NCBI GenBank assembly: GCA_900759335.1
Contig: CAAEUX010000102.1
Coordinates: forward strand, 78,713 to 142,712
Direction: 5' to 3'
DNA length: 64,000 bases
Source: an uncultured Collinsella sp.
GTDB lineage: Bacteria; Actinomycetota; Coriobacteriia; Coriobacteriales; Coriobacteriaceae
In this document: one piece after another, positions 1 through 64,000 of the stretch
Layout: each line of letters opens with the position of its first letter
How positions within the stretch are numbered: position 1 is the stretch's first letter
The notes under the pieces: model-generated
Database searches by the model: none
Told to the model about the DNA's origin: nothing
The model's input: only the letters and a program-made list of their open reading frames with translations
Translations under genes and position numbers: made by a program

Positions 1-29
1 ATGCTTAATTTCCAAAAGGTGGATTCCAT

Positions 30-1028
30 TTGGCACGATCTTCGGGTTTCTCCACAAATCTGAATACCAAGCGACAATCAACGGGTATGCGCCCGTTGAT
101 TGTTTTCAGCCTGATTTCGGTGTTGCTGCTCACGTTTTACATCCGCGAGGGCGAGGCAGGACCGATTCATGCCGTGCGCTCGGGCGTGACGACGATTACC
201 TCGCCGGTGCGCTTTGTGGGTTCGGCCGTGGCGGCTCCCTTCAATGCGATCGGCAACGTGTTCTCTAACCTAACGGCGTCGCAGGACACGCTCGACGAGC
301 TCAAGAAACAAAACGAGGAGCTGACCTCTAAGGTTGCTGAGCTCTCCGAGGCTCAAAAGACCGCTGAGCGTCTGGAGGGGCTGGTCGGCCTGCAGTCGAC
401 CTACAACCTTAAATCGACCGCAGCTCGTATCGTTGGTGCCTCGGGCGATGCCTGGACCTCGACCGTCACGATTGATAAGGGTTCTGCCGACGGGCTTACC
501 ATCAACATGCCTGTGACGAGTTCGGCCGGTGTTATCGGCCAGATCATCGAAGTCTCGGCCAAAACGTCCACCGTGCGCCTGATTGGCGACGAGAACTCCG
601 GCGTATCCGCCATGGTGCAGGACACGCGCGCCCAGGGCATGCTGCAGGGTCAGGCTGACGGCACGCTGCGTCTTGAGTACGTGAGCGTCGACTCCGATGT
701 TAAGGTTGGCGACATCATCGTGACCTCGGGCATCGGTGGCGTGTTCCCCAAGGGTCTACCGCTCGGCACCGTCTCGTCGGTTGAGAAATCGGCAAACGAT
801 GTGTACTACACCATTGTGGTGCGCGCTCAGACGACGGCCGAGAACAACGAGGAAGTGCTGGTCATTACCTCGCTGACCGACGAACAGTCGGCCTCGGATG
901 AGGACGTGAGTACGGCCAACAGCACGCCGCAGGGAACGTCGCGCGATGCTGCGACCAAGACGAAGGACGAGAGTTCGGATGACAGTTCCGACACGTCCGA
1001 GACGACCGATTCCGGCTCGAGCGAATAG
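30..1028 (+). CDS. mreC: Rod shape-determining protein MreC. Start is ambiguous: TTG at 30 or ATG at 87; an in-frame stop at 6-8 rules out anything further upstream.
   Basis: N-terminal TM helix, coiled-coil (LDELKKQNEELTSKVAELSEAQK), beta-rich C-terminal domain and S/D-rich tail. Position at the head of mreD-PBP2-rodA. Confidence 0.85.
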   Translation: MARSSGFSTNLNTKRQSTGMRPLIVFSLISVLLLTFYIREGEAGPIHAVRSGVTTITSPVRFVGSAVAAPFNAIGNVFSNLTASQDTLDELKKQNEELTSKVAELSEAQKTAERLEGLVGLQSTYNLKSTAARIVGASGDAWTSTVTIDKGSADGLTINMPVTSSAGVIGQIIEVSAKTSTVRLIGDENSGVSAMVQDTRAQGMLQGQADGTLRLEYVSVDSDVKVGDIIVTSGIGGVFPKGLPLGTVSSVEKSANDVYYTIVVRAQTTAENNEEVLVITSLTDEQSASDEDVSTANSTPQGTSRDAATKTKDESSDDSSDTSETTDSGSSE

Positions 1029-1033
1029 GGGGC

Positions 1034-1606
1034 ATGTCCATGGATCTACACGAGCAGGGGATGAGCTCCCGTACGTTTGTAATCGCCGCCATCGTGTGCG
1101 TGCTGCTGCAGGCAGGCCTGGCACCGCAGATCTCCATTGCGGGCGGTCGCGTCAACTTCATGATTATCCTGGTGTGCCTAAGCGTGTTCTCGGGCGACCC
1201 GACCCGTGCCGTCGTGTGCGGTTTTTGCAGCGGCTTGTTTTATGACCTGTCCGCTGCCGTGCCGGTGGGCGTTATGTCGCTCCTGCTGACCGTGGGTTCT
1301 TTTGCCCTGGTGCACAGCGCCGTCGGTCAGACGGGCGGTACCCCGAGCGCGCGCGGCGTCACTGTGGGCGCCTTTGCGCTCGTCATTAATGTGATCTACA
1401 GCATCATCTTGCTGTTTATGGGTTTGGAGACGAGCTTTGTCGTGGCGATCTTCGGCCATGCGCTGCCGTCCTCGATCCTGACGGGTCTGGTTGCCATTCC
1501 GTTTTTGATGTCCGGCGTCGTGCCGCAGTCCGGCTATGGATTCTCCGCACGTGGCGGACGCCAGGCGGGTATGCGCTTTAAGCCCAAGACCCGCAAGCTC
1601 AAATAG
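1034..1606 (+). CDS. mreD: Rod shape-determining protein MreD (polytopic membrane protein)
   Basis: About 190 aa, multiple hydrophobic helices, immediately downstream of mreC and upstream of PBP2. Confidence 0.7.
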   Translation: MSMDLHEQGMSSRTFVIAAIVCVLLQAGLAPQISIAGGRVNFMIILVCLSVFSGDPTRAVVCGFCSGLFYDLSAAVPVGVMSLLLTVGSFALVHSAVGQTGGTPSARGVTVGAFALVINVIYSIILLFMGLETSFVVAIFGHALPSSILTGLVAIPFLMSGVVPQSGYGFSARGGRQAGMRFKPKTRKLK

Positions 1607-1619
1607 GGGAGGCCCGTAG

Positions 1620-3689
1620 ATGTCTTCCCAGTTGACGGTTATTATCGCCGGTATCGTGCTGGTTGTGGCCATCGTGGTCGCGCTGGTCATCATGCGTCGT
1701 GGCGATTCCCGTTTTACCTACGATACGCAGCATGGAACGGCCCCGCGCGCCACCGAGGGCGAGGGCAATACCGCGGCGACCGCCTTTAAGGGCCGCTTTT
1801 CCATCCTCACCACGGGTGTGGGCGCGATGTTTGCGGCGCTTGCCGTCAAGCTGTGGGGCATGCAGATGGTCTCATCGGACTATTACGAGAAGCAGGCCAA
1901 TAGTAATCAGACTCGCACCGTTACAACACCCGCTGTGCGCGGTCGCATCCTCGACCGCAATGGCGTGGCGCTTGTCCAGAACCGTCCCTCACTTGCTGTC
2001 GTGGCCTACCGCGACCTTGCCGAGGATGAGGTTCTGGTTCGCCATCTTGCCAACGTGCTTGGAATGCCTTACGTGGCGGTCCTTCGCAATATTCAGGACA
2101 ATACAGAGGGCGCTCAGAGCCTGCATACCATCGCGACGGACGTCCGTCGCTCCACGGTTGCCTATATTCAGGAGCATGCCGGCGAGTTCCCGGGCGTCAA
2201 GATTGCCGAGCGTACCGAGCGCCAGTATCCATATGGCGAGACGGCATGCCATATCTTGGGCTATACCGGCACCATTACCTCCGAGCAGCTCGAGGCCCAG
2301 AATAAGAAAACCTCTGGCGATGATGATGCTTCTGCTGGCAAGATTACGTACCAGTCGGGCGATATCGTGGGCCAGGCGGGCGTTGAGAGCTACTACGAAA
2401 ACTTGCTGCAGGGTATTCGTGGCGAGCAGACCGTCAAGGTCGATGCATCGGGCAATGTGACCGGTCAGGCCGGCGCTGTGCCCGCGAAGGCCGGCTCCGA
2501 CATTAAGCTCACGCTCGACCTTAAGATCCAGCAGGCCTGTGAGACGGCGCTGGCGAGCGCTATCGAGCTTGCCAAGACCACCGGCTACAGCAATGCCGGC
2601 AACGGCGCTGTGGTGTGTCTCGATCCCAACAATGGCGAGATCCTGGGCATGGCGAGCGAGCCCAAGTTTGATCCGTCCGTCTTTATCGGCGGCGTCTCAA
2701 ATGACGTGTGGACCGAGCTCAATGATGACAAGGGTTCGCACCCGCTGCTCAACCGCGCCATTAGCGGACAGTACATGTCGGCCTCGACCATCAAGCCGCT
2801 CTCGGCACTGGCCGGTCTTGAGTTTGGAACCTACACGTCGGGGCAGACGACCAACTGCACGGGTTATTGGACGGGTCTGGGCAAATCTTGGGGCAAGTAC
2901 TGCTGGCTGCATTCCGGCCACGGCACCATGACGCTGCAGTCGGGTATCGCCAACTCGTGCGACCCTGTCTTCTACGACATGGGCAAGGCGTTCTTTTATG
3001 ACGAGCAACATCCCGAGGGTCTGCAGGAGGTCTTTCGTCGCTGGGGTCTAGGCAAGACCTGCGGTATCGATCTGCCGAGTGAGGGCGCGGGCCGTATTCC
3101 CGATGCCGAGTGGAAAGAGTCGTACTTCACCGACGCATCTGCCGAGGACCGCAAGTGGAATGCCGGCGATATGACCAACATTGCCATCGGTCAGGGCGAC
3201 ATCCTGGTGACGCCCCTGCAGATGGCGTGCGCCTATATGGGTCTTGCCAACGGCGGCAAACAGTACGTGCCTCACGTGTTTTTGTCTGCCGTGTCGCGCG
3301 ATGGCGACGGCGATGCCTATAAGTACAACGGCAAGGGCAAGAAGAAGCGCCTGGAGGCCAAGATCAACAGCGATTCGGATTTGGCTCTTGTTCGCAACGG
3401 CATGCACGATGTGATTTACACGGCATCGACGTCCCTGGCGGCTCACTTTGGCACCCTGACGCCGCAGGTATACGGCAAGTCGGGCACGGGCGAGAAAAGC
3501 GGCGAGGACGAATATGCGTGGTTCTGCGCCTATGCACCGGCCGATGACCCCAAGTATGTCATCGCTACTGTCCTGGAGCAGGGCGGCGGCGGCTCAGATA
3601 CCGCGATGCATGTCGTGCGCGACGTGCTCGGCGTGATTTATGACGAGCCCGATACCTCTTCGGCCTCGGGCGATTCTTCGGTTCGATAG
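1620..3689 (+). CDS. mrdA: Penicillin-binding protein 2 (peptidoglycan D,D-transpeptidase, elongasome)
   Basis: N-terminal TM, PBP dimerisation domain, transpeptidase motifs SASTIKP (SxxK), SGN-like, KSGT. Synteny with rodA. Confidence 0.9.
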   Translation: MSSQLTVIIAGIVLVVAIVVALVIMRRGDSRFTYDTQHGTAPRATEGEGNTAATAFKGRFSILTTGVGAMFAALAVKLWGMQMVSSDYYEKQANSNQTRTVTTPAVRGRILDRNGVALVQNRPSLAVVAYRDLAEDEVLVRHLANVLGMPYVAVLRNIQDNTEGAQSLHTIATDVRRSTVAYIQEHAGEFPGVKIAERTERQYPYGETACHILGYTGTITSEQLEAQNKKTSGDDDASAGKITYQSGDIVGQAGVESYYENLLQGIRGEQTVKVDASGNVTGQAGAVPAKAGSDIKLTLDLKIQQACETALASAIELAKTTGYSNAGNGAVVCLDPNNGEILGMASEPKFDPSVFIGGVSNDVWTELNDDKGSHPLLNRAISGQYMSASTIKPLSALAGLEFGTYTSGQTTNCTGYWTGLGKSWGKYCWLHSGHGTMTLQSGIANSCDPVFYDMGKAFFYDEQHPEGLQEVFRRWGLGKTCGIDLPSEGAGRIPDAEWKESYFTDASAEDRKWNAGDMTNIAIGQGDILVTPLQMACAYMGLANGGKQYVPHVFLSAVSRDGDGDAYKYNGKGKKKRLEAKINSDSDLALVRNGMHDVIYTASTSLAAHFGTLTPQVYGKSGTGEKSGEDEYAWFCAYAPADDPKYVIATVLEQGGGGSDTAMHVVRDVLGVIYDEPDTSSASGDSSVR

Positions 3690-3698
3690 GAGGTTGCG

Positions 3699-4925
3699 AT
3701 GGATTTTTCTCCGGCGGATCTGTTCCGTTCAACCAAGACCGGCTCTCGCAGCAGCCTGGACCGCGTCAACAAGCAACTTTCGGCCTCGCGTGGCACGTTT
3801 CGCCAAAAAGTGCATATCGGTGTGCTCGTGGCTACTGTGGCGCTCGTCGCCTACGGTGCCATCATTATCTGGTCGGCTTCGCAGTTTAAGGCCGATGCTT
3901 CGTTCTCGCGCCATCTGCTGGGAATTGGCATCGGCACGGTGCTGGCGGTGCTGGTCTGGCGCTCCGACCTGCGCGGTATTTCCAATTTCTCGACGGCGTT
4001 GCTCGTCATCGACCTGATCGTGATCCTCTCGCCCAAGATTCCGGGTCTGTCCTATACGGGCGGTCTGGGCATGACGGGCTGGATCAAGATTCCCGGTATC
4101 GGCTTGACATTCCAGCCGGTTGAGCTTGCCAAGCTCATCACCATCTTCTTTATTGCTACGCTTGGCTCGCAGTATAACGGTCGCATCGATACCGTTCGCG
4201 ACTACGTCAAGCTCTGCGGCATGCTGTCCATTCCGTTTTTGGCCGTCGTTGCCATGGGCGACCTGGGCTCGGGCCTGGTCGTGCTGGTTTCGGGCGCCAT
4301 CGTCATCTGTATGAGCGGTGCACGCCGCGAATGGGTGCTGTCGACCCTGGCCCTGCTCGTGGGCCTGGTGGCCCTCGTCCTGGCGCTCGATTCTGTCTTT
4401 GATTCGTTGCTCGGCCACGATGTGCTCATCAAACAGTATCAGATGAACCGTCTGACGGTCTTTATCGACCCCGATAATGCCGATTCGGACGATGCGTACA
4501 ATCTGCAGCAGTCGTTGATCGCGGTCGGCTCGGGCGGCTTCTTTGGTAAGGGCCTGGGGCATGCGACGCAGTCGGCCGGCGGCTTTCTGCCTGAGTTCCA
4601 CACCGACTTCGTCTTCGCCTTTTTGTCCGAGACCTTTGGCTTCTGCGGCTCCTTTTTGCTGCTGTGCTTGTACGTACTGCTCATCTTCTCGACGATCCGC
4701 GTTGCCTTTAAGTGCGAGTCTCTGTTCCTACGCTTATCATGCGTAGGTATCGTCGGCATGTGGGCGTTCCAGACCTTCGAAAACATCGGCATGTGCATCG
4801 GCATGATGCCGATTACCGGTATTCCGCTACCGTTTATTAGCTTCGGTTCGTCTTCGATGATGATTCAGCTGCTGACGGTGGGTATCGTACAATCCATATG
4901 GCGGCATCGTTCGGGCGCCGCGTAA
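3699..4925 (+). CDS. rodA: Peptidoglycan glycosyltransferase RodA (SEDS family, FtsW/RodA/SpoVE)
   Basis: Ten-TM SEDS architecture with conserved GGxxGKGLG-like motif (GSGGFFGKGLGH). Follows PBP2. Confidence 0.9.
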   Translation: MDFSPADLFRSTKTGSRSSLDRVNKQLSASRGTFRQKVHIGVLVATVALVAYGAIIIWSASQFKADASFSRHLLGIGIGTVLAVLVWRSDLRGISNFSTALLVIDLIVILSPKIPGLSYTGGLGMTGWIKIPGIGLTFQPVELAKLITIFFIATLGSQYNGRIDTVRDYVKLCGMLSIPFLAVVAMGDLGSGLVVLVSGAIVICMSGARREWVLSTLALLVGLVALVLALDSVFDSLLGHDVLIKQYQMNRLTVFIDPDNADSDDAYNLQQSLIAVGSGGFFGKGLGHATQSAGGFLPEFHTDFVFAFLSETFGFCGSFLLLCLYVLLIFSTIRVAFKCESLFLRLSCVGIVGMWAFQTFENIGMCIGMMPITGIPLPFISFGSSSMMIQLLTVGIVQSIWRHRSGAA

Positions 4926-4943
4926 CCGCTGGAGGGGTTTGCT

Positions 4944-5873
4944 ATGAAAATTCCCGTAGATAAGCTGACCCGCGCTTTTAAGATGGGCGCGTCCGTTAAG
5001 AAGGATTCCGATACGCCGGTGCGCATCTCGGTCTATCTGGATTCGTCCGCCTCGCGCTTTCTGGCCGAGACGGTGCGTGACGCCTTTGTGCCGCAGACGA
5101 CCTCGGGCATTGTGCGCGTCGAGCGTCTGGGGGAGGAGCGAATAGCTCCAAAGACCGATACCGATGTGGTGCTGGTGCTCTCGTGTGGTTCCGACCGCTT
5201 GGAGAGTGCCGTGCAGGAGCTCGTGATCGCCGGTGCGCCCGTGTGCGTGCTTGCCGAGTCTGCTGTGGAGGTGCCGTTTATCGAGGAGTCCACGCCCATG
5301 CTCGGCGTGGTAGCGGCAACCGATAAGACGTATCTGCTCGAGACGCTTGCCCGCTGGATTCTCGATCGCACCGACAAGGAAACGGCCTTTGCGGCGAACT
5401 TTGCCTTCATGCGCATCGCGGCGGCCAATCGTATCATCACCTCGTGCGCGCTCACCAATATGGCGACCGGTGCGCTGGTGTTTTTGCCGGGCGCCGATTA
5501 TCCCGTTATGGCGCTGGCGCAGGTGGGCATGCTCTTTGAGCTCGCTGCCGTCTTTGGACGCGGCATTAAGCCCGAGCGCTGCTACGAGGTCGCGGGCGTG
5601 CTTGCCGGCGGCTTGGTGATCCGCGCGGTCACCCGCGCGCTCGTCAAGCAGACGCCGCATATTGGGTTTGCCGTCAAGGCGCTCACTGCTGCCGCGGGCA
5701 CCTATGGCATGGGCCGTGCGCTCGTTTCGCTCTACGAGCGCGATGTCGACTACAGCCGTGCCAACGAGGTGGTCACTGCCACGTTCTCCCGCGTTCGCAA
5801 TCTGGTGACCACGGTCGCGGGCGCTACCCGTCCTATAGCGTCCTACCAAGACGCATCCGATCTCGCTGCTTAG
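4944..5873 (+). CDS. Conserved hypothetical protein, 309 aa; no recognisable motif.
   Basis: Long ORF with good codon usage, RBS-spaced 18 bp after rodA, apparently co-transcribed. N-terminal half alpha/beta-like (VVLVLSCGSDRLESAVQELVIAGAPVCVLAES). C-terminal half rich in amphipathic Ala/Gly helices. Confidence 0.5.
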   Translation: MKIPVDKLTRAFKMGASVKKDSDTPVRISVYLDSSASRFLAETVRDAFVPQTTSGIVRVERLGEERIAPKTDTDVVLVLSCGSDRLESAVQELVIAGAPVCVLAESAVEVPFIEESTPMLGVVAATDKTYLLETLARWILDRTDKETAFAANFAFMRIAAANRIITSCALTNMATGALVFLPGADYPVMALAQVGMLFELAAVFGRGIKPERCYEVAGVLAGGLVIRAVTRALVKQTPHIGFAVKALTAAAGTYGMGRALVSLYERDVDYSRANEVVTATFSRVRNLVTTVAGATRPIASYQDASDLAA

Positions 5874-5883
5874 GGGTTTTCCG

Positions 5884-7761
5884 TTGCGCGTTCCGTACCA
5901 AGATTGTTTTCATTTAATTGAGCCGTTGCTCGCCAAGGTCGAGAAGCCGAGTCGCTATATCGATCACGAGTGGGGCACGCTTTCCAAGGCCGATGCCGAC
6001 TACCGTTGCTGCCTGATCTATCCGGATGTGTACGAGGTCGGTCTGCCCAACCAGGGTATCGCCATCCTCTACAACATCCTTAACCAGGCCGAGGGCATCT
6101 CCTGCGAACGTGGCTATGTGCCGTGGCCCGATATGGGTGATGCCATGCGCGAGGCAGGCATTCCGCTGCTCTCGCTCGAGGGTGCAGCGCCGGTCGCTTC
6201 GTTTGATATCGTCGGTTTGCATGTGCCGCACGAGATGGCGGTGACGAACTTCCTCGAGGCTCTCGACCTCGCTGGCATTCCGCTGTTAGCGGCTGACCGC
6301 ACCGAGGACGACCCCATTATCATCGCCGGCGGCCCCTCGGTGTACAACCCCGAGCCGTACGCGGCCTTCTTCGATGCCATCCTCATCGGTGAGGGCGAGG
6401 AATCGCTGCTCGAGACCTGCCAGCTGCATCGTCGCCTGCGTGATGAAGGAGTCCCGCGCGCGCAGATTGTCGAGCAGCTTGCATCCATTGCCGGCAACTA
6501 CGTGCCGTCGCTCTATGAGGTTCGTCACGACGAGCCCTGCTCGCCGCATGGCTACACCGTGCCGCGTGAAGGCAAGGATGCGCCGACCGTGGTCTACAAG
6601 CGCGTCGTTGAGGATTTCGGCGCCACGAATCCGCTGTCGCAGTCGTGCGTGCTCTATGCGCAGCTGGTTCACGACCGCCTGTCTATCGAGATCCTGCGCG
6701 GCTGCGCCCGCGGCTGTCGTTTTTGTCAGGCCGGCATGACGTATCGCCCAGTGCGCGAGCGCTCGGCCGACCAGATTGTCTCGTCGGTGATTCAGGGTCT
6801 GGAAAAGACTGGCTATGACGAGGTGTCGCTGACCTCGCTCTCCACGACCGACCACTCCTGCATTCGCGACGTGCTCGGCAGGCTCAACCGTCGCCTGGAG
6901 GATACGGGTATTCGCGTGTCTATTCCGTCGCAGCGCCTGGATTCGTTTGGCGTGGATATGGCCGAGTCGGTTGCCGGCGAAAAGAAGGGCGGCCTGACGT
7001 TCGCGCCCGAGGCCGGCAGCCAGCGCATGCGCGACATCATTAACAAGAACGTGACCGAGGAGGACCTGGACCGTGCGGCCAAGGCGGCCTTCGAGGCCGG
7101 CTGGAACCGCATGAAGCTCTACTTTATGATGGGCCTTCCCGGCGAGCGCGACGAGGACATCGTGGCCATCGCCAATCTGGCCGATCACGTGCTGGAGCTC
7201 GGTCGTTCCGTGGTGCCCAAGGCTCGTCGCGGCTCGATCTCGGTGTCGATCTCGGTTTCGGTCTTTATCCCCAAGGCTGCCACGCCGTTCCAGTGGTGCC
7301 CGCAGCTCGATTACGACGACGTCAAACGTCGCCAGAAGTTGCTTATCACGAGCGTTCGCAACCGTGCCGTCCGCGTGCATTACCACGATGCCGAGACCTC
7401 GCTCATCGAGGCCGCACTGTCCCGCGCCGGTCGTGACATGACGCCCGTCATCATCGACGCTTGGCGCTCGGGCTCTCGCTTTGACGCCTGGGTAGAGCAT
7501 TTCTCGCTCGATAACTGGAAGGAGGCTGCTGCCAAAAACGGCATCGACCTCAATGAGCTCGTGCACCTGCCCTACGAGTTGGACTGGCGCCTGCCGTGGG
7601 AGCACGTGAGCCCCGGCTGCACACGCGGCTTTCTCGAGCGCGAGTACCGTCGCTCGCTCGAGGGCGTCACGACTCCCGACTGCACCCGCACGTCGTGCAC
7701 CGGCTGCGGGATCTGCCCCACGCTCCACGCCAAGAATGTATTGATGGGTGATCGCGCATGA
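5884..7761 (+). CDS. Radical SAM protein, TIGR03960-like: N-terminal B12-binding-like domain plus radical SAM core.
   Basis: CxxxCxxC radical-SAM motif (CARGCRFCQAG). 625 aa. TTG start at 5884 with AGGGG 7 nt upstream. Followed by its usual partner, TIGR03936/DUF2344. Confidence 0.8.
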   Translation: MRVPYQDCFHLIEPLLAKVEKPSRYIDHEWGTLSKADADYRCCLIYPDVYEVGLPNQGIAILYNILNQAEGISCERGYVPWPDMGDAMREAGIPLLSLEGAAPVASFDIVGLHVPHEMAVTNFLEALDLAGIPLLAADRTEDDPIIIAGGPSVYNPEPYAAFFDAILIGEGEESLLETCQLHRRLRDEGVPRAQIVEQLASIAGNYVPSLYEVRHDEPCSPHGYTVPREGKDAPTVVYKRVVEDFGATNPLSQSCVLYAQLVHDRLSIEILRGCARGCRFCQAGMTYRPVRERSADQIVSSVIQGLEKTGYDEVSLTSLSTTDHSCIRDVLGRLNRRLEDTGIRVSIPSQRLDSFGVDMAESVAGEKKGGLTFAPEAGSQRMRDIINKNVTEEDLDRAAKAAFEAGWNRMKLYFMMGLPGERDEDIVAIANLADHVLELGRSVVPKARRGSISVSISVSVFIPKAATPFQWCPQLDYDDVKRRQKLLITSVRNRAVRVHYHDAETSLIEAALSRAGRDMTPVIIDAWRSGSRFDAWVEHFSLDNWKEAAAKNGIDLNELVHLPYELDWRLPWEHVSPGCTRGFLEREYRRSLEGVTTPDCTRTSCTGCGICPTLHAKNVLMGDRA

Positions 7762-8570
7762 GTGAGCGCCTGACCGACAACCCCTCGCTCTTTAGGCTTC
7801 GTGTTCGCTATGGCAAGCGCGATCGCCTTAAGTACCTGGGCCATCTCGAAGTGATCCATACCATTGAGCGCATCGTGCGCCGTGCGGGACTTCCCTATGC
7901 CGTCACGCAGGGCTTCTCTCCGCACATGCGCGTGGGCTTCTCTTCGGCGCTACCGGTGGGTACGTCGTCGACATGTGAGTGGTATGACCTGTTTATGACC
8001 GAGTTCGTGGCGCTCGACGAGGCGTTTGGGCGCCTGGCTGCGGCGTCTCCGGCCGATCTGGCGCCCATCGAGGCGGCGTACATCGACGTGCGCACGCCGG
8101 CGTTGACGGCGCAGCTCACGCGCCTGTCGTATCGCATCGACCTGCATCTGGACCCCGAGGCGCCCGTAAGCGCCGACGAGGTGCATCGTGCGATCGACAC
8201 GCTGCGCGCGGGCCATGGCATCGACTACGCGCGCGGAAAAAAGAGCAAGCGCTTGGATTTGGATCACACGCTCGTGGGCTATGAGCTCACGGCGGGGGAG
8301 CGCCCGGACCATTTGGTGCTCATGCTCGACACCCATGCCGACAACGAGGGCTCCATGCGTCCGGAAATTTTGCTTTCTGCTGCTGATGTTTTGTTGCAGG
8401 GCTTGACCCCGGGCGTGGATGCACCTATTGTTTCCACCGGTATGCAAGACCTCGTGACCATCTGCTCCTACGATGTCGAGCGTCAGAATCAAGCATGCGA
8501 GGACGACGAGGGCCGACTCGTCAGCCCCATACCTGTGCGAACTTGTGGATTTGCTCCACATACTCGTTGA
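7758..8570 (+). CDS. Radical-SAM-linked protein (TIGR03936 / DUF2344 family)
   Basis: ATGA overlap with the upstream radical SAM gene. N-terminal LRVRYGKRDRLKYLGHLEV... is typical of DUF2344. The pair is normally found between the cell-shape genes and rplU. Confidence 0.75.
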   Translation: MSERLTDNPSLFRLRVRYGKRDRLKYLGHLEVIHTIERIVRRAGLPYAVTQGFSPHMRVGFSSALPVGTSSTCEWYDLFMTEFVALDEAFGRLAAASPADLAPIEAAYIDVRTPALTAQLTRLSYRIDLHLDPEAPVSADEVHRAIDTLRAGHGIDYARGKKSKRLDLDHTLVGYELTAGERPDHLVLMLDTHADNEGSMRPEILLSAADVLLQGLTPGVDAPIVSTGMQDLVTICSYDVERQNQACEDDEGRLVSPIPVRTCGFAPHTR

Positions 8571-8595
8571 CGGGGTTATTTTCGCCTGCTACTAT
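8567..8595 (+). promoter_or_regulatory. Sigma-70-like promoter for rplU-rpmA-obg: TTGACG, 17 nt, TACTAT.
   Basis: TTGACG at 8567-8572 and TACTAT at 8590-8595, spaced 17 nt, about 40 nt upstream of the rplU ATG. The -35 overlaps the stop codon of the preceding gene. Confidence 0.55.
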
Positions 8596-8637
8596 ATTCG
8601 GCTGTTGCACTAACTGATGCATGAAGGGCAAGTAAAC

Positions 8638-9012
8638 ATGTACGCAATCGTTAACACGGGCGGCAAGCAGTACAAGGTCGCCACCGACGATGTCATCACC
8701 GTCGAGAAGATCGAGGGCAATGAGGGCGACAAGGTCACCCTGCCGGTTATCTTCCTCAACGATGGTAAGAAGATCGTCACCGATCCCGACAAGCTGGCCA
8801 AGGCCAAGGTTACCGCTCAGATCGTTGAGCAGTTCAAGGGCGAGAAGCAGCTGGTCTTCAAGTTCCACAAGCGTAAGCGCTATCGTCGTCTGAAGGGTCA
8901 CCGTCAGCAGCTCACCAAGCTGAAGATCGTGAAGGTCCAGGCTACCTCCCGCGCCAAGAAGGCTGTCAAGGCAGAGGCTGAGGCTGTTGCCGAGGCTCCC
9001 GTCGCCGAGTAG
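8638..9012 (+). CDS. rplU: 50S ribosomal protein L21, with an Ala/Lys/Glu-rich C-terminal tail
   Basis: MYAIVNTGGKQYKV... is the canonical L21 N-terminus. ATG at 8638 chosen over the upstream in-frame TTG at 8617. Confidence 0.9.
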   Translation: MYAIVNTGGKQYKVATDDVITVEKIEGNEGDKVTLPVIFLNDGKKIVTDPDKLAKAKVTAQIVEQFKGEKQLVFKFHKRKRYRRLKGHRQQLTKLKIVKVQATSRAKKAVKAEAEAVAEAPVAE

Positions 9013-9045
9013 ATTACACTCGTAACGAAAGAGTAGGTATACACA

Positions 9046-9303
9046 ATGGCACACAAAAAAGGACTCGGTTCCTCCCGTAATGGCCGTGACTCCCGCGGTC
9101 AGCGCCTTGGCACGAAGCGCTATGCCGGCCAGACGGTAACCACGGGCACGATTCTCGTCCGTCAGCACGGCACGCACATCCACCCGGGTGAGAACGTTGG
9201 CCGTGGTAAGGACGACACGCTGTTCGCGCTGGTCGACGGTACCGTTGAGTTCCACAAGGGTATCAAGCACAGGGTCAGCGTACGCCCGCTCGCGAACGCG
9301 TAA
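9046..9303 (+). CDS. rpmA: 50S ribosomal protein L27
   Basis: [22 protein letters not shown]... is canonical L27. Confidence 0.95.
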
Positions 9304-9375
9304 TTCACCCTTCATAGAGCACATATGTGGGAGGCACTTGAGTTTTAGGATTCAAGGGTCTCCCTCTTTTTGTAG

Positions 9376-10854
<1,479 letters not shown>

Positions 10855-10857
10855 GCC

Positions 10858-11535
10858 ATGTCGCTGCGCGGTGGAATCGGTCTGCCCGAGCTTCCTCTAG
10901 AGGACGGGCAGGAGTTTAGGCTCGGTATTATGGGTGGCACCTTTGATCCCATCCATTACGGGCACCTGGTGACCGCCGAGCAGGCGCGTGAGTCCCTCGA
11001 CTTGGACGCTGTGCTCTTTATGCCGGCGGGCTCTCCTGCCTTTAAGCTTGACAAGCCGGTGACGCCTGCCGAGGACCGTTATGCCATGACGGTCCTCGCC
11101 ACCGCTGCGAACCCGGCCTTTTTGGCGAGCCGGTTCGAGATCGACCGTCCGGGTGTAACCTATACGGCCGATACGCTTCATGCCCTTCGCGACTTTTACC
11201 CGCCGCAGGTAAAGCTCTACTTTATTACGGGCGCCGACGCGATTATCGATATCGTGACCTGGCATGATGCCGAACGAATCGCTGAGCTTGCTACCTTTAT
11301 TGCGGCGACGCGACCGGGCTTTGATATCGATACGGCGCGTGCCCGAATCAAAGAGTCGGGGCTGCCGTTCGACGTGCGCTATATTCAGATTCCGGCGCTG
11401 GCGATCAGCTCGACGAACATTCGTAAGCGAGTTGCCCGCGGTATGAGCGTGCGCTATCTTACGAGCGAGTCCGTGCTCGGCTACATTCGCAAACGCAGGC
11501 TATATGCCGATTTGGGCCAAGAAGATTTTGAGTGA
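10858..11535 (+). CDS. nadD: Nicotinate-nucleotide adenylyltransferase
   Basis: GGTFDPIHYGHL (HxGH) nucleotidyltransferase motif. Synteny obg-nadD-yqeK-rsfS. Confidence 0.9.
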   Translation: MSLRGGIGLPELPLEDGQEFRLGIMGGTFDPIHYGHLVTAEQARESLDLDAVLFMPAGSPAFKLDKPVTPAEDRYAMTVLATAANPAFLASRFEIDRPGVTYTADTLHALRDFYPPQVKLYFITGADAIIDIVTWHDAERIAELATFIAATRPGFDIDTARARIKESGLPFDVRYIQIPALAISSTNIRKRVARGMSVRYLTSESVLGYIRKRRLYADLGQEDFE

Positions 11536-11547
11536 TGGGGGTCTACG

Positions 11548-12156
11548 TTGTCGGTAGAGGATCAGTTTGAGGGCGATGAGCGCGCGCTGCTCAAGCGCAT
11601 TCAAGAGCTGCTCGATGTTCGCATGAAGGATAAGCGCAAGCGCTATGTGCATTCGCTGAGCGTTGCCGAGACCGCACTTCATCTGGCCGAGGTCTACGGC
11701 GTCGACCGCTTTGATGCCGCTGCCGCCGGCTTGATCCACGACTGGGACAAGGTGCTTTCCGATGACGAGCTGGTCACGCGCGCTCTGCATTACGGCATTA
11801 AGATTGCCGGCTCTCCTTCTGCCGCGACGCCGCTTTTGCATGGCCCTGTTGCCGCCTATGAGCTTCCGCAGCTTTTTCCCGAGCTGTCGCCGGCCGTTTT
11901 CCAGGCTGTCGACCGTCACACCGTGGGTGCCTGCGACATGACGCCGCTCGATATGGTGGTCTTTGTGGCCGATGCCATCGAGCCCAACCGCCACGGCGAC
12001 TATGCACATGCGCTGCGCAAGATGGTGGGGGAGTCGACGCTCGACGAGTTGTTCTTCTCCTGTTTTGCGCAGGGTTTGGTCTATGTGATTCAGTCCGGGC
12101 GCTATCTTTATCCCACGGCTATTTCGATTTACAACCATTACGCCCAGCTGCGCTAG
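11548..12156 (+). CDS. yqeK: HD-domain bis(5'-nucleosyl)-tetraphosphatase, YqeK family
   Basis: HD-domain residues (H...HD...D). Conserved position after nadD. Confidence 0.75.
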   Translation: MSVEDQFEGDERALLKRIQELLDVRMKDKRKRYVHSLSVAETALHLAEVYGVDRFDAAAAGLIHDWDKVLSDDELVTRALHYGIKIAGSPSAATPLLHGPVAAYELPQLFPELSPAVFQAVDRHTVGACDMTPLDMVVFVADAIEPNRHGDYAHALRKMVGESTLDELFFSCFAQGLVYVIQSGRYLYPTAISIYNHYAQLR

Positions 12157-12183
12157 CTCGGGCTGTCTAGAAAGAGGTATTCC

Positions 12184-12624
12184 ATGGCCGACGAGCAGAT
12201 TCTTGAAGGTGTGGAGCACAAGAGCTTCGTCGCCACGTCCGACCGCACCGCCGCCTCGCTGTCCGCGAGCGGTGTCGCCGCCGAGGATGTCGCCCGCGCC
12301 GCCGCGCAGGCCGCCTACGACAAGAAGGGTGAGGACGTTCAGGTGCTCGACCTGACCGAGCTTTCCGATGTGTGCGACTACTTTGTGCTTGCCACCGGTG
12401 CCAACAACCGCCAGGTCGATTCAATTGTCGACGAGATCGAGGAGAAGGTCGCCGAGGCTTGCGGCGAGCATCCGTTCTCCATCGAGGGCCGCGAGCAGAA
12501 GACCTGGATGCTCATGGACTACGGTTCGGTTGTCGTCCACGTCTTCACTCCCGAAGCCCGCGACTTCTACCGTCTCGAAAAGCTCTGGGGTGACGCTCCC
12601 CAGCTCCCCCTCAACCTCCTCTAG
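12184..12624 (+). CDS. rsfS: Ribosomal silencing factor RsfS (Iojap)
   Basis: QVLDLTELSDVCDYFVLATGANNRQV...VVVHVFTPEARDFYRLEKLW is the canonical RsfS core. Confidence 0.9.
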   Translation: MADEQILEGVEHKSFVATSDRTAASLSASGVAAEDVARAAAQAAYDKKGEDVQVLDLTELSDVCDYFVLATGANNRQVDSIVDEIEEKVAEACGEHPFSIEGREQKTWMLMDYGSVVVHVFTPEARDFYRLEKLWGDAPQLPLNLL

Positions 12625-12654
12625 TAGCTCATTTGAGACGGGGTTTAGCTACCC
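12624..12654 (+). repeat. Copy 1 of a ~31-35 bp palindromic intergenic repeat (GTAGCTNATTTGNGACGGGGTTT(TT)AGCTACCC). It starts inside the rsfS TAG stop codon.
   Basis: GTAGCTCATTTGAGACGGGGTTTAGCTACCC has GTAGCT...AGCTAC arms. Near-identical copies sit at 20644-20677 and, inverted, at 20714-20749. Confidence 0.6.
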
Positions 12655-12665
12655 TCACGCATATC

Positions 12666-12708
12666 GCCGGGCAGGTGCGGTTTTCCGCACCTGCCCGGCT
12701 TTCTTTTT
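12666..12708. terminator. Rho-independent, likely bidirectional terminator between convergent rsfS and dinB
   Basis: Perfect 15-bp stem GCCGGGCAGGTGCGG / CCGCACCTGCCCGGC with a TTTT loop, followed by TTTCTTTTT. The loop and A/T flank would also work on the minus strand for dinB. Confidence 0.85.
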
Positions 12709-12720
12709 GCCCAAAGGCGG

Positions 12721-13935
12721 TTAATCGTTGAAGCGGGATTGGCGGCCGAAGGAAAGGGCGGTGTCGCCGAATTTGTCTCGGACGGCGTCGATGGCGACGG
12801 AGAGGTCGCGGCGGTCGCTGGATTGGGCTCCGCGGTCATCGATCTCGCAGAACAGGTCAGTCTGGATGCCGCCTTGGTGGTCGAAGTCGCTCATGCCGAT
12901 GCCCGCTAAGCGAACATGCATGCCATCCTGCCAGATGTTGTCGAGCAGTTCGAGTGCAACCGCCACGAAGATGTTCTCATCGTCGGTCGGATGAGGCAGC
13001 CGGCGCTGTGCCGTACGCCCGCTGCCATACGAATACTTAAGCTTGAGCGTTACCGTGGCACCCGTCAGCCCCTGACGGCGCAGGCGGCGTCCCACTGACT
13101 CTCCCAACAGCGCAATCGCCGCCTCAATATCCCCACGCTCAGTTAAATCTTTAGCAAAGGTGCGTTCATTGCTGACCGACTTGACCTCGCGCTCTTCATT
13201 GAGGCTCGTGACTTCGGAGATTTCGAGTCCCAGCGCACGCTGGCGCATGCGTTCGCCGTTGACGCCAAAAATAGAGGCCAAGGTGGATTCCGGTGCACGT
13301 GATAGCTCGCCGAGGGTGTAGATGCGCATGCGGCGCAGTCGCTCCTCGGCCGAGCGCCCGATGCCGCTCATGGCAGATACCGGCAGCGCGGCCAAAAAGC
13401 GCTGCTCGGTTCCGGGGCGCACGATGGTCAGCCCAAACGGCTTATCCCGCTCGCTTGCGATCTTTGCGACCGTCTTGTTGCAGCCCACGCCAATGGAACA
13501 GGTCACTCCCAGCCCTGCCACGCGGTCGCTTATACGCTGCGCAACCAGCAGCGGGTCTTCGGGCGCAAAGCGACCCGGTGTGATATCGATAAAGGCTTCG
13601 TCGATGGATACGCGCTCCACGCGCGGCGTCTCCTCGGCAAGAATCGCCATGACCTGCGCGCTGACCTCACGATAGCGATCAAAATGCCCATGCGTCCAAA
13701 TGGCTTGCGGGCACAAGCGCCGCGCCTCGGCCGAGGCCATGGCAGAGTGCACGCCAAAGCGACGTGCCTCATATGAACACGTGGACACGACGCCACGCGA
13801 ATCGGCGTCTCCGCCCACGATGAGCGGTTTTCCGCGCCATTCGGGATGATCGAGCATTTCCACGCTCGCAAAAAACGCATCAAGGTCCATCAGGCCCACC
13901 GCCGGACCCGTCCAGGGAGGCGGCGTGACGCCCAT
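12721..13935 (-). CDS. dinB: DNA polymerase IV (Y-family translesion polymerase). An in-frame start 39 nt further upstream, at 13974, is the alternative.
   Basis: MDLDAFFASVE...GVVSTCSYEARRFGV...SIDEAFIDIT are Y-family catalytic motifs. The ATG at 13935 is preceded by GAGGA; the ATG at 13974 has no SD. Confidence 0.85.
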   Translation of the reverse strand: MGVTPPPWTGPAVGLMDLDAFFASVEMLDHPEWRGKPLIVGGDADSRGVVSTCSYEARRFGVHSAMASAEARRLCPQAIWTHGHFDRYREVSAQVMAILAEETPRVERVSIDEAFIDITPGRFAPEDPLLVAQRISDRVAGLGVTCSIGVGCNKTVAKIASERDKPFGLTIVRPGTEQRFLAALPVSAMSGIGRSAEERLRRMRIYTLGELSRAPESTLASIFGVNGERMRQRALGLEISEVTSLNEEREVKSVSNERTFAKDLTERGDIEAAIALLGESVGRRLRRQGLTGATVTLKLKYSYGSGRTAQRRLPHPTDDENIFVAVALELLDNIWQDGMHVRLAGIGMSDFDHQGGIQTDLFCEIDDRGAQSSDRRDLSVAIDAVRDKFGDTALSFGRQSRFND

Positions 13936-14090
13936 GGCATCCTCATAACCGTATGTATGTTCGCGTCTTTCCATGTCATGAGTATACCGCGCAGCTCATG
14001 TGGGGTGCGTGTATGTGCTTGCAAATCCCGAATTCTTGTCTAAGATATGGATTTGCCCTCGACTACACCGAAGAAGTTGGTCTCACGGAC

Positions 14091-14119
14091 TTCACCTGCC
14101 CGCGTCGATGGCGTATTAT
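14091..14119 (+). promoter_or_regulatory. Sigma-70-like promoter for rpsP / KH / rimM / trmD / lepB: TTCACC, 17 nt, TATTAT.
   Basis: TTCACC at 14091-14096 and TATTAT at 14114-14119, about 55 nt upstream of the rpsP start. Confidence 0.5.
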
Positions 14120-14175
14120 GTTCAACTGTTTGTTTGTAGTTGCAGCCTAAAGCTGCTTGGTTGGAGGAGTTTCCT

Positions 14176-14517
14176 TTGGCAGTCAAGATTCGCCTTGCTC
14201 GTCACGGCGCTAAGAAGCGTCCGTACTACCGTGTCGTCGTCGCCGATTCCCGCGCCCCGCGTGACGGTCGTATCATCGAGGAGGTTGGCCGCTACAACCC
14301 GATGACCGCCCCCAAGACCATCAACCTCGACCTCGAGAAGATCGCCGACTGGCAGTCCAAGGGCGCTCAGCTCACCGACGCCGTCGTCGCTCTGGTCAAG
14401 GCCGCCAACGAGGGCGAGAAGACCGAGACCGTCGTCAAGAAGTCCAAGAAGCAGCTCGCCAAAGAGGCCGAGGCCGCTAAGGCTGCCGCTGAGGCCGCTG
14501 AGGGCGCCGAGGAGTAA
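14176..14517 (+). CDS. rpsP: 30S ribosomal protein S16, with a Lys/Ala/Glu-rich C-terminal extension
   Basis: TTG at 14176 gives [26 protein letters not shown]..., the canonical S16 N-terminus. GGAGGA sits 8 nt upstream. The track ORF at 14140 adds 12 unlikely residues. Confidence 0.9.
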
Positions 14518-14559
14518 ATCGTGCCTGAGGTTGACGCTGCACAGCTCGAGGGTGAGGCA

Positions 14560-14805
14560 ATGCTCTCAGATCGCATCGCCGATCTCGTCGAATATCTCGT
14601 TGTTCAGATCGTCGACGACCCGGATTCCGTGAGCCTTGAGGTCATCGATGGTGACGACGCCTCTACGATTGAGGTTTCGGTCGCCGAGGATGACGTCGCT
14701 AAGGTCATCGGCCGTCGTGGCCGTACCATCAAGGCCATTCGCACGCTCGCCCGTGCACTGGCCGCTCGCCTCGACACTGCTGTCGAGGTAGAGGTTCTGG
14801 GCTAG
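14560..14805 (+). CDS. KH-domain RNA-binding protein (UPF0109/YlqC-like). The alternative start is GTG at 14521.
   Basis: VIGRRGRTIKAIRTLARA... contains the KH GxxG loop. Conserved position between rpsP and rimM. Confidence 0.7.
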   Translation: MLSDRIADLVEYLVVQIVDDPDSVSLEVIDGDDASTIEVSVAEDDVAKVIGRRGRTIKAIRTLARALAARLDTAVEVEVLG

Positions 14806-14809
14806 GACC

Positions 14810-15331
14810 TTGAGGTCCCAGTACAAAAACATCGCCCGTGTTGTCAAGCCGCACGGAAGGAAGGGGGAGGTCCTCGCGCAGCCGCTGCGGGGGCTTCCTT
14901 CTGTATTAGAGCCGGGTATGCGCGTCGCCCTGACGCCGCCGGCGCTCAAGCGCGACCGCTTTTGCACGGTCGTGTCCGTCACCGATACGGGCGATGGCGA
15001 TCTGGTCTCGTTTGAGGGCATTGACGACTTGACGGCCGCCGAGGGCATCACGGGATGCTACGTGCTGGCAAATCGTGACGACTTTGAGCTCGATTCGCTC
15101 GACGCTGCCTATACCGACCTGATGGGTCGCGAGGTGGTCGACGAGCGCTTCGGTTCGCTCGGCACGATCGTCGAGATCATGTCGACGCCCGCTAACGATG
15201 TTTGGGTTGTTGAGGGCGATCGGTACGGCGAGGTACTGATTCCCGTGATCGAGCAGGTCGTGCTCGATCTTCCCGACACAGGAACAATTTCCGTCCACGT
15301 TATGGACGGCCTGATCGATATGGACAAGTAG
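14810..15331 (+). CDS. rimM: Ribosome maturation factor RimM
   Basis: N-terminal VGRVVKPHGRKGEV-type motif (ARVVKPHGRKGEVLAQPL) and PRC-barrel C-terminal domain. Synteny rpsP-KH-rimM-trmD. Confidence 0.85.
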   Translation: MRSQYKNIARVVKPHGRKGEVLAQPLRGLPSVLEPGMRVALTPPALKRDRFCTVVSVTDTGDGDLVSFEGIDDLTAAEGITGCYVLANRDDFELDSLDAAYTDLMGREVVDERFGSLGTIVEIMSTPANDVWVVEGDRYGEVLIPVIEQVVLDLPDTGTISVHVMDGLIDMDK

Positions 15332-15341
15332 GGAGGACAAC

Positions 15342-16100
15342 ATGCTGATCGAGACCCTTTCGGTCTTTCCCGAGATGTTTGAGCCCGTCATGTCCACATC
15401 GATCTTGGGCCGCGCCCGCAAGGCCGGCCTTTTTGATTTTAAGGCGTATAACCTGCGCGACTGGACGCACGACCGCCATCGTACCGTCGATGACGAGCCT
15501 TACGGCGGCGGGCAGGGCATGCTCATGAAGGTCGAGCCTATTGCCGAGGCCATCGAGGCCATCAGCTCCGAGGGTCCCAAGCCCACCGTAGTGTTCTTCA
15601 CCCCCTGTGGCGAGCCCTTTACGCAACATGTGGCCGAGCGCCTGCTCAAAAGTGAGCGCCTGCTGTTTGTGTGCAGCCGCTACGAGGGCGTCGACGAGCG
15701 TGCGTATGCGTATGCCGATGAGCGTCTGTCGATCGGCGACTACGTGCTTACGGGTGGCGAACTTCCCGCTATGGTCGTTGCCGATGCCGTCGTACGCCTG
15801 ATTCCCGGCGCCCTGGGCGACGAGATGAGCAATGTGGACGAGTCGTTCTCGACCGCCGAGGACGGAGGCCTGCTCGAGTACGCGCAGTACACCCGTCCCG
15901 CCGAGTTCAACGGCGAGGGCGTGCCGCCGGTGCTCGTGAGTGGCGATCACGCCAAGGTCGATGCCTGGCGTCGCAAGAACGCCATCGAGCGCACCTGCCG
16001 CTGGCGTCCCGATCTGATCGAGACGGCGCGCCTTACGCCCCAGGAGCGTGCGTACGCGCAGGAGATTTTGGACGCTTCGTATTCGCAGAGCGAGGAGTGA
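15342..16100 (+). CDS. trmD: tRNA (guanine37-N1)-methyltransferase
   Basis: SPOUT-knot TrmD motifs (TLSVFPEMFEPV..., YEGVDERA, GDYVLTGGELPAMVV). Confidence 0.95.
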   Translation: MLIETLSVFPEMFEPVMSTSILGRARKAGLFDFKAYNLRDWTHDRHRTVDDEPYGGGQGMLMKVEPIAEAIEAISSEGPKPTVVFFTPCGEPFTQHVAERLLKSERLLFVCSRYEGVDERAYAYADERLSIGDYVLTGGELPAMVVADAVVRLIPGALGDEMSNVDESFSTAEDGGLLEYAQYTRPAEFNGEGVPPVLVSGDHAKVDAWRRKNAIERTCRWRPDLIETARLTPQERAYAQEILDASYSQSEE

Positions 16101-16666
16101 GAATGGTTCCATCGCAGCATTCCGCGTTGAGGGGCGCTTTTGAGTGGATCGCGGTCATCGCGATCGCATTGGTCGCCACCTTCTTGATTCGCTCGTTTGT
16201 GGTCGAGCCCTTTGTGGTGCCCACCGGCTCCATGGAGTCCACGATCGAGATTGGCGACCAGATCCTGGCACAAAAGGTGAGCCTCGAGCTCGGTCAGCCC
16301 GTCAAGCAGGGCGATATCGTGGTGTTTCACAACCCCGATGGCACCTCCGAGCATGATGTTCTTGTCAAGCGTGTTATTGCCACGGCCGGCCAGACGGTCG
16401 ACCTGCAGGATGGCAAGGTGGTCGTTGACGGCCAAGCGCTCGATGAGGACTATACGACGGGCATGAGCTGGCCACTTTCGGTCCAAGCACCCGGTGCTCA
16501 GGTAAGCTATCCCTACACCGTTCCCGACGGGTGCGTGTGGGTGATGGGCGACAACCGCGAAAACTCTGCCGACTCACGCTACTTTGGTCCCGTCGATCGC
16601 TCTGATTTGATCGCTGTGGCGCTTGTGCGCTACTGGCCGCTCAACCGCATCGGCGCTATCGACTAA
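16097..16666 (+). CDS. lepB: Signal peptidase I
   Basis: Catalytic Ser box (GSMESTI), Lys box (VKRVIATAGQ), GDNRENSADSRYFGPV box. ATGA overlap with trmD. Confidence 0.9.
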   Translation: MRMVPSQHSALRGAFEWIAVIAIALVATFLIRSFVVEPFVVPTGSMESTIEIGDQILAQKVSLELGQPVKQGDIVVFHNPDGTSEHDVLVKRVIATAGQTVDLQDGKVVVDGQALDEDYTTGMSWPLSVQAPGAQVSYPYTVPDGCVWVMGDNRENSADSRYFGPVDRSDLIAVALVRYWPLNRIGAID

Positions 16667-16725
16667 AAACCGCTATAGTACAGTACCTAACCGTGTAATC
16701 GTTTCGACGAGGGGATATTAGAGGC

Positions 16726-17637
16726 ATGAACGCTTCATCGCTTTCCTTCCAAGACATCATCCTGCGCCTCCAGCAGTACTGGGGCGAGCAGGGCTGCGTC
16801 ATTATGCAGCCCTATGACTCCGAGGTCGGTGCCGGTACCTTCCATACCGCGACCACGCTGCGCTCGCTCGGTCCCGCCGAGTGGCGCACCTGCTATGCGC
16901 AGCCCTGCCGCCGTCCCGCCGACGGCCGCTACGGCGAGAACCCCAACCGCATGCAGCACTACTATCAGTTCCAGGTGCTCATCAAGCCCTCTCCGGTCAA
17001 CGCCCAGGAGCTTTACCTGGGGTCTCTTGCCGCCATTGGCCTGGATCCCAACGACCATGACGTCCGCTTTGTCGAGGACGACTGGGAGAGCCCGACCCTT
17101 GGCGCCTGGGGCCTTGGCTGGGAGGTCTGGCTCAATGGCATGGAGGTCACGCAGTTTACGTACTTCCAACAGGTGGGCGGTATCGAGGTCGACCCCGTGC
17201 CCGTCGAGATCACCTATGGTCTGGAGCGCATTGCCATGTACGCCCAGGGCGTCAACTCCGTCTACGACCTGGTGTGGAGCTATCTACCCGACGGCACGCC
17301 CATGACCTACGGCGACGTTTTCTTGGAGAACGAGCGCGAGTTCAGTGCCTATAACTTTGAGGTCGCCAACGTCGAGATGATGCGTCAGAAGTTTGACGAC
17401 TTCGAGGCCGAGTGCCATTCCTGCCTGGAGCGAAAGCTGCCGCTGCCGGCGTACGACTGTGTCATGAAGTGCAGCCACGCTTTCAACCTGCTCGATGCCC
17501 GCGGCGCGCTGTCCGCGGTCGAGCGTGCCAACTACATCCTGCGCGTCCGCGCCGTCGCCAAGGCGTGCTGCGAGGCCTACATGGCCGAGGTCGCCGGAGT
17601 CAACGAGAATGCCGACCAGGAAGGCGAGGTGGCGTAA
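16726..17637 (+). CDS. glyQ: Glycine--tRNA ligase alpha subunit
   Basis: [25 protein letters not shown]... is the canonical GlyQ N-terminus. Confidence 0.95.
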
Positions 17638-17640
17638 GCC

Positions 17641-19737
17641 ATGGCAGACGCTAAGGATTTCCTGTTTGAGATCGGTACGGAGGAAATGCCCTCCGCACCG
17701 TTGAACAATGCCGTCAAGCAGCTTGGCACCATGATCGCCAAGGGCCTCGACGAGGCTGGTCTGGCCCATGGGGAGGTCCGCGTGATCTCGAGCCCGCGTC
17801 GTCTGGCTGCGCTCGTGGCCGACGTCGCCACTGCGACCGATGAGGTCCATGAGGTCAAGCGTGGCCCCGCGGCCAACATTGCCTTCGACGCTGACGGTAA
17901 CGCCACCAAGGCCGCCCAGGGCTTCGCCCGCAAGTGCGGTGTGGCTGCCGAGGATCTGGTCCGTCGCGAGGACACCGACGGCCGTGAGTACGTCTTTGCC
18001 GAGAAGAACATCCCTTCCGCCCCGGCCACCCCGATCCTGACGGCCCTGTGCGAGAAGACTATCGCTGGCCTGCAGTGGCCCAACTACCGCTCTCAGCGCT
18101 GGGGTCACGAGCATGCGACCTTTGTTCGTCCGGTCCGCTGGATCTGCTGCCTTTTGGGCGAGGATGTCGTGCCCGTGTCGTTTGCCGACGTGACGAGTGG
18201 CAACACCACGCGTGGTCATCGCGTGCTTGGCCCCGGTGACCATGTGGTCGCCAGCCCCGCCGTCTACGAGCAGGTGCTCGAGGACGCCGGCGTGCTTTCT
18301 GCCGAGCGCCGTCGCGAGGTCATCCTTGCCGGTATCGCCGAGGTCGAGGCTGCCCGTCCCGGCTGCCATGTCGATACGCCCAAGAAGGTCTTTGAGGAGG
18401 TCATCAACCTCTGCGAGTGGCCGACGGTGCTCGTCGGTACCTTCGATGAGGAGTTCCTCAAGGTCCCTCACGAGATCATCTGCGAGTCCATGCTCACCAA
18501 CCAGCGCTACTTCCCGATCTATGACGGCGAGGGCAAGCTCACGCGTGAGTTCGTGGTCGTCTCCAACAGCAAGCCCGAGAACGCCGAGCGCGTGATCGAC
18601 GGCAACGAGCGCGTTGTGCGTGCCCGTCTGGACGATGCCAAGTTCTTCTACGAGGAGGACCTGAAGATCTCCCTCGACGAGTTCCGCGAGCGTCTGGCCA
18701 AGGTCGCCTTCCAGGAGAAGCTCGGTAGCGTGCTCGCCAAGTCCGAGCGCATTGAGCAACTCGCGCTTGCCATCGCTCGCGAGGCCCATCTGGGCGCCCA
18801 CCTGGCCGCCGATGCCGCTCGCGCCGCGCACCTGTGCAAGGCCGACTTGGTATCCAACGCCGTCGTCGAGTTCACGAGCCAGCAGGGCGTGATGGGCGGT
18901 TACTACGCCACCGCGATGGGGGAGAACGACGAGGTCGCCCACGCCATTCGCGATCATTATCGTCCCCGCTTTGCCGGTGACGAGCTGCCCGAGGGCACCG
19001 CTGGCTGCATCGTGGCCTGCGCCGACAAGCTCGATACCATCGCCGGTATCTTTGCCATTGGCGAGCCCCCGACCGGCTCCTCCGACCCCTACGCGCTGCG
19101 TCGTGCCGCTATCGGCATCATCAACATCCTGCGCGACCGTCTGCCGATCGACCCCACATCGCTCATCGACTTCGCCCTCGAGCTCTATAGCGAGCAGGGC
19201 ATTGAGTTCGACGCCGCCGAGGTCGCCCAGCAGGTTCGCGACTTCTTCCATGGCCGCCTGGTGAGCATGGCCCGCGACGAAAAGATCCCGGCCGATACCG
19301 TTGCCGCCGTCTCTGCGGTGCACATCATCGCCCCGTCCGTCTTCTTCGCCCGCTGCGCCGCCCTCGACGAGGCCCGCAAAAACGATGCCGAGACCTTTGA
19401 CAACCTGGCTACGGCCTATGCCCGTGCCGCGCATATCTCCAAGCCCGAGCTGGGCGCGGAGTACGACCGCAGCCTGATGGGCGAGGCCGAGCTCGCGCTT
19501 GCCGATGCTTCCGAGGCTGCTCAGACTGCTGTCGATGCCGCCCTTGCTGCCGAGGACTACCCGGCCGCATTTGCCGCCCTCGCCGCCCTGCGCGCGCCCA
19601 TCGACCGTTTCTTCGATGAGGTCATGGTCATGGACAAGGACGAGCAGCTCCGCGATAATCGCCTTAAGCTGCTCAACCGCTTCGAGGCCGTTTTCTCCGG
19701 CATCGCAAACATCGGTGAGCTTGCTCGCAAAAAGTAA
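17641..19737 (+). CDS. glyS: Glycine--tRNA ligase beta subunit
   Basis: 698 aa immediately after glyQ. N-terminal MxxKDFLFEIGTEEMP and anticodon-binding C-terminal domain. Confidence 0.95.
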   Translation: MADAKDFLFEIGTEEMPSAPLNNAVKQLGTMIAKGLDEAGLAHGEVRVISSPRRLAALVADVATATDEVHEVKRGPAANIAFDADGNATKAAQGFARKCGVAAEDLVRREDTDGREYVFAEKNIPSAPATPILTALCEKTIAGLQWPNYRSQRWGHEHATFVRPVRWICCLLGEDVVPVSFADVTSGNTTRGHRVLGPGDHVVASPAVYEQVLEDAGVLSAERRREVILAGIAEVEAARPGCHVDTPKKVFEEVINLCEWPTVLVGTFDEEFLKVPHEIICESMLTNQRYFPIYDGEGKLTREFVVVSNSKPENAERVIDGNERVVRARLDDAKFFYEEDLKISLDEFRERLAKVAFQEKLGSVLAKSERIEQLALAIAREAHLGAHLAADAARAAHLCKADLVSNAVVEFTSQQGVMGGYYATAMGENDEVAHAIRDHYRPRFAGDELPEGTAGCIVACADKLDTIAGIFAIGEPPTGSSDPYALRRAAIGIINILRDRLPIDPTSLIDFALELYSEQGIEFDAAEVAQQVRDFFHGRLVSMARDEKIPADTVAAVSAVHIIAPSVFFARCAALDEARKNDAETFDNLATAYARAAHISKPELGAEYDRSLMGEAELALADASEAAQTAVDAALAAEDYPAAFAALAALRAPIDRFFDEVMVMDKDEQLRDNRLKLLNRFEAVFSGIANIGELARKK

Positions 19738-19771
19738 GCTAGCCTGCGCATAAGCGCAAAAGGAGCCCCGC

Positions 19772-20647
19772 ATGGATTGCCCGGTCACCGCTCGTCCCAC
19801 CGTTATCGTTATCTCCGACTCGCTCGGCGATACCGCTTGTGAGGTGGTGCTTGCGGCGTCCGGGCAATTTGATGAAGGGGCTTTTCGCGTTTTACGTCTG
19901 CCCAAGGTGACTTCCGTGGAGCAGGTCAAGTCGTTTGTGGGTCCGCGCGTCGATGCCGATCATCGCGATATTGCCGTGTTCCACACCATTGTCGATCCGG
20001 CGCTTCGCGCCCGTGTGCTCGATTACCTGGGCATGCTGCATATCCGTTCGGTCGACCTGATCGGCCCGACGCTCGCCGTGCTGTCGTCGCTCATCGGTGT
20101 GCCGCCCAAGGGCGTTGCGGGCGTGATTCACAAGACCGATGACCGCTATTTCCATCGTATCGAGGCCATGGAGTATTTCGTTGGGCACGATGACGGGCGC
20201 GGCTGCGACGATCTGTCGGGTGCCGATATCGTGCTGCTGGGCGTATCGCGCACGTCCAAGACGCCGCTGTCGATGTATTTGGCCTATCAGGGCTACAAGG
20301 TCGCCAATGTCCCACTGGCGCATGGCATGGAGCCGCCCAAGTCGATTTACGAGGTCGACCCGATGCGCCTGTTCGGCCTGATTTCGACCGTCGATGTGAT
20401 TTCCGAAATTCGCGATAGCCGCTTGGGCGATGACTACGCTCGTGCCGTTGCCGGCTCCTATGCCGAGCCCGAGAGCGTGCACAGCGAGCTCGAGGAAGCT
20501 CGCGCCCTCATGAAGCGTCTAGGCTGCTTTGTGGTGCGTACCGACGGCAAGGCCATCGAGGAAAGCGCCTCCGAGATCATTAGCCACTTGGAGGAAATCC
20601 AAGAAGTCCGTGCCCGCCGCGCCGCCCGTCGAGCCCAGCAAAAGTAG
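19772..20647 (+). CDS. Pyruvate, phosphate dikinase regulatory protein (bifunctional kinase/pyrophosphorylase, DUF299)
   Basis: P-loop-like GVSRTSKTPLSMYLAYQGYKVANVPL is characteristic of PDRP/PpsR. Sits directly upstream of ppdK. Confidence 0.85.
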   Translation: MDCPVTARPTVIVISDSLGDTACEVVLAASGQFDEGAFRVLRLPKVTSVEQVKSFVGPRVDADHRDIAVFHTIVDPALRARVLDYLGMLHIRSVDLIGPTLAVLSSLIGVPPKGVAGVIHKTDDRYFHRIEAMEYFVGHDDGRGCDDLSGADIVLLGVSRTSKTPLSMYLAYQGYKVANVPLAHGMEPPKSIYEVDPMRLFGLISTVDVISEIRDSRLGDDYARAVAGSYAEPESVHSELEEARALMKRLGCFVVRTDGKAIEESASEIISHLEEIQEVRARRAARRAQQK

Positions 20648-20677
20648 CTAATTTGGGACGGGGTTTTTAGCTACCCC
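20644..20677 (+). repeat. Copy 2 of the palindromic intergenic repeat; it overlaps the TAG stop of the PDRP gene.
   Basis: GTAGCTAATTTGGGACGGGGTTTTTAGCTACCCC. Same element as 12624-12654. Confidence 0.6.
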
Positions 20678-20713
20678 GGCTGAAGTCGCGACCATTTTGG
20701 TCGATTGCCTGCG

Positions 20714-20749
20714 GGGGCAGCTAAATAAGCCCCGTCCCAAATTAGCTAC
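20714..20749 (-). repeat. Copy 3 of the repeat, inverted. With copy 2 it forms a ~106-bp composite palindrome.
   Basis: Reverse complement of 20714-20749 is GTAGCTAATTTGGGACGGGGCTTATTTAGCTGCCCC. The first 19-20 nt are identical to copy 2, so a long RNA hairpin is possible. Confidence 0.6.
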
Positions 20750-20824
20750 TTATGGTAAAGCAATTTAGCAAGAAACTAGCATTTGACCTGCAAGTTTGCT
20801 GCATTGGTATCTTCATAAGGTAAC

Positions 20825-20870
20825 CACATTTACCTACCGTTTACCACCAGTTTTAGCACGTTTACCAAAC
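20825..20870 (+). promoter_or_regulatory. Phased TTTACC direct repeats upstream of ppdK (candidate transcription-factor site). An AT-rich promoter region lies at 20750-20900.
   Basis: TTTACC at 20829, 20840 and 20861, spaced 11 and 21 bp, about 120 bp upstream of the ppdK GTG. Also TTGACC at 20793 as a possible -35. Confidence 0.35.
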
Positions 20871-20988
20871 CGCGCATCCTCTGCTTAAGCCCGCTCAAAA
20901 CCCGCCGTATAGTTCCCTCACGGCCCGCATCTGGCGGGTCGATTTGTTACCACGGTCGTGCGCGTAAGCGCATGGAAGGGGAAGTATC

Positions 20989-23739
<2,751 letters not shown>

Positions 23740-23777
23740 CGTTTTGGGTTTAGACGCCTAGCTTAGCCCCCCTTCAT

Positions 23778-23835
23778 ACCGCCCGTCTCATTCGTGAGGC
23801 GGGCGGTTATCATGTGCGGGTTTTGTCTTTTTGTC
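23778..23835 (+). terminator. Probable intrinsic terminator of ppdK
   Basis: ACCGCCCG...CGGGCGGT stem followed by a T-rich tract (TTATCATGTGCGGGTTTTGTCTTTTTGTC). Confidence 0.55.
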
Positions 23836-23852
23836 TGCGTAAAAAAATGTTC

Positions 23853-23880
23853 TTGCAGCGGAAACCCGCGCGTGTATACT
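23853..23880 (+). promoter_or_regulatory. Sigma-70-like promoter of the relocated rplS: TTGCAG, 16 nt, TATACT.
   Basis: TTGCAG at 23853-23858 and TATACT at 23875-23880, about 70 nt upstream of the rplS ATG. Confidence 0.6.
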
Positions 23881-23949
23881 CGAATACGTTTGTTCAACTA
23901 CGTGCCGGCCAAGGTGGTACGGCACCTCTAGAAGAGTAAGGAATTGCAC

Positions 23950-24291
23950 ATGGATTACATCCGCGCAATCGAGCGTCAGCAGATCCGCGAGGACATTCCT
24001 CAGGTTCGCGTCGCCGACAACGTCAAGGTTCACTACCGCATTAAGGAAGGCGACCGCGAGCGCATCCAGGTCTTCCAGGGCGACGTCATCCGCATGGCCG
24101 GCGCCGGTGCCCGCGAGACCTTCACCGTCCGCAAGATGTCCTTCGGTGTCGGTGTTGAGCGTACCTTCCCGCTTCACAGCCCCAAGATCGCCAAGCTCGA
24201 GGTCGTTCGTCATGGTCGCGTCCGTCGCGCCAAGCTGTACTACCTCCGCGACAAGGTGGGCAAGGCTGCTCGCATCCCCGAGAAGCGCTAA
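23950..24291 (+). CDS. rplS: 50S ribosomal protein L19
   Basis: MDYIRAIE...[22 protein letters not shown]...[13 protein letters not shown] are canonical L19. TAAGGA RBS 7 nt upstream of the ATG at 23950. Confidence 0.95.
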
Positions 24292-24325
24292 GAAGATTGC
24301 AGCGTCTGTCCACTCGTTTGGACAC

Positions 24326-24356
24326 AAGGGTCACCTTCGGGTGGCCCTTCTTTTTA
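24326..24356 (+). terminator. Intrinsic terminator after rplS
   Basis: AAGGGTCACC-TTCG-GGTGGCCCTT hairpin (one G:U) followed by TTCTTTTT. Confidence 0.75.
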
Positions 24357-24384
24357 TCTGATTTGCATGCAAGGAGGGCCTGGT

Positions 24385-25173
24385 ATGGCCAATATGACGA
24401 GCTCGGTTTCGGCATCGCAGGTTGCCGGAGAGCTGGCGAGCGCAACGTTTGAGGAGATCCCCGCCCTCGTGGAGCATTATCGCGAGGACCCGCGCCAGCA
24501 GGTGATCAAGGCTCGCGAGCGTGCTCTTAAGCGCCATGCCAAGGAACTTGCCGAGCGCGAGCGCGTCAATGGCATGTACGAACTTATGCATGAGCTTGGC
24601 GGCGATGGGGTGGTCGTTGGTGTCGACGAGGTGGGTCGCGGATCGGTGGCCGGTCCCCTGACGGTGTGTGCCGTGTGCCTTCCCATGGAGCCGCGCGTCT
24701 GGGGTATCAACGATTCCAAAAAGCTTACGCCGGCGCGTCGCGAGCTGCTCTCGGTGAAGATTGCCGAGGTCGCGACGGCGATTGGTTTTTGCCATATCGC
24801 GCCTGCGGATATCGATGAGATGGGTATGGCCCGCGCTATCCGTACCGCCGTCGCGGGTGCGGTGGCCGATACGGGGCTCGAGCCCGATTGCGTCCTCATG
24901 GACGGCAACCCCCTGGGCGCCGTTTCTAACGAGCGCGATGTGGTGAAGGGCGATGCCAAAATCGCCTGCATCGCCGCGGCGTCCATCATGGCCAAGGTCA
25001 CGCGTGACGAGATGATGGTCGAGTACGATGCCGAGTATCCCGAGTACCATCTGGCCGAGTCGAAGGGCTATGCGAGTCCCGAGCACATCGAGGCCATTCG
25101 CAAACATGGACTTTGTCCGCTGCACCGCGTGAGCTTTTGCGGAAACTTTCTGCAGACTGAGCGCCTTTTCTAG
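24385..25173 (+). CDS. rnhB: Ribonuclease HII, with a ~70-aa N-terminal extension
   Basis: VVVGVDEVGRGSVAGPL and GINDSKKLTPARRE motifs (the DEDD catalytic core). ATG at 24385 follows AAGGAGGG. The track ORF starts at 24367. Confidence 0.85.
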   Translation: MANMTSSVSASQVAGELASATFEEIPALVEHYREDPRQQVIKARERALKRHAKELAERERVNGMYELMHELGGDGVVVGVDEVGRGSVAGPLTVCAVCLPMEPRVWGINDSKKLTPARRELLSVKIAEVATAIGFCHIAPADIDEMGMARAIRTAVAGAVADTGLEPDCVLMDGNPLGAVSNERDVVKGDAKIACIAAASIMAKVTRDEMMVEYDAEYPEYHLAESKGYASPEHIEAIRKHGLCPLHRVSFCGNFLQTERLF

Positions 25174-25223
25174 GTCAATTGTGGAGACAGGGACCTTTGG
25201 GGTTTTATAAACCTGCTGGTAGC

Positions 25224-25265
25224 GGGCCGTATGCAACACCATTGCTGCGTACGGCCCGTTTTTTG
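25224..25265 (+). terminator. Candidate intrinsic terminator/attenuator between rnhB and yraN
   Basis: GGGCCGTA...TACGGCCC 8-bp stem followed by GTTTTTT. Confidence 0.5.
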
Positions 25266-25362
25266 ACGGCATTTGGTCAGCTTTTGGTTTGCTTCCGGTA
25301 CTTACCCGCATGAAAGGTGCCCTCATCATCGGGGCAATGCAGTGTGCTGGAAAGGAGACCCC

Positions 25363-25848
25363 ATGAGTGCCGCAAGCAAAAAGAGCAAGACGCAGCAGCT
25401 CAAGGAGCGTTGGGAAAACGGCGAGCTCGACTGCGGGGCGATGACGCCCGAGTTTATCAAGGGGCTCAGCCCTCGCGAGCTGGGCATGCTGGGCGAGCTG
25501 ATCACCATCGACTACTTTAACGAGCGCGGCTACACCTTGCTGGAGCAGGGCTATCGTTGCACTGAGGGCGAGGCCGACCTGGTGTTGCTCGATGAGCTTG
25601 ACGATGTCGTGGTGATGGCTGAGGTCAAGACCAGGCGCGTCGCCCTGGATTGCACCACGCGGGTCTTTCCCGAGGAGGCCGTGGATGCCCAAAAGCAGCG
25701 TCGGTATCGCCGTATCGCAAGTTGCTATCTCATGGAGCACTATCCGCTCAAGGCGATCCGCTTCGATGCAGTGGGTGTCACCATTCGCGGCGGGCATATC
25801 GCCGAGATCGAGCATCAGTACAACGCGTTCGATTGGCAGGTGTCGTGA
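25363..25848 (+). CDS. yraN: YraN-family (UPF0102) endonuclease-like protein
   Basis: PD-(D/E)xK-like core (GEADLVLLD...MAEVKTRR). Conserved position between rnhB and the comM/dprA genes. ATG at 25363 follows AAGGAGA. Confidence 0.8.
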   Translation: MSAASKKSKTQQLKERWENGELDCGAMTPEFIKGLSPRELGMLGELITIDYFNERGYTLLEQGYRCTEGEADLVLLDELDDVVVMAEVKTRRVALDCTTRVFPEEAVDAQKQRRYRRIASCYLMEHYPLKAIRFDAVGVTIRGGHIAEIEHQYNAFDWQVS

Positions 25849-27371
25849 TGGCGTTCGAGACGTTTGCCGTTCACGCGGCCTGCATCCGCGGCGTCGAGGC
25901 GATTCCCGTCACGGTCGAGGTCTCGCTTGCCGGTGGCGTTCCGGGCATTCAGATGCTCGGTATTCCGAGTATGGAGGTGATGGAGTCACGTGGTCGTATT
26001 CGCTGTGCGATGCGCTCGGCCGGCTTTGAGATCCCGCGCTCGGGCATTACGGTCAATCTGGCGCCCGGCGATATTCGCAAGACCGGTAGCGGCTTTGATC
26101 TGCCCATCGCCATCGCGGTTCTAGCGGCCGATGGTCAGATTCCCCGCGACAACCTCGATCGTTGTCTTATCGCCGGCGAGCTCGGCTTGGACGGCACGGT
26201 GCTTCCTGTCAAAGGCGAGGTGGCGTTTCAGCTATTGGCTCGCGACATGGGGCTGTCTTTTATCGCCGGCAGGTCCGACCAGCATGTGCCACTCGCGGGC
26301 GTGGATTGCGGCTTTATCGACCATCTGTCTCAGCTTGCTCACGGCATGGGCGATGCCGCACGGCACTACTTGGATTCCGAGGGTGTCGAGGCGACCTTTG
26401 AGCCCGAGCTCGACTATGCAGACGTGCTGGGGCAGGAAGTCGCTAAACGCGGCATGGCGCTTGCGGCGGCAGGAGAACTCGGCTTGCTCATGATCGGGTC
26501 TCCGGGATCGGGCAAGACGATGCTCGCACGCCGTATGACCGGCATCCTGCCCGAGCTTTCCGTCGAGGATCAGCAGGAGGCACTGTGCATCCATTCGGTT
26601 TTGGGTGAGAACATTGATGGCTTGTTGGCGGGGCACCGCCCCTTCCGCAGTCCCCATCACAGTATTTCGACCGCAGGCCTTATCGGCGGTGGGCGCCCGG
26701 TGCACCCGGGTGAGATCAGCCTTGCTCATGGCGGCGTGCTATTTTTGGACGAGCTTGCCGAGTTTCCCACGGGCGTACTGCAGACGCTGCGTCAGCCCAT
26801 CGAACGCGGTTATGTGAGGATCGTACGCGTCGACGGGGCCTTTACCTTCCCGTCGCGCTTTCAGCTGCTCGCTGCGAGCAATCCCTGCCCCTGCGGCTTT
26901 TTGGGCGACCGTGAGGTGCCATGCCGCTGCTCGGCGGCGATGGTCGAGCGCTATCGGTCTAAACTGCGCGGTCCTTTGGCCGACCGTATCGACATGATGA
27001 TTGATGTGACCCGTCCCGACCCTCAAGTGATTATCGAGGGTGCGGAGGGCATGTCGTCGGCCGAGTTACGTGACTACGTTGTGCGCGGTCGCGCCTTTCG
27101 CGCTTGGCGCGAATCCCGCATGGACGATGCGGATGCCGAGGCCGAGGATGACGAGACACGGTCCATTGACGGCGTCGTTTCGACCTTTGAGCTCGATGAT
27201 GCGGCGGAGAAGTGTGTGCTCGGCCTGTCGAAGCGCACGCATCTCACAGGGCGTGGCATCGTGCGCCTTGTTCGCATTGCGCGCACGATCGCAGATGTCG
27301 CCGAGAGCGAGCAGGTGACGCAGGACCACGTGCTCGAGGCGGCGATGTACCAGGGAAGGAGGGACCAATGA
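25848..27371 (+). CDS. comM: YifB/ComM-family Mg-chelatase-like AAA+ ATPase
   Basis: Lon-protease-like N-terminal domain, Walker A GSPGSGKTM, C-terminal Mg-chelatase ChlI domain. ATG overlaps the yraN stop (TGATG). Confidence 0.9.
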   Translation: MAFETFAVHAACIRGVEAIPVTVEVSLAGGVPGIQMLGIPSMEVMESRGRIRCAMRSAGFEIPRSGITVNLAPGDIRKTGSGFDLPIAIAVLAADGQIPRDNLDRCLIAGELGLDGTVLPVKGEVAFQLLARDMGLSFIAGRSDQHVPLAGVDCGFIDHLSQLAHGMGDAARHYLDSEGVEATFEPELDYADVLGQEVAKRGMALAAAGELGLLMIGSPGSGKTMLARRMTGILPELSVEDQQEALCIHSVLGENIDGLLAGHRPFRSPHHSISTAGLIGGGRPVHPGEISLAHGGVLFLDELAEFPTGVLQTLRQPIERGYVRIVRVDGAFTFPSRFQLLAASNPCPCGFLGDREVPCRCSAAMVERYRSKLRGPLADRIDMMIDVTRPDPQVIIEGAEGMSSAELRDYVVRGRAFRAWRESRMDDADAEAEDDETRSIDGVVSTFELDDAAEKCVLGLSKRTHLTGRGIVRLVRIARTIADVAESEQVTQDHVLEAAMYQGRRDQ

Positions 27372-28303
27372 TGGCTGAGGGGACCTTCGAGCTGCATCCA
27401 GGTGACGCGTTGTATCCCGAGACCGTTTTGGAGCTTTCTGATGTACCCCAGACGCTATATGTGCGCGGCAATCCCGAGGTGCTTTCGACACCCGCGCTCT
27501 CCATCATCGGCGCGCGCAAGGCCTCGCCGTATGGTCTTGCCGTGGCAGAGCTTGCGGCGAAGGTGGCGGTTGAGGCGGGAGTGACGGTAGTTTCGGGCGG
27601 TGCGGTCGGTTGTGACCAGGCCTCGGGTTGGGCTGCGGTCAACGCCGGCGGCAAACACGTTGTGGTGCTGGGGACGGGCGCCGACGTGGTCTACCCGCGT
27701 TCGAGCGCGGGGCTGATTACGCGCACGCTTGATACGGGTGGCGCGGTCGTGTCGATCTCTCCGTGGGGCATGGGTCCGCGCAAGTTCGCCTTTCCGCGCC
27801 GCAATCGCGTAATCGCGGCCCTGTCGCAAGCCCTCTTTGTATCCGAGGCGGGTATGCCTTCTGGGACGTTTTCTACAGCCGAGGCTGCTATGGATTTGGG
27901 GCGCGAACTTCTTGCCGTGCCGGGGTCGATCCTATCGCCCGAGTCGCGTGGCACGAATTACCTCATTGCGAACGGTGCCTGCTGCATCGTCGACGAGGAA
28001 TCTATCGAGATGGCTATCTCACGCATCTACGGAACCCTGCGCTACTCGCGCCCCGATGCTCCCGGCATTGCCGACCTAGATCCAACGCAGCAGACCGTGA
28101 TGCATGCGCTCATCGCCTCTCCGCTCAAGGTCGACGACATCGCGGCGCTCGTCTCGCTCGATGCTGTCGGCGTACTCAAACTCTTGGGTTCGCTTGAACT
28201 CGAGGGCCTTATCGAGCGCATGATGGATGGAAGGTATGCGCCCTCCAAGTTTGCCCTTCACGCCCAGACACCCTTCGGTCACAATGGAAAACGTGTCAAT
28301 TAG
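27368..28303 (+). CDS. dprA: DNA-processing protein A (Smf; Rossmann-fold ssDNA/RecA loader)
   Basis: LSIIGARKASPYGLAVAELAAKVA...VVSGGAVGCDQAS...VLGTGADVVYP is the canonical DprA core. ATGATG overlap with the comM stop. Confidence 0.9.
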   Translation: MMAEGTFELHPGDALYPETVLELSDVPQTLYVRGNPEVLSTPALSIIGARKASPYGLAVAELAAKVAVEAGVTVVSGGAVGCDQASGWAAVNAGGKHVVVLGTGADVVYPRSSAGLITRTLDTGGAVVSISPWGMGPRKFAFPRRNRVIAALSQALFVSEAGMPSGTFSTAEAAMDLGRELLAVPGSILSPESRGTNYLIANGACCIVDEESIEMAISRIYGTLRYSRPDAPGIADLDPTQQTVMHALIASPLKVDDIAALVSLDAVGVLKLLGSLELEGLIERMMDGRYAPSKFALHAQTPFGHNGKRVN

Positions 28304-28311
28304 AAAGGTGT

Positions 28312-29655
28312 TTGCAGATGCAGTTCGATCAGGTGACAGTTATCGGTGGCGGTCTGGCGGGTTCGGAGTGCGCGATCCAGCTGGCAGATCGCGGGTTTGC
28401 CGTAAAGCTGTGCGAGATGCGCCCCCAGGTGAGCTCCCCGGCCCACCATACTGATCACCTGGCAGAGCTCGTCTGCTCCAATTCGTTTAAGTCGACCCGT
28501 CCGGATTCCGCGGCTGGTTTGCTGAAGGCCGAGCTTGAGCGCATGGGTTCAGTCCTGCTCGATTGCGCCCATCGCGCGGCTGTTCCCGCCGGTGGCGCCT
28601 TGGCGGTCGACCGCGTCAAGTTTTCCGAGCTTGTCGAGGCCGAGGTTGCCGCTCGTCCCAATATCGAGGTCGTGCACGGCGAGGTCACGCAGATTCCCGA
28701 GGGTCACGTGGTCATTGCCGCGGGCCCGCTGTGTTCACCGGCGCTGAGCGAAGAGGTCATGAAGCTCGTCGGTGGCGACGCCCTTGCGTTCTTCGATGCC
28801 GCGGCGCCGATCGTCGATGCCTCCACGCTCGATATGGACGTGCTGTTTTCGCAGTCGCGCTATGAGGAGCAGGGGAGCGGCGACTATCTCAACGCTCCGC
28901 TCAACAAGGAGGAGTACGAGGCCTTTATCGAGGCACTTACCACGGCCGACCGCGTGGTGCTCAAAGACTTTGAGGGCGGCGATCTGTTCCAGGCCTGCCA
29001 GCCTGCCGAGGAAGTTGCGCGCACCGGCAAGGACGCCATTCGCTTTGGCGCCATGAAGCCCGTCGGCCTCACCGACCCGCGTACCGGACGTCGCCCCTGG
29101 GCGGCGATTCAGCTGCGTGCCGAGAACAAGGAGAAGACCGCCTATAACCTGGTGGGCTTCCAGACCAACTTGACCTTTGGCGAGCAGAAGCGCGTCTTCC
29201 ATATGGTGCCGGGCCTGGAGAACGCTGAGTTCTTCCGCTACGGTGTCATGCATCGCAATACCTTTGTCGACGCTCCGCACGTGCTCGATGGCACCTTTGC
29301 CGTGCCCGGTACCGGCGTGCGCCTGGCCGGTCAGATCACCGGCACCGAGGGGTACATGGAAGCCGTGGCGACAGGTCTTCTCGCGGCGCTCAACACCTAT
29401 GCCGAGGCTATCGGTGCCGCGGGCGTCGAGTTGCCGCGTGTGGGCGCCCTGGGTGCGCTCGTGGGCTATGCGACCGATCCTGCCACCGTGGGCTATCAGC
29501 CTATGCATGTCAACTTTGGCCTGGTGCCGCCACTCGAGGATGGTAAGCGCCGCAGCAAGCGCGACCGATATCAGGCCTATGCGGACCGTGCGCTCGAGGC
29601 CCTCGATGCCTACTTGGCCACGCGTTCCGACTTGTTTGGAGGCGACCGGTCATAG
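28312..29655 (+). CDS. trmFO: Methylenetetrahydrofolate--tRNA-(uracil54-C5)-methyltransferase TrmFO (Gid)
   Basis: FAD-binding VIGGGLAGSE N-terminus. GidA-like fold. The dprA-trmFO-xerC synteny is typical of Firmicutes and Coriobacteriia. Confidence 0.9.
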   Translation: MQMQFDQVTVIGGGLAGSECAIQLADRGFAVKLCEMRPQVSSPAHHTDHLAELVCSNSFKSTRPDSAAGLLKAELERMGSVLLDCAHRAAVPAGGALAVDRVKFSELVEAEVAARPNIEVVHGEVTQIPEGHVVIAAGPLCSPALSEEVMKLVGGDALAFFDAAAPIVDASTLDMDVLFSQSRYEEQGSGDYLNAPLNKEEYEAFIEALTTADRVVLKDFEGGDLFQACQPAEEVARTGKDAIRFGAMKPVGLTDPRTGRRPWAAIQLRAENKEKTAYNLVGFQTNLTFGEQKRVFHMVPGLENAEFFRYGVMHRNTFVDAPHVLDGTFAVPGTGVRLAGQITGTEGYMEAVATGLLAALNTYAEAIGAAGVELPRVGALGALVGYATDPATVGYQPMHVNFGLVPPLEDGKRRSKRDRYQAYADRALEALDAYLATRSDLFGGDRS

Positions 29656-29729
29656 CCTTTGACCTGTACGACACCGTCGACTCGTTTATCGCCTATATCG
29701 CACGCGTCGAGGGTCTTTCTCCCAACACG

Positions 29730-30572
29730 GTGACGGCCTATGGCTCGAGGCTGGAGCGCTTTGCTGCCTGGTGCGAGCGCGAGGATATTGATGCTTTCGC
29801 TGCCGACGTGCGCACCATTCGTCGCTATCTTGCTGAGCTTTCGCGTGAGCAGGTGGCTCCCCGAACGCTTGCGGCGCACCTGTCGGCTATCCGATCTCTC
29901 TATCGCTGGATGGCTGCCGAGGGGATTGTCGAGGGCGATGCGGTCTCGGCGATCGCATCGCCCAAGCTGCCGCGTGACCTGCCGGGCGTCCTTACGACCA
30001 AGCAGGTCGAGGCGCTGCTCAAGACGCCTGATACCTCGACGTCCGCGGGACTGCGCGATGCGGCGATGCTCGAGCTACTCTATGCCGCGGGTGCTCGTAT
30101 CTCTGAGCTCGCAGCACTCAATGTGGAGTCCATCGCTTGGTCCGAGCGAACGCTGCACCTGTGGGGCAAGGGGAGCAAGGAGCGTATCGTTCCTCTGTAT
30201 CGTCGTGCGCTCGAGGTGACGCGTCTCTATATTGAGGAGGGGAGGCCGGAGTTGCTCGCTCAGGCAAAGCGCCGCGACCCCGCTACCGGGCCGCATCCGC
30301 TGCTTATATCGGCGCGCGGCAATCGCATGAGTGCCGCCATGCTCAGGCGGCGGTTCCATATGCTGGCGACGCTCGCCGGCATTCCGGCCGATATCGCCCC
30401 GCATGCGATGCGCCATACCTTTGCGACCGACTTGCTCGAGGGCGGTGCGGACCTGCGCTCGGTTCAAGAGCTGCTGGGCCATGCGAGCCTGTCCACGACG
30501 CAGATCTACACGCATCTCACACCCGATCGGCTTAAGCGGGCTGTGGCTCAAGCCCATCCCCGCGGCGAATAG
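29730..30572 (+). CDS. xerC: Tyrosine recombinase XerC/XerD. Coordinates run from the first canonical start (GTG at 29730); conserved N-terminal sequence continues in frame upstream from ~29658.
   Basis: Catalytic R...HxxR...Y signature (HAMRHTFATDLLEGGADLRSVQELLGHASLSTTQIYTHL). Upstream in-frame FDLYDTVDSFIAYIARVEGLSPNTVTAYG matches the XerC core-binding domain but has no ATG/GTG/TTG. Confidence 0.8.
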   Translation: MTAYGSRLERFAAWCEREDIDAFAADVRTIRRYLAELSREQVAPRTLAAHLSAIRSLYRWMAAEGIVEGDAVSAIASPKLPRDLPGVLTTKQVEALLKTPDTSTSAGLRDAAMLELLYAAGARISELAALNVESIAWSERTLHLWGKGSKERIVPLYRRALEVTRLYIEEGRPELLAQAKRRDPATGPHPLLISARGNRMSAAMLRRRFHMLATLAGIPADIAPHAMRHTFATDLLEGGADLRSVQELLGHASLSTTQIYTHLTPDRLKRAVAQAHPRGE

Positions 30573-30658
30573 TGGCTGGGACGTCCCGCGCCGCGCTCAG
30601 GTGTGTGGTTTTGATTGCGGGTTGGCAGGAAGATGCATTCCTGCTATCATTCATCGGG

Positions 30659-30683
30659 TTGCTTCACGGCAACATGTTTTTAT
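30659..30683 (+). terminator. Weak intrinsic terminator after xerC
   Basis: GTTGCTTCACGGCAAC hairpin followed by ATGTTTTTA. A second hairpin, GCAGGAAGATGCATTCCTGC, lies at 30625-30644. Confidence 0.4.
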
Positions 30684-30791
30684 CACGCACGCGCGGCTAC
30701 TTCATACCGTGGTGCCCGGGCTTTGGTAGCACATGTCCGGGTTGGTTTTGGAGGATGACCCCGCGCGGAGGCAAACCACAGGAGGTTTAAC

Positions 30792-31520
30792 ATGGCTACC
30801 AAGATTAATATCCGCACCCTGCTCGAGGCCGGCTGCCACTTCGGTCACCAGACCCGTCGCTGGAACCCTAAGATGAAGCCGTTCATCTTCGGTGAGCGCA
30901 ACGGCATCTACATCCTCGACCTCAAGCAGACCATCCTCGACGCCGACCAGGCCTACACCTTCGTCAAGAACGTCGCCAAGGGTGGCAACGTGCTGTTCGT
31001 CGGCACCAAGAAGCAGGCTCAGGAGGCCGTCAAGAACGCTGCTGAGCGCGCCAACATGCCCTACATTAACCAGCGTTGGCTCGGCGGTATGCTGACCAAC
31101 TTCGTCACCATCCGCTCCCGCATCAACCGCATGGAGGAGCTCGAGGCCATGGTCGAGGACGGCCGCATGGCTGTTCTGCCCAAGAAGGAGCAGGCTGTTC
31201 TCGGCAAGGAGCTCACCAAGCTCCAGACCAACCTCGGTGGCGCTCGCGACATGAAGGGTCTGCCCCAGGCTCTCTTCGTCATCGACACCAAGCGCGAGGA
31301 GAACGCCATCAAGGAGGCTCAGCGCCTGAACATTCCCGTCGTCGCTCTGATCGACACCAACTCCGATCCCGACGAGGTCGAGTACGGCATCCCCTGCAAC
31401 GATGACGCTATCTCCGCTGTCACCCTTATGTGCGAGCTCATGGCTGACGCCTGCCTCGCTGGCTCCGGCAAGGAGCAGGTCTCCGAGGCCGAGATGGCCG
31501 CTGAGCCCAAGGCCGAGTAA
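30792..31520 (+). CDS. rpsB: 30S ribosomal protein S2
   Basis: [28 protein letters not shown]... is canonical S2. Confidence 0.95.
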
Positions 31521-31565
31521 ATCAGTCTTAGTTAATTCTTTTTCATCTCTTTGAAAGGAACCACA

Positions 31566-32435
31566 ATGGCCCAGATTACCGCCGCTATGGTCAAGCAGCT
31601 CCGCGAGATGACCGACTCCCCGATGATGGAGTGCAAGAAGGCTCTCGTCGAGGCTGACGGCGACATGGACGCCGCTGTTGACGTTCTGCGCAAGAACGGC
31701 CTTGCCAAGGCTGCCAAGAAGGCTGGCCGTGAGACCAACGAGGGCGCTGTCGCCGCATTCGTCTCCGAGGATGGCAAGACCGGCGCTCTGCTCGAGCTCT
31801 CCTGCGAGACCGACTTCGTTGGCTCCAACGCCAAGTTCACCGGCTTTGCTTCCAAGGTCGCTGAGGTTGTCGCCACCACCGAGCCGGCCGATGTCGACGC
31901 TCTGCTCGAGAAGCCGATGGGCGAGGAGACCGTTTCCTCCGAGCTCACCGAGATGATTCACATCATGGGCGAGAACATGAAGATCTCCCGTTTCGCTGCC
32001 CGCAAGGCTGAGAACGGCGCGCTCGCTTCTTACATCCACATGGGTGGTAAGATCGGCGTCCTCGTCGAGTTCGCCTTCGAGAAGGCCGAGACCGCTCAGG
32101 CTGAGTCCTTCAAGACCTTCGCTCACGACGTTGCCCTTCAGGTTGCTGCCGTCGCCCCGATCTGCGCTACCCGCGATCAGGTTCCGGCCGAGACCGTCGA
32201 GCACGAGAAGCAGATCTACATGGCCCAGGCTGCCGAGTCCGGCAAGGCCGAGGCTATCCAGGAAAAGATGGCTGTCGGCCGTCTGGAGAAGTTCTACAAG
32301 CAGTCCGTGCTCACCGAGCAGGAGTTCATCAAGGACAGCTCCCTCACCATCAAGAAGTACGCTGAGCAGGTCTCCAAGGAGCTCGGCGACACCATTACCG
32401 TCGTTGCCTTTGACCGTCTGGTCCGTGGCGAGTAA
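31566..32435 (+). CDS. tsf: Elongation factor Ts
   Basis: MAQITAAMVKQLREMTDSPMMECKKALVEADGDMDAAVDVLRKNG is the canonical UBA-like N-terminus. ATG at 31566 (AAAGGAA RBS), not the track's TTG at 31551. Confidence 0.95.
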   Translation: MAQITAAMVKQLREMTDSPMMECKKALVEADGDMDAAVDVLRKNGLAKAAKKAGRETNEGAVAAFVSEDGKTGALLELSCETDFVGSNAKFTGFASKVAEVVATTEPADVDALLEKPMGEETVSSELTEMIHIMGENMKISRFAARKAENGALASYIHMGGKIGVLVEFAFEKAETAQAESFKTFAHDVALQVAAVAPICATRDQVPAETVEHEKQIYMAQAAESGKAEAIQEKMAVGRLEKFYKQSVLTEQEFIKDSSLTIKKYAEQVSKELGDTITVVAFDRLVRGE

Positions 32436-32457
32436 ATAAGCTCTTGTAGCTGGTAAT

Positions 32458-32495
32458 GAGCAGGCTGTGGGTTTTACTCACAGCCTGCTTTTTCA
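32458..32495 (+). terminator. Intrinsic terminator after rpsB-tsf
   Basis: GCAGGCTGTG-GGTTTTACT-CACAGCCTGC hairpin with a 10-bp stem, followed by TTTTTC. Confidence 0.85.
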
Positions 32496-32552
32496 TGGCT
32501 CTTATCAGAGCCTTTGATATCATATTGAGAGTCTAATTAAAGGAGGATCGCT

Positions 32553-33275
32553 TTGTCCGACATCCGATATAAACGCGTGCTTCTTAAGCTTTCCGGCGAA
32601 GCACTGATGGGCGACGGCCAATATGGCATCGACCCCAAGGTTACCGACCATCTTGCCAAGCAGGTCAAGGAGCTGCTCGCCGTTGGCCATGAGGTCGGCG
32701 TCGTTGTCGGCGGCGGCAATATTTTCCGCGGCATGGCCGGCGCTGCCGGTGGCATGGAGCGTGCACAGGCCGACTACATGGGCATGTTGGCAACCGTTAT
32801 GAACGCGCTCGCCCTGCAGGATGCCTTCGAGCATAACGATGTTCCCTGCCGCGTGATGAGCGCTATCCAGATGAACGAGATCTGCGAGCCCTATATTCGC
32901 CGTCGCGCCATCAACCACCTTTCCAAGGGCAACGTCGTTATTTTTGCCGCCGGTTCGGGCAATCCGTACTTTACGACCGACACCGCCGCGGCTCTCCGTG
33001 CGTGCGAGATCGGCGCCGAGATTCTGATTAAAGCCACCAAGGTTGACGGCATCTACGACAAGGATCCCGTCAAGTGCGCCGATGCCGTCCGTTTTGACAA
33101 GATTACCTATCACGAGGTTCTCGTCCGTGGCCTGCAGGTTATGGATTCCACGGCTACGGCTCTGTGCCAGGATAACCGTATGCCGATTTTGGTCCTCAAC
33201 ATCGATGGCGAGGACACCGTCAAGCGCGCGCTTTCGGGTGAGCCCGTCGGCACGCTCGTCTATCAGGAGGATTAA
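32553..33275 (+). CDS. pyrH: Uridylate kinase
   Basis: [11 protein letters not shown]...GGGNIFRG amino-acid-kinase motifs. TTG start. Confidence 0.95.
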
Positions 33276-33277
33276 GC

Positions 33278-33814
33278 ATGGCAGAGAACATCACCGCCCA
33301 TATGGACAAGTCGCTCGAGTCCCTCAAGCATAACTTCTCCAAGGTCCGTACCGGCCGCGCCAATGCCAACATTCTGTCCGACATCACCGTCGATTATTAC
33401 GGTGTTCCCACGCCGGTCACGCAGGTTGCCGCCGTCAAGACCCCCGAGGCCCACATGCTGCTCATCGAGCCGTGGGACAAGGCACTCATCAATGCTATCG
33501 TCAAGGCCATCGGCGCTTCCGATCTGGGTATTACCCCCAACTCCGATGGCACCGTCGTTCGTCTTCCGTTCCCGGCTCCCACTGAGGAGCGCCGTCGCGA
33601 GCTCGTCAAGGAGTGCCGCGAGTACGCCGAGCAGGCCAAGGTGTCTATCCGTAACATCCGTCGCGACTTCAACAACAAGCTCGAGCGCGATGAGGAGCTC
33701 ACCGAGGACGATGTCCGTCGCGAGCAGGCCAAGGTCCAGAAGCACACTGATGAGTATGTCGCCAAGGTCGAGGAGCTTCTGAAGGAAAAAGAAGCCGAGG
33801 TCATGGAGATCTAA
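33278..33814 (+). CDS. frr: Ribosome recycling factor
   Basis: Canonical RRF sequence (...FSKVRTGRANANILSDITVDYYG...). Confidence 0.95.
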   Translation: MAENITAHMDKSLESLKHNFSKVRTGRANANILSDITVDYYGVPTPVTQVAAVKTPEAHMLLIEPWDKALINAIVKAIGASDLGITPNSDGTVVRLPFPAPTEERRRELVKECREYAEQAKVSIRNIRRDFNNKLERDEELTEDDVRREQAKVQKHTDEYVAKVEELLKEKEAEVMEI

Positions 33815-33815
33815 G

Positions 33816-34610
33816 GTGCAATACGACGAGCATAAACTGGTCGAGTACTTTGCCGACGCCCCTGCGGGCGTCGGTTTTTCCGACCTTGACCTCAATAACA
33901 TTCCGCACCATATCTCGTGCATCATGGACGGCAACGGTCGTTGGGCCACGTCGCGCGGTCTTGCACGCACCGAGGGCCACAAGGCGGGTATCGTCTCGCT
34001 GCGCGAGATCATTACCGCCTGCGTGCGCCTGGGCGTCGACGTGCTTTCGGCCTATGCGTTTTCTACCGAAAACTGGAACCGCCCGCAGCATGAGGTCAAC
34101 GTCTTGATGCACCTGTTTGCCAAGACGTTCATCGACGAGTTGCCGCTTCTGAAGCGCGAAAACGTGCGCGTTGTCTTTTTGGGTGATATTTCCGCGCTGC
34201 CCAAGAAGACCCGCGACGTTTTTGAACGCGGTCTTGCCGAGTGCGCCGATCACACCGGTATGACGCTGGCGCTTGCCGTCAACTACGGCGCGCGTGCCGA
34301 GATTACCCGCGCTGTCCGTCAGATCGCGCTCGACGTTGCCGCCGGTAAGATTGATCCTGCCGCAATTGATGACGACATGGTGGCTTCCCACCTCTATACC
34401 GCCGGTCTTCCCGATCCTGAGCTTGTGATTCGCACCTCTGGTGAGCTGCGCCTTTCGAACTATCTGCTGTGGCAGGTAGCTTATTCCGAGTTCTACGTCA
34501 CCGATACCTATTGGCCCGACTTTGATCGTTGGGGCCTTGTCGACGCCATTTTGGCCTATCAGGGCCGTGACCGTAGGTTTGGTGGACTGAGCAAGACCGA
34601 GGAGGCTTAA
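33816..34610 (+). CDS. uppS: Ditrans,polycis-undecaprenyl-diphosphate synthase (isoprenyl transferase)
   Basis: HHISCIMDGNGRWA and ...RTSGELRLSNYLLWQVAYSE cis-prenyltransferase motifs. Confidence 0.9.
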   Translation: MQYDEHKLVEYFADAPAGVGFSDLDLNNIPHHISCIMDGNGRWATSRGLARTEGHKAGIVSLREIITACVRLGVDVLSAYAFSTENWNRPQHEVNVLMHLFAKTFIDELPLLKRENVRVVFLGDISALPKKTRDVFERGLAECADHTGMTLALAVNYGARAEITRAVRQIALDVAAGKIDPAAIDDDMVASHLYTAGLPDPELVIRTSGELRLSNYLLWQVAYSEFYVTDTYWPDFDRWGLVDAILAYQGRDRRFGGLSKTEEA

Positions 34611-34612
34611 TC

Positions 34613-35512
34613 GTGTCCGATCGTCCCAAGGCATCTGCTCCCAAGACGCCTGCGCGTAAAGCTGCCACTGCGGGAGCGCCTGCAGCGAAGAGCGGTTCCG
34701 GTTCGTGGCTGGCGGGCTTTATTACCCGTGCCGCCGCCGGTATCGTCTATGCCGTTGTCTTTATCCTGTGCCTGGTTTTGGGTATCGTGCCCACGGCCAT
34801 CTTTGTTTCCGTCATGAGCGGTCTGTGCTGTTATGAGTTTTTCCGTATGACGAGGCTCGATGGCAAGATGGCTAACGAGCGCATGGGTATCGCTGCCGCC
34901 GTACTCTTTCCGCTGTCGGCGTTGGGCGATTCGATGTTGCTGAATGCCCTGCTTTTTGCCCTGATGCTCGCTGTGGGCATTTGGTATGTCTGGTCGCCGC
35001 GTACCCGCATCTCTGATGTGGCCGTGACGCTCATGGGTCCCATCTACACTGGCTTTATGCTGTCGGCTATCGTGCTGCTGCGCGATGCCGTGCCCGGTTT
35101 TGCCGGCGCCCTGCTTTCAGTGGGCGTTTGCGCGTCCCTTTGGGTCTCCGATTCGTTTGCCTACATTGTGGGCAGCCGTATCGGCAAGCACAAGATGGTT
35201 CCCAAGATCTCTCCCAAAAAGAGCTGGGAGGGGTTTGTCGGCGGCATCCTGGGCTCGGTTTTGATTTGGCTCATTCTGTGGGCGACGCACTTCTACAAGC
35301 TCAGCCTGCCCTATGCGCTGCTGTGCGGCGTGGTCGTGTCCATTTTGGGCGTTATCGGCGACCTTATCGAGTCGCGCATCAAGCGTGGCGTGGGCGTCAA
35401 GGATTCCGGCAACCTTATCCCGGGCCATGGCGGCATGCTCGACCGTAGCGACTCGCTTATCTTTGGCTGCATTACCGCTCAGCTGCTTTTGATGATCGGA
35501 GGCGTGCTGTAA
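34613..35512 (+). CDS. cdsA: Phosphatidate cytidylyltransferase
   Basis: Polytopic membrane protein with the C-terminal CTP-transferase signature (...IKRGVGVKDSGNLIPGHGGMLDRSDSLIF). Confidence 0.85.
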   Translation: MSDRPKASAPKTPARKAATAGAPAAKSGSGSWLAGFITRAAAGIVYAVVFILCLVLGIVPTAIFVSVMSGLCCYEFFRMTRLDGKMANERMGIAAAVLFPLSALGDSMLLNALLFALMLAVGIWYVWSPRTRISDVAVTLMGPIYTGFMLSAIVLLRDAVPGFAGALLSVGVCASLWVSDSFAYIVGSRIGKHKMVPKISPKKSWEGFVGGILGSVLIWLILWATHFYKLSLPYALLCGVVVSILGVIGDLIESRIKRGVGVKDSGNLIPGHGGMLDRSDSLIFGCITAQLLLMIGGVL

Positions 35513-36699
35513 TGTCATTCCAGACGACGTATGGCCCCGATGGACGCCTCCGTGTTGCCATCCTGGGTTGTACGGGCTCTATCGGCACCCAGGCACTCGA
35601 TGTGTGCCGTCAGCATGCTGATCGCCTACAGGTGACGGCGCTGTCCGTTAATTCCAGCACCTCTGAGCTCGTTGCCGCTGCCCGCGAGTTCTCGGTTCCG
35701 GCGGTTGCCGTGGCCGATGTCGCTCACGGCGATGACGCCGTGCTGCAGGAGTTGCCCGAGGGAACGAAGCTCGGCGTTGGCGCGCAGGCGGTTTGCGAGC
35801 TCGCGCGTCGCGACGATGTCGACTGCGTGCTCGTTGCTATTGTGGGCGCCGCCGGTCTCGAGGCGAGCCATGCGGCCTTGACCTCTAATAAGCGCCTTGC
35901 CCTTGCCAACAAGGAGTCCCTCGTCGTCGGCGGCGACTTGCTTATGCCGTTGGCGCAACCGGGCCAGCTTATTCCAGTCGACTCTGAGCACTCCGCCATC
36001 TACCAGTGCTATCTGGGGGAGAACCCGCGCGAGGCTCATTGTATTTGGCTCACCTGCTCGGGCGGTCCGTTCTTTGGCCGCACGCGCGACGAGCTAGATC
36101 GCGTGACGCGTGCCGATGCCCTCGCACATCCCACGTGGGCCATGGGTGCTAAGATCACCATCGACTCCGCCACCCTCATGAATAAGGGCCTGGAGCGCAT
36201 TGAGGCCATGCATCTGTTTAACTGCGACCTCGATTTCATTAACGTGGTCGTGCAGCGTCAGTCCAAGATTCACTCTATGGTCGAGTTTGCCGACGGCTCC
36301 GTGATGGCGCATCTCGGTGCTTCCGACATGCGTATTCCCATCCAGTTCGCGTTCTCGTATCCCGAGCGTTGGGATACCCCGGCGCCTCGTATCGATTTCC
36401 GCGAGCTGGGGCAGCTCACGTTTGATGCTGCCGACATGGATACCTTCCGCTGTCTGGCACTGGCCGAGCGTGCCGGCAAGACGGGTGGCACCATGCCGTG
36501 CGTGCTCAATGCCGCCAACGAGGTCGCCGTCGATGCCTTCCTGCACGATGGCTGCAGCTTTACCGATATCGATTGCATTGTGGAATCCTGCATGGATGCC
36601 CACGATATGCAGGCGGTCGATTCGTTTGAGCAGCTTCGCGACATCGATGCGTGGGCGCGTGAAAAGGCTGCGCAGGTACTCGCCGCAACCCGTTCCTAA
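35512..36699 (+). CDS. dxr: 1-deoxy-D-xylulose 5-phosphate reductoisomerase
   Basis: RVAILGCTGSIGTQALDV NADPH-binding N-terminus and LANKESLV motif. Synteny uppS-cdsA-dxr-rseP-ispG. Confidence 0.95.
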   Translation: MSFQTTYGPDGRLRVAILGCTGSIGTQALDVCRQHADRLQVTALSVNSSTSELVAAAREFSVPAVAVADVAHGDDAVLQELPEGTKLGVGAQAVCELARRDDVDCVLVAIVGAAGLEASHAALTSNKRLALANKESLVVGGDLLMPLAQPGQLIPVDSEHSAIYQCYLGENPREAHCIWLTCSGGPFFGRTRDELDRVTRADALAHPTWAMGAKITIDSATLMNKGLERIEAMHLFNCDLDFINVVVQRQSKIHSMVEFADGSVMAHLGASDMRIPIQFAFSYPERWDTPAPRIDFRELGQLTFDAADMDTFRCLALAERAGKTGGTMPCVLNAANEVAVDAFLHDGCSFTDIDCIVESCMDAHDMQAVDSFEQLRDIDAWAREKAAQVLAATRS

Positions 36700-36724
36700 C
36701 CCATAAGGATTGCTTTTTCGTTTT

Positions 36725-38086
36725 ATGGATACTGTTCTGAGCGTTCTCTCATCGGTCTTTTGGGGCCTGCTGATGCTTTCCGTCCTCGTGTTTTTGCACG
36801 AGGGCGGCCACTTTTTGGCGGCGCGTGCCTGCGGCGTCCGTGTGACCGAGTTCTTTTTGGGCCTGCCGTGCCGCTTTGACATCCATTACACGTCGCGTCG
36901 CATTGGAACCAAGTTTGGCGTGACCCCGCTGCTGCTGGGTGGCTACGCTGCCATCTGCGGTATGGATCCGACCGATGTCTCCTGCGCCGATCGCGTGCTC
37001 GCGGCTATCTACCGTCATGGTCGCGTGACCGTGGCCGACCTTGCTGTCGAGCTCGAGCTTTCCGAGGAGGATGTGCTCGAGGCTTGTGCTCTGTTGCTGG
37101 GCTGGGGCTCCATCGCTCCCTGGTATGAGGAAGGGGAGAAACCCTCGCCGAGCTACTATCCCACCAAGTATCAGACGCTGCCGCGAGACGCGGCGGGTTA
37201 CACCACCTTTGACGGCCGCCGGTTCGATCGAGAGCATGCGACTGCCGAGGGCGATGTGTGGGAGCTGCCGTGCGGCGAGGCTGATTTCTTGGCGCAAGAG
37301 CGCTCGCACACTTATCTTGGCCAGGGCTTTCTCAAGCGCGCCTTTATGCTGCTCGCGGGCATTCTCGTCAATATCCTGACGGGTTTTTTGCTGCTTATGA
37401 GCATCTATTCCATTGCGGGCGTCACCGTGCCGATCGATACCAACGTGATCGGTCAGGTTGACGAGGGGTCTATTGCCGCCAAGGCGGGTATCGAGGCTGG
37501 TGATGCGATCCTTTCGGTTGACGGTGTATCGTGCTCCACATGGATGAGCGTTTACGATGCCATCGGCAAGGCCGCCGGTAAGGACGATATCGCCATTGAG
37601 TATGAGCGCGACGGCAAGCAGCATTCGACCTCGGTTGCGCTCAAAGAGGACGAGCGCCTAGGTGTGTATGCCTCTACGCAGGTGGTCCGTTTAGACCCCA
37701 TCACGTCGGCTCGCCTTTCGTTCTCCTATGTCGTGCAGACAGCGGAGGGCGTGATGCGCCTGCTCCAGCCGCAGCATACGATGGAGATTCTCGATCAGTC
37801 TTCTTCGATCGTGGGCATTAGCGTTATGTCCTCACAGGCTGCTGCTGCCGGTCCTGCCACGTTCCTTTCGTTTGCCGCCCTCATTTCGTTCTCGCTTGGC
37901 TTTATGAACCTGCTGCCCATCCCACCACTCGATGGCGGCAAGCTGGTCATCGAGATCATTCAAAAGATTGCTGGCCGCGAGCTTCCACTCAAGGTCCAGA
38001 CGATTGTGAGCTATGTGGGCATCGCGCTCTTTGCGCTGCTGTTTGTCTATATGCTTCGTTCCGACGTCCTTCGATTTATCCTGTAG
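36725..38086 (+). CDS. rseP: RIP zinc metalloprotease RseP (site-2 protease), with a ~140-aa insertion between TM1 and TM2
   Basis: HEGGHFLAA (HExxH) in TM1, a PDZ domain (GSIAAKAGIEAGDAILSVDG), and the C-terminal LDG motif (NLLPIPPLDGGK). ATG at 36725 preferred to the TTG at 36710. Confidence 0.85.
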   Translation: MDTVLSVLSSVFWGLLMLSVLVFLHEGGHFLAARACGVRVTEFFLGLPCRFDIHYTSRRIGTKFGVTPLLLGGYAAICGMDPTDVSCADRVLAAIYRHGRVTVADLAVELELSEEDVLEACALLLGWGSIAPWYEEGEKPSPSYYPTKYQTLPRDAAGYTTFDGRRFDREHATAEGDVWELPCGEADFLAQERSHTYLGQGFLKRAFMLLAGILVNILTGFLLLMSIYSIAGVTVPIDTNVIGQVDEGSIAAKAGIEAGDAILSVDGVSCSTWMSVYDAIGKAAGKDDIAIEYERDGKQHSTSVALKEDERLGVYASTQVVRLDPITSARLSFSYVVQTAEGVMRLLQPQHTMEILDQSSSIVGISVMSSQAAAAGPATFLSFAALISFSLGFMNLLPIPPLDGGKLVIEIIQKIAGRELPLKVQTIVSYVGIALFALLFVYMLRSDVLRFIL

Positions 38087-38099
38087 GGGAGTGTTTGGA

Positions 38100-39182
38100 T
38101 TGTCTTTATCCCATCCTTTGCCTCGCGAGTTGACGCGCCCCGTGCATGTGGGCGGTGTGCAGATCGGTGGCGGCGCGCCGGTGGTGGTCCAATCCATGAC
38201 CTGCACTGATACCGCTGATGCCCAGGCAACGCTTGCGCAAGTGTGCGCGTTGGCGCAGGCTGGCTGCGATATCGTGCGTGTGAGCGTGCCCACCGAGGCC
38301 GCGCTTGAGGGTTTCCGCATCATCTGTGCCGAGTCTCCGGTGCCGATCGTCGCCGATATTCACTTTAACCATAAGCTCGCCATCGGCGCCGTCGAGGCTG
38401 GTGCCGCCAAGCTTCGCATCAATCCCGGCAATATCGGCGATTGGGCTAAGGTCGATGCCGTGATCGATGCCGCGGGCGCCGCTGGGTGCGCGATTCGTAT
38501 CGGCGTCAATGCCGGTTCGCTCGAACAGGATATCGCCGAGCGCGACGACCTCACGCAGCCCGAAAAGCTCGTGATGTCGAGCGAGCGCTTCGTCAAGCAC
38601 TTTGAGGACCGCGGCTTTACGAACATTGTGCTTTCGGCCAAGGCCCATAGCGTGCAAACGACGCTTGATACCTATCGAGCCCTGTCGCGTGAGATTCCCC
38701 ACGTTCCGCTTCACCTGGGCGTGACGGAGGCGGGGACCAAGCTCCAGGGCACCATCAAGAGCTCTGTAGGCTTGGGTATCTTGCTTTCCGAAGGCATTGG
38801 CGACACCATGCGTGTGTCGCTCACAGCCGATCCGGTTGAGGAGCCGCCGGTTGCCTGGGGTATTCTGCAGTCGCTGGGCCTGCGTCGCCGTGGTCCCGAG
38901 ATTGTCTCGTGCCCCACGTGCGCCCGCTGCCAGGTTGACCTCATTCCCATTGCCGAGGAGGTCACCGAGCGGCTTAAGAACTACTCCGCGCCACTTTCGA
39001 TCGCTGTGATGGGATGTGCCGTTAATGGCCCCGGCGAGGCTTCCGACGCCGACCTAGGCGTGGCCTGTGGACGAGGTCAGGCCCTGCTCTTTTCGCATGG
39101 CCAGATCATTGGTAAAGTAGCTGAGGATCAAATTGTCGACGCGCTGATGGCTGAGGTCGACAAACTTATTGAGGAGAAGTAA
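38100..39182 (+). CDS. ispG: 4-hydroxy-3-methylbut-2-en-1-yl diphosphate synthase (flavodoxin) IspG/GcpE
   Basis: TIM-barrel N-terminal domain (VHVGGVQIGGGAPVVVQSMT) and [4Fe-4S] Cys triad (CPTCARC...GCAVNGPGE). TTG at 38100 has GGGGA 9 nt upstream. The track ORF at 38013 overlaps rseP and is unlikely. Confidence 0.9.
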   Translation: MSLSHPLPRELTRPVHVGGVQIGGGAPVVVQSMTCTDTADAQATLAQVCALAQAGCDIVRVSVPTEAALEGFRIICAESPVPIVADIHFNHKLAIGAVEAGAAKLRINPGNIGDWAKVDAVIDAAGAAGCAIRIGVNAGSLEQDIAERDDLTQPEKLVMSSERFVKHFEDRGFTNIVLSAKAHSVQTTLDTYRALSREIPHVPLHLGVTEAGTKLQGTIKSSVGLGILLSEGIGDTMRVSLTADPVEEPPVAWGILQSLGLRRRGPEIVSCPTCARCQVDLIPIAEEVTERLKNYSAPLSIAVMGCAVNGPGEASDADLGVACGRGQALLFSHGQIIGKVAEDQIVDALMAEVDKLIEEK

Positions 39183-39200
39183 ATGACTCGAGCAATGTAT

Positions 39201-40907
<1,707 letters not shown>

Positions 40908-40937
40908 TCGATGATTTCGCTTTTAGTTCGATATACG

Positions 40938-40990
40938 GGACGGCCCCGCATTTCTCCAGATCGGGGAGATGCGGGCCGTCCTTTTATCTT
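40938..40990 (+). terminator. Intrinsic terminator after proS
   Basis: Long imperfect hairpin GGACGGCCCCGCATTTCTCC...GGGGAGATGCGGGCCGTCC followed by TTTTATCTT. Confidence 0.7.
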
Positions 40991-41008
40991 GTGGCATCCT
41001 CGATATCT

Positions 41009-41053
41009 AAAAAGGAAAACCCCGCAGCCGATATGAGCTTCGGGGTTTTCCTT
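41009..41053 (-). terminator. Intrinsic terminator on the minus strand for the APH-family gene. With the previous feature it forms a convergent terminator pair.
   Basis: GGAAAACCCCG...CGGGGTTTTCC hairpin. On the minus strand it is followed by TTTTT (plus-strand AAAAAGG at 41009-41015). Confidence 0.7.
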
Positions 41054-41085
41054 GTGCCTCCGATGCGAAATAAATCGCTCAGATA

Positions 41086-41850
41086 TTACTGATAATCGAC
41101 GACGTCGATCCAGTTCTTCAGGAACTCATCGTTCACGTTGCGCTTACGAGCGAGCTCGGAAGCGGCGACGATGCTCGTCCACTGACGCACGACCTGCATG
41201 GGCATGTCGGCGCGGTCGCAGTAGAGCTCCAGGTAGGCCTCAGCCTGATCCTTGCTGTTGAGGGCAAAGAGCAGGTAGGTGGTGGCAACGTCGGCAGCAG
41301 GGGAGCCCTGGGTGGCGTGTGCCCAGTCGCACACATAGAGCTGGCCGTCGTCGCCGACGATGACGTTGGAGGGGTTGAAGTCGCCGTGGCAGACCTTGAA
41401 CTCCTTGGTCATGCCGTCCAGACGCTCCTGAAGGTTGTAGCGCGTGGTGGCATTGAGCTGATCAAGGCTGTCGATCATGCGGGCGTACTTGTCGCGCTGA
41501 CGATTGAGCAGCGGGGAGGTGTAGCCGTGGATCTCGATCTGGAGGTCGACGAACATCTCGAGGTACTCACCAAAGCGCTGGGGCTCGGCAGTCATCTTCT
41601 CGGCAAGGGTGGTGCCCGGAACCTTCTCGGTCACGAGCGCCCAGCCGTTGGCGTTCTCGAGCTGGGAAACCTCGAGCGCCTTGGGGCTGCGGATGCCGCA
41701 CTCATTGATGCGGGCAAGATTCAAAGCCTCGTTGAACACGTCGGAGACAGGCTTGGTCTCGTTAAAGACCTTGACAATCTTGTCGCCCAGGTCGTAAACG
41801 ACCTTGTTGCCACGGCGGACGAGCTCGGTCTTGGAATCGGGTAGCAGCAT
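41086..41850 (-). CDS. Phosphotransferase-family kinase (aminoglycoside/choline-kinase-like APH fold)
   Basis: Brenner/catalytic motif HGDFNPSNVIV and downstream YVCDWAHA (DxD-like). 254 aa. AGGA RBS before the ATG at 41850. Confidence 0.7.
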   Translation of the reverse strand: MLLPDSKTELVRRGNKVVYDLGDKIVKVFNETKPVSDVFNEALNLARINECGIRSPKALEVSQLENANGWALVTEKVPGTTLAEKMTAEPQRFGEYLEMFVDLQIEIHGYTSPLLNRQRDKYARMIDSLDQLNATTRYNLQERLDGMTKEFKVCHGDFNPSNVIVGDDGQLYVCDWAHATQGSPAADVATTYLLFALNSKDQAEAYLELYCDRADMPMQVVRQWTSIVAASELARKRNVNDEFLKNWIDVVDYQ

Positions 41851-41883
41851 GGTTGCATCCTTTCAACGATGCGATAGAAGCGA

Positions 41884-41920
41884 CGGCGGGGGTGTGTGAA
41901 ACACCCGTGCACCCCCGCCG
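41884..41920 (-). other. GC-rich hairpin immediately 3' of adhE, with no U-tract; possible mRNA 3' stabiliser or Rho-dependent terminator region.
   Basis: CGGCGGGGGTG...CACCCCCGCCG 11-bp stem enclosing a nested GGGTGT...ACACCC. No T-run on either strand. Confidence 0.35.
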
Positions 41921-41938
41921 TTAAAAACCGTGCTAAAA

Positions 41939-44587
41939 CTAGCAGACGGCGTAATCCTGGGGCTCGCGGCCGTAGTAGGCGTCCAGGTAGAGCTCCTTGA
42001 TCTCGCTCATGAGCGGGTAGCGCGGGTTGGCGCCGGTGCACTGGTCGTTGAATGCCTGCTCGGTCATTTCGTCGAGGGTGTCGAGGAAGTACTGCTCGTC
42101 AACACCGTAGTCAGCGATGGTCTTCTTGACGCCGATGAAGTCCTTGAGCTCTTCGAGCTTCGTGATGAAGTTCTCGAAGACCTCCTTGTCGTCCTTGCCC
42201 TCGATGCCGCAGTACTTGGCCATCTCGGCGTAGTTGTGCAGCGCGTTGGGGTAAGGATACTGGGAGAAGGTACCCATCTTGACGGGAGCCTCGGCGGCGT
42301 TGTAGCGCATGACGCGGGTCAGGATGACAGCGTTTGCGAGGCCGTGGGGCAGGTGATGGAAAGCGCCGAGCTTGTGGGCCATGGAGTGGTTGAGGCCCAG
42401 GAAGGCGTTGGCGAAGGCCATACCGGCCATGCAGGAGGCGTTGTGCATCTCCTCGCGGGCGTGCGGGTCCTTGGCGCCGTTCGTGAAGCTGGAGGGCAGG
42501 TTCTCGAAGACGAGCTTGGCAGCGCGCTCGGAGAGGCCCTTGGTGTAGTCGGAAGCCATGATGGAGACGTAGGACTCGATGGCGTGGGTCATGACGTCGA
42601 TGCCGGAGGCAGCGGTCAGGCCGCGCGGGGCGGTCATGCAGTTGTCGGCGTCGACGATAGCCATGTTGGGGAGCAGCGCGTAGTCGGCGAGCGGCCACTT
42701 GATGCCGGTCTCCTTGTCGGTGATGATGGCGAACGGCGTGCACTCGGAGCCGGTACCCGAGGAGGTCGGGACGGCGACGAAGTAGGCCTTCTTGCCCATC
42801 TCGGGGAAGGTGAAGATACGCTTGCGGATGTCCATGAAGTCCATGGCCATGTCCTCAAACTTGCACTCGGGGTGCTCGTACATCATCCACATGATCTTGC
42901 CGGCGTCCATAGCGGAGCCACCGCCGACGGCGATGATGACGTCCGGCTCAAAGAGAGCCATCTGCTTGGCGCCGCGACGTGCGCACTGCAGCGACGGATC
43001 GGGCTCGACGTCGTAGAAGCAGTCGTGGGCGATGCCCATCTCGTCGAGCTTGGCCTCGATGGCGCGGGTGTTGCCATTCTTGAAGAGGAACTGGTCGGTG
43101 ACGATGAAGGCGCGCTTCTTGCCCATGACGTTGCCCAGCTCGTCGAGGGCGACGGGCGTGGAACCCTTCTTGAAGTAGACCTTCTCGGGAGCGCGGAACC
43201 ACAGCATGTTCTCACGGCGCTCGGCCACAGTCTTAACGTTGATCAAGTGCTTCACCCCAACGTTCTCGGAGACGGAGTTGCCGCCCCAGGAGCCGCAGCC
43301 CAGGGTCAGAGACGGCTTCATGCCAAAGTTGTACAGGTCACCGATGCCGCCGTGCGAGGACGGGGTGTTGATGACGATACGGCAGGCCTTCATGACGTGC
43401 TCGAACAGGCTGATCTTCTCGGCCTGGGCGGGGTGCACATACAGAGAGGCGGTGTGGCCCGGGCCACCGGCGAGCACGAGGTGCTCGGCCTTGTCGACGG
43501 CCTCCTGGAAGTCCTTGGCGTGGTACATGGCCAGGACCGGGGAGAGCTTCTCGTGGGAGAACTCCTCCTTGGCGGGGTCGGTGGAGGTGACCTCGGCGAT
43601 CAGGATCTTGGTCTTGGCGGGAACCTCGATGCCGGCGAGCTCGGCGATCTTGGCAGCGGCCATGCCGGGGATGCGGTGATCGAGAGCGCCGTTCTTGAAC
43701 ATGGCGGCACGCAGGGCCTCCATCTCGGCACCCTGCTTGACGAAGTAGCAGCCGCGCTTCTGGAACTCGGCCTTAACCTGGTCATAGATGCTGTCGATTA
43801 CGGTCACGGACTGCTCGGAAGCGCAGATCATGCCGTTGTCGAAGGTCTTGGAGTGGATGATGGAGTTGACGGCGAGCAGCACGTCGGCGGTGTCGTCGAT
43901 GACGACCGGGGTGTTACCGGCGCCAACGCCCAGGGCGGGCTTGCCCGAGGAGTAAGCGGCCTTGACCATGCCCGGGCCACCGGTGGCGAGGATGATGTCG
44001 ACGTCGCGCATGACCATGTTAGTCAGCTCGATGGAGGGGACATCGACCCAGCCGATGATGCCCTCGGGGGCGCCGGCCTTGACGGCGGCGTCAAGCACGA
44101 GCTTGGCGGCGGCGATGGTGCACTTGGCGGCAGCCGGGTGCGGGGAGATGATGATGGCGTTGCGGGTCTTCAGGCAGATCAGCGTCTTGAAGATCGCGGT
44201 GGAGGTGGGGTTGGTCGTCGGGATGACGGCGCCCACGATGCCGATGGGCTCGGCGATCTTGGTGATGCCGTAAGCCTCGTCGCGCTCCAGGACACCACAG
44301 GTCTTGGTGTTCTTGTAAGCGTTGTAGATGTACTCTGCGGCGTAGTGGTTCTTGATGACCTTGTCCTCAAGAACGCCGCGGCCGGTCTCCTCGATGGCCA
44401 TCTTCGCCAACGGGATACGAGCCTTGTTGGCGGCCATGGCGGCCTCATAGAAGATCTTGTCGACCTGCTCCTGCGTGTACGTAGCAAAAAGCGCCTGGGC
44501 CTCTCGCATCTGAGCGAGCTTGGCCTCAAGCGCCTCTACGTTGTCCACAATTGCGGGAGTAGTGTTTTCCGGTGACTTTTTCACCAT
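41939..44587 (-). CDS. adhE: Bifunctional acetaldehyde-CoA / alcohol dehydrogenase
   Basis: 882 aa. N-terminal ALDH domain and C-terminal Fe-ADH domain with a GGG NAD-binding linker. The N-terminus (...AIVDNVEALEAKLAQMREAQALFATYTQEQVDKIF) is typical AdhE. Confidence 0.95.
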   Translation of the reverse strand: MVKKSPENTTPAIVDNVEALEAKLAQMREAQALFATYTQEQVDKIFYEAAMAANKARIPLAKMAIEETGRGVLEDKVIKNHYAAEYIYNAYKNTKTCGVLERDEAYGITKIAEPIGIVGAVIPTTNPTSTAIFKTLICLKTRNAIIISPHPAAAKCTIAAAKLVLDAAVKAGAPEGIIGWVDVPSIELTNMVMRDVDIILATGGPGMVKAAYSSGKPALGVGAGNTPVVIDDTADVLLAVNSIIHSKTFDNGMICASEQSVTVIDSIYDQVKAEFQKRGCYFVKQGAEMEALRAAMFKNGALDHRIPGMAAAKIAELAGIEVPAKTKILIAEVTSTDPAKEEFSHEKLSPVLAMYHAKDFQEAVDKAEHLVLAGGPGHTASLYVHPAQAEKISLFEHVMKACRIVINTPSSHGGIGDLYNFGMKPSLTLGCGSWGGNSVSENVGVKHLINVKTVAERRENMLWFRAPEKVYFKKGSTPVALDELGNVMGKKRAFIVTDQFLFKNGNTRAIEAKLDEMGIAHDCFYDVEPDPSLQCARRGAKQMALFEPDVIIAVGGGSAMDAGKIMWMMYEHPECKFEDMAMDFMDIRKRIFTFPEMGKKAYFVAVPTSSGTGSECTPFAIITDKETGIKWPLADYALLPNMAIVDADNCMTAPRGLTAASGIDVMTHAIESYVSIMASDYTKGLSERAAKLVFENLPSSFTNGAKDPHAREEMHNASCMAGMAFANAFLGLNHSMAHKLGAFHHLPHGLANAVILTRVMRYNAAEAPVKMGTFSQYPYPNALHNYAEMAKYCGIEGKDDKEVFENFITKLEELKDFIGVKKTIADYGVDEQYFLDTLDEMTEQAFNDQCTGANPRYPLMSEIKELYLDAYYGREPQDYAVC

Positions 44588-44680
44588 TTGTGTCTCCTTG
44601 CGATCGGAGATTTACCCTACGCCTTGCATGATAGCAAGAAATAATTCGGTGAACGGTCAGATTCCCGTAAAAGACAAACT

Positions 44681-44708
44681 AAAACGCTTCAATAAACTGA
44701 AGCGTTTT
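44681..44708. promoter_or_regulatory. Perfect palindrome AAAACGCTTCA-ATAAAC-TGAAGCGTTTT in the adhE upstream region; operator or RNA hairpin candidate.
   Basis: 11-bp perfect arms with a 6-bp spacer, about 95 bp upstream of the adhE start codon, in a locally AT-richer stretch. Confidence 0.3.
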
Positions 44709-44741
44709 AACAAATAACTATCGGCCTGCTGCATCGCCTTG

Positions 44742-44986
44742 CTCATTGGGGACAGACTTACATGAGTATTTCAATGGGAAAACGGGGCATCTGTTTGATA
44801 ATCGCTATTCGCGGGTCGCTGTTGAGTCGGACACACAGGTGGTGCAGCTGCTCGACTATATTCATCTTAATCCCGTGAAAGGTGCGCTCGACTCGCTCGA
44901 GGCGTACCGTTAGTTATAAGGCATATCAGCTGGGCTATGATCCCTTTGACATCTGCAAACCCTCATGTAAGTCTGTCCCCAATGAG
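44742..44986 (+). mobile_element. Decayed insertion/REPtron-like remnant: perfect 25-bp terminal inverted repeats enclosing a RAYT/IS200-like transposase C-terminal fragment.
   Basis: IR-L 44742-44766 (CTCATTGGGGACAGACTTACATGAG) and IR-R 44962-44986 (its exact reverse complement). 195 bp lie between them. Confidence 0.55.
44776..44913 (+). pseudogene. Transposase fragment: the C-terminal ~45 codons of a REP-associated tyrosine transposase / IS200-like (Y1) transposase.
   Basis: Translation GKTGHLFDNRYSRVAVESDTQVVQLLDYIHLNPVKGALDSLEAYR* matches the conserved RAYT/TnpA(IS200-like) tail G.LWQ.RY..H.IR.E...........YIH.NPVKAGLV. No N-terminal HuH or catalytic Tyr region is present. Confidence 0.5.
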
Positions 44987-45023
44987 TGCAAAAAGGCGCC
45001 CTCCGTAGGGGAGAGCGCCTTTG
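44987..45023 (-). terminator. Intrinsic terminator of rpmB (minus strand)
   Basis: On the minus strand: AAAGGCGCTCTCCCCTACGGAGGGCGCCTTT hairpin followed by TTTTGCA. It lies about 70 nt downstream of the rpmB stop and directly abuts IR-R. Confidence 0.55.
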
Positions 45024-45090
45024 GTAAGTTCTATGTGAACGCGAGGTCTTTGACCCGGAGAGTCCGAGGTACTTGTTGGTAAGACCTTAT

Positions 45091-45279
45091 TTAGGAGCGC
45101 GCAACCTTGCCGGACTTGAGGCAGGTGGAGCAAACGTTCATCTTGCGACGGTGACCGTCGACGACGACGTAGACGCGCTGGATGTTGGGGCGGAACTTAC
45201 GGTTGGTGACGCGGTGAGAGTGGCTGATGGAGCGACCGGCAACGGGGTGCTTACCGCAAACTTCGCAAACTTTGGACAT
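45091..45279 (-). CDS. rpmB: 50S ribosomal protein L28
   Basis: MSKVCEVCGKHPVAGRSISHSHRVTNRKFRPNIQRVYVVVDGHRRKMNVCSTCLKSGKV is canonical L28. AAGGAGGG RBS. The track ORF adds 16 N-terminal residues from an upstream TTG. Confidence 0.9.
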   Translation of the reverse strand: MSKVCEVCGKHPVAGRSISHSHRVTNRKFRPNIQRVYVVVDGHRRKMNVCSTCLKSGKVARS

Positions 45280-45639
45280 AACTGACCCTCCTTGGGCGAC
45301 AAACGAACATGTCGCGTTAACAAACAAGCCTGAACTATAGCACAGAAGCAGATCCCTGTACGTAATCTACACAGAGATATTTCTCTTTTGGCGATAGTGC
45401 CCACGCCACGGCCCTGGACGTAGATCCGATTTGCGTGCAGCAGAGGGGATTATGCCAGCTCGCAACAAGGTTTTCAAGCTCGTCCCACAAATATATATAG
45501 GTTTATTGAGCGTTGGGCTCCGTTTACGGATTGCTCCGTATTTATGCTCGCAATTGAGCTCGAGGTTGGCTACACTATCCCTTGACCATTAAAGGGGTAC
45601 GAGATACCCACATGGAATTACATAGCTGCCATAGAGCAG

Positions 45640-45700
45640 CCCTTCCTGTGGGTGTCTGGTCCGCTTTGAGCGGTCGGGCATCTATTTTTTTGACTGTGTC
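45640..45700 (+). promoter_or_regulatory. Candidate PyrR-responsive leader / attenuator upstream of pyrR
   Basis: GC-rich stem (GGTCCGCTTTGAGCGG...) followed by ATCTATTTTTTT just 36 nt before the pyrR ATG. An upstream CATAGAGCAGCC loosely resembles the PyrR-binding-loop AGAGAGGC motif. Confidence 0.35.
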
Positions 45701-45718
45701 AGCAGTCAAGACATGTGA

Positions 45719-46315
<597 letters not shown>

Positions 46316-46319
46316 TACC

Positions 46320-47264
46320 GTGGCGTTCAACCATAAGCACCTGATCGACATTACCGAGTACTCCGAAGAGGACATCAAGCTCATCCTCGAGACCGCCAAG
46401 GCGTTCTCCGAGGTCAACGAGCGTGCGATCAAGAAGGTCCCCACGCTCAAGGGCAAGACCATCGTCAACATGTTCAACGAGCCCTCGACGCGCACCCGCA
46501 GCTCCTTCGAGCTCGCCGAGAAGCGTCTTTCGGCCGACAGCCTCAACTTTGGCGGCTCCTCGACCTCTACGGTCAAGGGCGAGAGCCTCGTCGATACCGT
46601 CGAGACCCTCAACGCTTACAAGATCGACTGCATCGTCGTGCGCGACAAGCACGCCGGCGCGCCCTATATCGTCACGCAGAATTCGCCCGCGAGCGTTATC
46701 TGCGCCGGCGACGGCAAGCACAACCACCCCACGCAGGCCCTGCTGGACCTGTACACCATTTGGCAGCACAAGGGTGACTTCCACGGTCTGAAGGTCGCCG
46801 TCGTCGGCGACATCTCCCACTCCCGCGTCTGCGGCTCGCTGATCCCCGCCCTTAAGATTATGGGCTGCGAGACCTATGCCGTCGCCCCCGGCACGCTGTT
46901 GCCTCCGGCACCCGAGGTCCTGGGCTGCGACCACGTGACGAGTGATCTCGATTCCGTCCTGCCCGAGCTGGACGTCGTCTACATGCTGCGCGTGCAGCAG
47001 GAGCGCCTCGAGGGCGCACCGTTCCCGACCATTCGTGAGTACCACAAGCTCTTCGGCCTGACCAAGGACCGCGAGAAGCTTATGAAGCCCGATGCGATCA
47101 TCTGCCACCCGGGCCCCATCAACCGCGGCGTCGAGTTCGACTCCTATATGGCCGACCACCCGCAACGCTCCGTCATCCTGGAGCAGGTCTACGCCGGCAT
47201 CTGCGTGCGTATGGCTATCCTGTATCTGCTGCTTGGAGGTGCCGATAATGGCCTTGCTTCTTAA
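46320..47264 (+). CDS. pyrB: Aspartate carbamoyltransferase catalytic subunit
   Basis: STRTR carbamoyl-phosphate-binding motif, HPTQ and HPGP motifs. GTG at 46320 has GGGAGGTG 10 nt upstream. The track start at 46284 overlaps pyrR. Confidence 0.95.
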   Translation: MAFNHKHLIDITEYSEEDIKLILETAKAFSEVNERAIKKVPTLKGKTIVNMFNEPSTRTRSSFELAEKRLSADSLNFGGSSTSTVKGESLVDTVETLNAYKIDCIVVRDKHAGAPYIVTQNSPASVICAGDGKHNHPTQALLDLYTIWQHKGDFHGLKVAVVGDISHSRVCGSLIPALKIMGCETYAVAPGTLLPPAPEVLGCDHVTSDLDSVLPELDVVYMLRVQQERLEGAPFPTIREYHKLFGLTKDREKLMKPDAIICHPGPINRGVEFDSYMADHPQRSVILEQVYAGICVRMAILYLLLGGADNGLAS

Positions 47265-48537
47265 GAATGCCCACGTTGTCGATCCGTCTGTCGAGCTTGA
47301 CGGTGTCGTCGACGTCCTGATCGACGGTGACAAGATCGCCGAGGTCGGCGAGAACCTCGCCGCCGAGGGAGCCGAGGTCCGCGACCTTTCCGGCAAGTAT
47401 CTCGTCCCCGGCCTGGTGGATATACACGTGCATCTGCGCGAGCCCGGCTACGAGGTCAAAGAGGACATCGAGAGCGGCACCCGCGCTGCTGCCAAGGGCG
47501 GCTTCACCGGCGTGTGCGCCATGCCCAACACCGATCCCGTCACCGATAACGGCACCGTCGTGGAGTTCGTTAAGTCCCGCGCTGCCGAGGTCGGTCACTG
47601 CCGCGTCTATCCGTCGGGCGCCATGACCCGCGGTCTTAAGGGCGAGGCCATGTCCGAGATGGGCGATATGGTCGCCCACGGCGCCGTCGCCTTCACCGAC
47701 GACGGTCGTGGCGTGCAGGGCGCGGGCATGCTCCGTCGCTGCATGGACTACGGCAAGATGTTCGGCAAGGTCTTTATGAGCCACTGCCAGGACGAGGATC
47801 TGGTCGGCCATGGCCAGATCAACGAGGGCAAGGTCTCGACCCGTCTGGCCCTCGAGGGCTGGCCGGCCGCCGGCGAGGAGCTTCAGATCGCCCGCGACAT
47901 CGAGATCGCCAAGCTGACCGGTGCCAAGCTGCACATCCAGCACATCTCCACCGCTCACGGCCTGGAGCTCGTGCGTGCCGGTAAGGCCGCCGGTGTTCAG
48001 GTGACCTGCGAGGCCACCCCGCACCACATGTTCCTGACCGAGAACGACTTGGACGAGACCTACAACACCTCGCTCAAGGTCAATCCGCCGCTGCGCACCG
48101 ACGAGGACGCCGAGGCCATCCGTCAGGGCGTCATCGACGGTACCGTCGACGTTATCGTCACCGATCACGCTCCCCACACCCCGTGGGAGAAGGCCCGCGA
48201 GTTCGAGCTTGCGCCCTTTGGCATGATCGGCCTCGAGACCTCGCTGTCGCTTGTGCTTACCGAGCTGGTCAACACGGGCAAGATGAGCATGGCTCGCATG
48301 GTCGAGCTCATGGCCATCAAACCGCGTGAGATCCTGGGCCTCGACCAGGTTCAGGTCAAGGCGGGCTCCGTTGCCGACCTGACCGTGTTCGATCCCGCTG
48401 CCACCTGGACGGTCGGCGAGGACGGTTACGAGTCGCGCGCCGAGAACTCCGGTTTTGCCGGCCGTACGCTCACCGGTCGAGCCACCGATGTGTTTGTCGG
48501 CGGTAAACAGACGCTTGCCGACGGCTGCATCTGCTAG
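47248..48537 (+). CDS. pyrC: Dihydroorotase
   Basis: MALLLKNAHVVDP..., DIHVHLREPG metal-binding motif, and the D..H amidohydrolase signature. ATG at 47248 (GGAGGTG RBS) overlaps the pyrB end by 17 nt. The track start at 47092 is unlikely. Confidence 0.9.
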   Translation: MALLLKNAHVVDPSVELDGVVDVLIDGDKIAEVGENLAAEGAEVRDLSGKYLVPGLVDIHVHLREPGYEVKEDIESGTRAAAKGGFTGVCAMPNTDPVTDNGTVVEFVKSRAAEVGHCRVYPSGAMTRGLKGEAMSEMGDMVAHGAVAFTDDGRGVQGAGMLRRCMDYGKMFGKVFMSHCQDEDLVGHGQINEGKVSTRLALEGWPAAGEELQIARDIEIAKLTGAKLHIQHISTAHGLELVRAGKAAGVQVTCEATPHHMFLTENDLDETYNTSLKVNPPLRTDEDAEAIRQGVIDGTVDVIVTDHAPHTPWEKAREFELAPFGMIGLETSLSLVLTELVNTGKMSMARMVELMAIKPREILGLDQVQVKAGSVADLTVFDPAATWTVGEDGYESRAENSGFAGRTLTGRATDVFVGGKQTLADGCIC

Positions 48538-48629
48538 CATAGCCTTATCGCTTTTGTGCGCGGCGCCCTTGCGGTGCCGCGCTTTCTGTTCGTTTGGACC
48601 ATGCAACCGCATGGGGGATTGGAGCGTCT

Positions 48630-49421
48630 ATGCCCACACCTTCCACTGCACGCATGCACGACTTCGAGGTCGTCTCGAACCGGGAGATCGCCGACGGCAT
48701 CTTCTCGCTCGTCATCTCGGCCCCCAAGCTTGCAAGTGCGCTCAAGCCCGGTCAGTTTGTGAACATCGCCGTGCCCGGTGATGCGTCCTCGCTGCTTCGC
48801 GTGCCCCTGAGCTACTACCGCGCCGACGCCGAGGCCGGCACCGTCGAGTTGTGGTACGCCGTCGTGGGCGACGATACCCGTCGTTTGTCCCAGATGGGAC
48901 CTGGCTCCACCTCTAACCTGCTGGGCCCCGGTGGCCGCGGCTGGATGGTACCCGAGGGCACCAGGAAGGCCCTGCTTGTCGCCGGTGGCATCGGCGTTCC
49001 GCCTGTCCTCTGCCTGGCCGGTAAGCTTGCCGAGCAGGGTGTGGCCGTCGACGTTTGCTTGGGCTTTGGCACCGCGTCCAAGGCCGTGGGCATCGATGAG
49101 TTCCGCGCGCTGGGCGCTACGGTTAACGTGTGCACCGACGACGGTACGCTCGGCACGCACGGTTTTTGCACCGATCCGGCAGCCGATCTACTCGGCGAGG
49201 GCGGCTACGACTACGTGGCCAGCTGCGGTCCCGCCGTCATGATGAAGAAAGTCGCCGCCGCTGCCGCCGAGGCCGGTGCGTACTGCGAGGTGTCGCTCGA
49301 GCGCATGATGAGCTGCGGCTTTGGCGCCTGCAACACCTGCAACGTCGAGACGGTCGACGGTATGAAGGGCGCCTGCATGTGCGGCCCCGTGTTCGATGCT
49401 TCCAAGGTGGTGGTCTTCTAG
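48630..49421 (+). CDS. pyrK: Dihydroorotate dehydrogenase electron-transfer subunit (FAD/NAD-binding, 2Fe-2S)
   Basis: FNR-like fold with a C-terminal CGFGACNTC...C cluster. ATG at 48630 is preceded by GGAG; the alternative is ATG at 48654. Confidence 0.85.
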   Translation: MPTPSTARMHDFEVVSNREIADGIFSLVISAPKLASALKPGQFVNIAVPGDASSLLRVPLSYYRADAEAGTVELWYAVVGDDTRRLSQMGPGSTSNLLGPGGRGWMVPEGTRKALLVAGGIGVPPVLCLAGKLAEQGVAVDVCLGFGTASKAVGIDEFRALGATVNVCTDDGTLGTHGFCTDPAADLLGEGGYDYVASCGPAVMMKKVAAAAAEAGAYCEVSLERMMSCGFGACNTCNVETVDGMKGACMCGPVFDASKVVVF

Positions 49422-50344
49422 TGGGTACCGTGAACATGGCCGTCGATTTCGGCGGCGTCAAGATGCAGAACCCCATCAACACCGCAGCCGGCACCTTCGG
49501 CTACGGTTGGCAGTTCCAGAATTTCTTCGATGTTTCCCAGCTGGGCGCCATCACCACCAAGGGCTGTGCCGCTGAGCCCTGGCCGGGCAACCCTGCGCCC
49601 CGCATGGCCGAGATTCCCGGCGGTATGATCAACTCCGTGGGCCTGCAGAACCCCGGTGTCGCCGCCTTTGCCCGCGAGTCCGGCCCGTGGCTCGAGCAGC
49701 TGTCCAAGGACGGTTGCCAGGTCATTTGCCAGGTTGCCGGCCACTCCGTCGAGGAATTTGTCCACGCGCTCGAGATGTATGTCGAGCTGTGCCCCTGGGC
49801 TGCCGGCTACGAGATCAATGTGAGCTGCCCCAACATCGCCGCCGGCGGTGCTGCTATGGGCTCCTCGCCCGAGGGCGCCTCTGCCGTTATGGCTGCCTGC
49901 CGTAAGGTGACCGACAAGCCGCTGTTCGTAAAGATGGCTCCGGTTAACGTCGCCGAGATTGCCAAGGCGCTCGAGGCCGCGGGAGCCGACGGCCTTTCGG
50001 TCATTAACTCCATCCAGGGCATGGCCATCGACGTCCATACCCGCAAGTCTCGCGTGGCCAAGCCCAAGGGCGGCCTCTCGGGCCCGCTGTGCCACCACAT
50101 CGCCGTGCGCATGGTCTGGGAGGTCGCCCAGGCCGTCGATATCCCCATCAACGGTGTCGGCGGCGTCATGACGGGCGAGGATGCGGCCGAGTTTATCCTG
50201 GCTGGCGCTACCTGCGTGTCGGTCGGCATGGCCAACTTCGTCGATCCGTGTGCTTCGCTCAAGATCGCGCACGAGCTCGAGGCCTGGGCGGAGTCTCAGG
50301 GCGTGAAGGACATCAACGAGCTGGTAGGTGCTTTCGAATGCTAG
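49421..50344 (+). CDS. pyrD: Dihydroorotate dehydrogenase catalytic subunit (class 1B). GTG at 49421 overlaps the pyrK stop; ATG at 49436 is the alternative.
   Basis: MAVDFGGVKMQNPINTAAGTFGYG and the TIM-barrel FMN site (...NSVGLQNPG..., GGV..GED). The track ORF starting at 49130 is a read-through artefact. Confidence 0.9.
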   Translation: MGTVNMAVDFGGVKMQNPINTAAGTFGYGWQFQNFFDVSQLGAITTKGCAAEPWPGNPAPRMAEIPGGMINSVGLQNPGVAAFARESGPWLEQLSKDGCQVICQVAGHSVEEFVHALEMYVELCPWAAGYEINVSCPNIAAGGAAMGSSPEGASAVMAACRKVTDKPLFVKMAPVNVAEIAKALEAAGADGLSVINSIQGMAIDVHTRKSRVAKPKGGLSGPLCHHIAVRMVWEVAQAVDIPINGVGGVMTGEDAAEFILAGATCVSVGMANFVDPCASLKIAHELEAWAESQGVKDINELVGAFEC

Positions 50345-51054
50345 AGACCGATGCCCGCGACCGCGTTATCGTCGCCCTCGACTGCGACCGTGAACGTGCG
50401 CTCGAGCTCGCCCACGAGCTTTCGGGCCATGCCGCATGGCTTAAGGTGGGTATGACGCTCTATTACGCCGAGGGCCCCGAGATCGTCAAGACGTTCAAGG
50501 ACCTGGGCTTTAAGGTCTTCCTTGACCTTAAGTTCCATGATATTCCGCATCAGGTTCGCGGTGCCGCCCGTTCGGCCTCGCTTGCCGGTGCCGACCTGCT
50601 CTCGGTTCACGGCTTGGGTTCGGGCGCCATGCTCGCTGCCTGCCGCGAGGGTGCCGAGGAGGCGCGCGAGGACCGCGCCAAGCTCGTCGCCATCACCGTT
50701 CTCACGAGCATGAATCAGGATGCCTTGAGCGAGATTGGCGTCGAGTCGCCCGTGGCCGAGGAGGCCGCCCGCCTGGCAAAGCTCGCTCAGGCCAACGGCA
50801 TCGATGGCATCGTGTGCTCGCCGATGGAGGCTCACGACATGCGTGAGCTGCTGGGTCCTGATGCCCTGATCGTGACTCCGGGTGTGCGTCCGGTGGGTGC
50901 CGCCTTAGGCGACCAGTCCCGCGTTGCGACGCCTTCCCAGGCTATCGAGCGCGGCGCAAGCCACATTGTGGTGGGCCGTCCCATCACCGGCGCCGACGAT
51001 CCGGTTGCCGCCTTTGACGCCATCGTCGCCGAGCTGGTCGAAAACGTCGCGTAA
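50338..51054 (+). CDS. pyrF: Orotidine 5'-phosphate decarboxylase
   Basis: VIVALDCD...FLDLKFHDIP (DxKxxD) motif. ATG overlaps the pyrD stop (ATGCTAG). Confidence 0.9.
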   Translation: MLETDARDRVIVALDCDRERALELAHELSGHAAWLKVGMTLYYAEGPEIVKTFKDLGFKVFLDLKFHDIPHQVRGAARSASLAGADLLSVHGLGSGAMLAACREGAEEAREDRAKLVAITVLTSMNQDALSEIGVESPVAEEAARLAKLAQANGIDGIVCSPMEAHDMRELLGPDALIVTPGVRPVGAALGDQSRVATPSQAIERGASHIVVGRPITGADDPVAAFDAIVAELVENVA

Positions 51055-51293
51055 AAGATTCCCCTAAGTCACCACTTTTGGGTCTCATTAGCACAAAATA
51101 GCCCCTGTGCCTGCGTAAACTTTCCCATCCTTTGTGTGGAATCGCAGGTCAGGGGCTTAACTTTGGGCGCAGTATATTGCACTTTTTGCGGGTATCGTCT
51201 AACCTATGGAGCCGCGATTGGGCATTTTGTACGTTCTACGTGCTAAAATGCCAATTATTGAATCAGATATAACCCAACTATTTGGAGGTACGA

Positions 51294-51602
51294 ATGGCAC
51301 TCCCTCAGCTTACCGATGAGCAGCGTAAGCAGGCTCTTGAGAAGGCTGCTGCCGCACGTCACGCCCGCGCTGAGCTTCGCGAGCAGATCAAGAAGGGCGA
51401 GAAGTCCCTCGAGTCCGTGCTCAACTCCGATGACCCCATCGCTTCCCGCATGAAGGTTTCCACCCTCATCGAGTCTCTTCCTGGTTATGGCAAGGCCAAG
51501 GCCGCCAAGATCATGGAGGAGCTCGGTATCTCCGCTACCCGTCGCGTCCAGGGCCTCGGCGTCCGTCAGCGCGAGCAGCTCCTCGAGCAGCTGACCAAAT
51601 AA
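51294..51602 (+). CDS. mihF: Actinobacterial integration host factor MihF
   Basis: LPQLTDEQRKQALEKAAAARHARAEL...KVSTLIESLPGYGKAKAAKIMEELGI matches mIHF. mihF-gmk-rpoZ synteny is an Actinobacteria signature. GGAGGTA RBS. Confidence 0.85.
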   Translation: MALPQLTDEQRKQALEKAAAARHARAELREQIKKGEKSLESVLNSDDPIASRMKVSTLIESLPGYGKAKAAKIMEELGISATRRVQGLGVRQREQLLEQLTK

Positions 51603-52172
51603 GTGAGCGCTCAGGATTCCAAGCTCTTTGTGATTTCTGGACCGTCAGGCGCAGGCAAGGGTACGCTCGTCACTCGTGTGCGCGAGCGCCGCTCGAACCT
51701 GGGCCTGACGGTTTCGGCTACCACGCGAGCACCACGCAAAGGTGAGGTCGACGGCGTCAACTACTTTTTTCTGACGCGCGAGGAGTTCGACCGCCGCGTG
51801 GCAAACGGTGAGTTTGTTGAGTGGGCCGAGGTCCACGGTAACTGCTACGGCACGTTGGTGAGCGAGGTCACATCCAAGCTCGCCTCTGGCGCATCTCTGA
51901 TTTTGGAGATCGATGTCCAGGGCGCCCTGCAGGTGAAGGAGCGTTTCCCCGAGGCCGTGCTGATCTTTATCAAGCCGCCTTCGCTTGAGGTGCTCCGCGA
52001 GCGTCTAGTCGGTCGCGGTACCGAGACGCCCGAGACGATTGAGCTGCGTATGGCAAACGCCGCCGATGAGCTTGCCCTTGCCGACCGCTACGACGACGTC
52101 GTGGTTAATGACGATCTCGACCGCGCGACCGATGAGCTCGTTCGCGTTCTCGATATGCATGAAAGGATCTGA
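51603..52172 (+). CDS. gmk: Guanylate kinase
   Basis: P-loop GPSGAGKGT and the GMP-binding region. GTG start abutting the mihF stop. Confidence 0.95.
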   Translation: MSAQDSKLFVISGPSGAGKGTLVTRVRERRSNLGLTVSATTRAPRKGEVDGVNYFFLTREEFDRRVANGEFVEWAEVHGNCYGTLVSEVTSKLASGASLILEIDVQGALQVKERFPEAVLIFIKPPSLEVLRERLVGRGTETPETIELRMANAADELALADRYDDVVVNDDLDRATDELVRVLDMHERI

Positions 52173-52177
52173 GGTCC

Positions 52178-52459
52178 GTGTCCGTTGTAAAGCCTTGCAT
52201 TGACGATCTTCTGGAGAAGACCGATCACAACCGCTTCCTGCTTGCTTCGCTTGCCTCCAAGCGCGCCTGCGATATTAACAGCATGCTGCGTGGCCAGCAC
52301 AACCGCGTGCTTGCCGTCCAGGATGTCGATGACATCACCATCGGGCTTTCCGGTGCCGATACCATTTCGATGGCTATGGACGAGATTGTCGACGGCGACA
52401 TCTCTTACGACGAGGCCCGTTACGAGAAGGCGCTCGGCCACAAGGTTGCTGAAGCCTAA
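52178..52459 (+). CDS. rpoZ: DNA-directed RNA polymerase subunit omega
   Basis: ...NRFLLASLASKRACDIN... is the canonical omega core. Confidence 0.9.
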   Translation: MSVVKPCIDDLLEKTDHNRFLLASLASKRACDINSMLRGQHNRVLAVQDVDDITIGLSGADTISMAMDEIVDGDISYDEARYEKALGHKVAEA

Positions 52460-53704
52460 ATGGCGGCTCGCGTCTGCCTGGTCCACTATCACGAGGTTGG
52501 ACTGAAGGGTAAGAACCGCGCACATTTTGAGCATATCCTCATGGATAACATCAAGGCGGCCTTGGCCGCCTTTTCCGTGAATGCCGTGTCTCGAATTTCC
52601 GGTTATATCCTCGTGACCTTTAACGAGCATCAGGCCGACGAGGCGGCGCGTGTCATTCGCACCGTTCCCGGCGTTGCTCGTGTGTCTTTGGCGTATCACA
52701 CCAATCGCGACCCTCAGGAGTACTGTGCCGCCGCCGTGAAGGCGCTGCGCGAGTTTGGTTCCTTCGATTCGTTTAAGGTGCACGCCAAGCGCTCCAATAC
52801 CGATTATGAGCTCACCTCGATTGACATCAATCGTCAGGTGGGCGAGGTGCTGTGCGAGGCCTTCCCCGATAAAAAGGTTCAAATGCACGACCCCGATGCG
52901 ATGGTGCACGTACTGGTGGTCCAGGGTAGCGTTTATGTGTACGCGCGCTCCGAGCGCGGCGTGGGCGGTCTGCCGGTGGGTTCTGCCGGCAAGGTCGTGA
53001 CGCTGCTGTCGTCGGGTATTGATTCTCCGGTGGCAACCTGGATGCTCGCGCGTCGCGGCGCGGTGTGCGTGCCGGTACATTTCTCGGGTCGTCCGCAGAC
53101 GCCCGACACGAGCGAGTATTTGGTGCAGGACATCATTCGTGCGCTTGAGCCGGGTGTCCAGATCGGCCGCCTGTACGTGGTGCCGTTTGGCGACTGCCAG
53201 CGTGAGATTTCGGTCACCTGTCCCAGCAACCTGCGCGTGATCATGTATCGCCGCATCATGTATTCGGTTGCCGAGCGTATCGCGCATATCGAGGGCGCCA
53301 AGGCCATCGTGACCGGCGAGTCGCTCGGTCAGGTTGCCTCCCAGACGCTCGAGAATATCATGGCCGTCAACGAGGCCGTGAAGATTCCCGTGTTCCGTCC
53401 GCTCATCGGGTCCGACAAGCAGGAGATCATTGCGCGCGCTCAGGAGATCGGCACGTTCGATATTTCCACCGAGGCGGCGCCCGACTGCTGCACGCTGTTT
53501 ATGCCGCGTCGTCCCGAGACGCACGCCAAACTCGATGCCGTGCACGAGGCCTGGGAGCTGTTCGACCACGAGGAGATGATCGAGCGTCTGCTTAAGCAGA
53601 CCGAGTACATTGACTTCTCCAGCAACACGTATAAGGCCCCTAAGACCTTAAAACGCAAACATTCGGAGCTTGCTCCGCGTGAGATTTACCAAGATCACGA
53701 GTAA
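52460..53704 (+). CDS. thiI: tRNA 4-thiouridine(8) synthase / tRNA sulfurtransferase ThiI
   Basis: THUMP-like N-terminus and PP-loop SGGIDSPVA (VVTLLSSGIDSPVATWM). Confidence 0.9.
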   Translation: MAARVCLVHYHEVGLKGKNRAHFEHILMDNIKAALAAFSVNAVSRISGYILVTFNEHQADEAARVIRTVPGVARVSLAYHTNRDPQEYCAAAVKALREFGSFDSFKVHAKRSNTDYELTSIDINRQVGEVLCEAFPDKKVQMHDPDAMVHVLVVQGSVYVYARSERGVGGLPVGSAGKVVTLLSSGIDSPVATWMLARRGAVCVPVHFSGRPQTPDTSEYLVQDIIRALEPGVQIGRLYVVPFGDCQREISVTCPSNLRVIMYRRIMYSVAERIAHIEGAKAIVTGESLGQVASQTLENIMAVNEAVKIPVFRPLIGSDKQEIIARAQEIGTFDISTEAAPDCCTLFMPRRPETHAKLDAVHEAWELFDHEEMIERLLKQTEYIDFSSNTYKAPKTLKRKHSELAPREIYQDHE

Positions 53705-53715
53705 ATTTGTGCATA

Positions 53716-53750
53716 GACCGACGATGCGCCTGCATCGTCGGCCTTTTGCT
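53716..53750 (+). terminator. Intrinsic terminator after thiI
   Basis: GACCGACGATGC-GCCT-GCATCGTCGGCC hairpin followed by TTTTGCT. Confidence 0.8.
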
Positions 53751-53917
53751 ATCTGGGCATTTTGCGGCTAAGTGTTCATTTGCTGACGTGTGCCTGAATA
53801 AATGGACAGATTTGTGCAAGGTTTTGGTCGGTTTTTGGTTTGACCGTTAAAACCGGTTTTGGAGCGTGGCTGTTGTGGAGCTCCTTTCCTGACACGATGG
53901 TGTTGGGAGGTTTTGCT

Positions 53918-54631
53918 ATGGCGCAGCGCGAACAACACGAACGAGTCAAACGGATGGACCGCTTGGCGGACAAGCTGTTCGGTCATAAGGCAGTGGTGAT
54001 GGCGATACTGGTCGTCATTGCGATGGCGAGCGGCTTGGCGATGGCGAACCTTGGCGGCGGTACTGGCGGCGTGTCGTTTGAGCGCACTGATGGTTCGGGC
54101 TCGTTAGTGGAGCCGGGATCCGGCGATGCCTCGAGCGGAAAGACATCCGAAGGCTCTTCGTCTAAGGCGTCTGCCGCGGCAGAGGTTTATGTCGATGTTG
54201 ATGGTGCCGTTGTGTCGCCCGGTGTATATCGCGTCAAGGACGGCGCGCGGGTGGCTCAGGCGATAGATGCCGCCGGCGGGCTGGCGCCCGAGGCAGACGT
54301 TACGGGGCTCAATCGGGCATCCAAGGTCGTCGATGGGCAGAAGATTCACGTTCCAACGGTGGGGGAGCAGCAGGCGTCCATTGCGGAAGCCGGTGTTGAT
54401 GGTGGGGCTTCCGCATCATCGGGTGTGAGTGGCGCAACAGGCCTAGTAAATATCAATACGGCAAGCGCGGCAGAGCTGCAGACGCTCTCGGGCATCGGTC
54501 CCTCCATGGCACAGTCGATTATCGATGAGCGTACAAAGAACGGTGCTTTTGCCTCGGTTGACGATCTGATGCGTGTGTCGGGAATCGGCGAGAAGAAGCT
54601 TGCCAAAATCAAAGATTGCATCTGCGTATGA
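53918..54631 (+). CDS. comEA: Competence protein ComEA (membrane-anchored SLBB plus tandem helix-hairpin-helix DNA receptor)
   Basis: N-terminal TM, SLBB domain (VYVDVDGAVVSPGVYRVKDGARV), and C-terminal NINTASAAELQTLSGIGPSMAQSIIDER...LMRVSGIGEKKLAKI. ATG at 53918 follows GGGAGG. The track start at 53840 is unlikely. Confidence 0.85.
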   Translation: MAQREQHERVKRMDRLADKLFGHKAVVMAILVVIAMASGLAMANLGGGTGGVSFERTDGSGSLVEPGSGDASSGKTSEGSSSKASAAAEVYVDVDGAVVSPGVYRVKDGARVAQAIDAAGGLAPEADVTGLNRASKVVDGQKIHVPTVGEQQASIAEAGVDGGASASSGVSGATGLVNINTASAAELQTLSGIGPSMAQSIIDERTKNGAFASVDDLMRVSGIGEKKLAKIKDCICV

Positions 54632-56931
54632 GTGCGACCGAGCGCGAACATGTGATGCCTCCGCGGCCCCTGATGCCGTGGACGATGGCCCTGTGTGCCG
54701 GCATGTGCATGAGCTGCGCCTTGGTGCTCAACGTGGCCGCTGATGCGCTGCTGAGGGAGCAGGCGCCGGCGGTCGGGCTGCTATGGGCCATTCCCGTTGC
54801 GGCGGCGGTATTCGTTGTGCTGGCTCAATCTTGTGCGCGGCTTGCCCCTTGGAAGCGGTGGCTGTATGCCGCGTCCGTCGGTCTCGTGGCGGGAGCGGTC
54901 GTCTCGGCGTGGTGGGCTGTGGGCACGCTAGGCGCCTCGAAGGCGCTCGACGGTCGAGCGGCAAGCAGCCTCGAGTTTGTCGTGCAGGGTGATTCATCCA
55001 TAAACGACGACGTGTATTCCTATACCTGCGAGGCGCGTGCGGACGGTAAGAACTTGGCAACGGTTCGCCTGTCGTGTGACCGCGAGCTCAAGGCCGGGGC
55101 GCACGTGCGTGTTATCGGTCGCGTTTCACGTTTTGAGAACGATGCATATGGACGATCGCGCGTGCTCCGAGGCGAGGTGCGCAAGGTTCAAGCCGTTCGG
55201 ATTGTGCCGGTCGATGAGGGCTCTCCGGGGCCGCTGCTTCGGCTGCGAAATGGGCTGCTAGCGTCCATCGCGCCTGCGACCGACCCGGCGCGTGCGCTCA
55301 TAGCCGGTGTCGTCTGCGGTCGTTCGGCCGAGCTACGCGCCCAGCCGGCGGGCGACTGGTTTTCGGTGACGGGAACGGCGCATCTTATAGCCGTCTCCGG
55401 CAGCCATTTGGCTATCGTGGGATTTGTAATCGAGGGTGTATTGCAAAAAACTCGCTGCTCACGTGGTGTTCAGCGGGCGATATTGGCGATGGCGCTTGTG
55501 GGCTACGCTGCCTTTACGGGCGCGTCTCCCTCGGCCGTGCGCGCGTGCTGCATGGTGTTCGCTACGCTTGTTGTAAACGGCGCGGGGCGTCGCCGGCACG
55601 GCGCATCGGCGCTCTTCGTAACCATGTCCATCTTTGTGCTACTGCGACCGACGGTGCTGTTCGAGATGGGCTTTCAGCTTTCATGTGCCAGCGTCTTAGC
55701 CATTCTGTGCTTTTGCCCCTATGCGACCTACGCTTTGGGTGAGCTGGGTGTGTCATCGGGCGTTGCCAGCATGCTTTCCGTCACGCTGTGCTCGCAACTG
55801 GCGACTCTTCCCATTACCATTCCCGCCTTCGGTACGTTCTCGCTCATTGCTCCGCTGGCAAATGCGGTCATCGGTCCGGTGGTGAGCGTGCTGCTTGCTG
55901 TGTCGATCGTGCTGGTTCCCTTTTCGCTCGTGGGACCGTTGCGGACTTGGGCGCTCGTTGTGCCCATGATTGCCGCCCGTTGCGCGCTGTTCTTCGAGCA
56001 GCTGTTTGCCGCCGTGCCGGGTGCATCCGTGAGCGTGCCGCCCGATAGCATGTGGATTTACCTAGCGCCGTGTTTGCTGGCGGTTCTGCTGGTCTGGTGG
56101 CCGCGTCCCCGTGCACGTCCTATGGCGGTGGGGCTTGCATGCCTGGTGCTCTTGGCTGCGATTCCGTACGTCTACTGGGATCGATTCGCTCTGCCTTCGG
56201 TGACGGTGCTCGATGTGGGCCAGGCCGATGCGATTCTTATCCGCCAGGGCGGCGTAGTAGCGCTCGTCGACTGCGGGCTCGACGAGCGCGTGGTAGCGGC
56301 GTTGGTTCGCAATAACGTGCACCATATCGATGCCGTCTTTGTGACGCATTGGGATGAGGACCACTGGGGTGGTCTGCCTGCCGTGCTCGAACGGTTTTCG
56401 GTCGGAACGATTGCCGTGGCGGCGGATGCGCTGGAGGATGCACCTGCCGAGGTATTGAACCGACCTGGCGTTGAGTATCGGCAGGTGCGCCGTGGGGATA
56501 CGGTCGACATCGGCTCATTTTGCGCCCGCGTGATGTGGCCATTCGAGTCCGTGGATGGCGAGGGAAATGAGGACTCGCTTGTCCTGCTGCTCTCTTATGT
56601 TCAGGAAGGCAAGGGCCTGCGTATGCTCCTCACCGGTGATGCCGAGCTCGACCAAGAACGGGAATTCGTGCAGGAGGTGGGGGATATCGATGTACTTAAA
56701 CTTGGGCATCACGGCTCTAAGGTTTCAGTCGATGGTGAGTTGCTGGACGTCTTGAAGCCTGAGCTTTCCCTCGCGAGCGCGGGCGAGGGGAATCGATACG
56801 GCCATCCGTCCTATGCCTGCATCGATGCCGTTAAGGAAGCGGGCGGTGTGTTCGCGTGCACTATCGAACACGGCGACATTACCGTCACGCCAACTGCGAA
56901 TGGCTTTGCGATGCGATGCCAGCGACCGTGA
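54628..56931 (+). CDS. comEC: DNA internalisation-related competence protein ComEC/Rec2 (channel domain plus metallo-beta-lactamase domain)
   Basis: Competence domain (GTAHLIAVSGSHLAIVG), many TM helices, C-terminal MBL domain (VTVLDVGQADAILI...HWDEDHWGG...LKLGHHGS). ATGA overlap with the comEA stop. Confidence 0.85.
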   Translation: MSATEREHVMPPRPLMPWTMALCAGMCMSCALVLNVAADALLREQAPAVGLLWAIPVAAAVFVVLAQSCARLAPWKRWLYAASVGLVAGAVVSAWWAVGTLGASKALDGRAASSLEFVVQGDSSINDDVYSYTCEARADGKNLATVRLSCDRELKAGAHVRVIGRVSRFENDAYGRSRVLRGEVRKVQAVRIVPVDEGSPGPLLRLRNGLLASIAPATDPARALIAGVVCGRSAELRAQPAGDWFSVTGTAHLIAVSGSHLAIVGFVIEGVLQKTRCSRGVQRAILAMALVGYAAFTGASPSAVRACCMVFATLVVNGAGRRRHGASALFVTMSIFVLLRPTVLFEMGFQLSCASVLAILCFCPYATYALGELGVSSGVASMLSVTLCSQLATLPITIPAFGTFSLIAPLANAVIGPVVSVLLAVSIVLVPFSLVGPLRTWALVVPMIAARCALFFEQLFAAVPGASVSVPPDSMWIYLAPCLLAVLLVWWPRPRARPMAVGLACLVLLAAIPYVYWDRFALPSVTVLDVGQADAILIRQGGVVALVDCGLDERVVAALVRNNVHHIDAVFVTHWDEDHWGGLPAVLERFSVGTIAVAADALEDAPAEVLNRPGVEYRQVRRGDTVDIGSFCARVMWPFESVDGEGNEDSLVLLLSYVQEGKGLRMLLTGDAELDQEREFVQEVGDIDVLKLGHHGSKVSVDGELLDVLKPELSLASAGEGNRYGHPSYACIDAVKEAGGVFACTIEHGDITVTPTANGFAMRCQRP

Positions 56932-57009
56932 CGACGTCGTTGGCGTGTGGTGGGCCCCTGGGCTAGAATGGCACGGAACGAATACGAAGGCCTGCGGGAG
57001 GGGAGCGCA

Positions 57010-57972
57010 ATGTCCGAAATCGGTCTGCTGCCGGCATATCTGATCGTCGGTACCGACGGCGTCAAGCGCGATCACGCCGTCTCGCGTATGAAAGCGCGTC
57101 TGGAAAAGACGGGCATGGTCGAGTTCAACCTCGACGAGCGCGATATGACCAAAGACCCCGATATCGAGTCGATTATCGGATCGCTCAACACCTTTCCCAT
57201 GGGCAGCGAGTTTCGCCTGGTAATCCTTGACGGCTGCTCAAAACTCGCCAAAGCGATCTCCGAGCCGCTTGTCGAGTATTTGGCGAGTCCCAGCCCCACG
57301 ACGGTTTGCCTCATCATCGCGGACTCGCTTGCCAAGAACACGCGCCTGTATAAGGCGATCGCCAAGATCGACAAGAAGGCCGTGATCGATTGCTCCGGCA
57401 CCAAGCGCTGGGAGCTTCCGCGCCGCGTGCAGCAGATGGCGACGCAGCACGGCAAGTCGATCTCGACGGCGGCCGCCGAGGAGCTCGTCTCGCGTTCGGG
57501 TGAAAACACGCGCATGCTCGATAACGACTTGGCTAAGCTTGCCCAGATGGTCGAGGTGCCCCAGATTGAGCTTGCCGACGTTGAGCGCTGGATTGTACGT
57601 ACGGCCGAGGTTCAACCCTGGGACTTTCTCAATGCAGTCTCGGCCCGTGACATGCGCCGCTCGCTCGAGCTCTTTAATCTACTGCCCGCCAAGAGCTACG
57701 TGTGGACTTACACATTGTTGTGCGGCCGCATTCGCGAGCTTATCGTTGCCAAGGCGCTCGATGCGCGCGGACAGGGTCGTGAGCTGGCCGCAACGCTCAA
57801 GCTCCAGTCCTGGCAGGTCAAGAATCACCTGACCTGGGCACGTCGCTTTTCGATGGCAGAGCTCGTCGCGGCGCTCGAGGGTGCCGTTGACGTGGAGCTC
57901 GCGCTCAAGGGTTCGGCCGATTCTGAGACCGCGCTTTTACTCTGGATTACGAACATCTTGAGAAAATCGTGA
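57010..57972 (+). CDS. holA: DNA polymerase III subunit delta
   Basis: N-terminal ...YLIVGTD... and AAA+-like clamp-loader delta architecture. Conserved comEA-comEC-holA synteny. ATG at 57010 follows GGGAGGGGAG. Confidence 0.85.
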   Translation: MSEIGLLPAYLIVGTDGVKRDHAVSRMKARLEKTGMVEFNLDERDMTKDPDIESIIGSLNTFPMGSEFRLVILDGCSKLAKAISEPLVEYLASPSPTTVCLIIADSLAKNTRLYKAIAKIDKKAVIDCSGTKRWELPRRVQQMATQHGKSISTAAAEELVSRSGENTRMLDNDLAKLAQMVEVPQIELADVERWIVRTAEVQPWDFLNAVSARDMRRSLELFNLLPAKSYVWTYTLLCGRIRELIVAKALDARGQGRELAATLKLQSWQVKNHLTWARRFSMAELVAALEGAVDVELALKGSADSETALLLWITNILRKS

Positions 57973-58105
57973 TGATACCTGCCTATTTGACAAATTCGTT
58001 CTATCCCTTTGAGGGGGAGCGTGCTATAGTAGGCGCTTGCATGACCTCACCGTGTCTCAGAGGTGTCATACATTTTTTGCAAGGAACTCGAAAGGAACTC
58101 CAGAA

Positions 58106-58372
58106 GTGGCAAACATCAAGTCTCAGAAGAAGCGTATCCGCACCAATGAGGCAGCTCGCATGCGTAACAAGGCTGTCAAGTCCGAGCTCAAGACGCTGAC
58201 CAAGCACGTCCAGTCCGCCGTCGCCGAGGGCGACGCCGAGAAGGCCCAGGCTGCCCTCAAGACCGTCACCAAGCGTCTCGACATGGCTGCTGCCAAGCAT
58301 GTTATCCACAAGAACCAGGCTTCCAACCGCAAGTCCGGTCTTGCCAAGCTCGTGAACAGCATCAACGCCTAA
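58106..58372 (+). CDS. rpsT: 30S ribosomal protein S20
   Basis: GTG at 58106 gives [26 protein letters not shown]..., the canonical S20 N-terminus. AAGGA lies 10 nt upstream. The track ORF at 58037 adds 23 spurious residues. Confidence 0.9.
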
Positions 58373-58408
58373 GTTGTAAATTTCACACCAAACAGATTAC
58401 GCGCATAA

Positions 58409-58445
58409 ATGGAGCCTGTTTTATGGAACAGGCTCCATTTTTTGT
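58409..58445. terminator. Strong intrinsic terminator after rpsT, with bidirectional potential
   Basis: Perfect 12-bp stem ATGGAGCCTGTT / AACAGGCTCCAT with loop TTATGG, followed by TTTTTT. A-run (ATAAAT) on the 5' side. Confidence 0.9.
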
Positions 58446-58468
58446 ACCGCTCGGGTAAGATAGTCCGC

Positions 58469-60280
58469 ATGAATACTTCAATTGACATTTCCCACATCCG
58501 CAACTTCTCAATCGTTGCGCACATCGACCATGGCAAGTCCACGATCAGTGACCGTATCCTCGAACTCACCCATACCGTCGACGAACGCGACATGGAGTCG
58601 CAGCTGCTCGACACCATGGATATCGAGCGCGAGCGCGGCATCACGATCAAGTCCAATGCCGTTCGCGTGTCCTATGACGCCGACGATGGCGAGACGTATC
58701 AGTTCAATCTGATCGATACGCCGGGCCACGTGGACTTTACCTATGAGGTCTCGCGCTCGCTGGCAGCCTGTGAGGGCGCGGTGCTCGTTGTCGACGCCAC
58801 GCAGGGCGTTGAGGCGCAGACCGTCTCTAACGCGACGCTCGCCATGAACGCCAATCTGGACATTGTGCCGGCCATCAACAAGATCGACCTGCCCTCGGCT
58901 CATCCCGACGAGGTTAAGACCGAGATCGAGGATGACCTGGCGATCCCTGCCGATGATGCCGTGTGTGTCTCGGGCAAGACCGGCGAGGGCATCCACGATC
59001 TGCTGGAGTCCATTGTCTTTCTGATCTCTCCGCCCAAGGGCGATGCGAATGCGCCGCTCAAGGCACTCATTCTGGATTCATACTTCGACGAGTATCGTGG
59101 CGTCGTCGCCACGGTGCGCATCTTTGACGGCTCCATCAAAAAGGGTGATACCCTGCGCATGATGCAGGCAAAGGGCGATTTTTTGGTCGATGGCGTGGGC
59201 GTCAAGCGTCCCGCCGAGACTCCGGTTGACGCGCTGACGGTCGGCGAGGTCGGTTACGTGGTCACGGGCCTGAAGGACCCCGAGGCCGTTCGCGTGGGCG
59301 ATACCCTCACGTGGGCGTCGAATCCCTGCCCCGAGCCGCTTCCCGGGTACCGCGAGGCCAAGCCCATGGTCTATACGGGCCTGTTCCCGATCGATAACAA
59401 GGACTACGAGAACCTGCGTGACGCACTCGATAAGCTCCACGTTAACGACCCCTCGTTGGTGTGGGAGCCCGAGACCTCGGTGGCGCTCGGCTTTGGCTTC
59501 CGCGTGGGCTTCCTGGGTCTGCTGCACATGGAAGTCGTCAAGGAACGCCTGGAGCGCGAGTTCAATCTGGACCTCATTGCCACGAGTCCTTCGGTCGACT
59601 ATCACGTGTACAAGACCGATGGCGAGATGATCGATGTCCGCAGCCCGCAGGATCTGCCCGAGGCCACGCGCATCGAGCGTATCGAGGAACCCTACCTCAA
59701 GGCAAAGATCATCTGCCCGCCTGAGTACACGGGTGCCGTCATGCAGCTCGCCATCGAGCACCGCGGCGTTACGACCGACATGATCCACCTGACGAGCAAA
59801 TCGGTCGAGATGCGCTTCGATATGCCGCTCGCCGAGCTCATCTTGGACTTCTTTGACCAGCTCAAGAGCCGTACCAAGGGCTATGCCTCGCTCGACTACG
59901 AGTTCAACGAGTACCGTCCCTCCGAGCTTGTGAAGCTCGATATCTTGCTTTCGGGCGACGAGGTGGACGCGCTGTCGTTTATCGTCCATAAGGACAAGGC
60001 TTATGGCCTGGCCCGTGGTCTGTGCGACAAACTTAAGGAGATCATCCCGCGTCAGCTGTTCGAGGTGCCCATCCAGGGTGCTATCGGCAACAAGATCATT
60101 GCCCGCTCCACCGTCAAGGCGCGTCGCAAGGACGTGCTTGCCAAGTGCTACGGCGGCGATATCTCGCGTAAGCGCAAGCTGCTCGAGAAGCAGAAAGAGG
60201 GCAAGAAGCGCATGAAGGCCATCGGATCGGTCGAGGTCCCGCAGGAGGCCTTTATGGCGATCCTCAAGGTGGACGAGTAG
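58469..60280 (+). CDS. lepA: Elongation factor 4 (LepA)
   Basis: [24 protein letters not shown] and NKID G-motifs, plus the LepA-specific C-terminal domain. ATG at 58469. The track ORF starts 60 nt earlier, inside the terminator. Confidence 0.95.
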
Positions 60281-60284
60281 GTCT

Positions 60285-61328
60285 ATGGCGCTTTCTGAAT
60301 ACAGCAAGCGGCTGCTGGGCGCTTATGCCGAGCAGCCGTTCCTTATGGCTCCCATGGCGGGCGTGACCGACCCTGCCTACCGCATCATGTGCCGCCGCCG
60401 CGGTGCCAACCTTGCCTACAGCGAGATGGTGAGCGTGGCGGGCCTTGCCTATGCCAGCAACAAGACCTGGCGCCTGGTGCTACCGGCCGACGAGGAGCAG
60501 CAGATTTGCGTGCAGCTCTTTGGCTCCAAGCCCGATCAGTTTGCGAGCGCCGTCGCCGCCGTCGAGGAGCGCGTTGGCGATCGCCTGTCGCTCATCGACA
60601 TCAACATGGCCTGTCCTGCCCGCAAGGTTGTCACCAAGGGCGAAGGCTCGGCCCTTATGCGCACGCCCGATTTGGCCGAGAAGATCGTCGAGGCCACGGT
60701 GGGCGCGGCTCACGTGCCCGTGACCGTAAAGATCCGCAAGGGCTTTTACGCCGAGGACCGTAATGCCGCAACGTTTGCCCAGATGCTCGAAGGGGCGGGC
60801 GCCTCCGCAGTTGCCGTGCACGGTCGTTGTGCCACGCAGCTCTATACGGGGCAGGCCGATTGGTCTGTCGTCGATGAGGTCGCAGATGCTGTCGAGATTC
60901 CCGTGATTGGTTCGGGCGATGTGTTCTGCGCCGAGGATGCCGCGGAGCATCTGCGCAGTTCTGGTGCCAGCGCGGTGTTTATCGCGCGCGGCATCTACGG
61001 TAATCCCTGGGTCTTTGGTGATGCTCGCGCCCTTGCGCTCGATGGCATACCGGTGCCGGCGCGCAGCTCCGTCGAGCGCCTGGACGCCCTGCGTGAACAC
61101 CTAACGCTGACGCACGAGCTTCTGCCGCTCATGTCGCGTGCCCGCACGTACGCAAGCTGGTACTTAAAAGGCATGCCCCATGCCGCCGCTTGGCGTGCCC
61201 ATGTGGTGCGCTGTTCCACATACGAGGAGTTTATGGTGCTGGTCGATGAGATCGAGCGCGATGTGGTGGCCTGCGAGGCCGCACTTGCCGCCGGCGAATC
61301 GGTGCCCCCTCATCCGCTGGAGGCTTAA
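60285..61328 (+). CDS. dus: tRNA-dihydrouridine synthase (DusB-like)
   Basis: MAPMAGVTDPAYRIMCRRRGANLAYSEMV... FMN TIM barrel, with conserved catalytic Cys region (INMACPA). Confidence 0.85.
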   Translation: MALSEYSKRLLGAYAEQPFLMAPMAGVTDPAYRIMCRRRGANLAYSEMVSVAGLAYASNKTWRLVLPADEEQQICVQLFGSKPDQFASAVAAVEERVGDRLSLIDINMACPARKVVTKGEGSALMRTPDLAEKIVEATVGAAHVPVTVKIRKGFYAEDRNAATFAQMLEGAGASAVAVHGRCATQLYTGQADWSVVDEVADAVEIPVIGSGDVFCAEDAAEHLRSSGASAVFIARGIYGNPWVFGDARALALDGIPVPARSSVERLDALREHLTLTHELLPLMSRARTYASWYLKGMPHAAAWRAHVVRCSTYEEFMVLVDEIERDVVACEAALAAGESVPPHPLEA

Positions 61329-61330
61329 GG

Positions 61331-62563
61331 GTGGCCGTTACCACGCTGTACGTGCACGTGCCGTTTTGCGCTCAAAAGTGCCGGTACTGCGACTTTGACT
61401 CGCGCAGTTTTGCTCCGTGCGACCTGAGCGCTGCGCTCGATGCCTATTTTGAGCAGTTGTACGCGCGCCTCGATGCTTTTGGCAAAGCTGGGGCCCTTGA
61501 CCAGATCCGCACCGTCTATGTTGGCGGCGGTACGCCGTCGCTGGCGGGGGAGCGCTTGGTGGAGCTGGCGCGGCGTATTCGTGCGTCGTGCGCCCCTGTT
61601 GAGTTTACCTGCGAGGCCAATCCTGAGTCGCTGACCGCCGAGCTTGCCGCTGCGCTTGCCAAGGTTGGTGTCACACGCGTCTCTCTGGGCGTGCAAACGC
61701 TCGATAACACCGAACTTACCGCCATCGGCCGTATTCACGATGCCGATCGGGCGCTCGCCGCCATCGCGACGGTCAAGAACGCTGGGCTTGACGTGTCGTG
61801 CGACCTTATGTGCGGACTTCCCGGGCAGACCGCAGCGAGTTGGAAGCGCACGCTCGATGGCGTGCTGGCGGCGGCTCCGCATCATGTGTCGGTCTACCCG
61901 CTCACGCTTGAGGAGGGGACGCCCCTTTATCGCATGGCGTGCCGCGACGAGTTGCTCGAGCCTGATGAGGATTTTCAAGCTTCGTGCATGGATGTGGCGC
62001 GTGAGCGTCTGGGTGCGGCCGGTTATCACCCCTATGAGGTGGCAAGCTATGCGCTCGACGGCCATGAGTGCGCCCATAACATTGCCTACTGGACCGGACG
62101 GGGCTACCTGGGCCTGGGTCGTTCTGCCGCGGGCATGCTCGACGCCGAGGATTTCGACCGTCTTGCAGGTTTGTTTCCCGGTGTTTCTTCTCGAGGCGAT
62201 GCGTACCGCGTGCGTCTGGTGCAACGTTACGATGACGCGACGGCGTTCGAGACCGAATATCTGTCGCAGCGTGAGGCTGCGGCTGAAGACCTGATGCTCG
62301 CTTGTCGCATGACGCGCGGTGTCGCGTCCGACCTGTTGGTTCGTGCAGCTTGCGTCATCCCAGCGGGTGAGCTGGCAGCCGCTTGCGATCGCGCACTCGA
62401 ATTGGGTCTTGTCACTTGGGTTCCCGAGACGCTCGGGGTCCATGAGGGACCCTTCACTTCGGCAGATGTCGTCGCGGGCCATGTTCGAGCTCGTCTGGCG
62501 CCGACACACCTGGGCTGGCTCGATGGAAATGTTCTGTTCGAACTGTTTTGGGATCTAGCTTAG
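61331..62563 (+). CDS. hemW: Radical SAM heme chaperone HemW (oxygen-independent coproporphyrinogen-III oxidase-like)
   Basis: LYVHVPFCAQKCRYCDF (CxxxCxxC) and the GGGTPS motif. Typical position downstream of lepA. Confidence 0.9.
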   Translation: MAVTTLYVHVPFCAQKCRYCDFDSRSFAPCDLSAALDAYFEQLYARLDAFGKAGALDQIRTVYVGGGTPSLAGERLVELARRIRASCAPVEFTCEANPESLTAELAAALAKVGVTRVSLGVQTLDNTELTAIGRIHDADRALAAIATVKNAGLDVSCDLMCGLPGQTAASWKRTLDGVLAAAPHHVSVYPLTLEEGTPLYRMACRDELLEPDEDFQASCMDVARERLGAAGYHPYEVASYALDGHECAHNIAYWTGRGYLGLGRSAAGMLDAEDFDRLAGLFPGVSSRGDAYRVRLVQRYDDATAFETEYLSQREAAAEDLMLACRMTRGVASDLLVRAACVIPAGELAAACDRALELGLVTWVPETLGVHEGPFTSADVVAGHVRARLAPTHLGWLDGNVLFELFWDLA

Positions 62564-62621
62564 GTCGCTCGTGTAGAATTACCGGAATATATACGCTGCT
62601 GTGAGCAGGAGGTTGCCGCGC

Positions 62622-63725
62622 ATGGCGACGATGAACGAAAAAGATTACTACGAGATTCTGGGTGTCTCCAAGGACGCCACCTCGCGTGATATTCAAAAGG
62701 CCTTCCAGCAAAAGGCCCGCAAGCTCCATCCGGACGTCAACAAAGAGCCGGATGCCGAGGAAAAGTTTAAAGAGGTTTCCGAGGCCTACGCCGTGCTTTC
62801 GGACGAGCAGAAGCGTTCGCGCTACGACGCCATGCGTTCGGGCAACCCCTTCGCCGGCGCTCCTACGGCTTCGCCCTATGGCGGCGGCTACGCCGGTAGC
62901 GCGGGCTATGGCAATCCCTTTGAGGGCGGTTTTCCCTTTGGTGGCGCCTGGGGCCAGCCGCGTCGCGGGCAGGCTGCCTACAATCCCGAGAACGGCGCCA
63001 ACGTGGTCGTCGATATCAAACTCGACGCCAAGGAGGCCAAGGGCGGTGCCCGCAAGACCGTCCGCTACACGCGCTTCGACACTTGTGGTCACTGCGGCGG
63101 CTCGGGCTCCGTTTCGTCTGAGCATGCCCATACCTGCCCGAGCTGCGGTGGCCGCGGCCACATCGACGTTGACCTGTCCTTCCTGTTTGGTGCAGGCACG
63201 TTCCAGTCGGTCTGCCCCGAGTGCGGCGGTTCCGGTAAGGTCGTGGCCGACCCCTGCCCTGATTGCGGTGGCAGCGGTCGTACTCGCGTAACCTCCGAGC
63301 AGACGATTGAGTTTCCCGCCGGCACGCACGATGGCGACGAGGTCCGCATTAGCGGCATGGGGCATGCTGGCACCAACGGTGCCGCGGGCGGCGACCTGGT
63401 CGGCCGCGCCCATGTTGAAGCCGAGCGCTTGGAAGGCAAAGCTCGTACCGGTTTTTACCTGATGGGCATCGTGGCGCCGTTTTTGGTGCTGTCGGCCATT
63501 TCGGGCGTGTTCTCGGCCTTTGCCGTGATGTGCTTTATTCCGTTTACCATGGGCCTGTTTATGGTGCTTTCGGACGGTGTGCTTCATCGTAGTCTGCTGT
63601 GGTGGAAGCGCGGTGCGATGCAGTTTGCCAACGGTTTTGCCAACGGCTTCATGTTCGCGCTCGTGTCGGTTTGGTTCGCGAGCTGCTCGCAACGTGCCAT
63701 GCTTTCGCCCTACGCAATGCAATAA
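62622..63725 (+). CDS. Atypical DnaJ-like protein: J-domain, G/F-rich linker and 4x CxxCxGxG zinc finger, with a predicted hydrophobic C-terminal membrane anchor replacing CTD-II and the dimerisation domain.
   Basis: HPD motif ([10 protein letters not shown]). Zinc-finger repeats [36 protein letters not shown]. Two long hydrophobic segments near the C-terminus ([39 protein letters not shown] and [21 protein letters not shown]). AGGAGG RBS 9 nt before the ATG at 62622. Confidence 0.8.
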
Positions 63726-63806
63726 CATCAAACCCTCTGTTTGCGGTCGGCCCAGCTTGGGTATAGGACGCACTGTGACAATAATGAAAGTCGGAAGGAT
63801 TCGGTC

Positions 63807-64000
63807 GTGTCGGAAAATAGGGATTACTACGAGGTACTTGGCGTCGACAAGGATGCCGACGCGCGGACGATTAAGCGCGCGTTTCTAAAGAAGGCCCGTA
63901 CCGTACACCCGGACGTTTCGGACGACCCCGAGGCCGAGGCCAAGTTCAAGGAGCTCAACGAGGCCTATTCCGTTCTTTCCGATGAGCAGAAGCGTGCTAA
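63807..64000 (+). CDS. dnaJ: Canonical chaperone DnaJ; only the N-terminal 64 codons are present, as the gene is truncated by the window end.
   Basis: GTG start gives [64 protein letters not shown], a textbook J-domain. GGAAGGA RBS. Confidence 0.85.

Follow-up and report, generated by a model that had tools for sequence, protein, structure and literature searches.

A 245-bp unit between adhE and rpmB in the window, the whole 64-kb stretch of DNA analyzed here, is very probably an allele, disabled by deletions, of a domesticated-looking TIRtron (TnpA_Y1 class 2, subclass-2.1-like) that resides at this one locus. In Collinsella, an abundant human gut genus, the same site carries a natural series of alleles comprising the intact gene, half genes, the relic, and bare hairpins, and function has been lost naturally in about one-quarter of the alleles sampled. 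For annotation, the unit is a dead gene fragment and the annotation of adhE and rpmB is unchanged. We suggest that it be labeled a pseudogene remnant and that the 55-amino-acid open reading frame (ORF) within it not be called.

Structure and surroundings of the 245-bp unit

The unit is bracketed by two copies of one 25-mer in inverted orientation, separated by 195 bp (Table 1). The initial annotation had described this pair as perfect, and both positions proved exact. With up to 3 mismatches allowed, the 25-mer matched the 64-kb window at those two places only, and no match arose in 100 shuffles. The left repeat (IR-L) includes GGGGACAG, which fits the GGGGWSAS motif (motif definition in PMC3733652), and has a 5-bp self-stem, CTCAT/ATGAG.

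Domain matches of both neighbors bore out the placement between rpmB and adhE. The right repeat (IR-R) abuts the intrinsic terminator of rpmB, as had been noted, with the T-run of the terminator ending 3 nt short of the repeat; this terminator is kept beside the repeats in divergent orthologous loci (L124). The stretch had also been described correctly as AT-richer, since its GC content is 0.43 to 0.52 versus 0.60 to 0.68 in the flanking genes, which is normal for intergenic DNA. An AT-rich hairpin with a T-run lies between the element and adhE, some 90 nt upstream of the start codon of adhE; it could insulate as a terminator or belong to a leader or operator of adhE.

Table 1. Positions of the relic TIRtron and its flanking features in the window
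Feature	Positions	Strand	Description
adhE	41939-44587	-	Aldedh and Fe-ADH domains
AT-rich hairpin and T-run	44678-44711	-	Perfect 12 bp (up to 15 pairs); flanking, in all allele types
IR-L	44742-44766	+	CTCATTGGGGACAGACTTACATGAG; sequence and boundary as in full-length alleles
In-frame TIRYT remnant	44767-44913	+	Residues ~84-136 of the 258-aa parent: YFNGKTG(del RTG)HLFDNRYSRVAVESDTQVVQLLDYIHLNPVKGALDSLEAYR, then TAG
Frameshifted continuation	44911-44956	+	Parent residues ~137-153 (..YKAYQLGYDPFDIC)
AAACC spacer	44957-44961	+	Last right-subterminal nucleotides of the parent, kept before IR-R (size-class alignment)
IR-R	44962-44986	-	Exact reverse complement of IR-L
rpmB intrinsic terminator	44992-45022	-	13-bp GC-rich stem, then TTTTT; flanking, outside the element
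rpmB	45091-45279	-	Ribosomal_L28 domain

The interior is a decayed gene

The interior had been taken for a remnant of a RAYT-type Y1 transposase gene that retains its ends, and this identification held. The 55-aa ORF (44746-44913) matched the NCBIfam profile NF047646, REP_Tyr_transpos, with an E value of 1e-5 (25.5 bits, profile positions 99 to 135 of 146). A Pfam search of the same ORF gave no match, and a homologue search with it returned only other fragments of 47 to 97 aa. The full-length parent was recovered through a DNA scan, and the homology of the relic was established through NCBIfam and full-length relatives. By tblastn, the relic matched a 258-aa full-length relative with an E value of 2e-24, placing parent residues 75 to 136 in one frame and 129 to 156 in the next.

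When the size classes found in other genomes were aligned, four deletions separated the window allele from the full unit. The first, deletion 1, spans about 400 nt between the inner edge of IR-L and codon ~84 (junction ..ACATGAG/TATTTCAATGG at 44766/44767) and takes out the inner subterminal repeat (CTCATTTGGGACAGACATCG), the region of the promoter and ribosome-binding site (RBS), and the N-terminal portion that bears the HUH motif. Near 44780, 9 nt are lost in frame, which removes the codons for RTG; at ~44911/44912, the loss of 5 nt causes a frameshift that produces a TAG at 44911-44913. Deletion 4, of about 370 nt, extends from ..GACATCTGC (44956) to AAAC(A/C) just before IR-R (junction 44956/44957) and takes out the C-terminal ~105 codons together with the inner right repeat.

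What is kept is therefore codons ~84 to 153, including the class-2 catalytic motif Y---NP (YIHLNP); what is missing is the promoter and RBS, the first ~83 codons with HUH, and the last ~105 codons with a C-terminal helix-turn-helix (HTH). The fragment had been read as the last ~45 residues of the transposase, which has to be revised: it is internal to the 258-aa parent, and counts as C-terminal only when measured against the ~146-aa catalytic core. The sole start codon of the relic ORF is a TTG inside IR-L that lacks a Shine-Dalgarno sequence, so the relic is presumably neither translated nor expressed, judging by its sequence.

The parent gene is an old resident under purifying selection

Looking for an intact parent in sister genomes had been proposed, and such a gene was found at the identical adhE-rpmB site in most of the sampled Collinsella. 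Its 258-aa ORF begins MPRCAR.. and runs through YYHVFDRGN, CLMDNHFHLMV, GHLFDNRYSRV, DYIHLNPVKG, and YRWSSY to LTVKQIARITGIGATSVTKA.. The protein scored 31.9 bits against Pfam Y1_Tnp (cutoff, 23) and 56.2 bits against NCBIfam REP_Tyr_transpos, which is under the cutoff of 80. In this sequence, the HUH motif is HFH at residues 60 to 62, Y---NP is YIHLNP at 119 to 124, and a WSS motif stands at 137 to 139. In a 32-sequence alignment of the family, H60, Y119, H121, N123, P124, and W137-S138-S139 are invariant and H62 is nearly so. Y1_Tnp was matched by all 32 members; C-terminal matches to HTH_7, HTH_23, and HTH_28 were found in 6, 5, and 1 of the 32 (E < 0.01), all of them weak and under the Pfam cutoffs.

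An AlphaFold model of the parent (pLDDT 89.7) has a helical bundle at residues 192 to 250. A fold search ranked 4ER8 first among PDB entries (E = 6e-7, TMt 0.71), a structure in which E. coli TnpA_REP binds a REP hairpin; the transposases of IS608, ISDra2, and IS200 followed. A sequence search of the PDB with the parent gave nothing meaningful.

We found 1,897 relatives of the parent by database search. Many are full length (~256 aa) at 40 to 55% identity, in Atopobiaceae, Thermophilibacter, and other Coriobacteriia, and many others are truncated forms at >90% identity. Comparison of 62 distinct intact alleles gave a median dS of 0.31 and a median dN/dS of 0.10, which indicates purifying selection and hence a functional full gene. 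Proteins of the TIRYT and RAYT-like kinds occur widely and are subject to purifying selection, and no cellular role is known for them.

Two orthologues at the adhE-rpmB site show 55% (P0068) and 44% (P0089) identity with the protein of the Collinsella aerofaciens type, so the gene is an old, vertically kept resident; more distant homologues (42 to 45% identical) occur in other genomic contexts. Such vertical, resident inheritance has been described for RAYTs (PMC5581495). Each 8-kb stretch examined in 87 genomes holds one TIRYT locus, and the 64-kb window holds no second homologue.

The same site in other genomes holds a series of alleles

We scanned one genome per species for the exact 25-mer and found at least 119 loci, nearly all in Collinsella; because every locus was found through this 25-mer, the sample is biased. 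Sorting by BLAST with the window flanks assigned 87 loci to both flanks and 11 elsewhere, while 21 were cut by contig ends. Two of the loci, L024 (labeled Treponemataceae) and L061 (labeled Alloprevotella), are Collinsella adhE-TIRtron-rpmB loci with flanks 95 to 98% identical to the window, and their contigs are probably mis-binned Collinsella.

The 87 Collinsella loci listed with both adhE and rpmB carry the insert at the identical site with identical boundaries. Insert sizes are 58 bp, 93 bp, 245 to 279 bp (11 loci), 621 to 691 bp (8 loci), 1,030 to 1,126 bp (~66 loci), and 2,550 bp, and an intact 258-aa ORF is present in 63 loci (full unit, ~1.04 to 1.13 kb). The 2,550-bp insert (L102) is a full TIRtron allele split by an insertion sequence, which encodes a 418-aa transposase-like ORF.

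With the window included, 88 complete loci could be classified. About 63 are undeleted. Deletions 1 and 4 occur together in 9, the window among them, deletion 1 without deletion 4 in 5 (two of these have a different right-hand deletion, giving 279 bp), and deletion 4 alone in 1 (L115); a different left deletion (691 bp) accounts for 4. The 58-bp insert (L096) is IR-L + TGCTTTCA + IR-R, and the ends thus remain without the gene, which means that the gene can be lost completely. L096, which forms a 25-bp hairpin with an 8-nt loop, and L070, with its 93-bp insert, are near-empty alleles.

Several observations point to exchange among these alleles. By the four-gamete test, all four combinations of deletions 1 and 4 are present. 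One locus, L067, is a mosaic whose left half is L088-like and whose right half is L028-like. Short alleles stand on at least three sequence backgrounds, and deletion junctions are common to 9 to 14 alleles on different backgrounds. Separately from these observations, four undeleted alleles (L008, L081, L034, and L040) have an extra 14- to 55-nt copy of the deletion-4 junction piece between their two right-hand units; the piece copies a gene-internal segment ending ..GACATCTGCAAAC(A/C).

The initial annotation had offered a recent internal deletion as one origin of the unit. The internal deletion stands, given the full unit at the same site; its recency does not. Another species-level genome (L088) carries the same 245-bp allele with differences at 15 of 195 interior positions (7.7%) and 2 of 50 arm positions, so the window allele is not recent, and the sharing of deletion junctions across backgrounds also counters recency. 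Distance clustering of the shared 200-nt segment is unfit for dating the deletion because relics decay neutrally, intact genes are constrained, and recombination is evident.

The initial annotation had further suggested that the insert rewired adhE or rpmB control, for which the sequence comparison gave no support. The junctions, the rpmB terminator, and the adhE-proximal hairpin are common to full, short, and 58-bp alleles, and nothing specific to the window allele therefore touches the flanks.

The flanking units are predicted hairpins

In all seven homologous loci that we examined, the gene lies between inverted units with a GGGAC/GGGGWC-type core, which is GGGGAC or GGGGTC in six and TTGGGAC in the seventh (L130). 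Across five sequence families, a unit consists of a 5- to 8-bp stem closing a 14- to 17-nt loop that begins (T)TGGGGAC. The stems are wholly different between families: CTCAT/ATGAG, TGGTGCA/TGCACCA, TAGTCAT/ATGACTA, CCGTCCA/TGGACGG, and TGAAGAT/ATCTTCA. The units of L122 and L131 are palindromic over their full length.

In a 10-sequence alignment of units, 86% of cells pair, compared with 58% in shuffles (none of 500 reached the observed value) and 24 to 40% in a slid register. Seven of the 8 stem pairs change on both sides, a covariation count that is descriptive because the sequences were hand-picked after the stems had been seen. The window-type 25-mer by itself is a barely stable hairpin (-1.6 kcal/mol, z = -0.8), and the hairpin claim therefore rests on covariation in relatives.

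Units occur away from the adhE-rpmB site

The 11 loci without the window flanks (L003, L014, L019, L025, L027, L048, L058, L066, L085, L098, and L119; e.g., L098 1480-1620) are orphan clusters. Each has 1 to 3 direct copies of the 25-mer unit along with other GGGAC-type repeats (GGCAGTTTGGGACGGTCC), and the clusters lie directly after an intrinsic terminator, upstream of the same Gfo/Idh/MocA-like oxidoreductase gene. A tblastn search with the family found no TIRYT gene within 8 kb of the clusters at these 11 loci.

A further cluster lies on an IMG/VR contig classed as viral (L138, 919-1000), between convergent genes, where a C. aerofaciens-type unit (TCATTGGGGACAGACTTAAATGA) is mixed with L128-type units (TAGTCGTTTAAGAACGTCCCCAATGACTAG). 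The contig has no adhE, rpmB, or TIRYT homology.

The window itself contains a second inverted pair, at 20639-20666 and 20727-20754 (28 nt, 93% complementary, 60 nt apart), in the intergenic region that separates the PPDK gene from a PPDK-regulator gene (Kinase-PPPase, 19772-20647). Each arm forms a hairpin, GTAGCTAA-TTTGGGACGGGG..-TTAGCTAC, with the stem and TGGGAC-loop architecture of the TIRYT-associated units. Another TIRtron may have left this pair as a relic made up of its bare ends, or the pair may be a REPIN-like doublet. Six related contigs, reached via the neighboring protein, had no Y1 gene beside it.

Origin of the relic and alternative explanations

On the reading that we favor, a deletion allele of a resident TIRtron, the deletions would have arisen by ordinary illegitimate or short-repeat recombination. 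Homologous recombination among alleles, placed between two highly conserved flanking genes, would have produced the mix of deletion-1-only, deletion-4-only, double, and undeleted alleles. The 25-nt units would have survived through lying outside the deleted intervals and having had little time for decay. Judging by the analogous pair of TnpA_REP and REP, TIRYT in an intact system probably uses the units as substrates, binding or cleaving them as hairpins of single-strand DNA. Recombination between the extra piece of the four full alleles and its gene-internal copy, with which it forms a direct repeat, would regenerate deletion 4, and a past tandem of a full and a decayed unit would explain the extra pieces themselves; no such tandem was seen among the 88 complete loci. 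Two findings count against a simple deletion story: the identical junctions on different backgrounds could mean recurrent site-specific events, and the extra pieces demand an added duplication or tandem-ancestor step.

These findings bear on whether TIRYT made the deletions itself, by cleaving and rejoining DNA at or beside the hairpin units and at pseudo-sites in its own gene, so that the relic would record self-processing and the same junctions would be generated repeatedly. In its favor, the start of deletion 1 coincides exactly with the inner edge of IR-L, and a point 5 nt before IR-R is the end of both deletion 4 and the independent deletion of the 279-bp type. Identical junctions are found on three or more sequence backgrounds, and the extra pieces of junction sequence, in three lengths, all abut a repeat unit ending CCCCAATG(A/C)GTG. 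We nevertheless regard self-processing as quite improbable. The junction sites have no common sequence, the deletions of the 691-bp type, L070, and L096 have unrelated endpoints, L067 shows plain homologous recombination within the segment, and losing 20 nt more would turn the 279-bp type into the 259-bp type; no TIRYT cleavage sites are known. The broader proposal, that the units flanking TIRYT genes are hairpin recognition substrates in single-stranded DNA and that the recurrent Collinsella deletion junctions and the extra pieces anchored at unit edges are footprints of TIRYT cleavage and rejoining, is in our estimation unlikely. If true, it would contradict the published view that subclass-2.1 genes lack REP-like structures, and strains with the full, 245-bp, and 58-bp alleles would be natural knock-outs for the role of a widespread domesticated transposase. 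In any case, the long-fixed locus, its natural losses, and the small hairpin units with a conserved TGGGGAC loop lend themselves to biochemical and genetic tests.

The initial annotation had also entertained a MITE-like, REPtron-derived element. On that reading, the unit would be non-autonomous, consisting of two ends with a short interior, and would have been mobilized in trans to insert at this site. Such an element would fit the perfect inverted repeats at the termini of a short non-coding interior, and it would fit the presence of the 25-mer unit in orphan clusters at other loci. Among the at least 119 loci, however, the interior occurs at the one adhE-rpmB site, with the boundaries of the full-length gene, and the non-syntenic loci match the 25- to 33-nt unit only. 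We found no other copy in the 64-kb window and no match in a plasmid collection, the viral contigs yielded one orphan unit cluster only, and the boundaries show no consistent target-site duplication. As the interior is found nowhere else among these loci, the plasmids, and the window, we reject MITE-like mobility as barely credible. Alternatively, the repeat pair might be selected as a long-range RNA or single-stranded DNA stem acting on the rpmB 3' end or on adhE, with the coding remnant incidental. A 261-nt stretch does fold with the 25-bp stem closed (-52 kcal/mol, z = -6.8), and IR-R varies least among the loci, being identical in 72 of the 87, a figure that is inflated because the loci were found by searching for that exact 25-mer. 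The perfect arms in the window, though, have a P of ~0.15 under neutral decay, given the 7.7% interior divergence from the sister allele, and thus need no special explanation; other short alleles have 1 to 4 mismatches in IR-L; and a strong rpmB terminator stands upstream of the unit, with a terminator-like hairpin downstream. A permissive-threshold Rfam search of positions 44000-46000 gave no match. We consider a selected stem very unlikely.

Comparison with known systems

The literature places the parent among class 2 TnpA_Y1 proteins, which are defined by Y---NP (PMC6006769). Within these, the proteins of subclass 2.1 are long, bear a serine motif following the Y motif, and carry an HTH (Bac_DnaA_C, HTH_23, or HTH_28) at the C terminus; the subclass takes in most TIRYT proteins, whose flanking inverted repeats share GGGG[AT][CG]A[CG] (PMC6006769). 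The terms TIRtron and TIRYT (for a tyrosine transposase associated with TIRs) and the consensus GGGGWSAS come from Di Nocera, De Gregorio, and Rocco (2013; PMC3733652). The main texts of PMC3733652 and PMC6006769 do not mention Actinobacteria or Coriobacteriia, and we found no literature linking Collinsella or Actinobacteria with RAYT or IS200.

Because it has Y---NP, an HTH, and arms with a sequence fitting GGGGWSAS, the parent is a TIRtron, and the window copy is its pseudogene relic, a Collinsella member of this known class. Like a TIRYT, the parent is a RAYT-like Y1 protein with HUH and Y---NP that is longer than a RAYT through a C-terminal HTH-type extension, and its gene likewise lies between inverted repeats carrying GGGGWSAS. 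TIRtrons have a low copy number; here, one locus was seen per 8-kb stretch in the 87 genomes. In both cases, units also occur in small clusters elsewhere. The window differs from a TIRtron in holding the deletion relic only, which lacks HUH and HTH. There is also a difference from subclass 2.1 as described by Quentin et al., who reported no REP-like secondary structure (PMC6006769), whereas the units here are short hairpins with GGGGAC in the loop and covarying stems.

A REPtron, that is, a RAYT/TnpA_REP gene with flanking REPs (PMC5581495), is single-copy and resembles the parent in being a vertically inherited Y1 gene between inverted cognate repeats and under housekeeping-like purifying selection, and the best structural match of the parent is the REP-bound enzyme 4ER8. 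The parent departs from REPtrons in scoring under the REP_Tyr_transpos cutoff and in its extra HTH domain; its units lack the GTAG tag, and the exact unit is found at this site and at one or two orphan cluster sites. Among the loci listed and in the 64-kb window, there was no evidence of a high-copy REP or REPIN population.

The IS200/IS605 enzymes (IS608 and ISDra2 TnpA) share the HUH/Y1 fold with the parent, and in both the ends are expected to act as single-strand hairpins. Class-1 enzymes of that group have Y---Q, whereas the parent family has Y---NP; those elements are multicopy and mobile with asymmetric subterminal hairpins, whereas here one site, kept across deep divergence in 87 genomes and in orthologues at 44 to 55% identity, is flanked by symmetric inverted repeats. 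Finally, REPINs and MITEs share with the 58-bp allele and the second window pair an arrangement of two inverted units around a short spacer. Unlike them, the TIRtron shows no sign of copying to new sites, and the 245-bp unit is an in-place deletion product.

Follow-up and report, generated by a model that had tools for sequence, protein, structure and literature searches.

A class A-derived J-protein of the Coriobacteriales with a zinc-finger domain and a conserved, predicted membrane-integrated tail

The 64-kb stretch of Collinsella DNA analysed here (hereafter the window) encodes a 367-residue J-protein, designated TMJ, in which the N-terminal modules of a class A DnaJ are joined to a hydrophobic tail of about 100 residues that occupies the place of CTD-II and the dimerisation domain. 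We consider it fairly likely that TMJ is a membrane-integrated, class A-derived J-protein by which DnaK is brought to the membrane on its cytoplasmic side, where chaperone activity would probably be kept in place. The site at which Hsp70 acts is set by membrane-tethered J-proteins, of which, to our knowledge, few are known in bacteria, namely DjlA, DjlB and DjlC, all of them class C. TMJ would represent another route: a class A DnaJ of general function retained the client-binding domain with the zinc finger and gave up its second client-binding domain, together with the dimerisation domain, in return for a conserved polytopic membrane module.

Results

Gene and domain plan of TMJ

The features of the locus are listed below; residue numbers are those of the TMJ protein of the window, which served as the reference for the Coriobacteriales family delineated here.

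61331..62563, + strand: hemW-type radical SAM gene, 410 aa, the upstream neighbour (Pfam Radical_SAM on the identical gene of contigs L001-L006)
62607..62612, + strand: Shine-Dalgarno sequence AGGAGG, 9 nt 5' of the ATG at 62622 (read from the sequence)
62622..63725, + strand: whole TMJ gene including the stop codon, a putatively membrane-anchored DnaJ paralogue of 367 aa (open reading frame list and translation)
62643..62828, + strand: J-domain, residues 8-69 (Pfam PF00226, E 1.3e-25)
62727..62735, + strand: HPD motif of the J-domain, residues 36-38 (invariant in 49 orthologues)
62847..62996, + strand: Gly/Phe/Tyr/Pro-rich linker, residues 76-125 (composition)
62997..63083, + strand: N-terminal strands of CTD-I, residues 126-154 (DnaJ_C match from residue 129; AF2 strands)
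63084..63278, + strand: zinc-finger-like region, residues 155-219 (Pfam PF00684, DnaJ_CXXCXGXG, E 1.8e-13)
63279..63425, + strand: C-terminal strands of CTD-I, residues 220-268 (DnaJ_C and TIGR02349 alignments end at 266-269)
63450..63503, + strand: predicted transmembrane helix 1, residues 277-294, in AF2 273-294 (Kyte-Doolittle 1.8-2.3)
63516..63572, + strand: predicted transmembrane helix 2, residues 299-317 (AF2 helix)
63573..63623, + strand: conserved basic loop, residues 318-334, predicted to be cytoplasmic and interfacial
63624..63689, + strand: helix 3, residues 335-356, in AF2 325-366 (pLDDT 86-96)
63690..63722, + strand: short C-terminal tail, residues 357-367 (alignment)
63808..64000, + strand: start of the downstream canonical dnaJ, of which 64 codons are visible before the end of the window cuts the gene

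The N-terminus of TMJ is kept among orthologues, M1 being nearly invariant and M4 invariant in the 49-orthologue alignment. The J-domain is normal, as an earlier note on this DNA had proposed. Across the 49 orthologues H36, P37 and D38, the basic residues of helix II and the KRxxYD sequence are invariant, giving a helix II/IV signature; the dN/dS of the domain is 0.025, and in Foldseek it lies within an rmsd of ~1.2-1.5 A of solved J-domains. The invariant HPD, the helix II/IV signature and the low dN/dS suggest that the J-domain is functional; DnaK is its presumed partner. The linker is G/F-rich, again as had been noted, with 14 G, 4 F, 4 Y and 7 P in 50 residues, and it is disordered in the AF2 model (pLDDT <50 at residues 78-119). 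The DIF motif of E. coli DnaJ helps to regulate the DnaK cycle; such a motif (D[IVL]F) is absent from linker residues 76-125 of TMJ, whereas the neighbouring canonical DnaJ contains DIF85 and DLF94.

All four CxxCxGxG repeats reported for the protein are present (residues 155-162, 172-179, 198-205 and 212-219), and their eight cysteines are invariant in the 49 orthologues. It had been thought that only the start of CTD-I was retained, but the domain is in fact complete. The DnaJ_C match covers profile positions 2-73 of 152 and so takes in no more than CTD-I, and the AF2 model places strands at residues 128-134 and 143-154 (pLDDT ~90) on one side of the zinc finger and at 220-231, 240-243 and 259-265 on the other. 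The loss of CTD-II that the earlier note proposed to check with Pfam is borne out by the same partial match. Residues 220-268 also carry a family-specific G[HN]AGTNGxxxGD motif and end in a conserved ERL junction. In the PDB, Foldseek matched the CTD-I and zinc finger to solved DnaJ of S. pneumoniae (6jzb), to Ydj1 (1nlt) and to DNAJA2. Against the curated bacterial DnaJ model TIGR02349 (DnaJ_bact), residues 8-269 of TMJ align with profile positions 1-260 of 354 and score 244.7 bits, below the cut-off of 377.2. TMJ thus shares with canonical class A DnaJ the HPD J-domain, the Gly/Phe-rich linker and a CTD-I with four CxxCxGxG repeats, all of which count as class A features, whereas CTD-II, the dimerisation domain and a curated whole-protein score are missing. 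Its identity to the neighbouring DnaJ is 34% over residues 7-285, and the two J-domains are 65% identical.

A three-helix hydrophobic tail

The two long hydrophobic segments of ~40 and ~22 residues described previously are present at residues 277-317 and 335-356 on the Kyte-Doolittle scale, but they form three helices and not two, because the 41-residue segment is a helical hairpin. In the AF2 model the tail comprises helices at 273-294, 299-317 and 325-366, with pLDDT values of 84-96; this model used the 49-sequence alignment (mean pLDDT 79.7) and replaced a poor single-sequence prediction (pLDDT 49). Helix 1 (pLDDT 84-96) contains the invariant residues G282 and P286 and is followed by a turn of four uncharged residues, 295-298, that is predicted to face outward. 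An uninterrupted run of 41 residues in the tail carries no charge and reaches Kyte-Doolittle values of 2.35. Hessa 19-mer sums for helices 1 and 2 range from -0.8 to +3 kcal/mol, compared with +9.9 or more in the soluble parts of TMJ and +10.6 in canonical DnaJ. The basic loop that follows has the conserved sequence HRSxLWWKRG, in which W327 does not vary, down to the most divergent family members. Helix 3 contains two Asn residues and a small-xxx-small motif, G338-x3-G342; G338 is invariant in the wide alignment, and C355, at the far end of the helix, is invariant in 49 sequences.

The charge-free, confidently helical segments (pLDDT 84-96), with basic residues concentrated in loop 2 and absent from loop 1, agree with the earlier impression that the C-terminal segments look like membrane helices. 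Mean K+R counts over 17 family members are 2.7 before TM1, 0 in loop 1 and 3.0 in loop 2, and the positive-inside pattern of the predicted topology is kept in these members. Helix 3, with a Hessa sum of +4.0 kcal/mol for the window of residues starting at 338, is only marginally hydrophobic and may lie at the interface instead of spanning the membrane, in which case the C-terminus would be located elsewhere; if it does span the membrane, residues 357-367 are predicted to be extracytoplasmic. The possibility that the C-terminal segments are non-membrane, for example buried beta-strands, was rejected, since AF2 gives helices and the segments behave as transmembrane helices on these measures. Some Atopobiaceae members have, in place of the short C-terminal tail, a fourth hydrophobic stretch with RRS or RRQQ at its end.

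No known domain was recognised in the tail. Residues 270-367 had no Pfam match at E<=1, the tail had no NCBIfam match at E<=0.1, and its profile found nothing better than E 0.34 among PDB sequences, where the weak matches include transmembrane segments (VAMP2 and AcrB). Foldseek against the PDB likewise returned nothing for the tail, all listed matches being DnaJ, Hsp40 or J-domain structures.

The architecture is conserved and is not an artefact

It could be argued that TMJ is a pseudogene or an artefact: a frameshift or a faulty assembly might have hidden the ordinary DnaJ_C end of a dnaJ gene. Visible frameshifts do occur in the tail of some metagenomic fragments (P0014, P0026, P0034 and P0039), and one metagenomic TMJ sequence, P0165, is a chimeric duplication. 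When canonical CTD-II and dimerisation domain sequences were compared with all frames of positions 63201-63900 by tblastn, however, there was no match at E<=10. A frameshifted dnaJ with a restorable DnaJ_C was therefore rejected, there being no remnant of CTD-II in any frame, and the sequencing error that the earlier note had allowed for as a way out fails on the same evidence. In the converse comparison the TMJ tail gave nothing below E 1 against all frames of six canonical dnaJ genes (tblastn), by which an origin of the tail from out-of-frame reading of dnaJ was also rejected. The exact TMJ protein is present in 69 blocks of public assemblies, one of them a 2.3-Mb contig, which puts the unchanged 367-aa sequence on numerous long contigs that are independent of one another. 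Over 66 distinct full-length alleles the tail has a dN/dS of 0.119, against 0.089 for CTD-I with the zinc finger, and is thus held by purifying selection. It aligns nearly without gaps among orthologues down to about 23-25% identity, with G282, W327 and G338 invariant, and the same architecture is found in genera of both the Coriobacteriaceae and the Atopobiaceae, down to ~48% full-length identity. The architecture is neither a frameshift nor an assembly artefact, and we give the artefact explanation virtually no credence.

Family range and gene neighbourhood

A degenerate motif scan of genomes gathered at least 120 loci, and the tail was present in 91 of 120 motif-selected loci among the matches listed. 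All members that could be placed belong to the Coriobacteriales (Coriobacteriaceae and Atopobiaceae). The tail profile recovered only 38 representatives among 1.84 billion proteins, and the 11 of these sequences that were read are all family members or fragments of them. Members share the J-domain, the G/F linker, the zinc-finger CTD-I, the G[HN]AGTNGxxxGD motif, the ERL junction and the three-helix tail with its WW(K/R) loop. In the tree TMJ sequences form a separate clade that is not nested among the neighbouring DnaJs; the family is monophyletic and splits along the Coriobacteriaceae/Atopobiaceae divide.

The gene order hemW-TMJ-dnaJ-mtaB-phoH-ybeY-era-recO was found in 16/16 Coriobacteriales loci examined, the hemW neighbour being conserved across the order. 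The full downstream gene can be read in six colinear contigs (L001-L006) that are 94.6-96.5% identical to the window, where it encodes a canonical 382-aa DnaJ; in L001 this protein has DnaJ, CXXCXGXG and a complete DnaJ_C domain (profile positions 3-152 of 152). TMJ is thus immediately upstream of a canonical dnaJ, as the earlier note had stated. In other Gram-positive bacteria the slot corresponding to the hemW-dnaJ gap holds hrcA(-grpE-dnaK), and hrcA itself is found there in Bacillus and Mycobacterium. Within the 64-kb window searches for hrcA, dnaK, grpE, CIRCE, HAIR and further J-proteins found none, in line with the earlier statement that hrcA is missing there, and the window contains no Hsp70 gene, nor do the 10 kb around TMJ. 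The suggestion that TMJ sits in the usual place of hrcA is sustained in so far as the synteny is conserved across the order and no hrcA occupies the hemW-dnaJ slot at any of the 16 Coriobacteriales loci, although the position is a synteny observation only. A consensus promoter scan of positions 61200-64000 returned 0 promoter-like sites, and the two terminator-like sites in the same interval are fewer than the shuffled mean.

Discussion

The reading that we favour is that TMJ takes Hsp70 chaperone activity to the membrane. In this model the J-domain, the G/F linker and the zinc-finger CTD-I would sit in the cytoplasm, after which the chain would cross the membrane as a tight TM1-TM2 hairpin, continue through the conserved basic, Trp-rich interfacial loop and end in a third, less hydrophobic helix packed on the hairpin. 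CTD-I and the zinc finger would bind non-native stretches of proteins located at the membrane or close by; possible clients are the cytoplasmic domains of membrane proteins, membrane-bound aggregates, and proteins awaiting insertion or export. Through its HPD, the J-domain would stimulate ATP hydrolysis by the cell's DnaK, which, we propose, would therefore clamp clients at the membrane, while the canonical soluble DnaJ encoded next door would serve the bulk cytosol. The helical bundle is conserved in sequence far beyond the needs of a passive anchor, and most likely also replaces the lost capacity for self-association (via G338xxxG342), docks on a membrane machine, or both. Membrane-anchored J-proteins acting at the membrane have a precedent in DjlB and DjlC (PMC8215388). 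It should be emphasized that the linker without DIF and the marginal helix 3 (+4.0, two Asn) count against this interpretation, and that features considered important for the general holdase activity of class A proteins have gone along with CTD-II and the dimerisation domain.

The high conservation of the bundle also invites the view that TMJ is a dedicated adaptor, in which the bundle docks on a single membrane machine, such as SecYEG/YidC, FtsH or a cell-envelope synthesis complex, and brings DnaK to that one client or complex instead of serving as a general co-chaperone near the membrane. Constraint on the tail is close to that on CTD-I (dN/dS 0.119 versus 0.089), the invariant W327, G282, G338 and C355 and the HRSxLWWKRG loop exceed what an anchor needs, and specialised class C J-proteins mostly work in this manner (PMC8215388). 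Against this, TMJ has kept the generalist client-binding module (CTD-I and zinc finger), and the genes adjoining TMJ (hemW, dnaJ, mtaB and phoH) include no conserved membrane-protein gene; we regard this alternative as unlikely. A somewhat more doubtful proposal is that the three-helix bundle is, beyond an anchor, a specific docking or oligomerisation module that couples a class A-type DnaJ directly to a membrane machine, for instance the Sec/YidC insertion apparatus or FtsH. If this were true, the Coriobacteriales would possess a dedicated membrane-integrated Hsp70 targeting factor for the biogenesis or quality control of membrane proteins. TMJ would then be the bacterial equivalent of the J-proteins in the eukaryotic ER membrane, having arisen independently out of DnaJ itself, and it might in addition feed membrane stress into heat-shock regulation at the usual place of hrcA.

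The gene lies between hemW and dnaJ, a position that belongs to hrcA in Bacillus and Mycobacterium, and hrcA is missing from the slot at the 16 loci and from the window. This raises the possibility that TMJ is a membrane-stress sensor. By sequestering or releasing DnaK it would adjust a heat-shock repressor that depends on DnaK, for example HspR. This argument is positional; TMJ has no DNA-binding domain, the window has no CIRCE or HAIR element, and replacement in synteny does not equate to replacement in function. We hold a sensor role to be improbable. Even less probable, in our judgement, is that the hydrophobic C-terminus forms a soluble helical bundle through which TMJ oligomerises in the cytosol. 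Helix 3 is only marginally hydrophobic, AF2 helices say nothing about a lipid environment, and a substitute would be needed for the absent canonical dimerisation domain. A soluble bundle is, however, difficult to reconcile with 41 charge-free residues, Kyte-Doolittle values >2 and Hessa sums near 0, with the conserved positive-inside pattern and the WW/KR interfacial motif, with weak PDB matches that include the transmembrane segments of VAMP2 and AcrB, or with the fourth hydrophobic helix ending in RR that some members add.

Comparison with other J-proteins helps to define what is unusual about a membrane-recruiting TMJ. Relative to canonical DnaJ, TMJ is without CTD-II, the dimerisation domain and DIF, and has ~100 hydrophobic residues instead. 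DjlA is a membrane-anchored DnaK partner, as we infer TMJ to be, but has the opposite orientation, with an N-terminal transmembrane helix and a C-terminal J-domain, and is without the zinc finger; the NCBIfam DjlA model NF006948 matches only part of the TMJ J-domain, at 13.9 bits against a cut-off of 162. Yeast Ydj1 and human DNAJA1 are farnesylated class A proteins with a zinc-finger CTD-I, C-terminal membrane attachment and membrane-associated clients. They have the class A-type zinc-finger CTD-I in common with TMJ, whose CTD-I fold matches that of Ydj1 (1nlt), but they keep CTD-II and the dimerisation domain and carry a lipid on a CaaX box, whereas TMJ ends in ...LSPYAMQ, with no CaaX box and its last Cys 13 residues from the end, and would be attached by an integral helical bundle. 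Hlj1, DNAJB12 and DNAJB14 combine an N-terminal cytosolic J-domain, a G/F-like region and a transmembrane segment, and bring Hsp70 to membrane-protein quality control. Belonging to an unrelated lineage, these proteins differ from TMJ in having a single transmembrane helix and DUF1977 and in lacking a zinc finger and CTD-I (DNAJB12/B14 are mentioned in PMC10410713).

Bacterial J-proteins with a C-terminal anchor are already known, and the earlier statement that membrane J-proteins are anchored at the N-terminus was thus incomplete. In E. coli DjlB and DjlC, class C proteins that work with HscC, an N-terminal cytoplasmic J-domain is followed by a C-terminal anchor, and they are thought to bring Hsp70 to the plasma membrane (PMC8215388). 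They differ from TMJ in their single anchor helix, in having no G/F linker, zinc finger or CTD-I, and in pairing with HscC, a specialised Hsp70, rather than with the DnaK that is the presumed partner of TMJ. A relation of TMJ to DjlC of E. coli K-12 was considered and rejected, the best BLASTP match having an E of 0.05 over 18 residues. Since DjlB and DjlC are already C-terminally anchored, what is new in TMJ is the zinc-finger CTD-I with a conserved, predicted polytopic C-terminal domain, and not C-terminal anchoring itself. A DnaJ-like zinc finger of the CxxCxGxG type occurs with transmembrane helices in the plant and algal membrane proteins ZnJ6 (PMC7865324) and OR (PMC12063368), and likewise in LQY1. 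These proteins have a domain order unlike that of TMJ and do not drive Hsp70 because they have no J-domain. An association of the TM2 domain (PF05154) with DnaJ has been noted (PMC3861447); TMJ does not contain the Pfam TM2 domain, no family matching residues 270-367 at E<=1. The stlA salt-tolerance locus (PMC3861447) was rejected as a relevant case, being an unrelated Akkermansia-like region. The literature searched, with the survey of bacterial J-protein architectures by Barriot et al. 2020 outside its scope, contained no paper on the TMJ family and described no class A DnaJ with a membrane anchor from Collinsella, the Coriobacteriia or bacteria at large.

TMJ is fixed in the Coriobacteriales, an order of Actinomycetota abundant in the human and animal gut (Collinsella, Olsenella, Atopobium and relatives), where, beside an ordinary DnaJ, it would provide a natural paired system for cytosolic versus membrane-proximal targeting of Hsp70. 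Its 90% cluster, of 7901 members, is labelled 'DnaJ domain-containing protein [Collinsella aerofaciens]'; database labels such as this or 'molecular chaperone DnaJ' hide the predicted membrane domain, and could distort orthology-based counts of dnaJ copies.

Architecture of the putative membrane DnaJ

The earlier note described an open reading frame with a J-domain and a cysteine-rich domain followed by a hydrophobic C-terminus, an arrangement that is borne out by Pfam, TIGR02349 and hydrophobicity. The confirmed features are as follows:

62622-63725, + strand: gene of the putative membrane DnaJ, 367 residues
62607-62612, + strand: AGGAGG, 9 nt upstream of its ATG
Residues 8-69: J-domain (Pfam, E 1.3e-25)
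Residues 155-219: DnaJ cysteine-rich domain (Pfam, E 1.8e-13)
Residues 277-317 and 335-356: strongly hydrophobic segments

The ten-residue N-terminus is kept in orthologues, and the J-domain contains all the signatures required for Hsp70 stimulation; the linker lacks a DIF motif. Pfam DnaJ_C matched the protein at profile positions 2-73 of 152 only, corresponding to CTD-I, the first beta-sandwich, without CTD-II, the second, whereas the canonical DnaJ, encoded directly downstream as had been reported, matched positions 3-152 of 152 when scanned likewise. CTD-II has thus been lost, as proposed, but CTD-I is complete and not reduced to its start. TIGR02349, the NCBIfam equivalog for bacterial DnaJ, aligned residues 8-269 with profile positions 1-260 of 354 at 244.7 bits, short of the 377.2 that its cut-off demands. 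The curated score, CTD-II and the dimerisation domain are the three defining features by which the membrane DnaJ lies outside canonical DnaJ.

Structure and topology of the tail

In an AlphaFold2 model built from a 49-sequence alignment (mean pLDDT 79.7), the J-domain is followed by a linker that is disordered over 78-119, then by CTD-I, whose strands lie within 128-265 and carry the zinc-finger insertion, and lastly by a tail of three helices (273-294, 299-317 and 325-366; pLDDT 84-96). The two long hydrophobic segments originally noted are present, but they do not equate to two helices, as the first is a two-helix hairpin. In Foldseek searches of the PDB the J-domain matched many solved J-domains and the CTD-I/zinc-finger part matched Streptococcus pneumoniae DnaJ (6jzb, 36% identity), DNAJA2 and Ydj1, while the tail had no match.

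On the position-independent Hessa scale, summed over 19-residue windows, values within residues 276-318 ranged from -0.8 to +3 kcal/mol and the best window of helix 3 gave +4.0 kcal/mol; the minimum was +9.9 for the soluble part of the protein and +10.6 for the canonical DnaJ. It could be argued that the tail, modelled as helices with helix 3 the least favourable for insertion, is a non-membrane helical bundle, which, set against the values for the soluble regions, we regard as very improbable. In 17 family members, the stretch directly preceding helix 1 contains on average 2.7 Lys+Arg and the helix 2-3 loop 3.0; the four-residue turn joining helices 1 and 2 has none. This distribution would fit a cytoplasmic N-terminus and a tight helix 1-2 hairpin with its turn outside, the basic, Trp-rich loop HRSxLWWKRG being predicted to lie back at the cytoplasmic interface and helix 3 to be membrane-spanning or partly buried. 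A few Atopobiaceae members have a fourth hydrophobic stretch, with RRS or RRQQ at its end. This points to a subset of the family with four helices and the C-terminus in the cytoplasm, and fits the proposed topology. Three such protein records (P0189, P0181 and P0184; columns 96-125 of the tail alignment A2) lack the 'SC' after helix 3 and have the fourth stretch instead.

Conserved features of the tail comprise the invariant G282, W327 and G338, the G338xxxG342 motif, Cys355 and the basic loop. As this conservation extends well past mere hydrophobicity, the tail probably does more than anchor the protein. Cys355 (window 63684-63686) is predicted to lie at the outer end of helix 3; it does not vary among 49 orthologues, and most distant family members keep it as 'SC'. 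Disulfide formation, metal binding or simple packing are possible roles.

Authenticity and selection

Searched against all frames of 63201-63900 with a threshold as loose as E<=10, the canonical CTD-II/dimerisation region gave no match, which excludes a frameshift or sequencing error hiding a normal DnaJ_C, and the tail matched no alternative frame of six canonical dnaJ genes. The identical 367-aa product occurs in 69 blocks of public assemblies, one on a contig of 2.3 Mb. Six contigs were retrieved, all colinear with the window and 94.6-96.5% identical to it. At 90% identity the protein falls into a cluster of 7901, which go by the name 'DnaJ domain-containing protein [Collinsella aerofaciens]' or 'molecular chaperone DnaJ'. 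A comparison of 66 different full-length alleles gave the lowest dN/dS, 0.025, for the J-domain, the most constrained part; the values were 0.089 in CTD-I plus zinc finger, 0.119 in the tail and 0.12 in the linker, indicating that the tail is constrained like the client-binding domain. Some metagenome-derived records do carry tail frameshifts (P0014, P0026, P0034 and P0039), and in P0165 the CTD-I/TM1-2 region is duplicated internally. These are isolated assembly or sequencing errors, which could mislead analyses resting on one record; that the membrane DnaJ as a whole is an artefact is scarcely conceivable.

Distribution and inheritance

Orthologues of the same architecture, for which the earlier note proposed a search in Coriobacteriia, were found in Coriobacteriaceae and Atopobiaceae. 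A full-length search returned >100 clusters (58-98% identity, 97-100% coverage), with Collinsella ihumii, Coriobacterium glomerans PW2 and Coriobacteriaceae among the named members. A tail-only profile had only 38 matches at E<=0.001 in 1.84 billion representative proteins, and the 11 that were read were fragments or full-length proteins of 365-384 aa with the same architecture. The family-specific motif G[HN]AGTNGxxxGD, scanned in one genome per GTDB species, gave at least 120 loci. Among the matches listed, 91 of 120 carried the tail, from Collinsella, Enorma and Coriobacteriaceae and from the Atopobiaceae genera Olsenella, Olegusella, Parafannyhessea, Kribbibacterium, Tractidigestivibacter, Paratractidigestivibacter and Atopobium; the other 29 were ordinary DnaJs of Acidobacteriota, Clostridia, Mucispirillum and Treponema. 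Seeding with a distant member added more Atopobiaceae, including Atopobium fossor and Olsenella profusa; Eggerthellales were not represented among the matches listed.

A neighbour-joining tree built on the region common to both DnaJs shows a monophyletic family with Atopobiaceae and Coriobacteriaceae branches, not enclosed by the adjacent canonical DnaJs; the membrane DnaJ is only 34% identical to the DnaJ encoded beside it. Monophyly, the family split and this distance mark the gene as an old paralogue, inherited vertically at least since the Coriobacteriaceae/Atopobiaceae ancestor. Two contigs carrying the gene were binned as 'Methanobrevibacter smithii' (CAVHBE010000134.1) and 'Bacteroidaceae bacterium' (CAVGNZ010000040.1); in the latter the neighbouring genes are Collinsella-like, and both labels are probably binning contamination.

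Gene neighbourhood

The order lepA-dus-hemW-(membrane DnaJ gene)-dnaJ-mtaB-like radical SAM-phoH-ybeY-dgkA-era-recO was found in all 16 non-redundant loci inspected, and across Coriobacteriales loci the following gene is kept between lepA and hemW:

60285-61328, + strand: tRNA-dihydrouridine synthase (Dus)

Two Atopobiaceae loci, L049 (2758-3267) and L063 (1564-2052), have an extra gene of 162-169 aa between hemW and the membrane DnaJ gene, which by its HAEANAI...PCHECAK motif, read by eye, looks dCMP/CMP-deaminase-like; it is absent from this position in Collinsella aerofaciens. Gaps of ~0.6-0.75 kb occur at the same junction in loci L037, L111 and L117, and in L049, an Atopobium MAG contig, an N run (3480-3740; masked or unresolved bases) just upstream of the membrane DnaJ gene makes its start/promoter region unreadable. 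No consensus terminator or promoter was found separating hemW, the membrane DnaJ gene and dnaJ, and the three may be co-transcribed.

The slot behind hemN/hemW is taken by hrcA in Bacillus and Mycobacterium, where grpE-dnaK-dnaJ or dnaJ2 comes next. The suggestion that the membrane DnaJ gene occupies this slot is fair, given the conserved order after hemW and the absence of hrcA between hemW and dnaJ in any of the 16 loci. A scan of the 64-kb window agreed with the earlier statement that it contains no hrcA, and found no dnaK, grpE, CIRCE or HAIR either.

Proposed function

The interpretation of a class-A-type DnaJ tethered to the membrane by its C-terminus is supported, with the corrections to CTD-I and helix number. 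Its most economical functional reading, which we consider reasonably probable, is a DnaK co-chaperone at the cytoplasmic membrane face. CTD-I and the zinc finger, the class A client-binding module, would capture non-native segments at the membrane, the J-domain would load DnaK onto them, and the soluble DnaJ from the adjacent gene would serve the cytosol. The tail could stand in for the lost dimerisation domain through helix-helix association, could dock with a partner in the membrane, or could do both. The loss of CTD-II and the missing DIF motif would count against fully DnaJ-like activity. The protein might instead be an adaptor for a single partner, which we judge unlikely: docking by the conserved tail would suit such a role, whereas the retained generalist client-binding module would not. 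The position after hemW also lends itself to a regulatory function substituting for HrcA, but this is improbable, no DNA-binding domain being present.

Among known systems, Ydj1 is a class A protein attached to the membrane and in principle resembles the membrane DnaJ. Farnesylated class A proteins are excluded by the lack of a CaaX box, TM2-domain fusions by a tail without Pfam match, and DjlA by its reversed orientation. DjlB and DjlC are bacterial J-proteins anchored at the C-terminus (PMC8215388). They share this anchoring in principle, but lack a zinc finger and are anchored by one helix only; on these grounds, and as E. coli DjlC has no sequence similarity to the membrane DnaJ, membership was rejected. 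Thus, with DjlB/DjlC anchored C-terminally and Ydj1 membrane-attached, the earlier premise that membrane J-proteins are anchored N-terminally is incomplete. No paper was found on the combination of class A J-domain, G/F linker, zinc-finger CTD-I and conserved polytopic C-terminus, fixed across the order, which appears to be undescribed.

Remainder of the window

The window is ordinary core chromosome, with, in order, mreC, PBP2, rodA, obg, nadD, dinB, rimM, lepB; glyQS, ppdK, rnhB, trmFO, xerC; rpsB-tsf-pyrH-frr, cdsA, dxr, rseP, proS, adhE, pyrC, pyrD; and thiI, comEA, comEC, holA, rpsT, lepA. Individual genes include:

19772-20644, + strand: bifunctional kinase/pyrophosphorylase regulator, preceding pyruvate phosphate dikinase
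20989-23736, + strand: pyruvate phosphate dikinase
41942-44587, - strand: adhE

Long antisense ORFs (394-881 aa) lie over + strand genes at 62454-63773, 61325-62509, 17284-19929, 30702-32204 and 52088-53569 (all - strand); the three scanned had no Pfam match, and they were rejected as genes, such ORFs being typical of 61% G+C DNA. ORFs of 144-309 aa at 1034-1603 (+), 4944-5870 (+), 27763-28194 (+), 45578-46219 (-) and 38109-38714 (-) matched no Pfam family at E<=1e-5. The 309-aa ORF after rodA is uncharacterised, and 1034-1603, from its position after mreC, is probably mreD.
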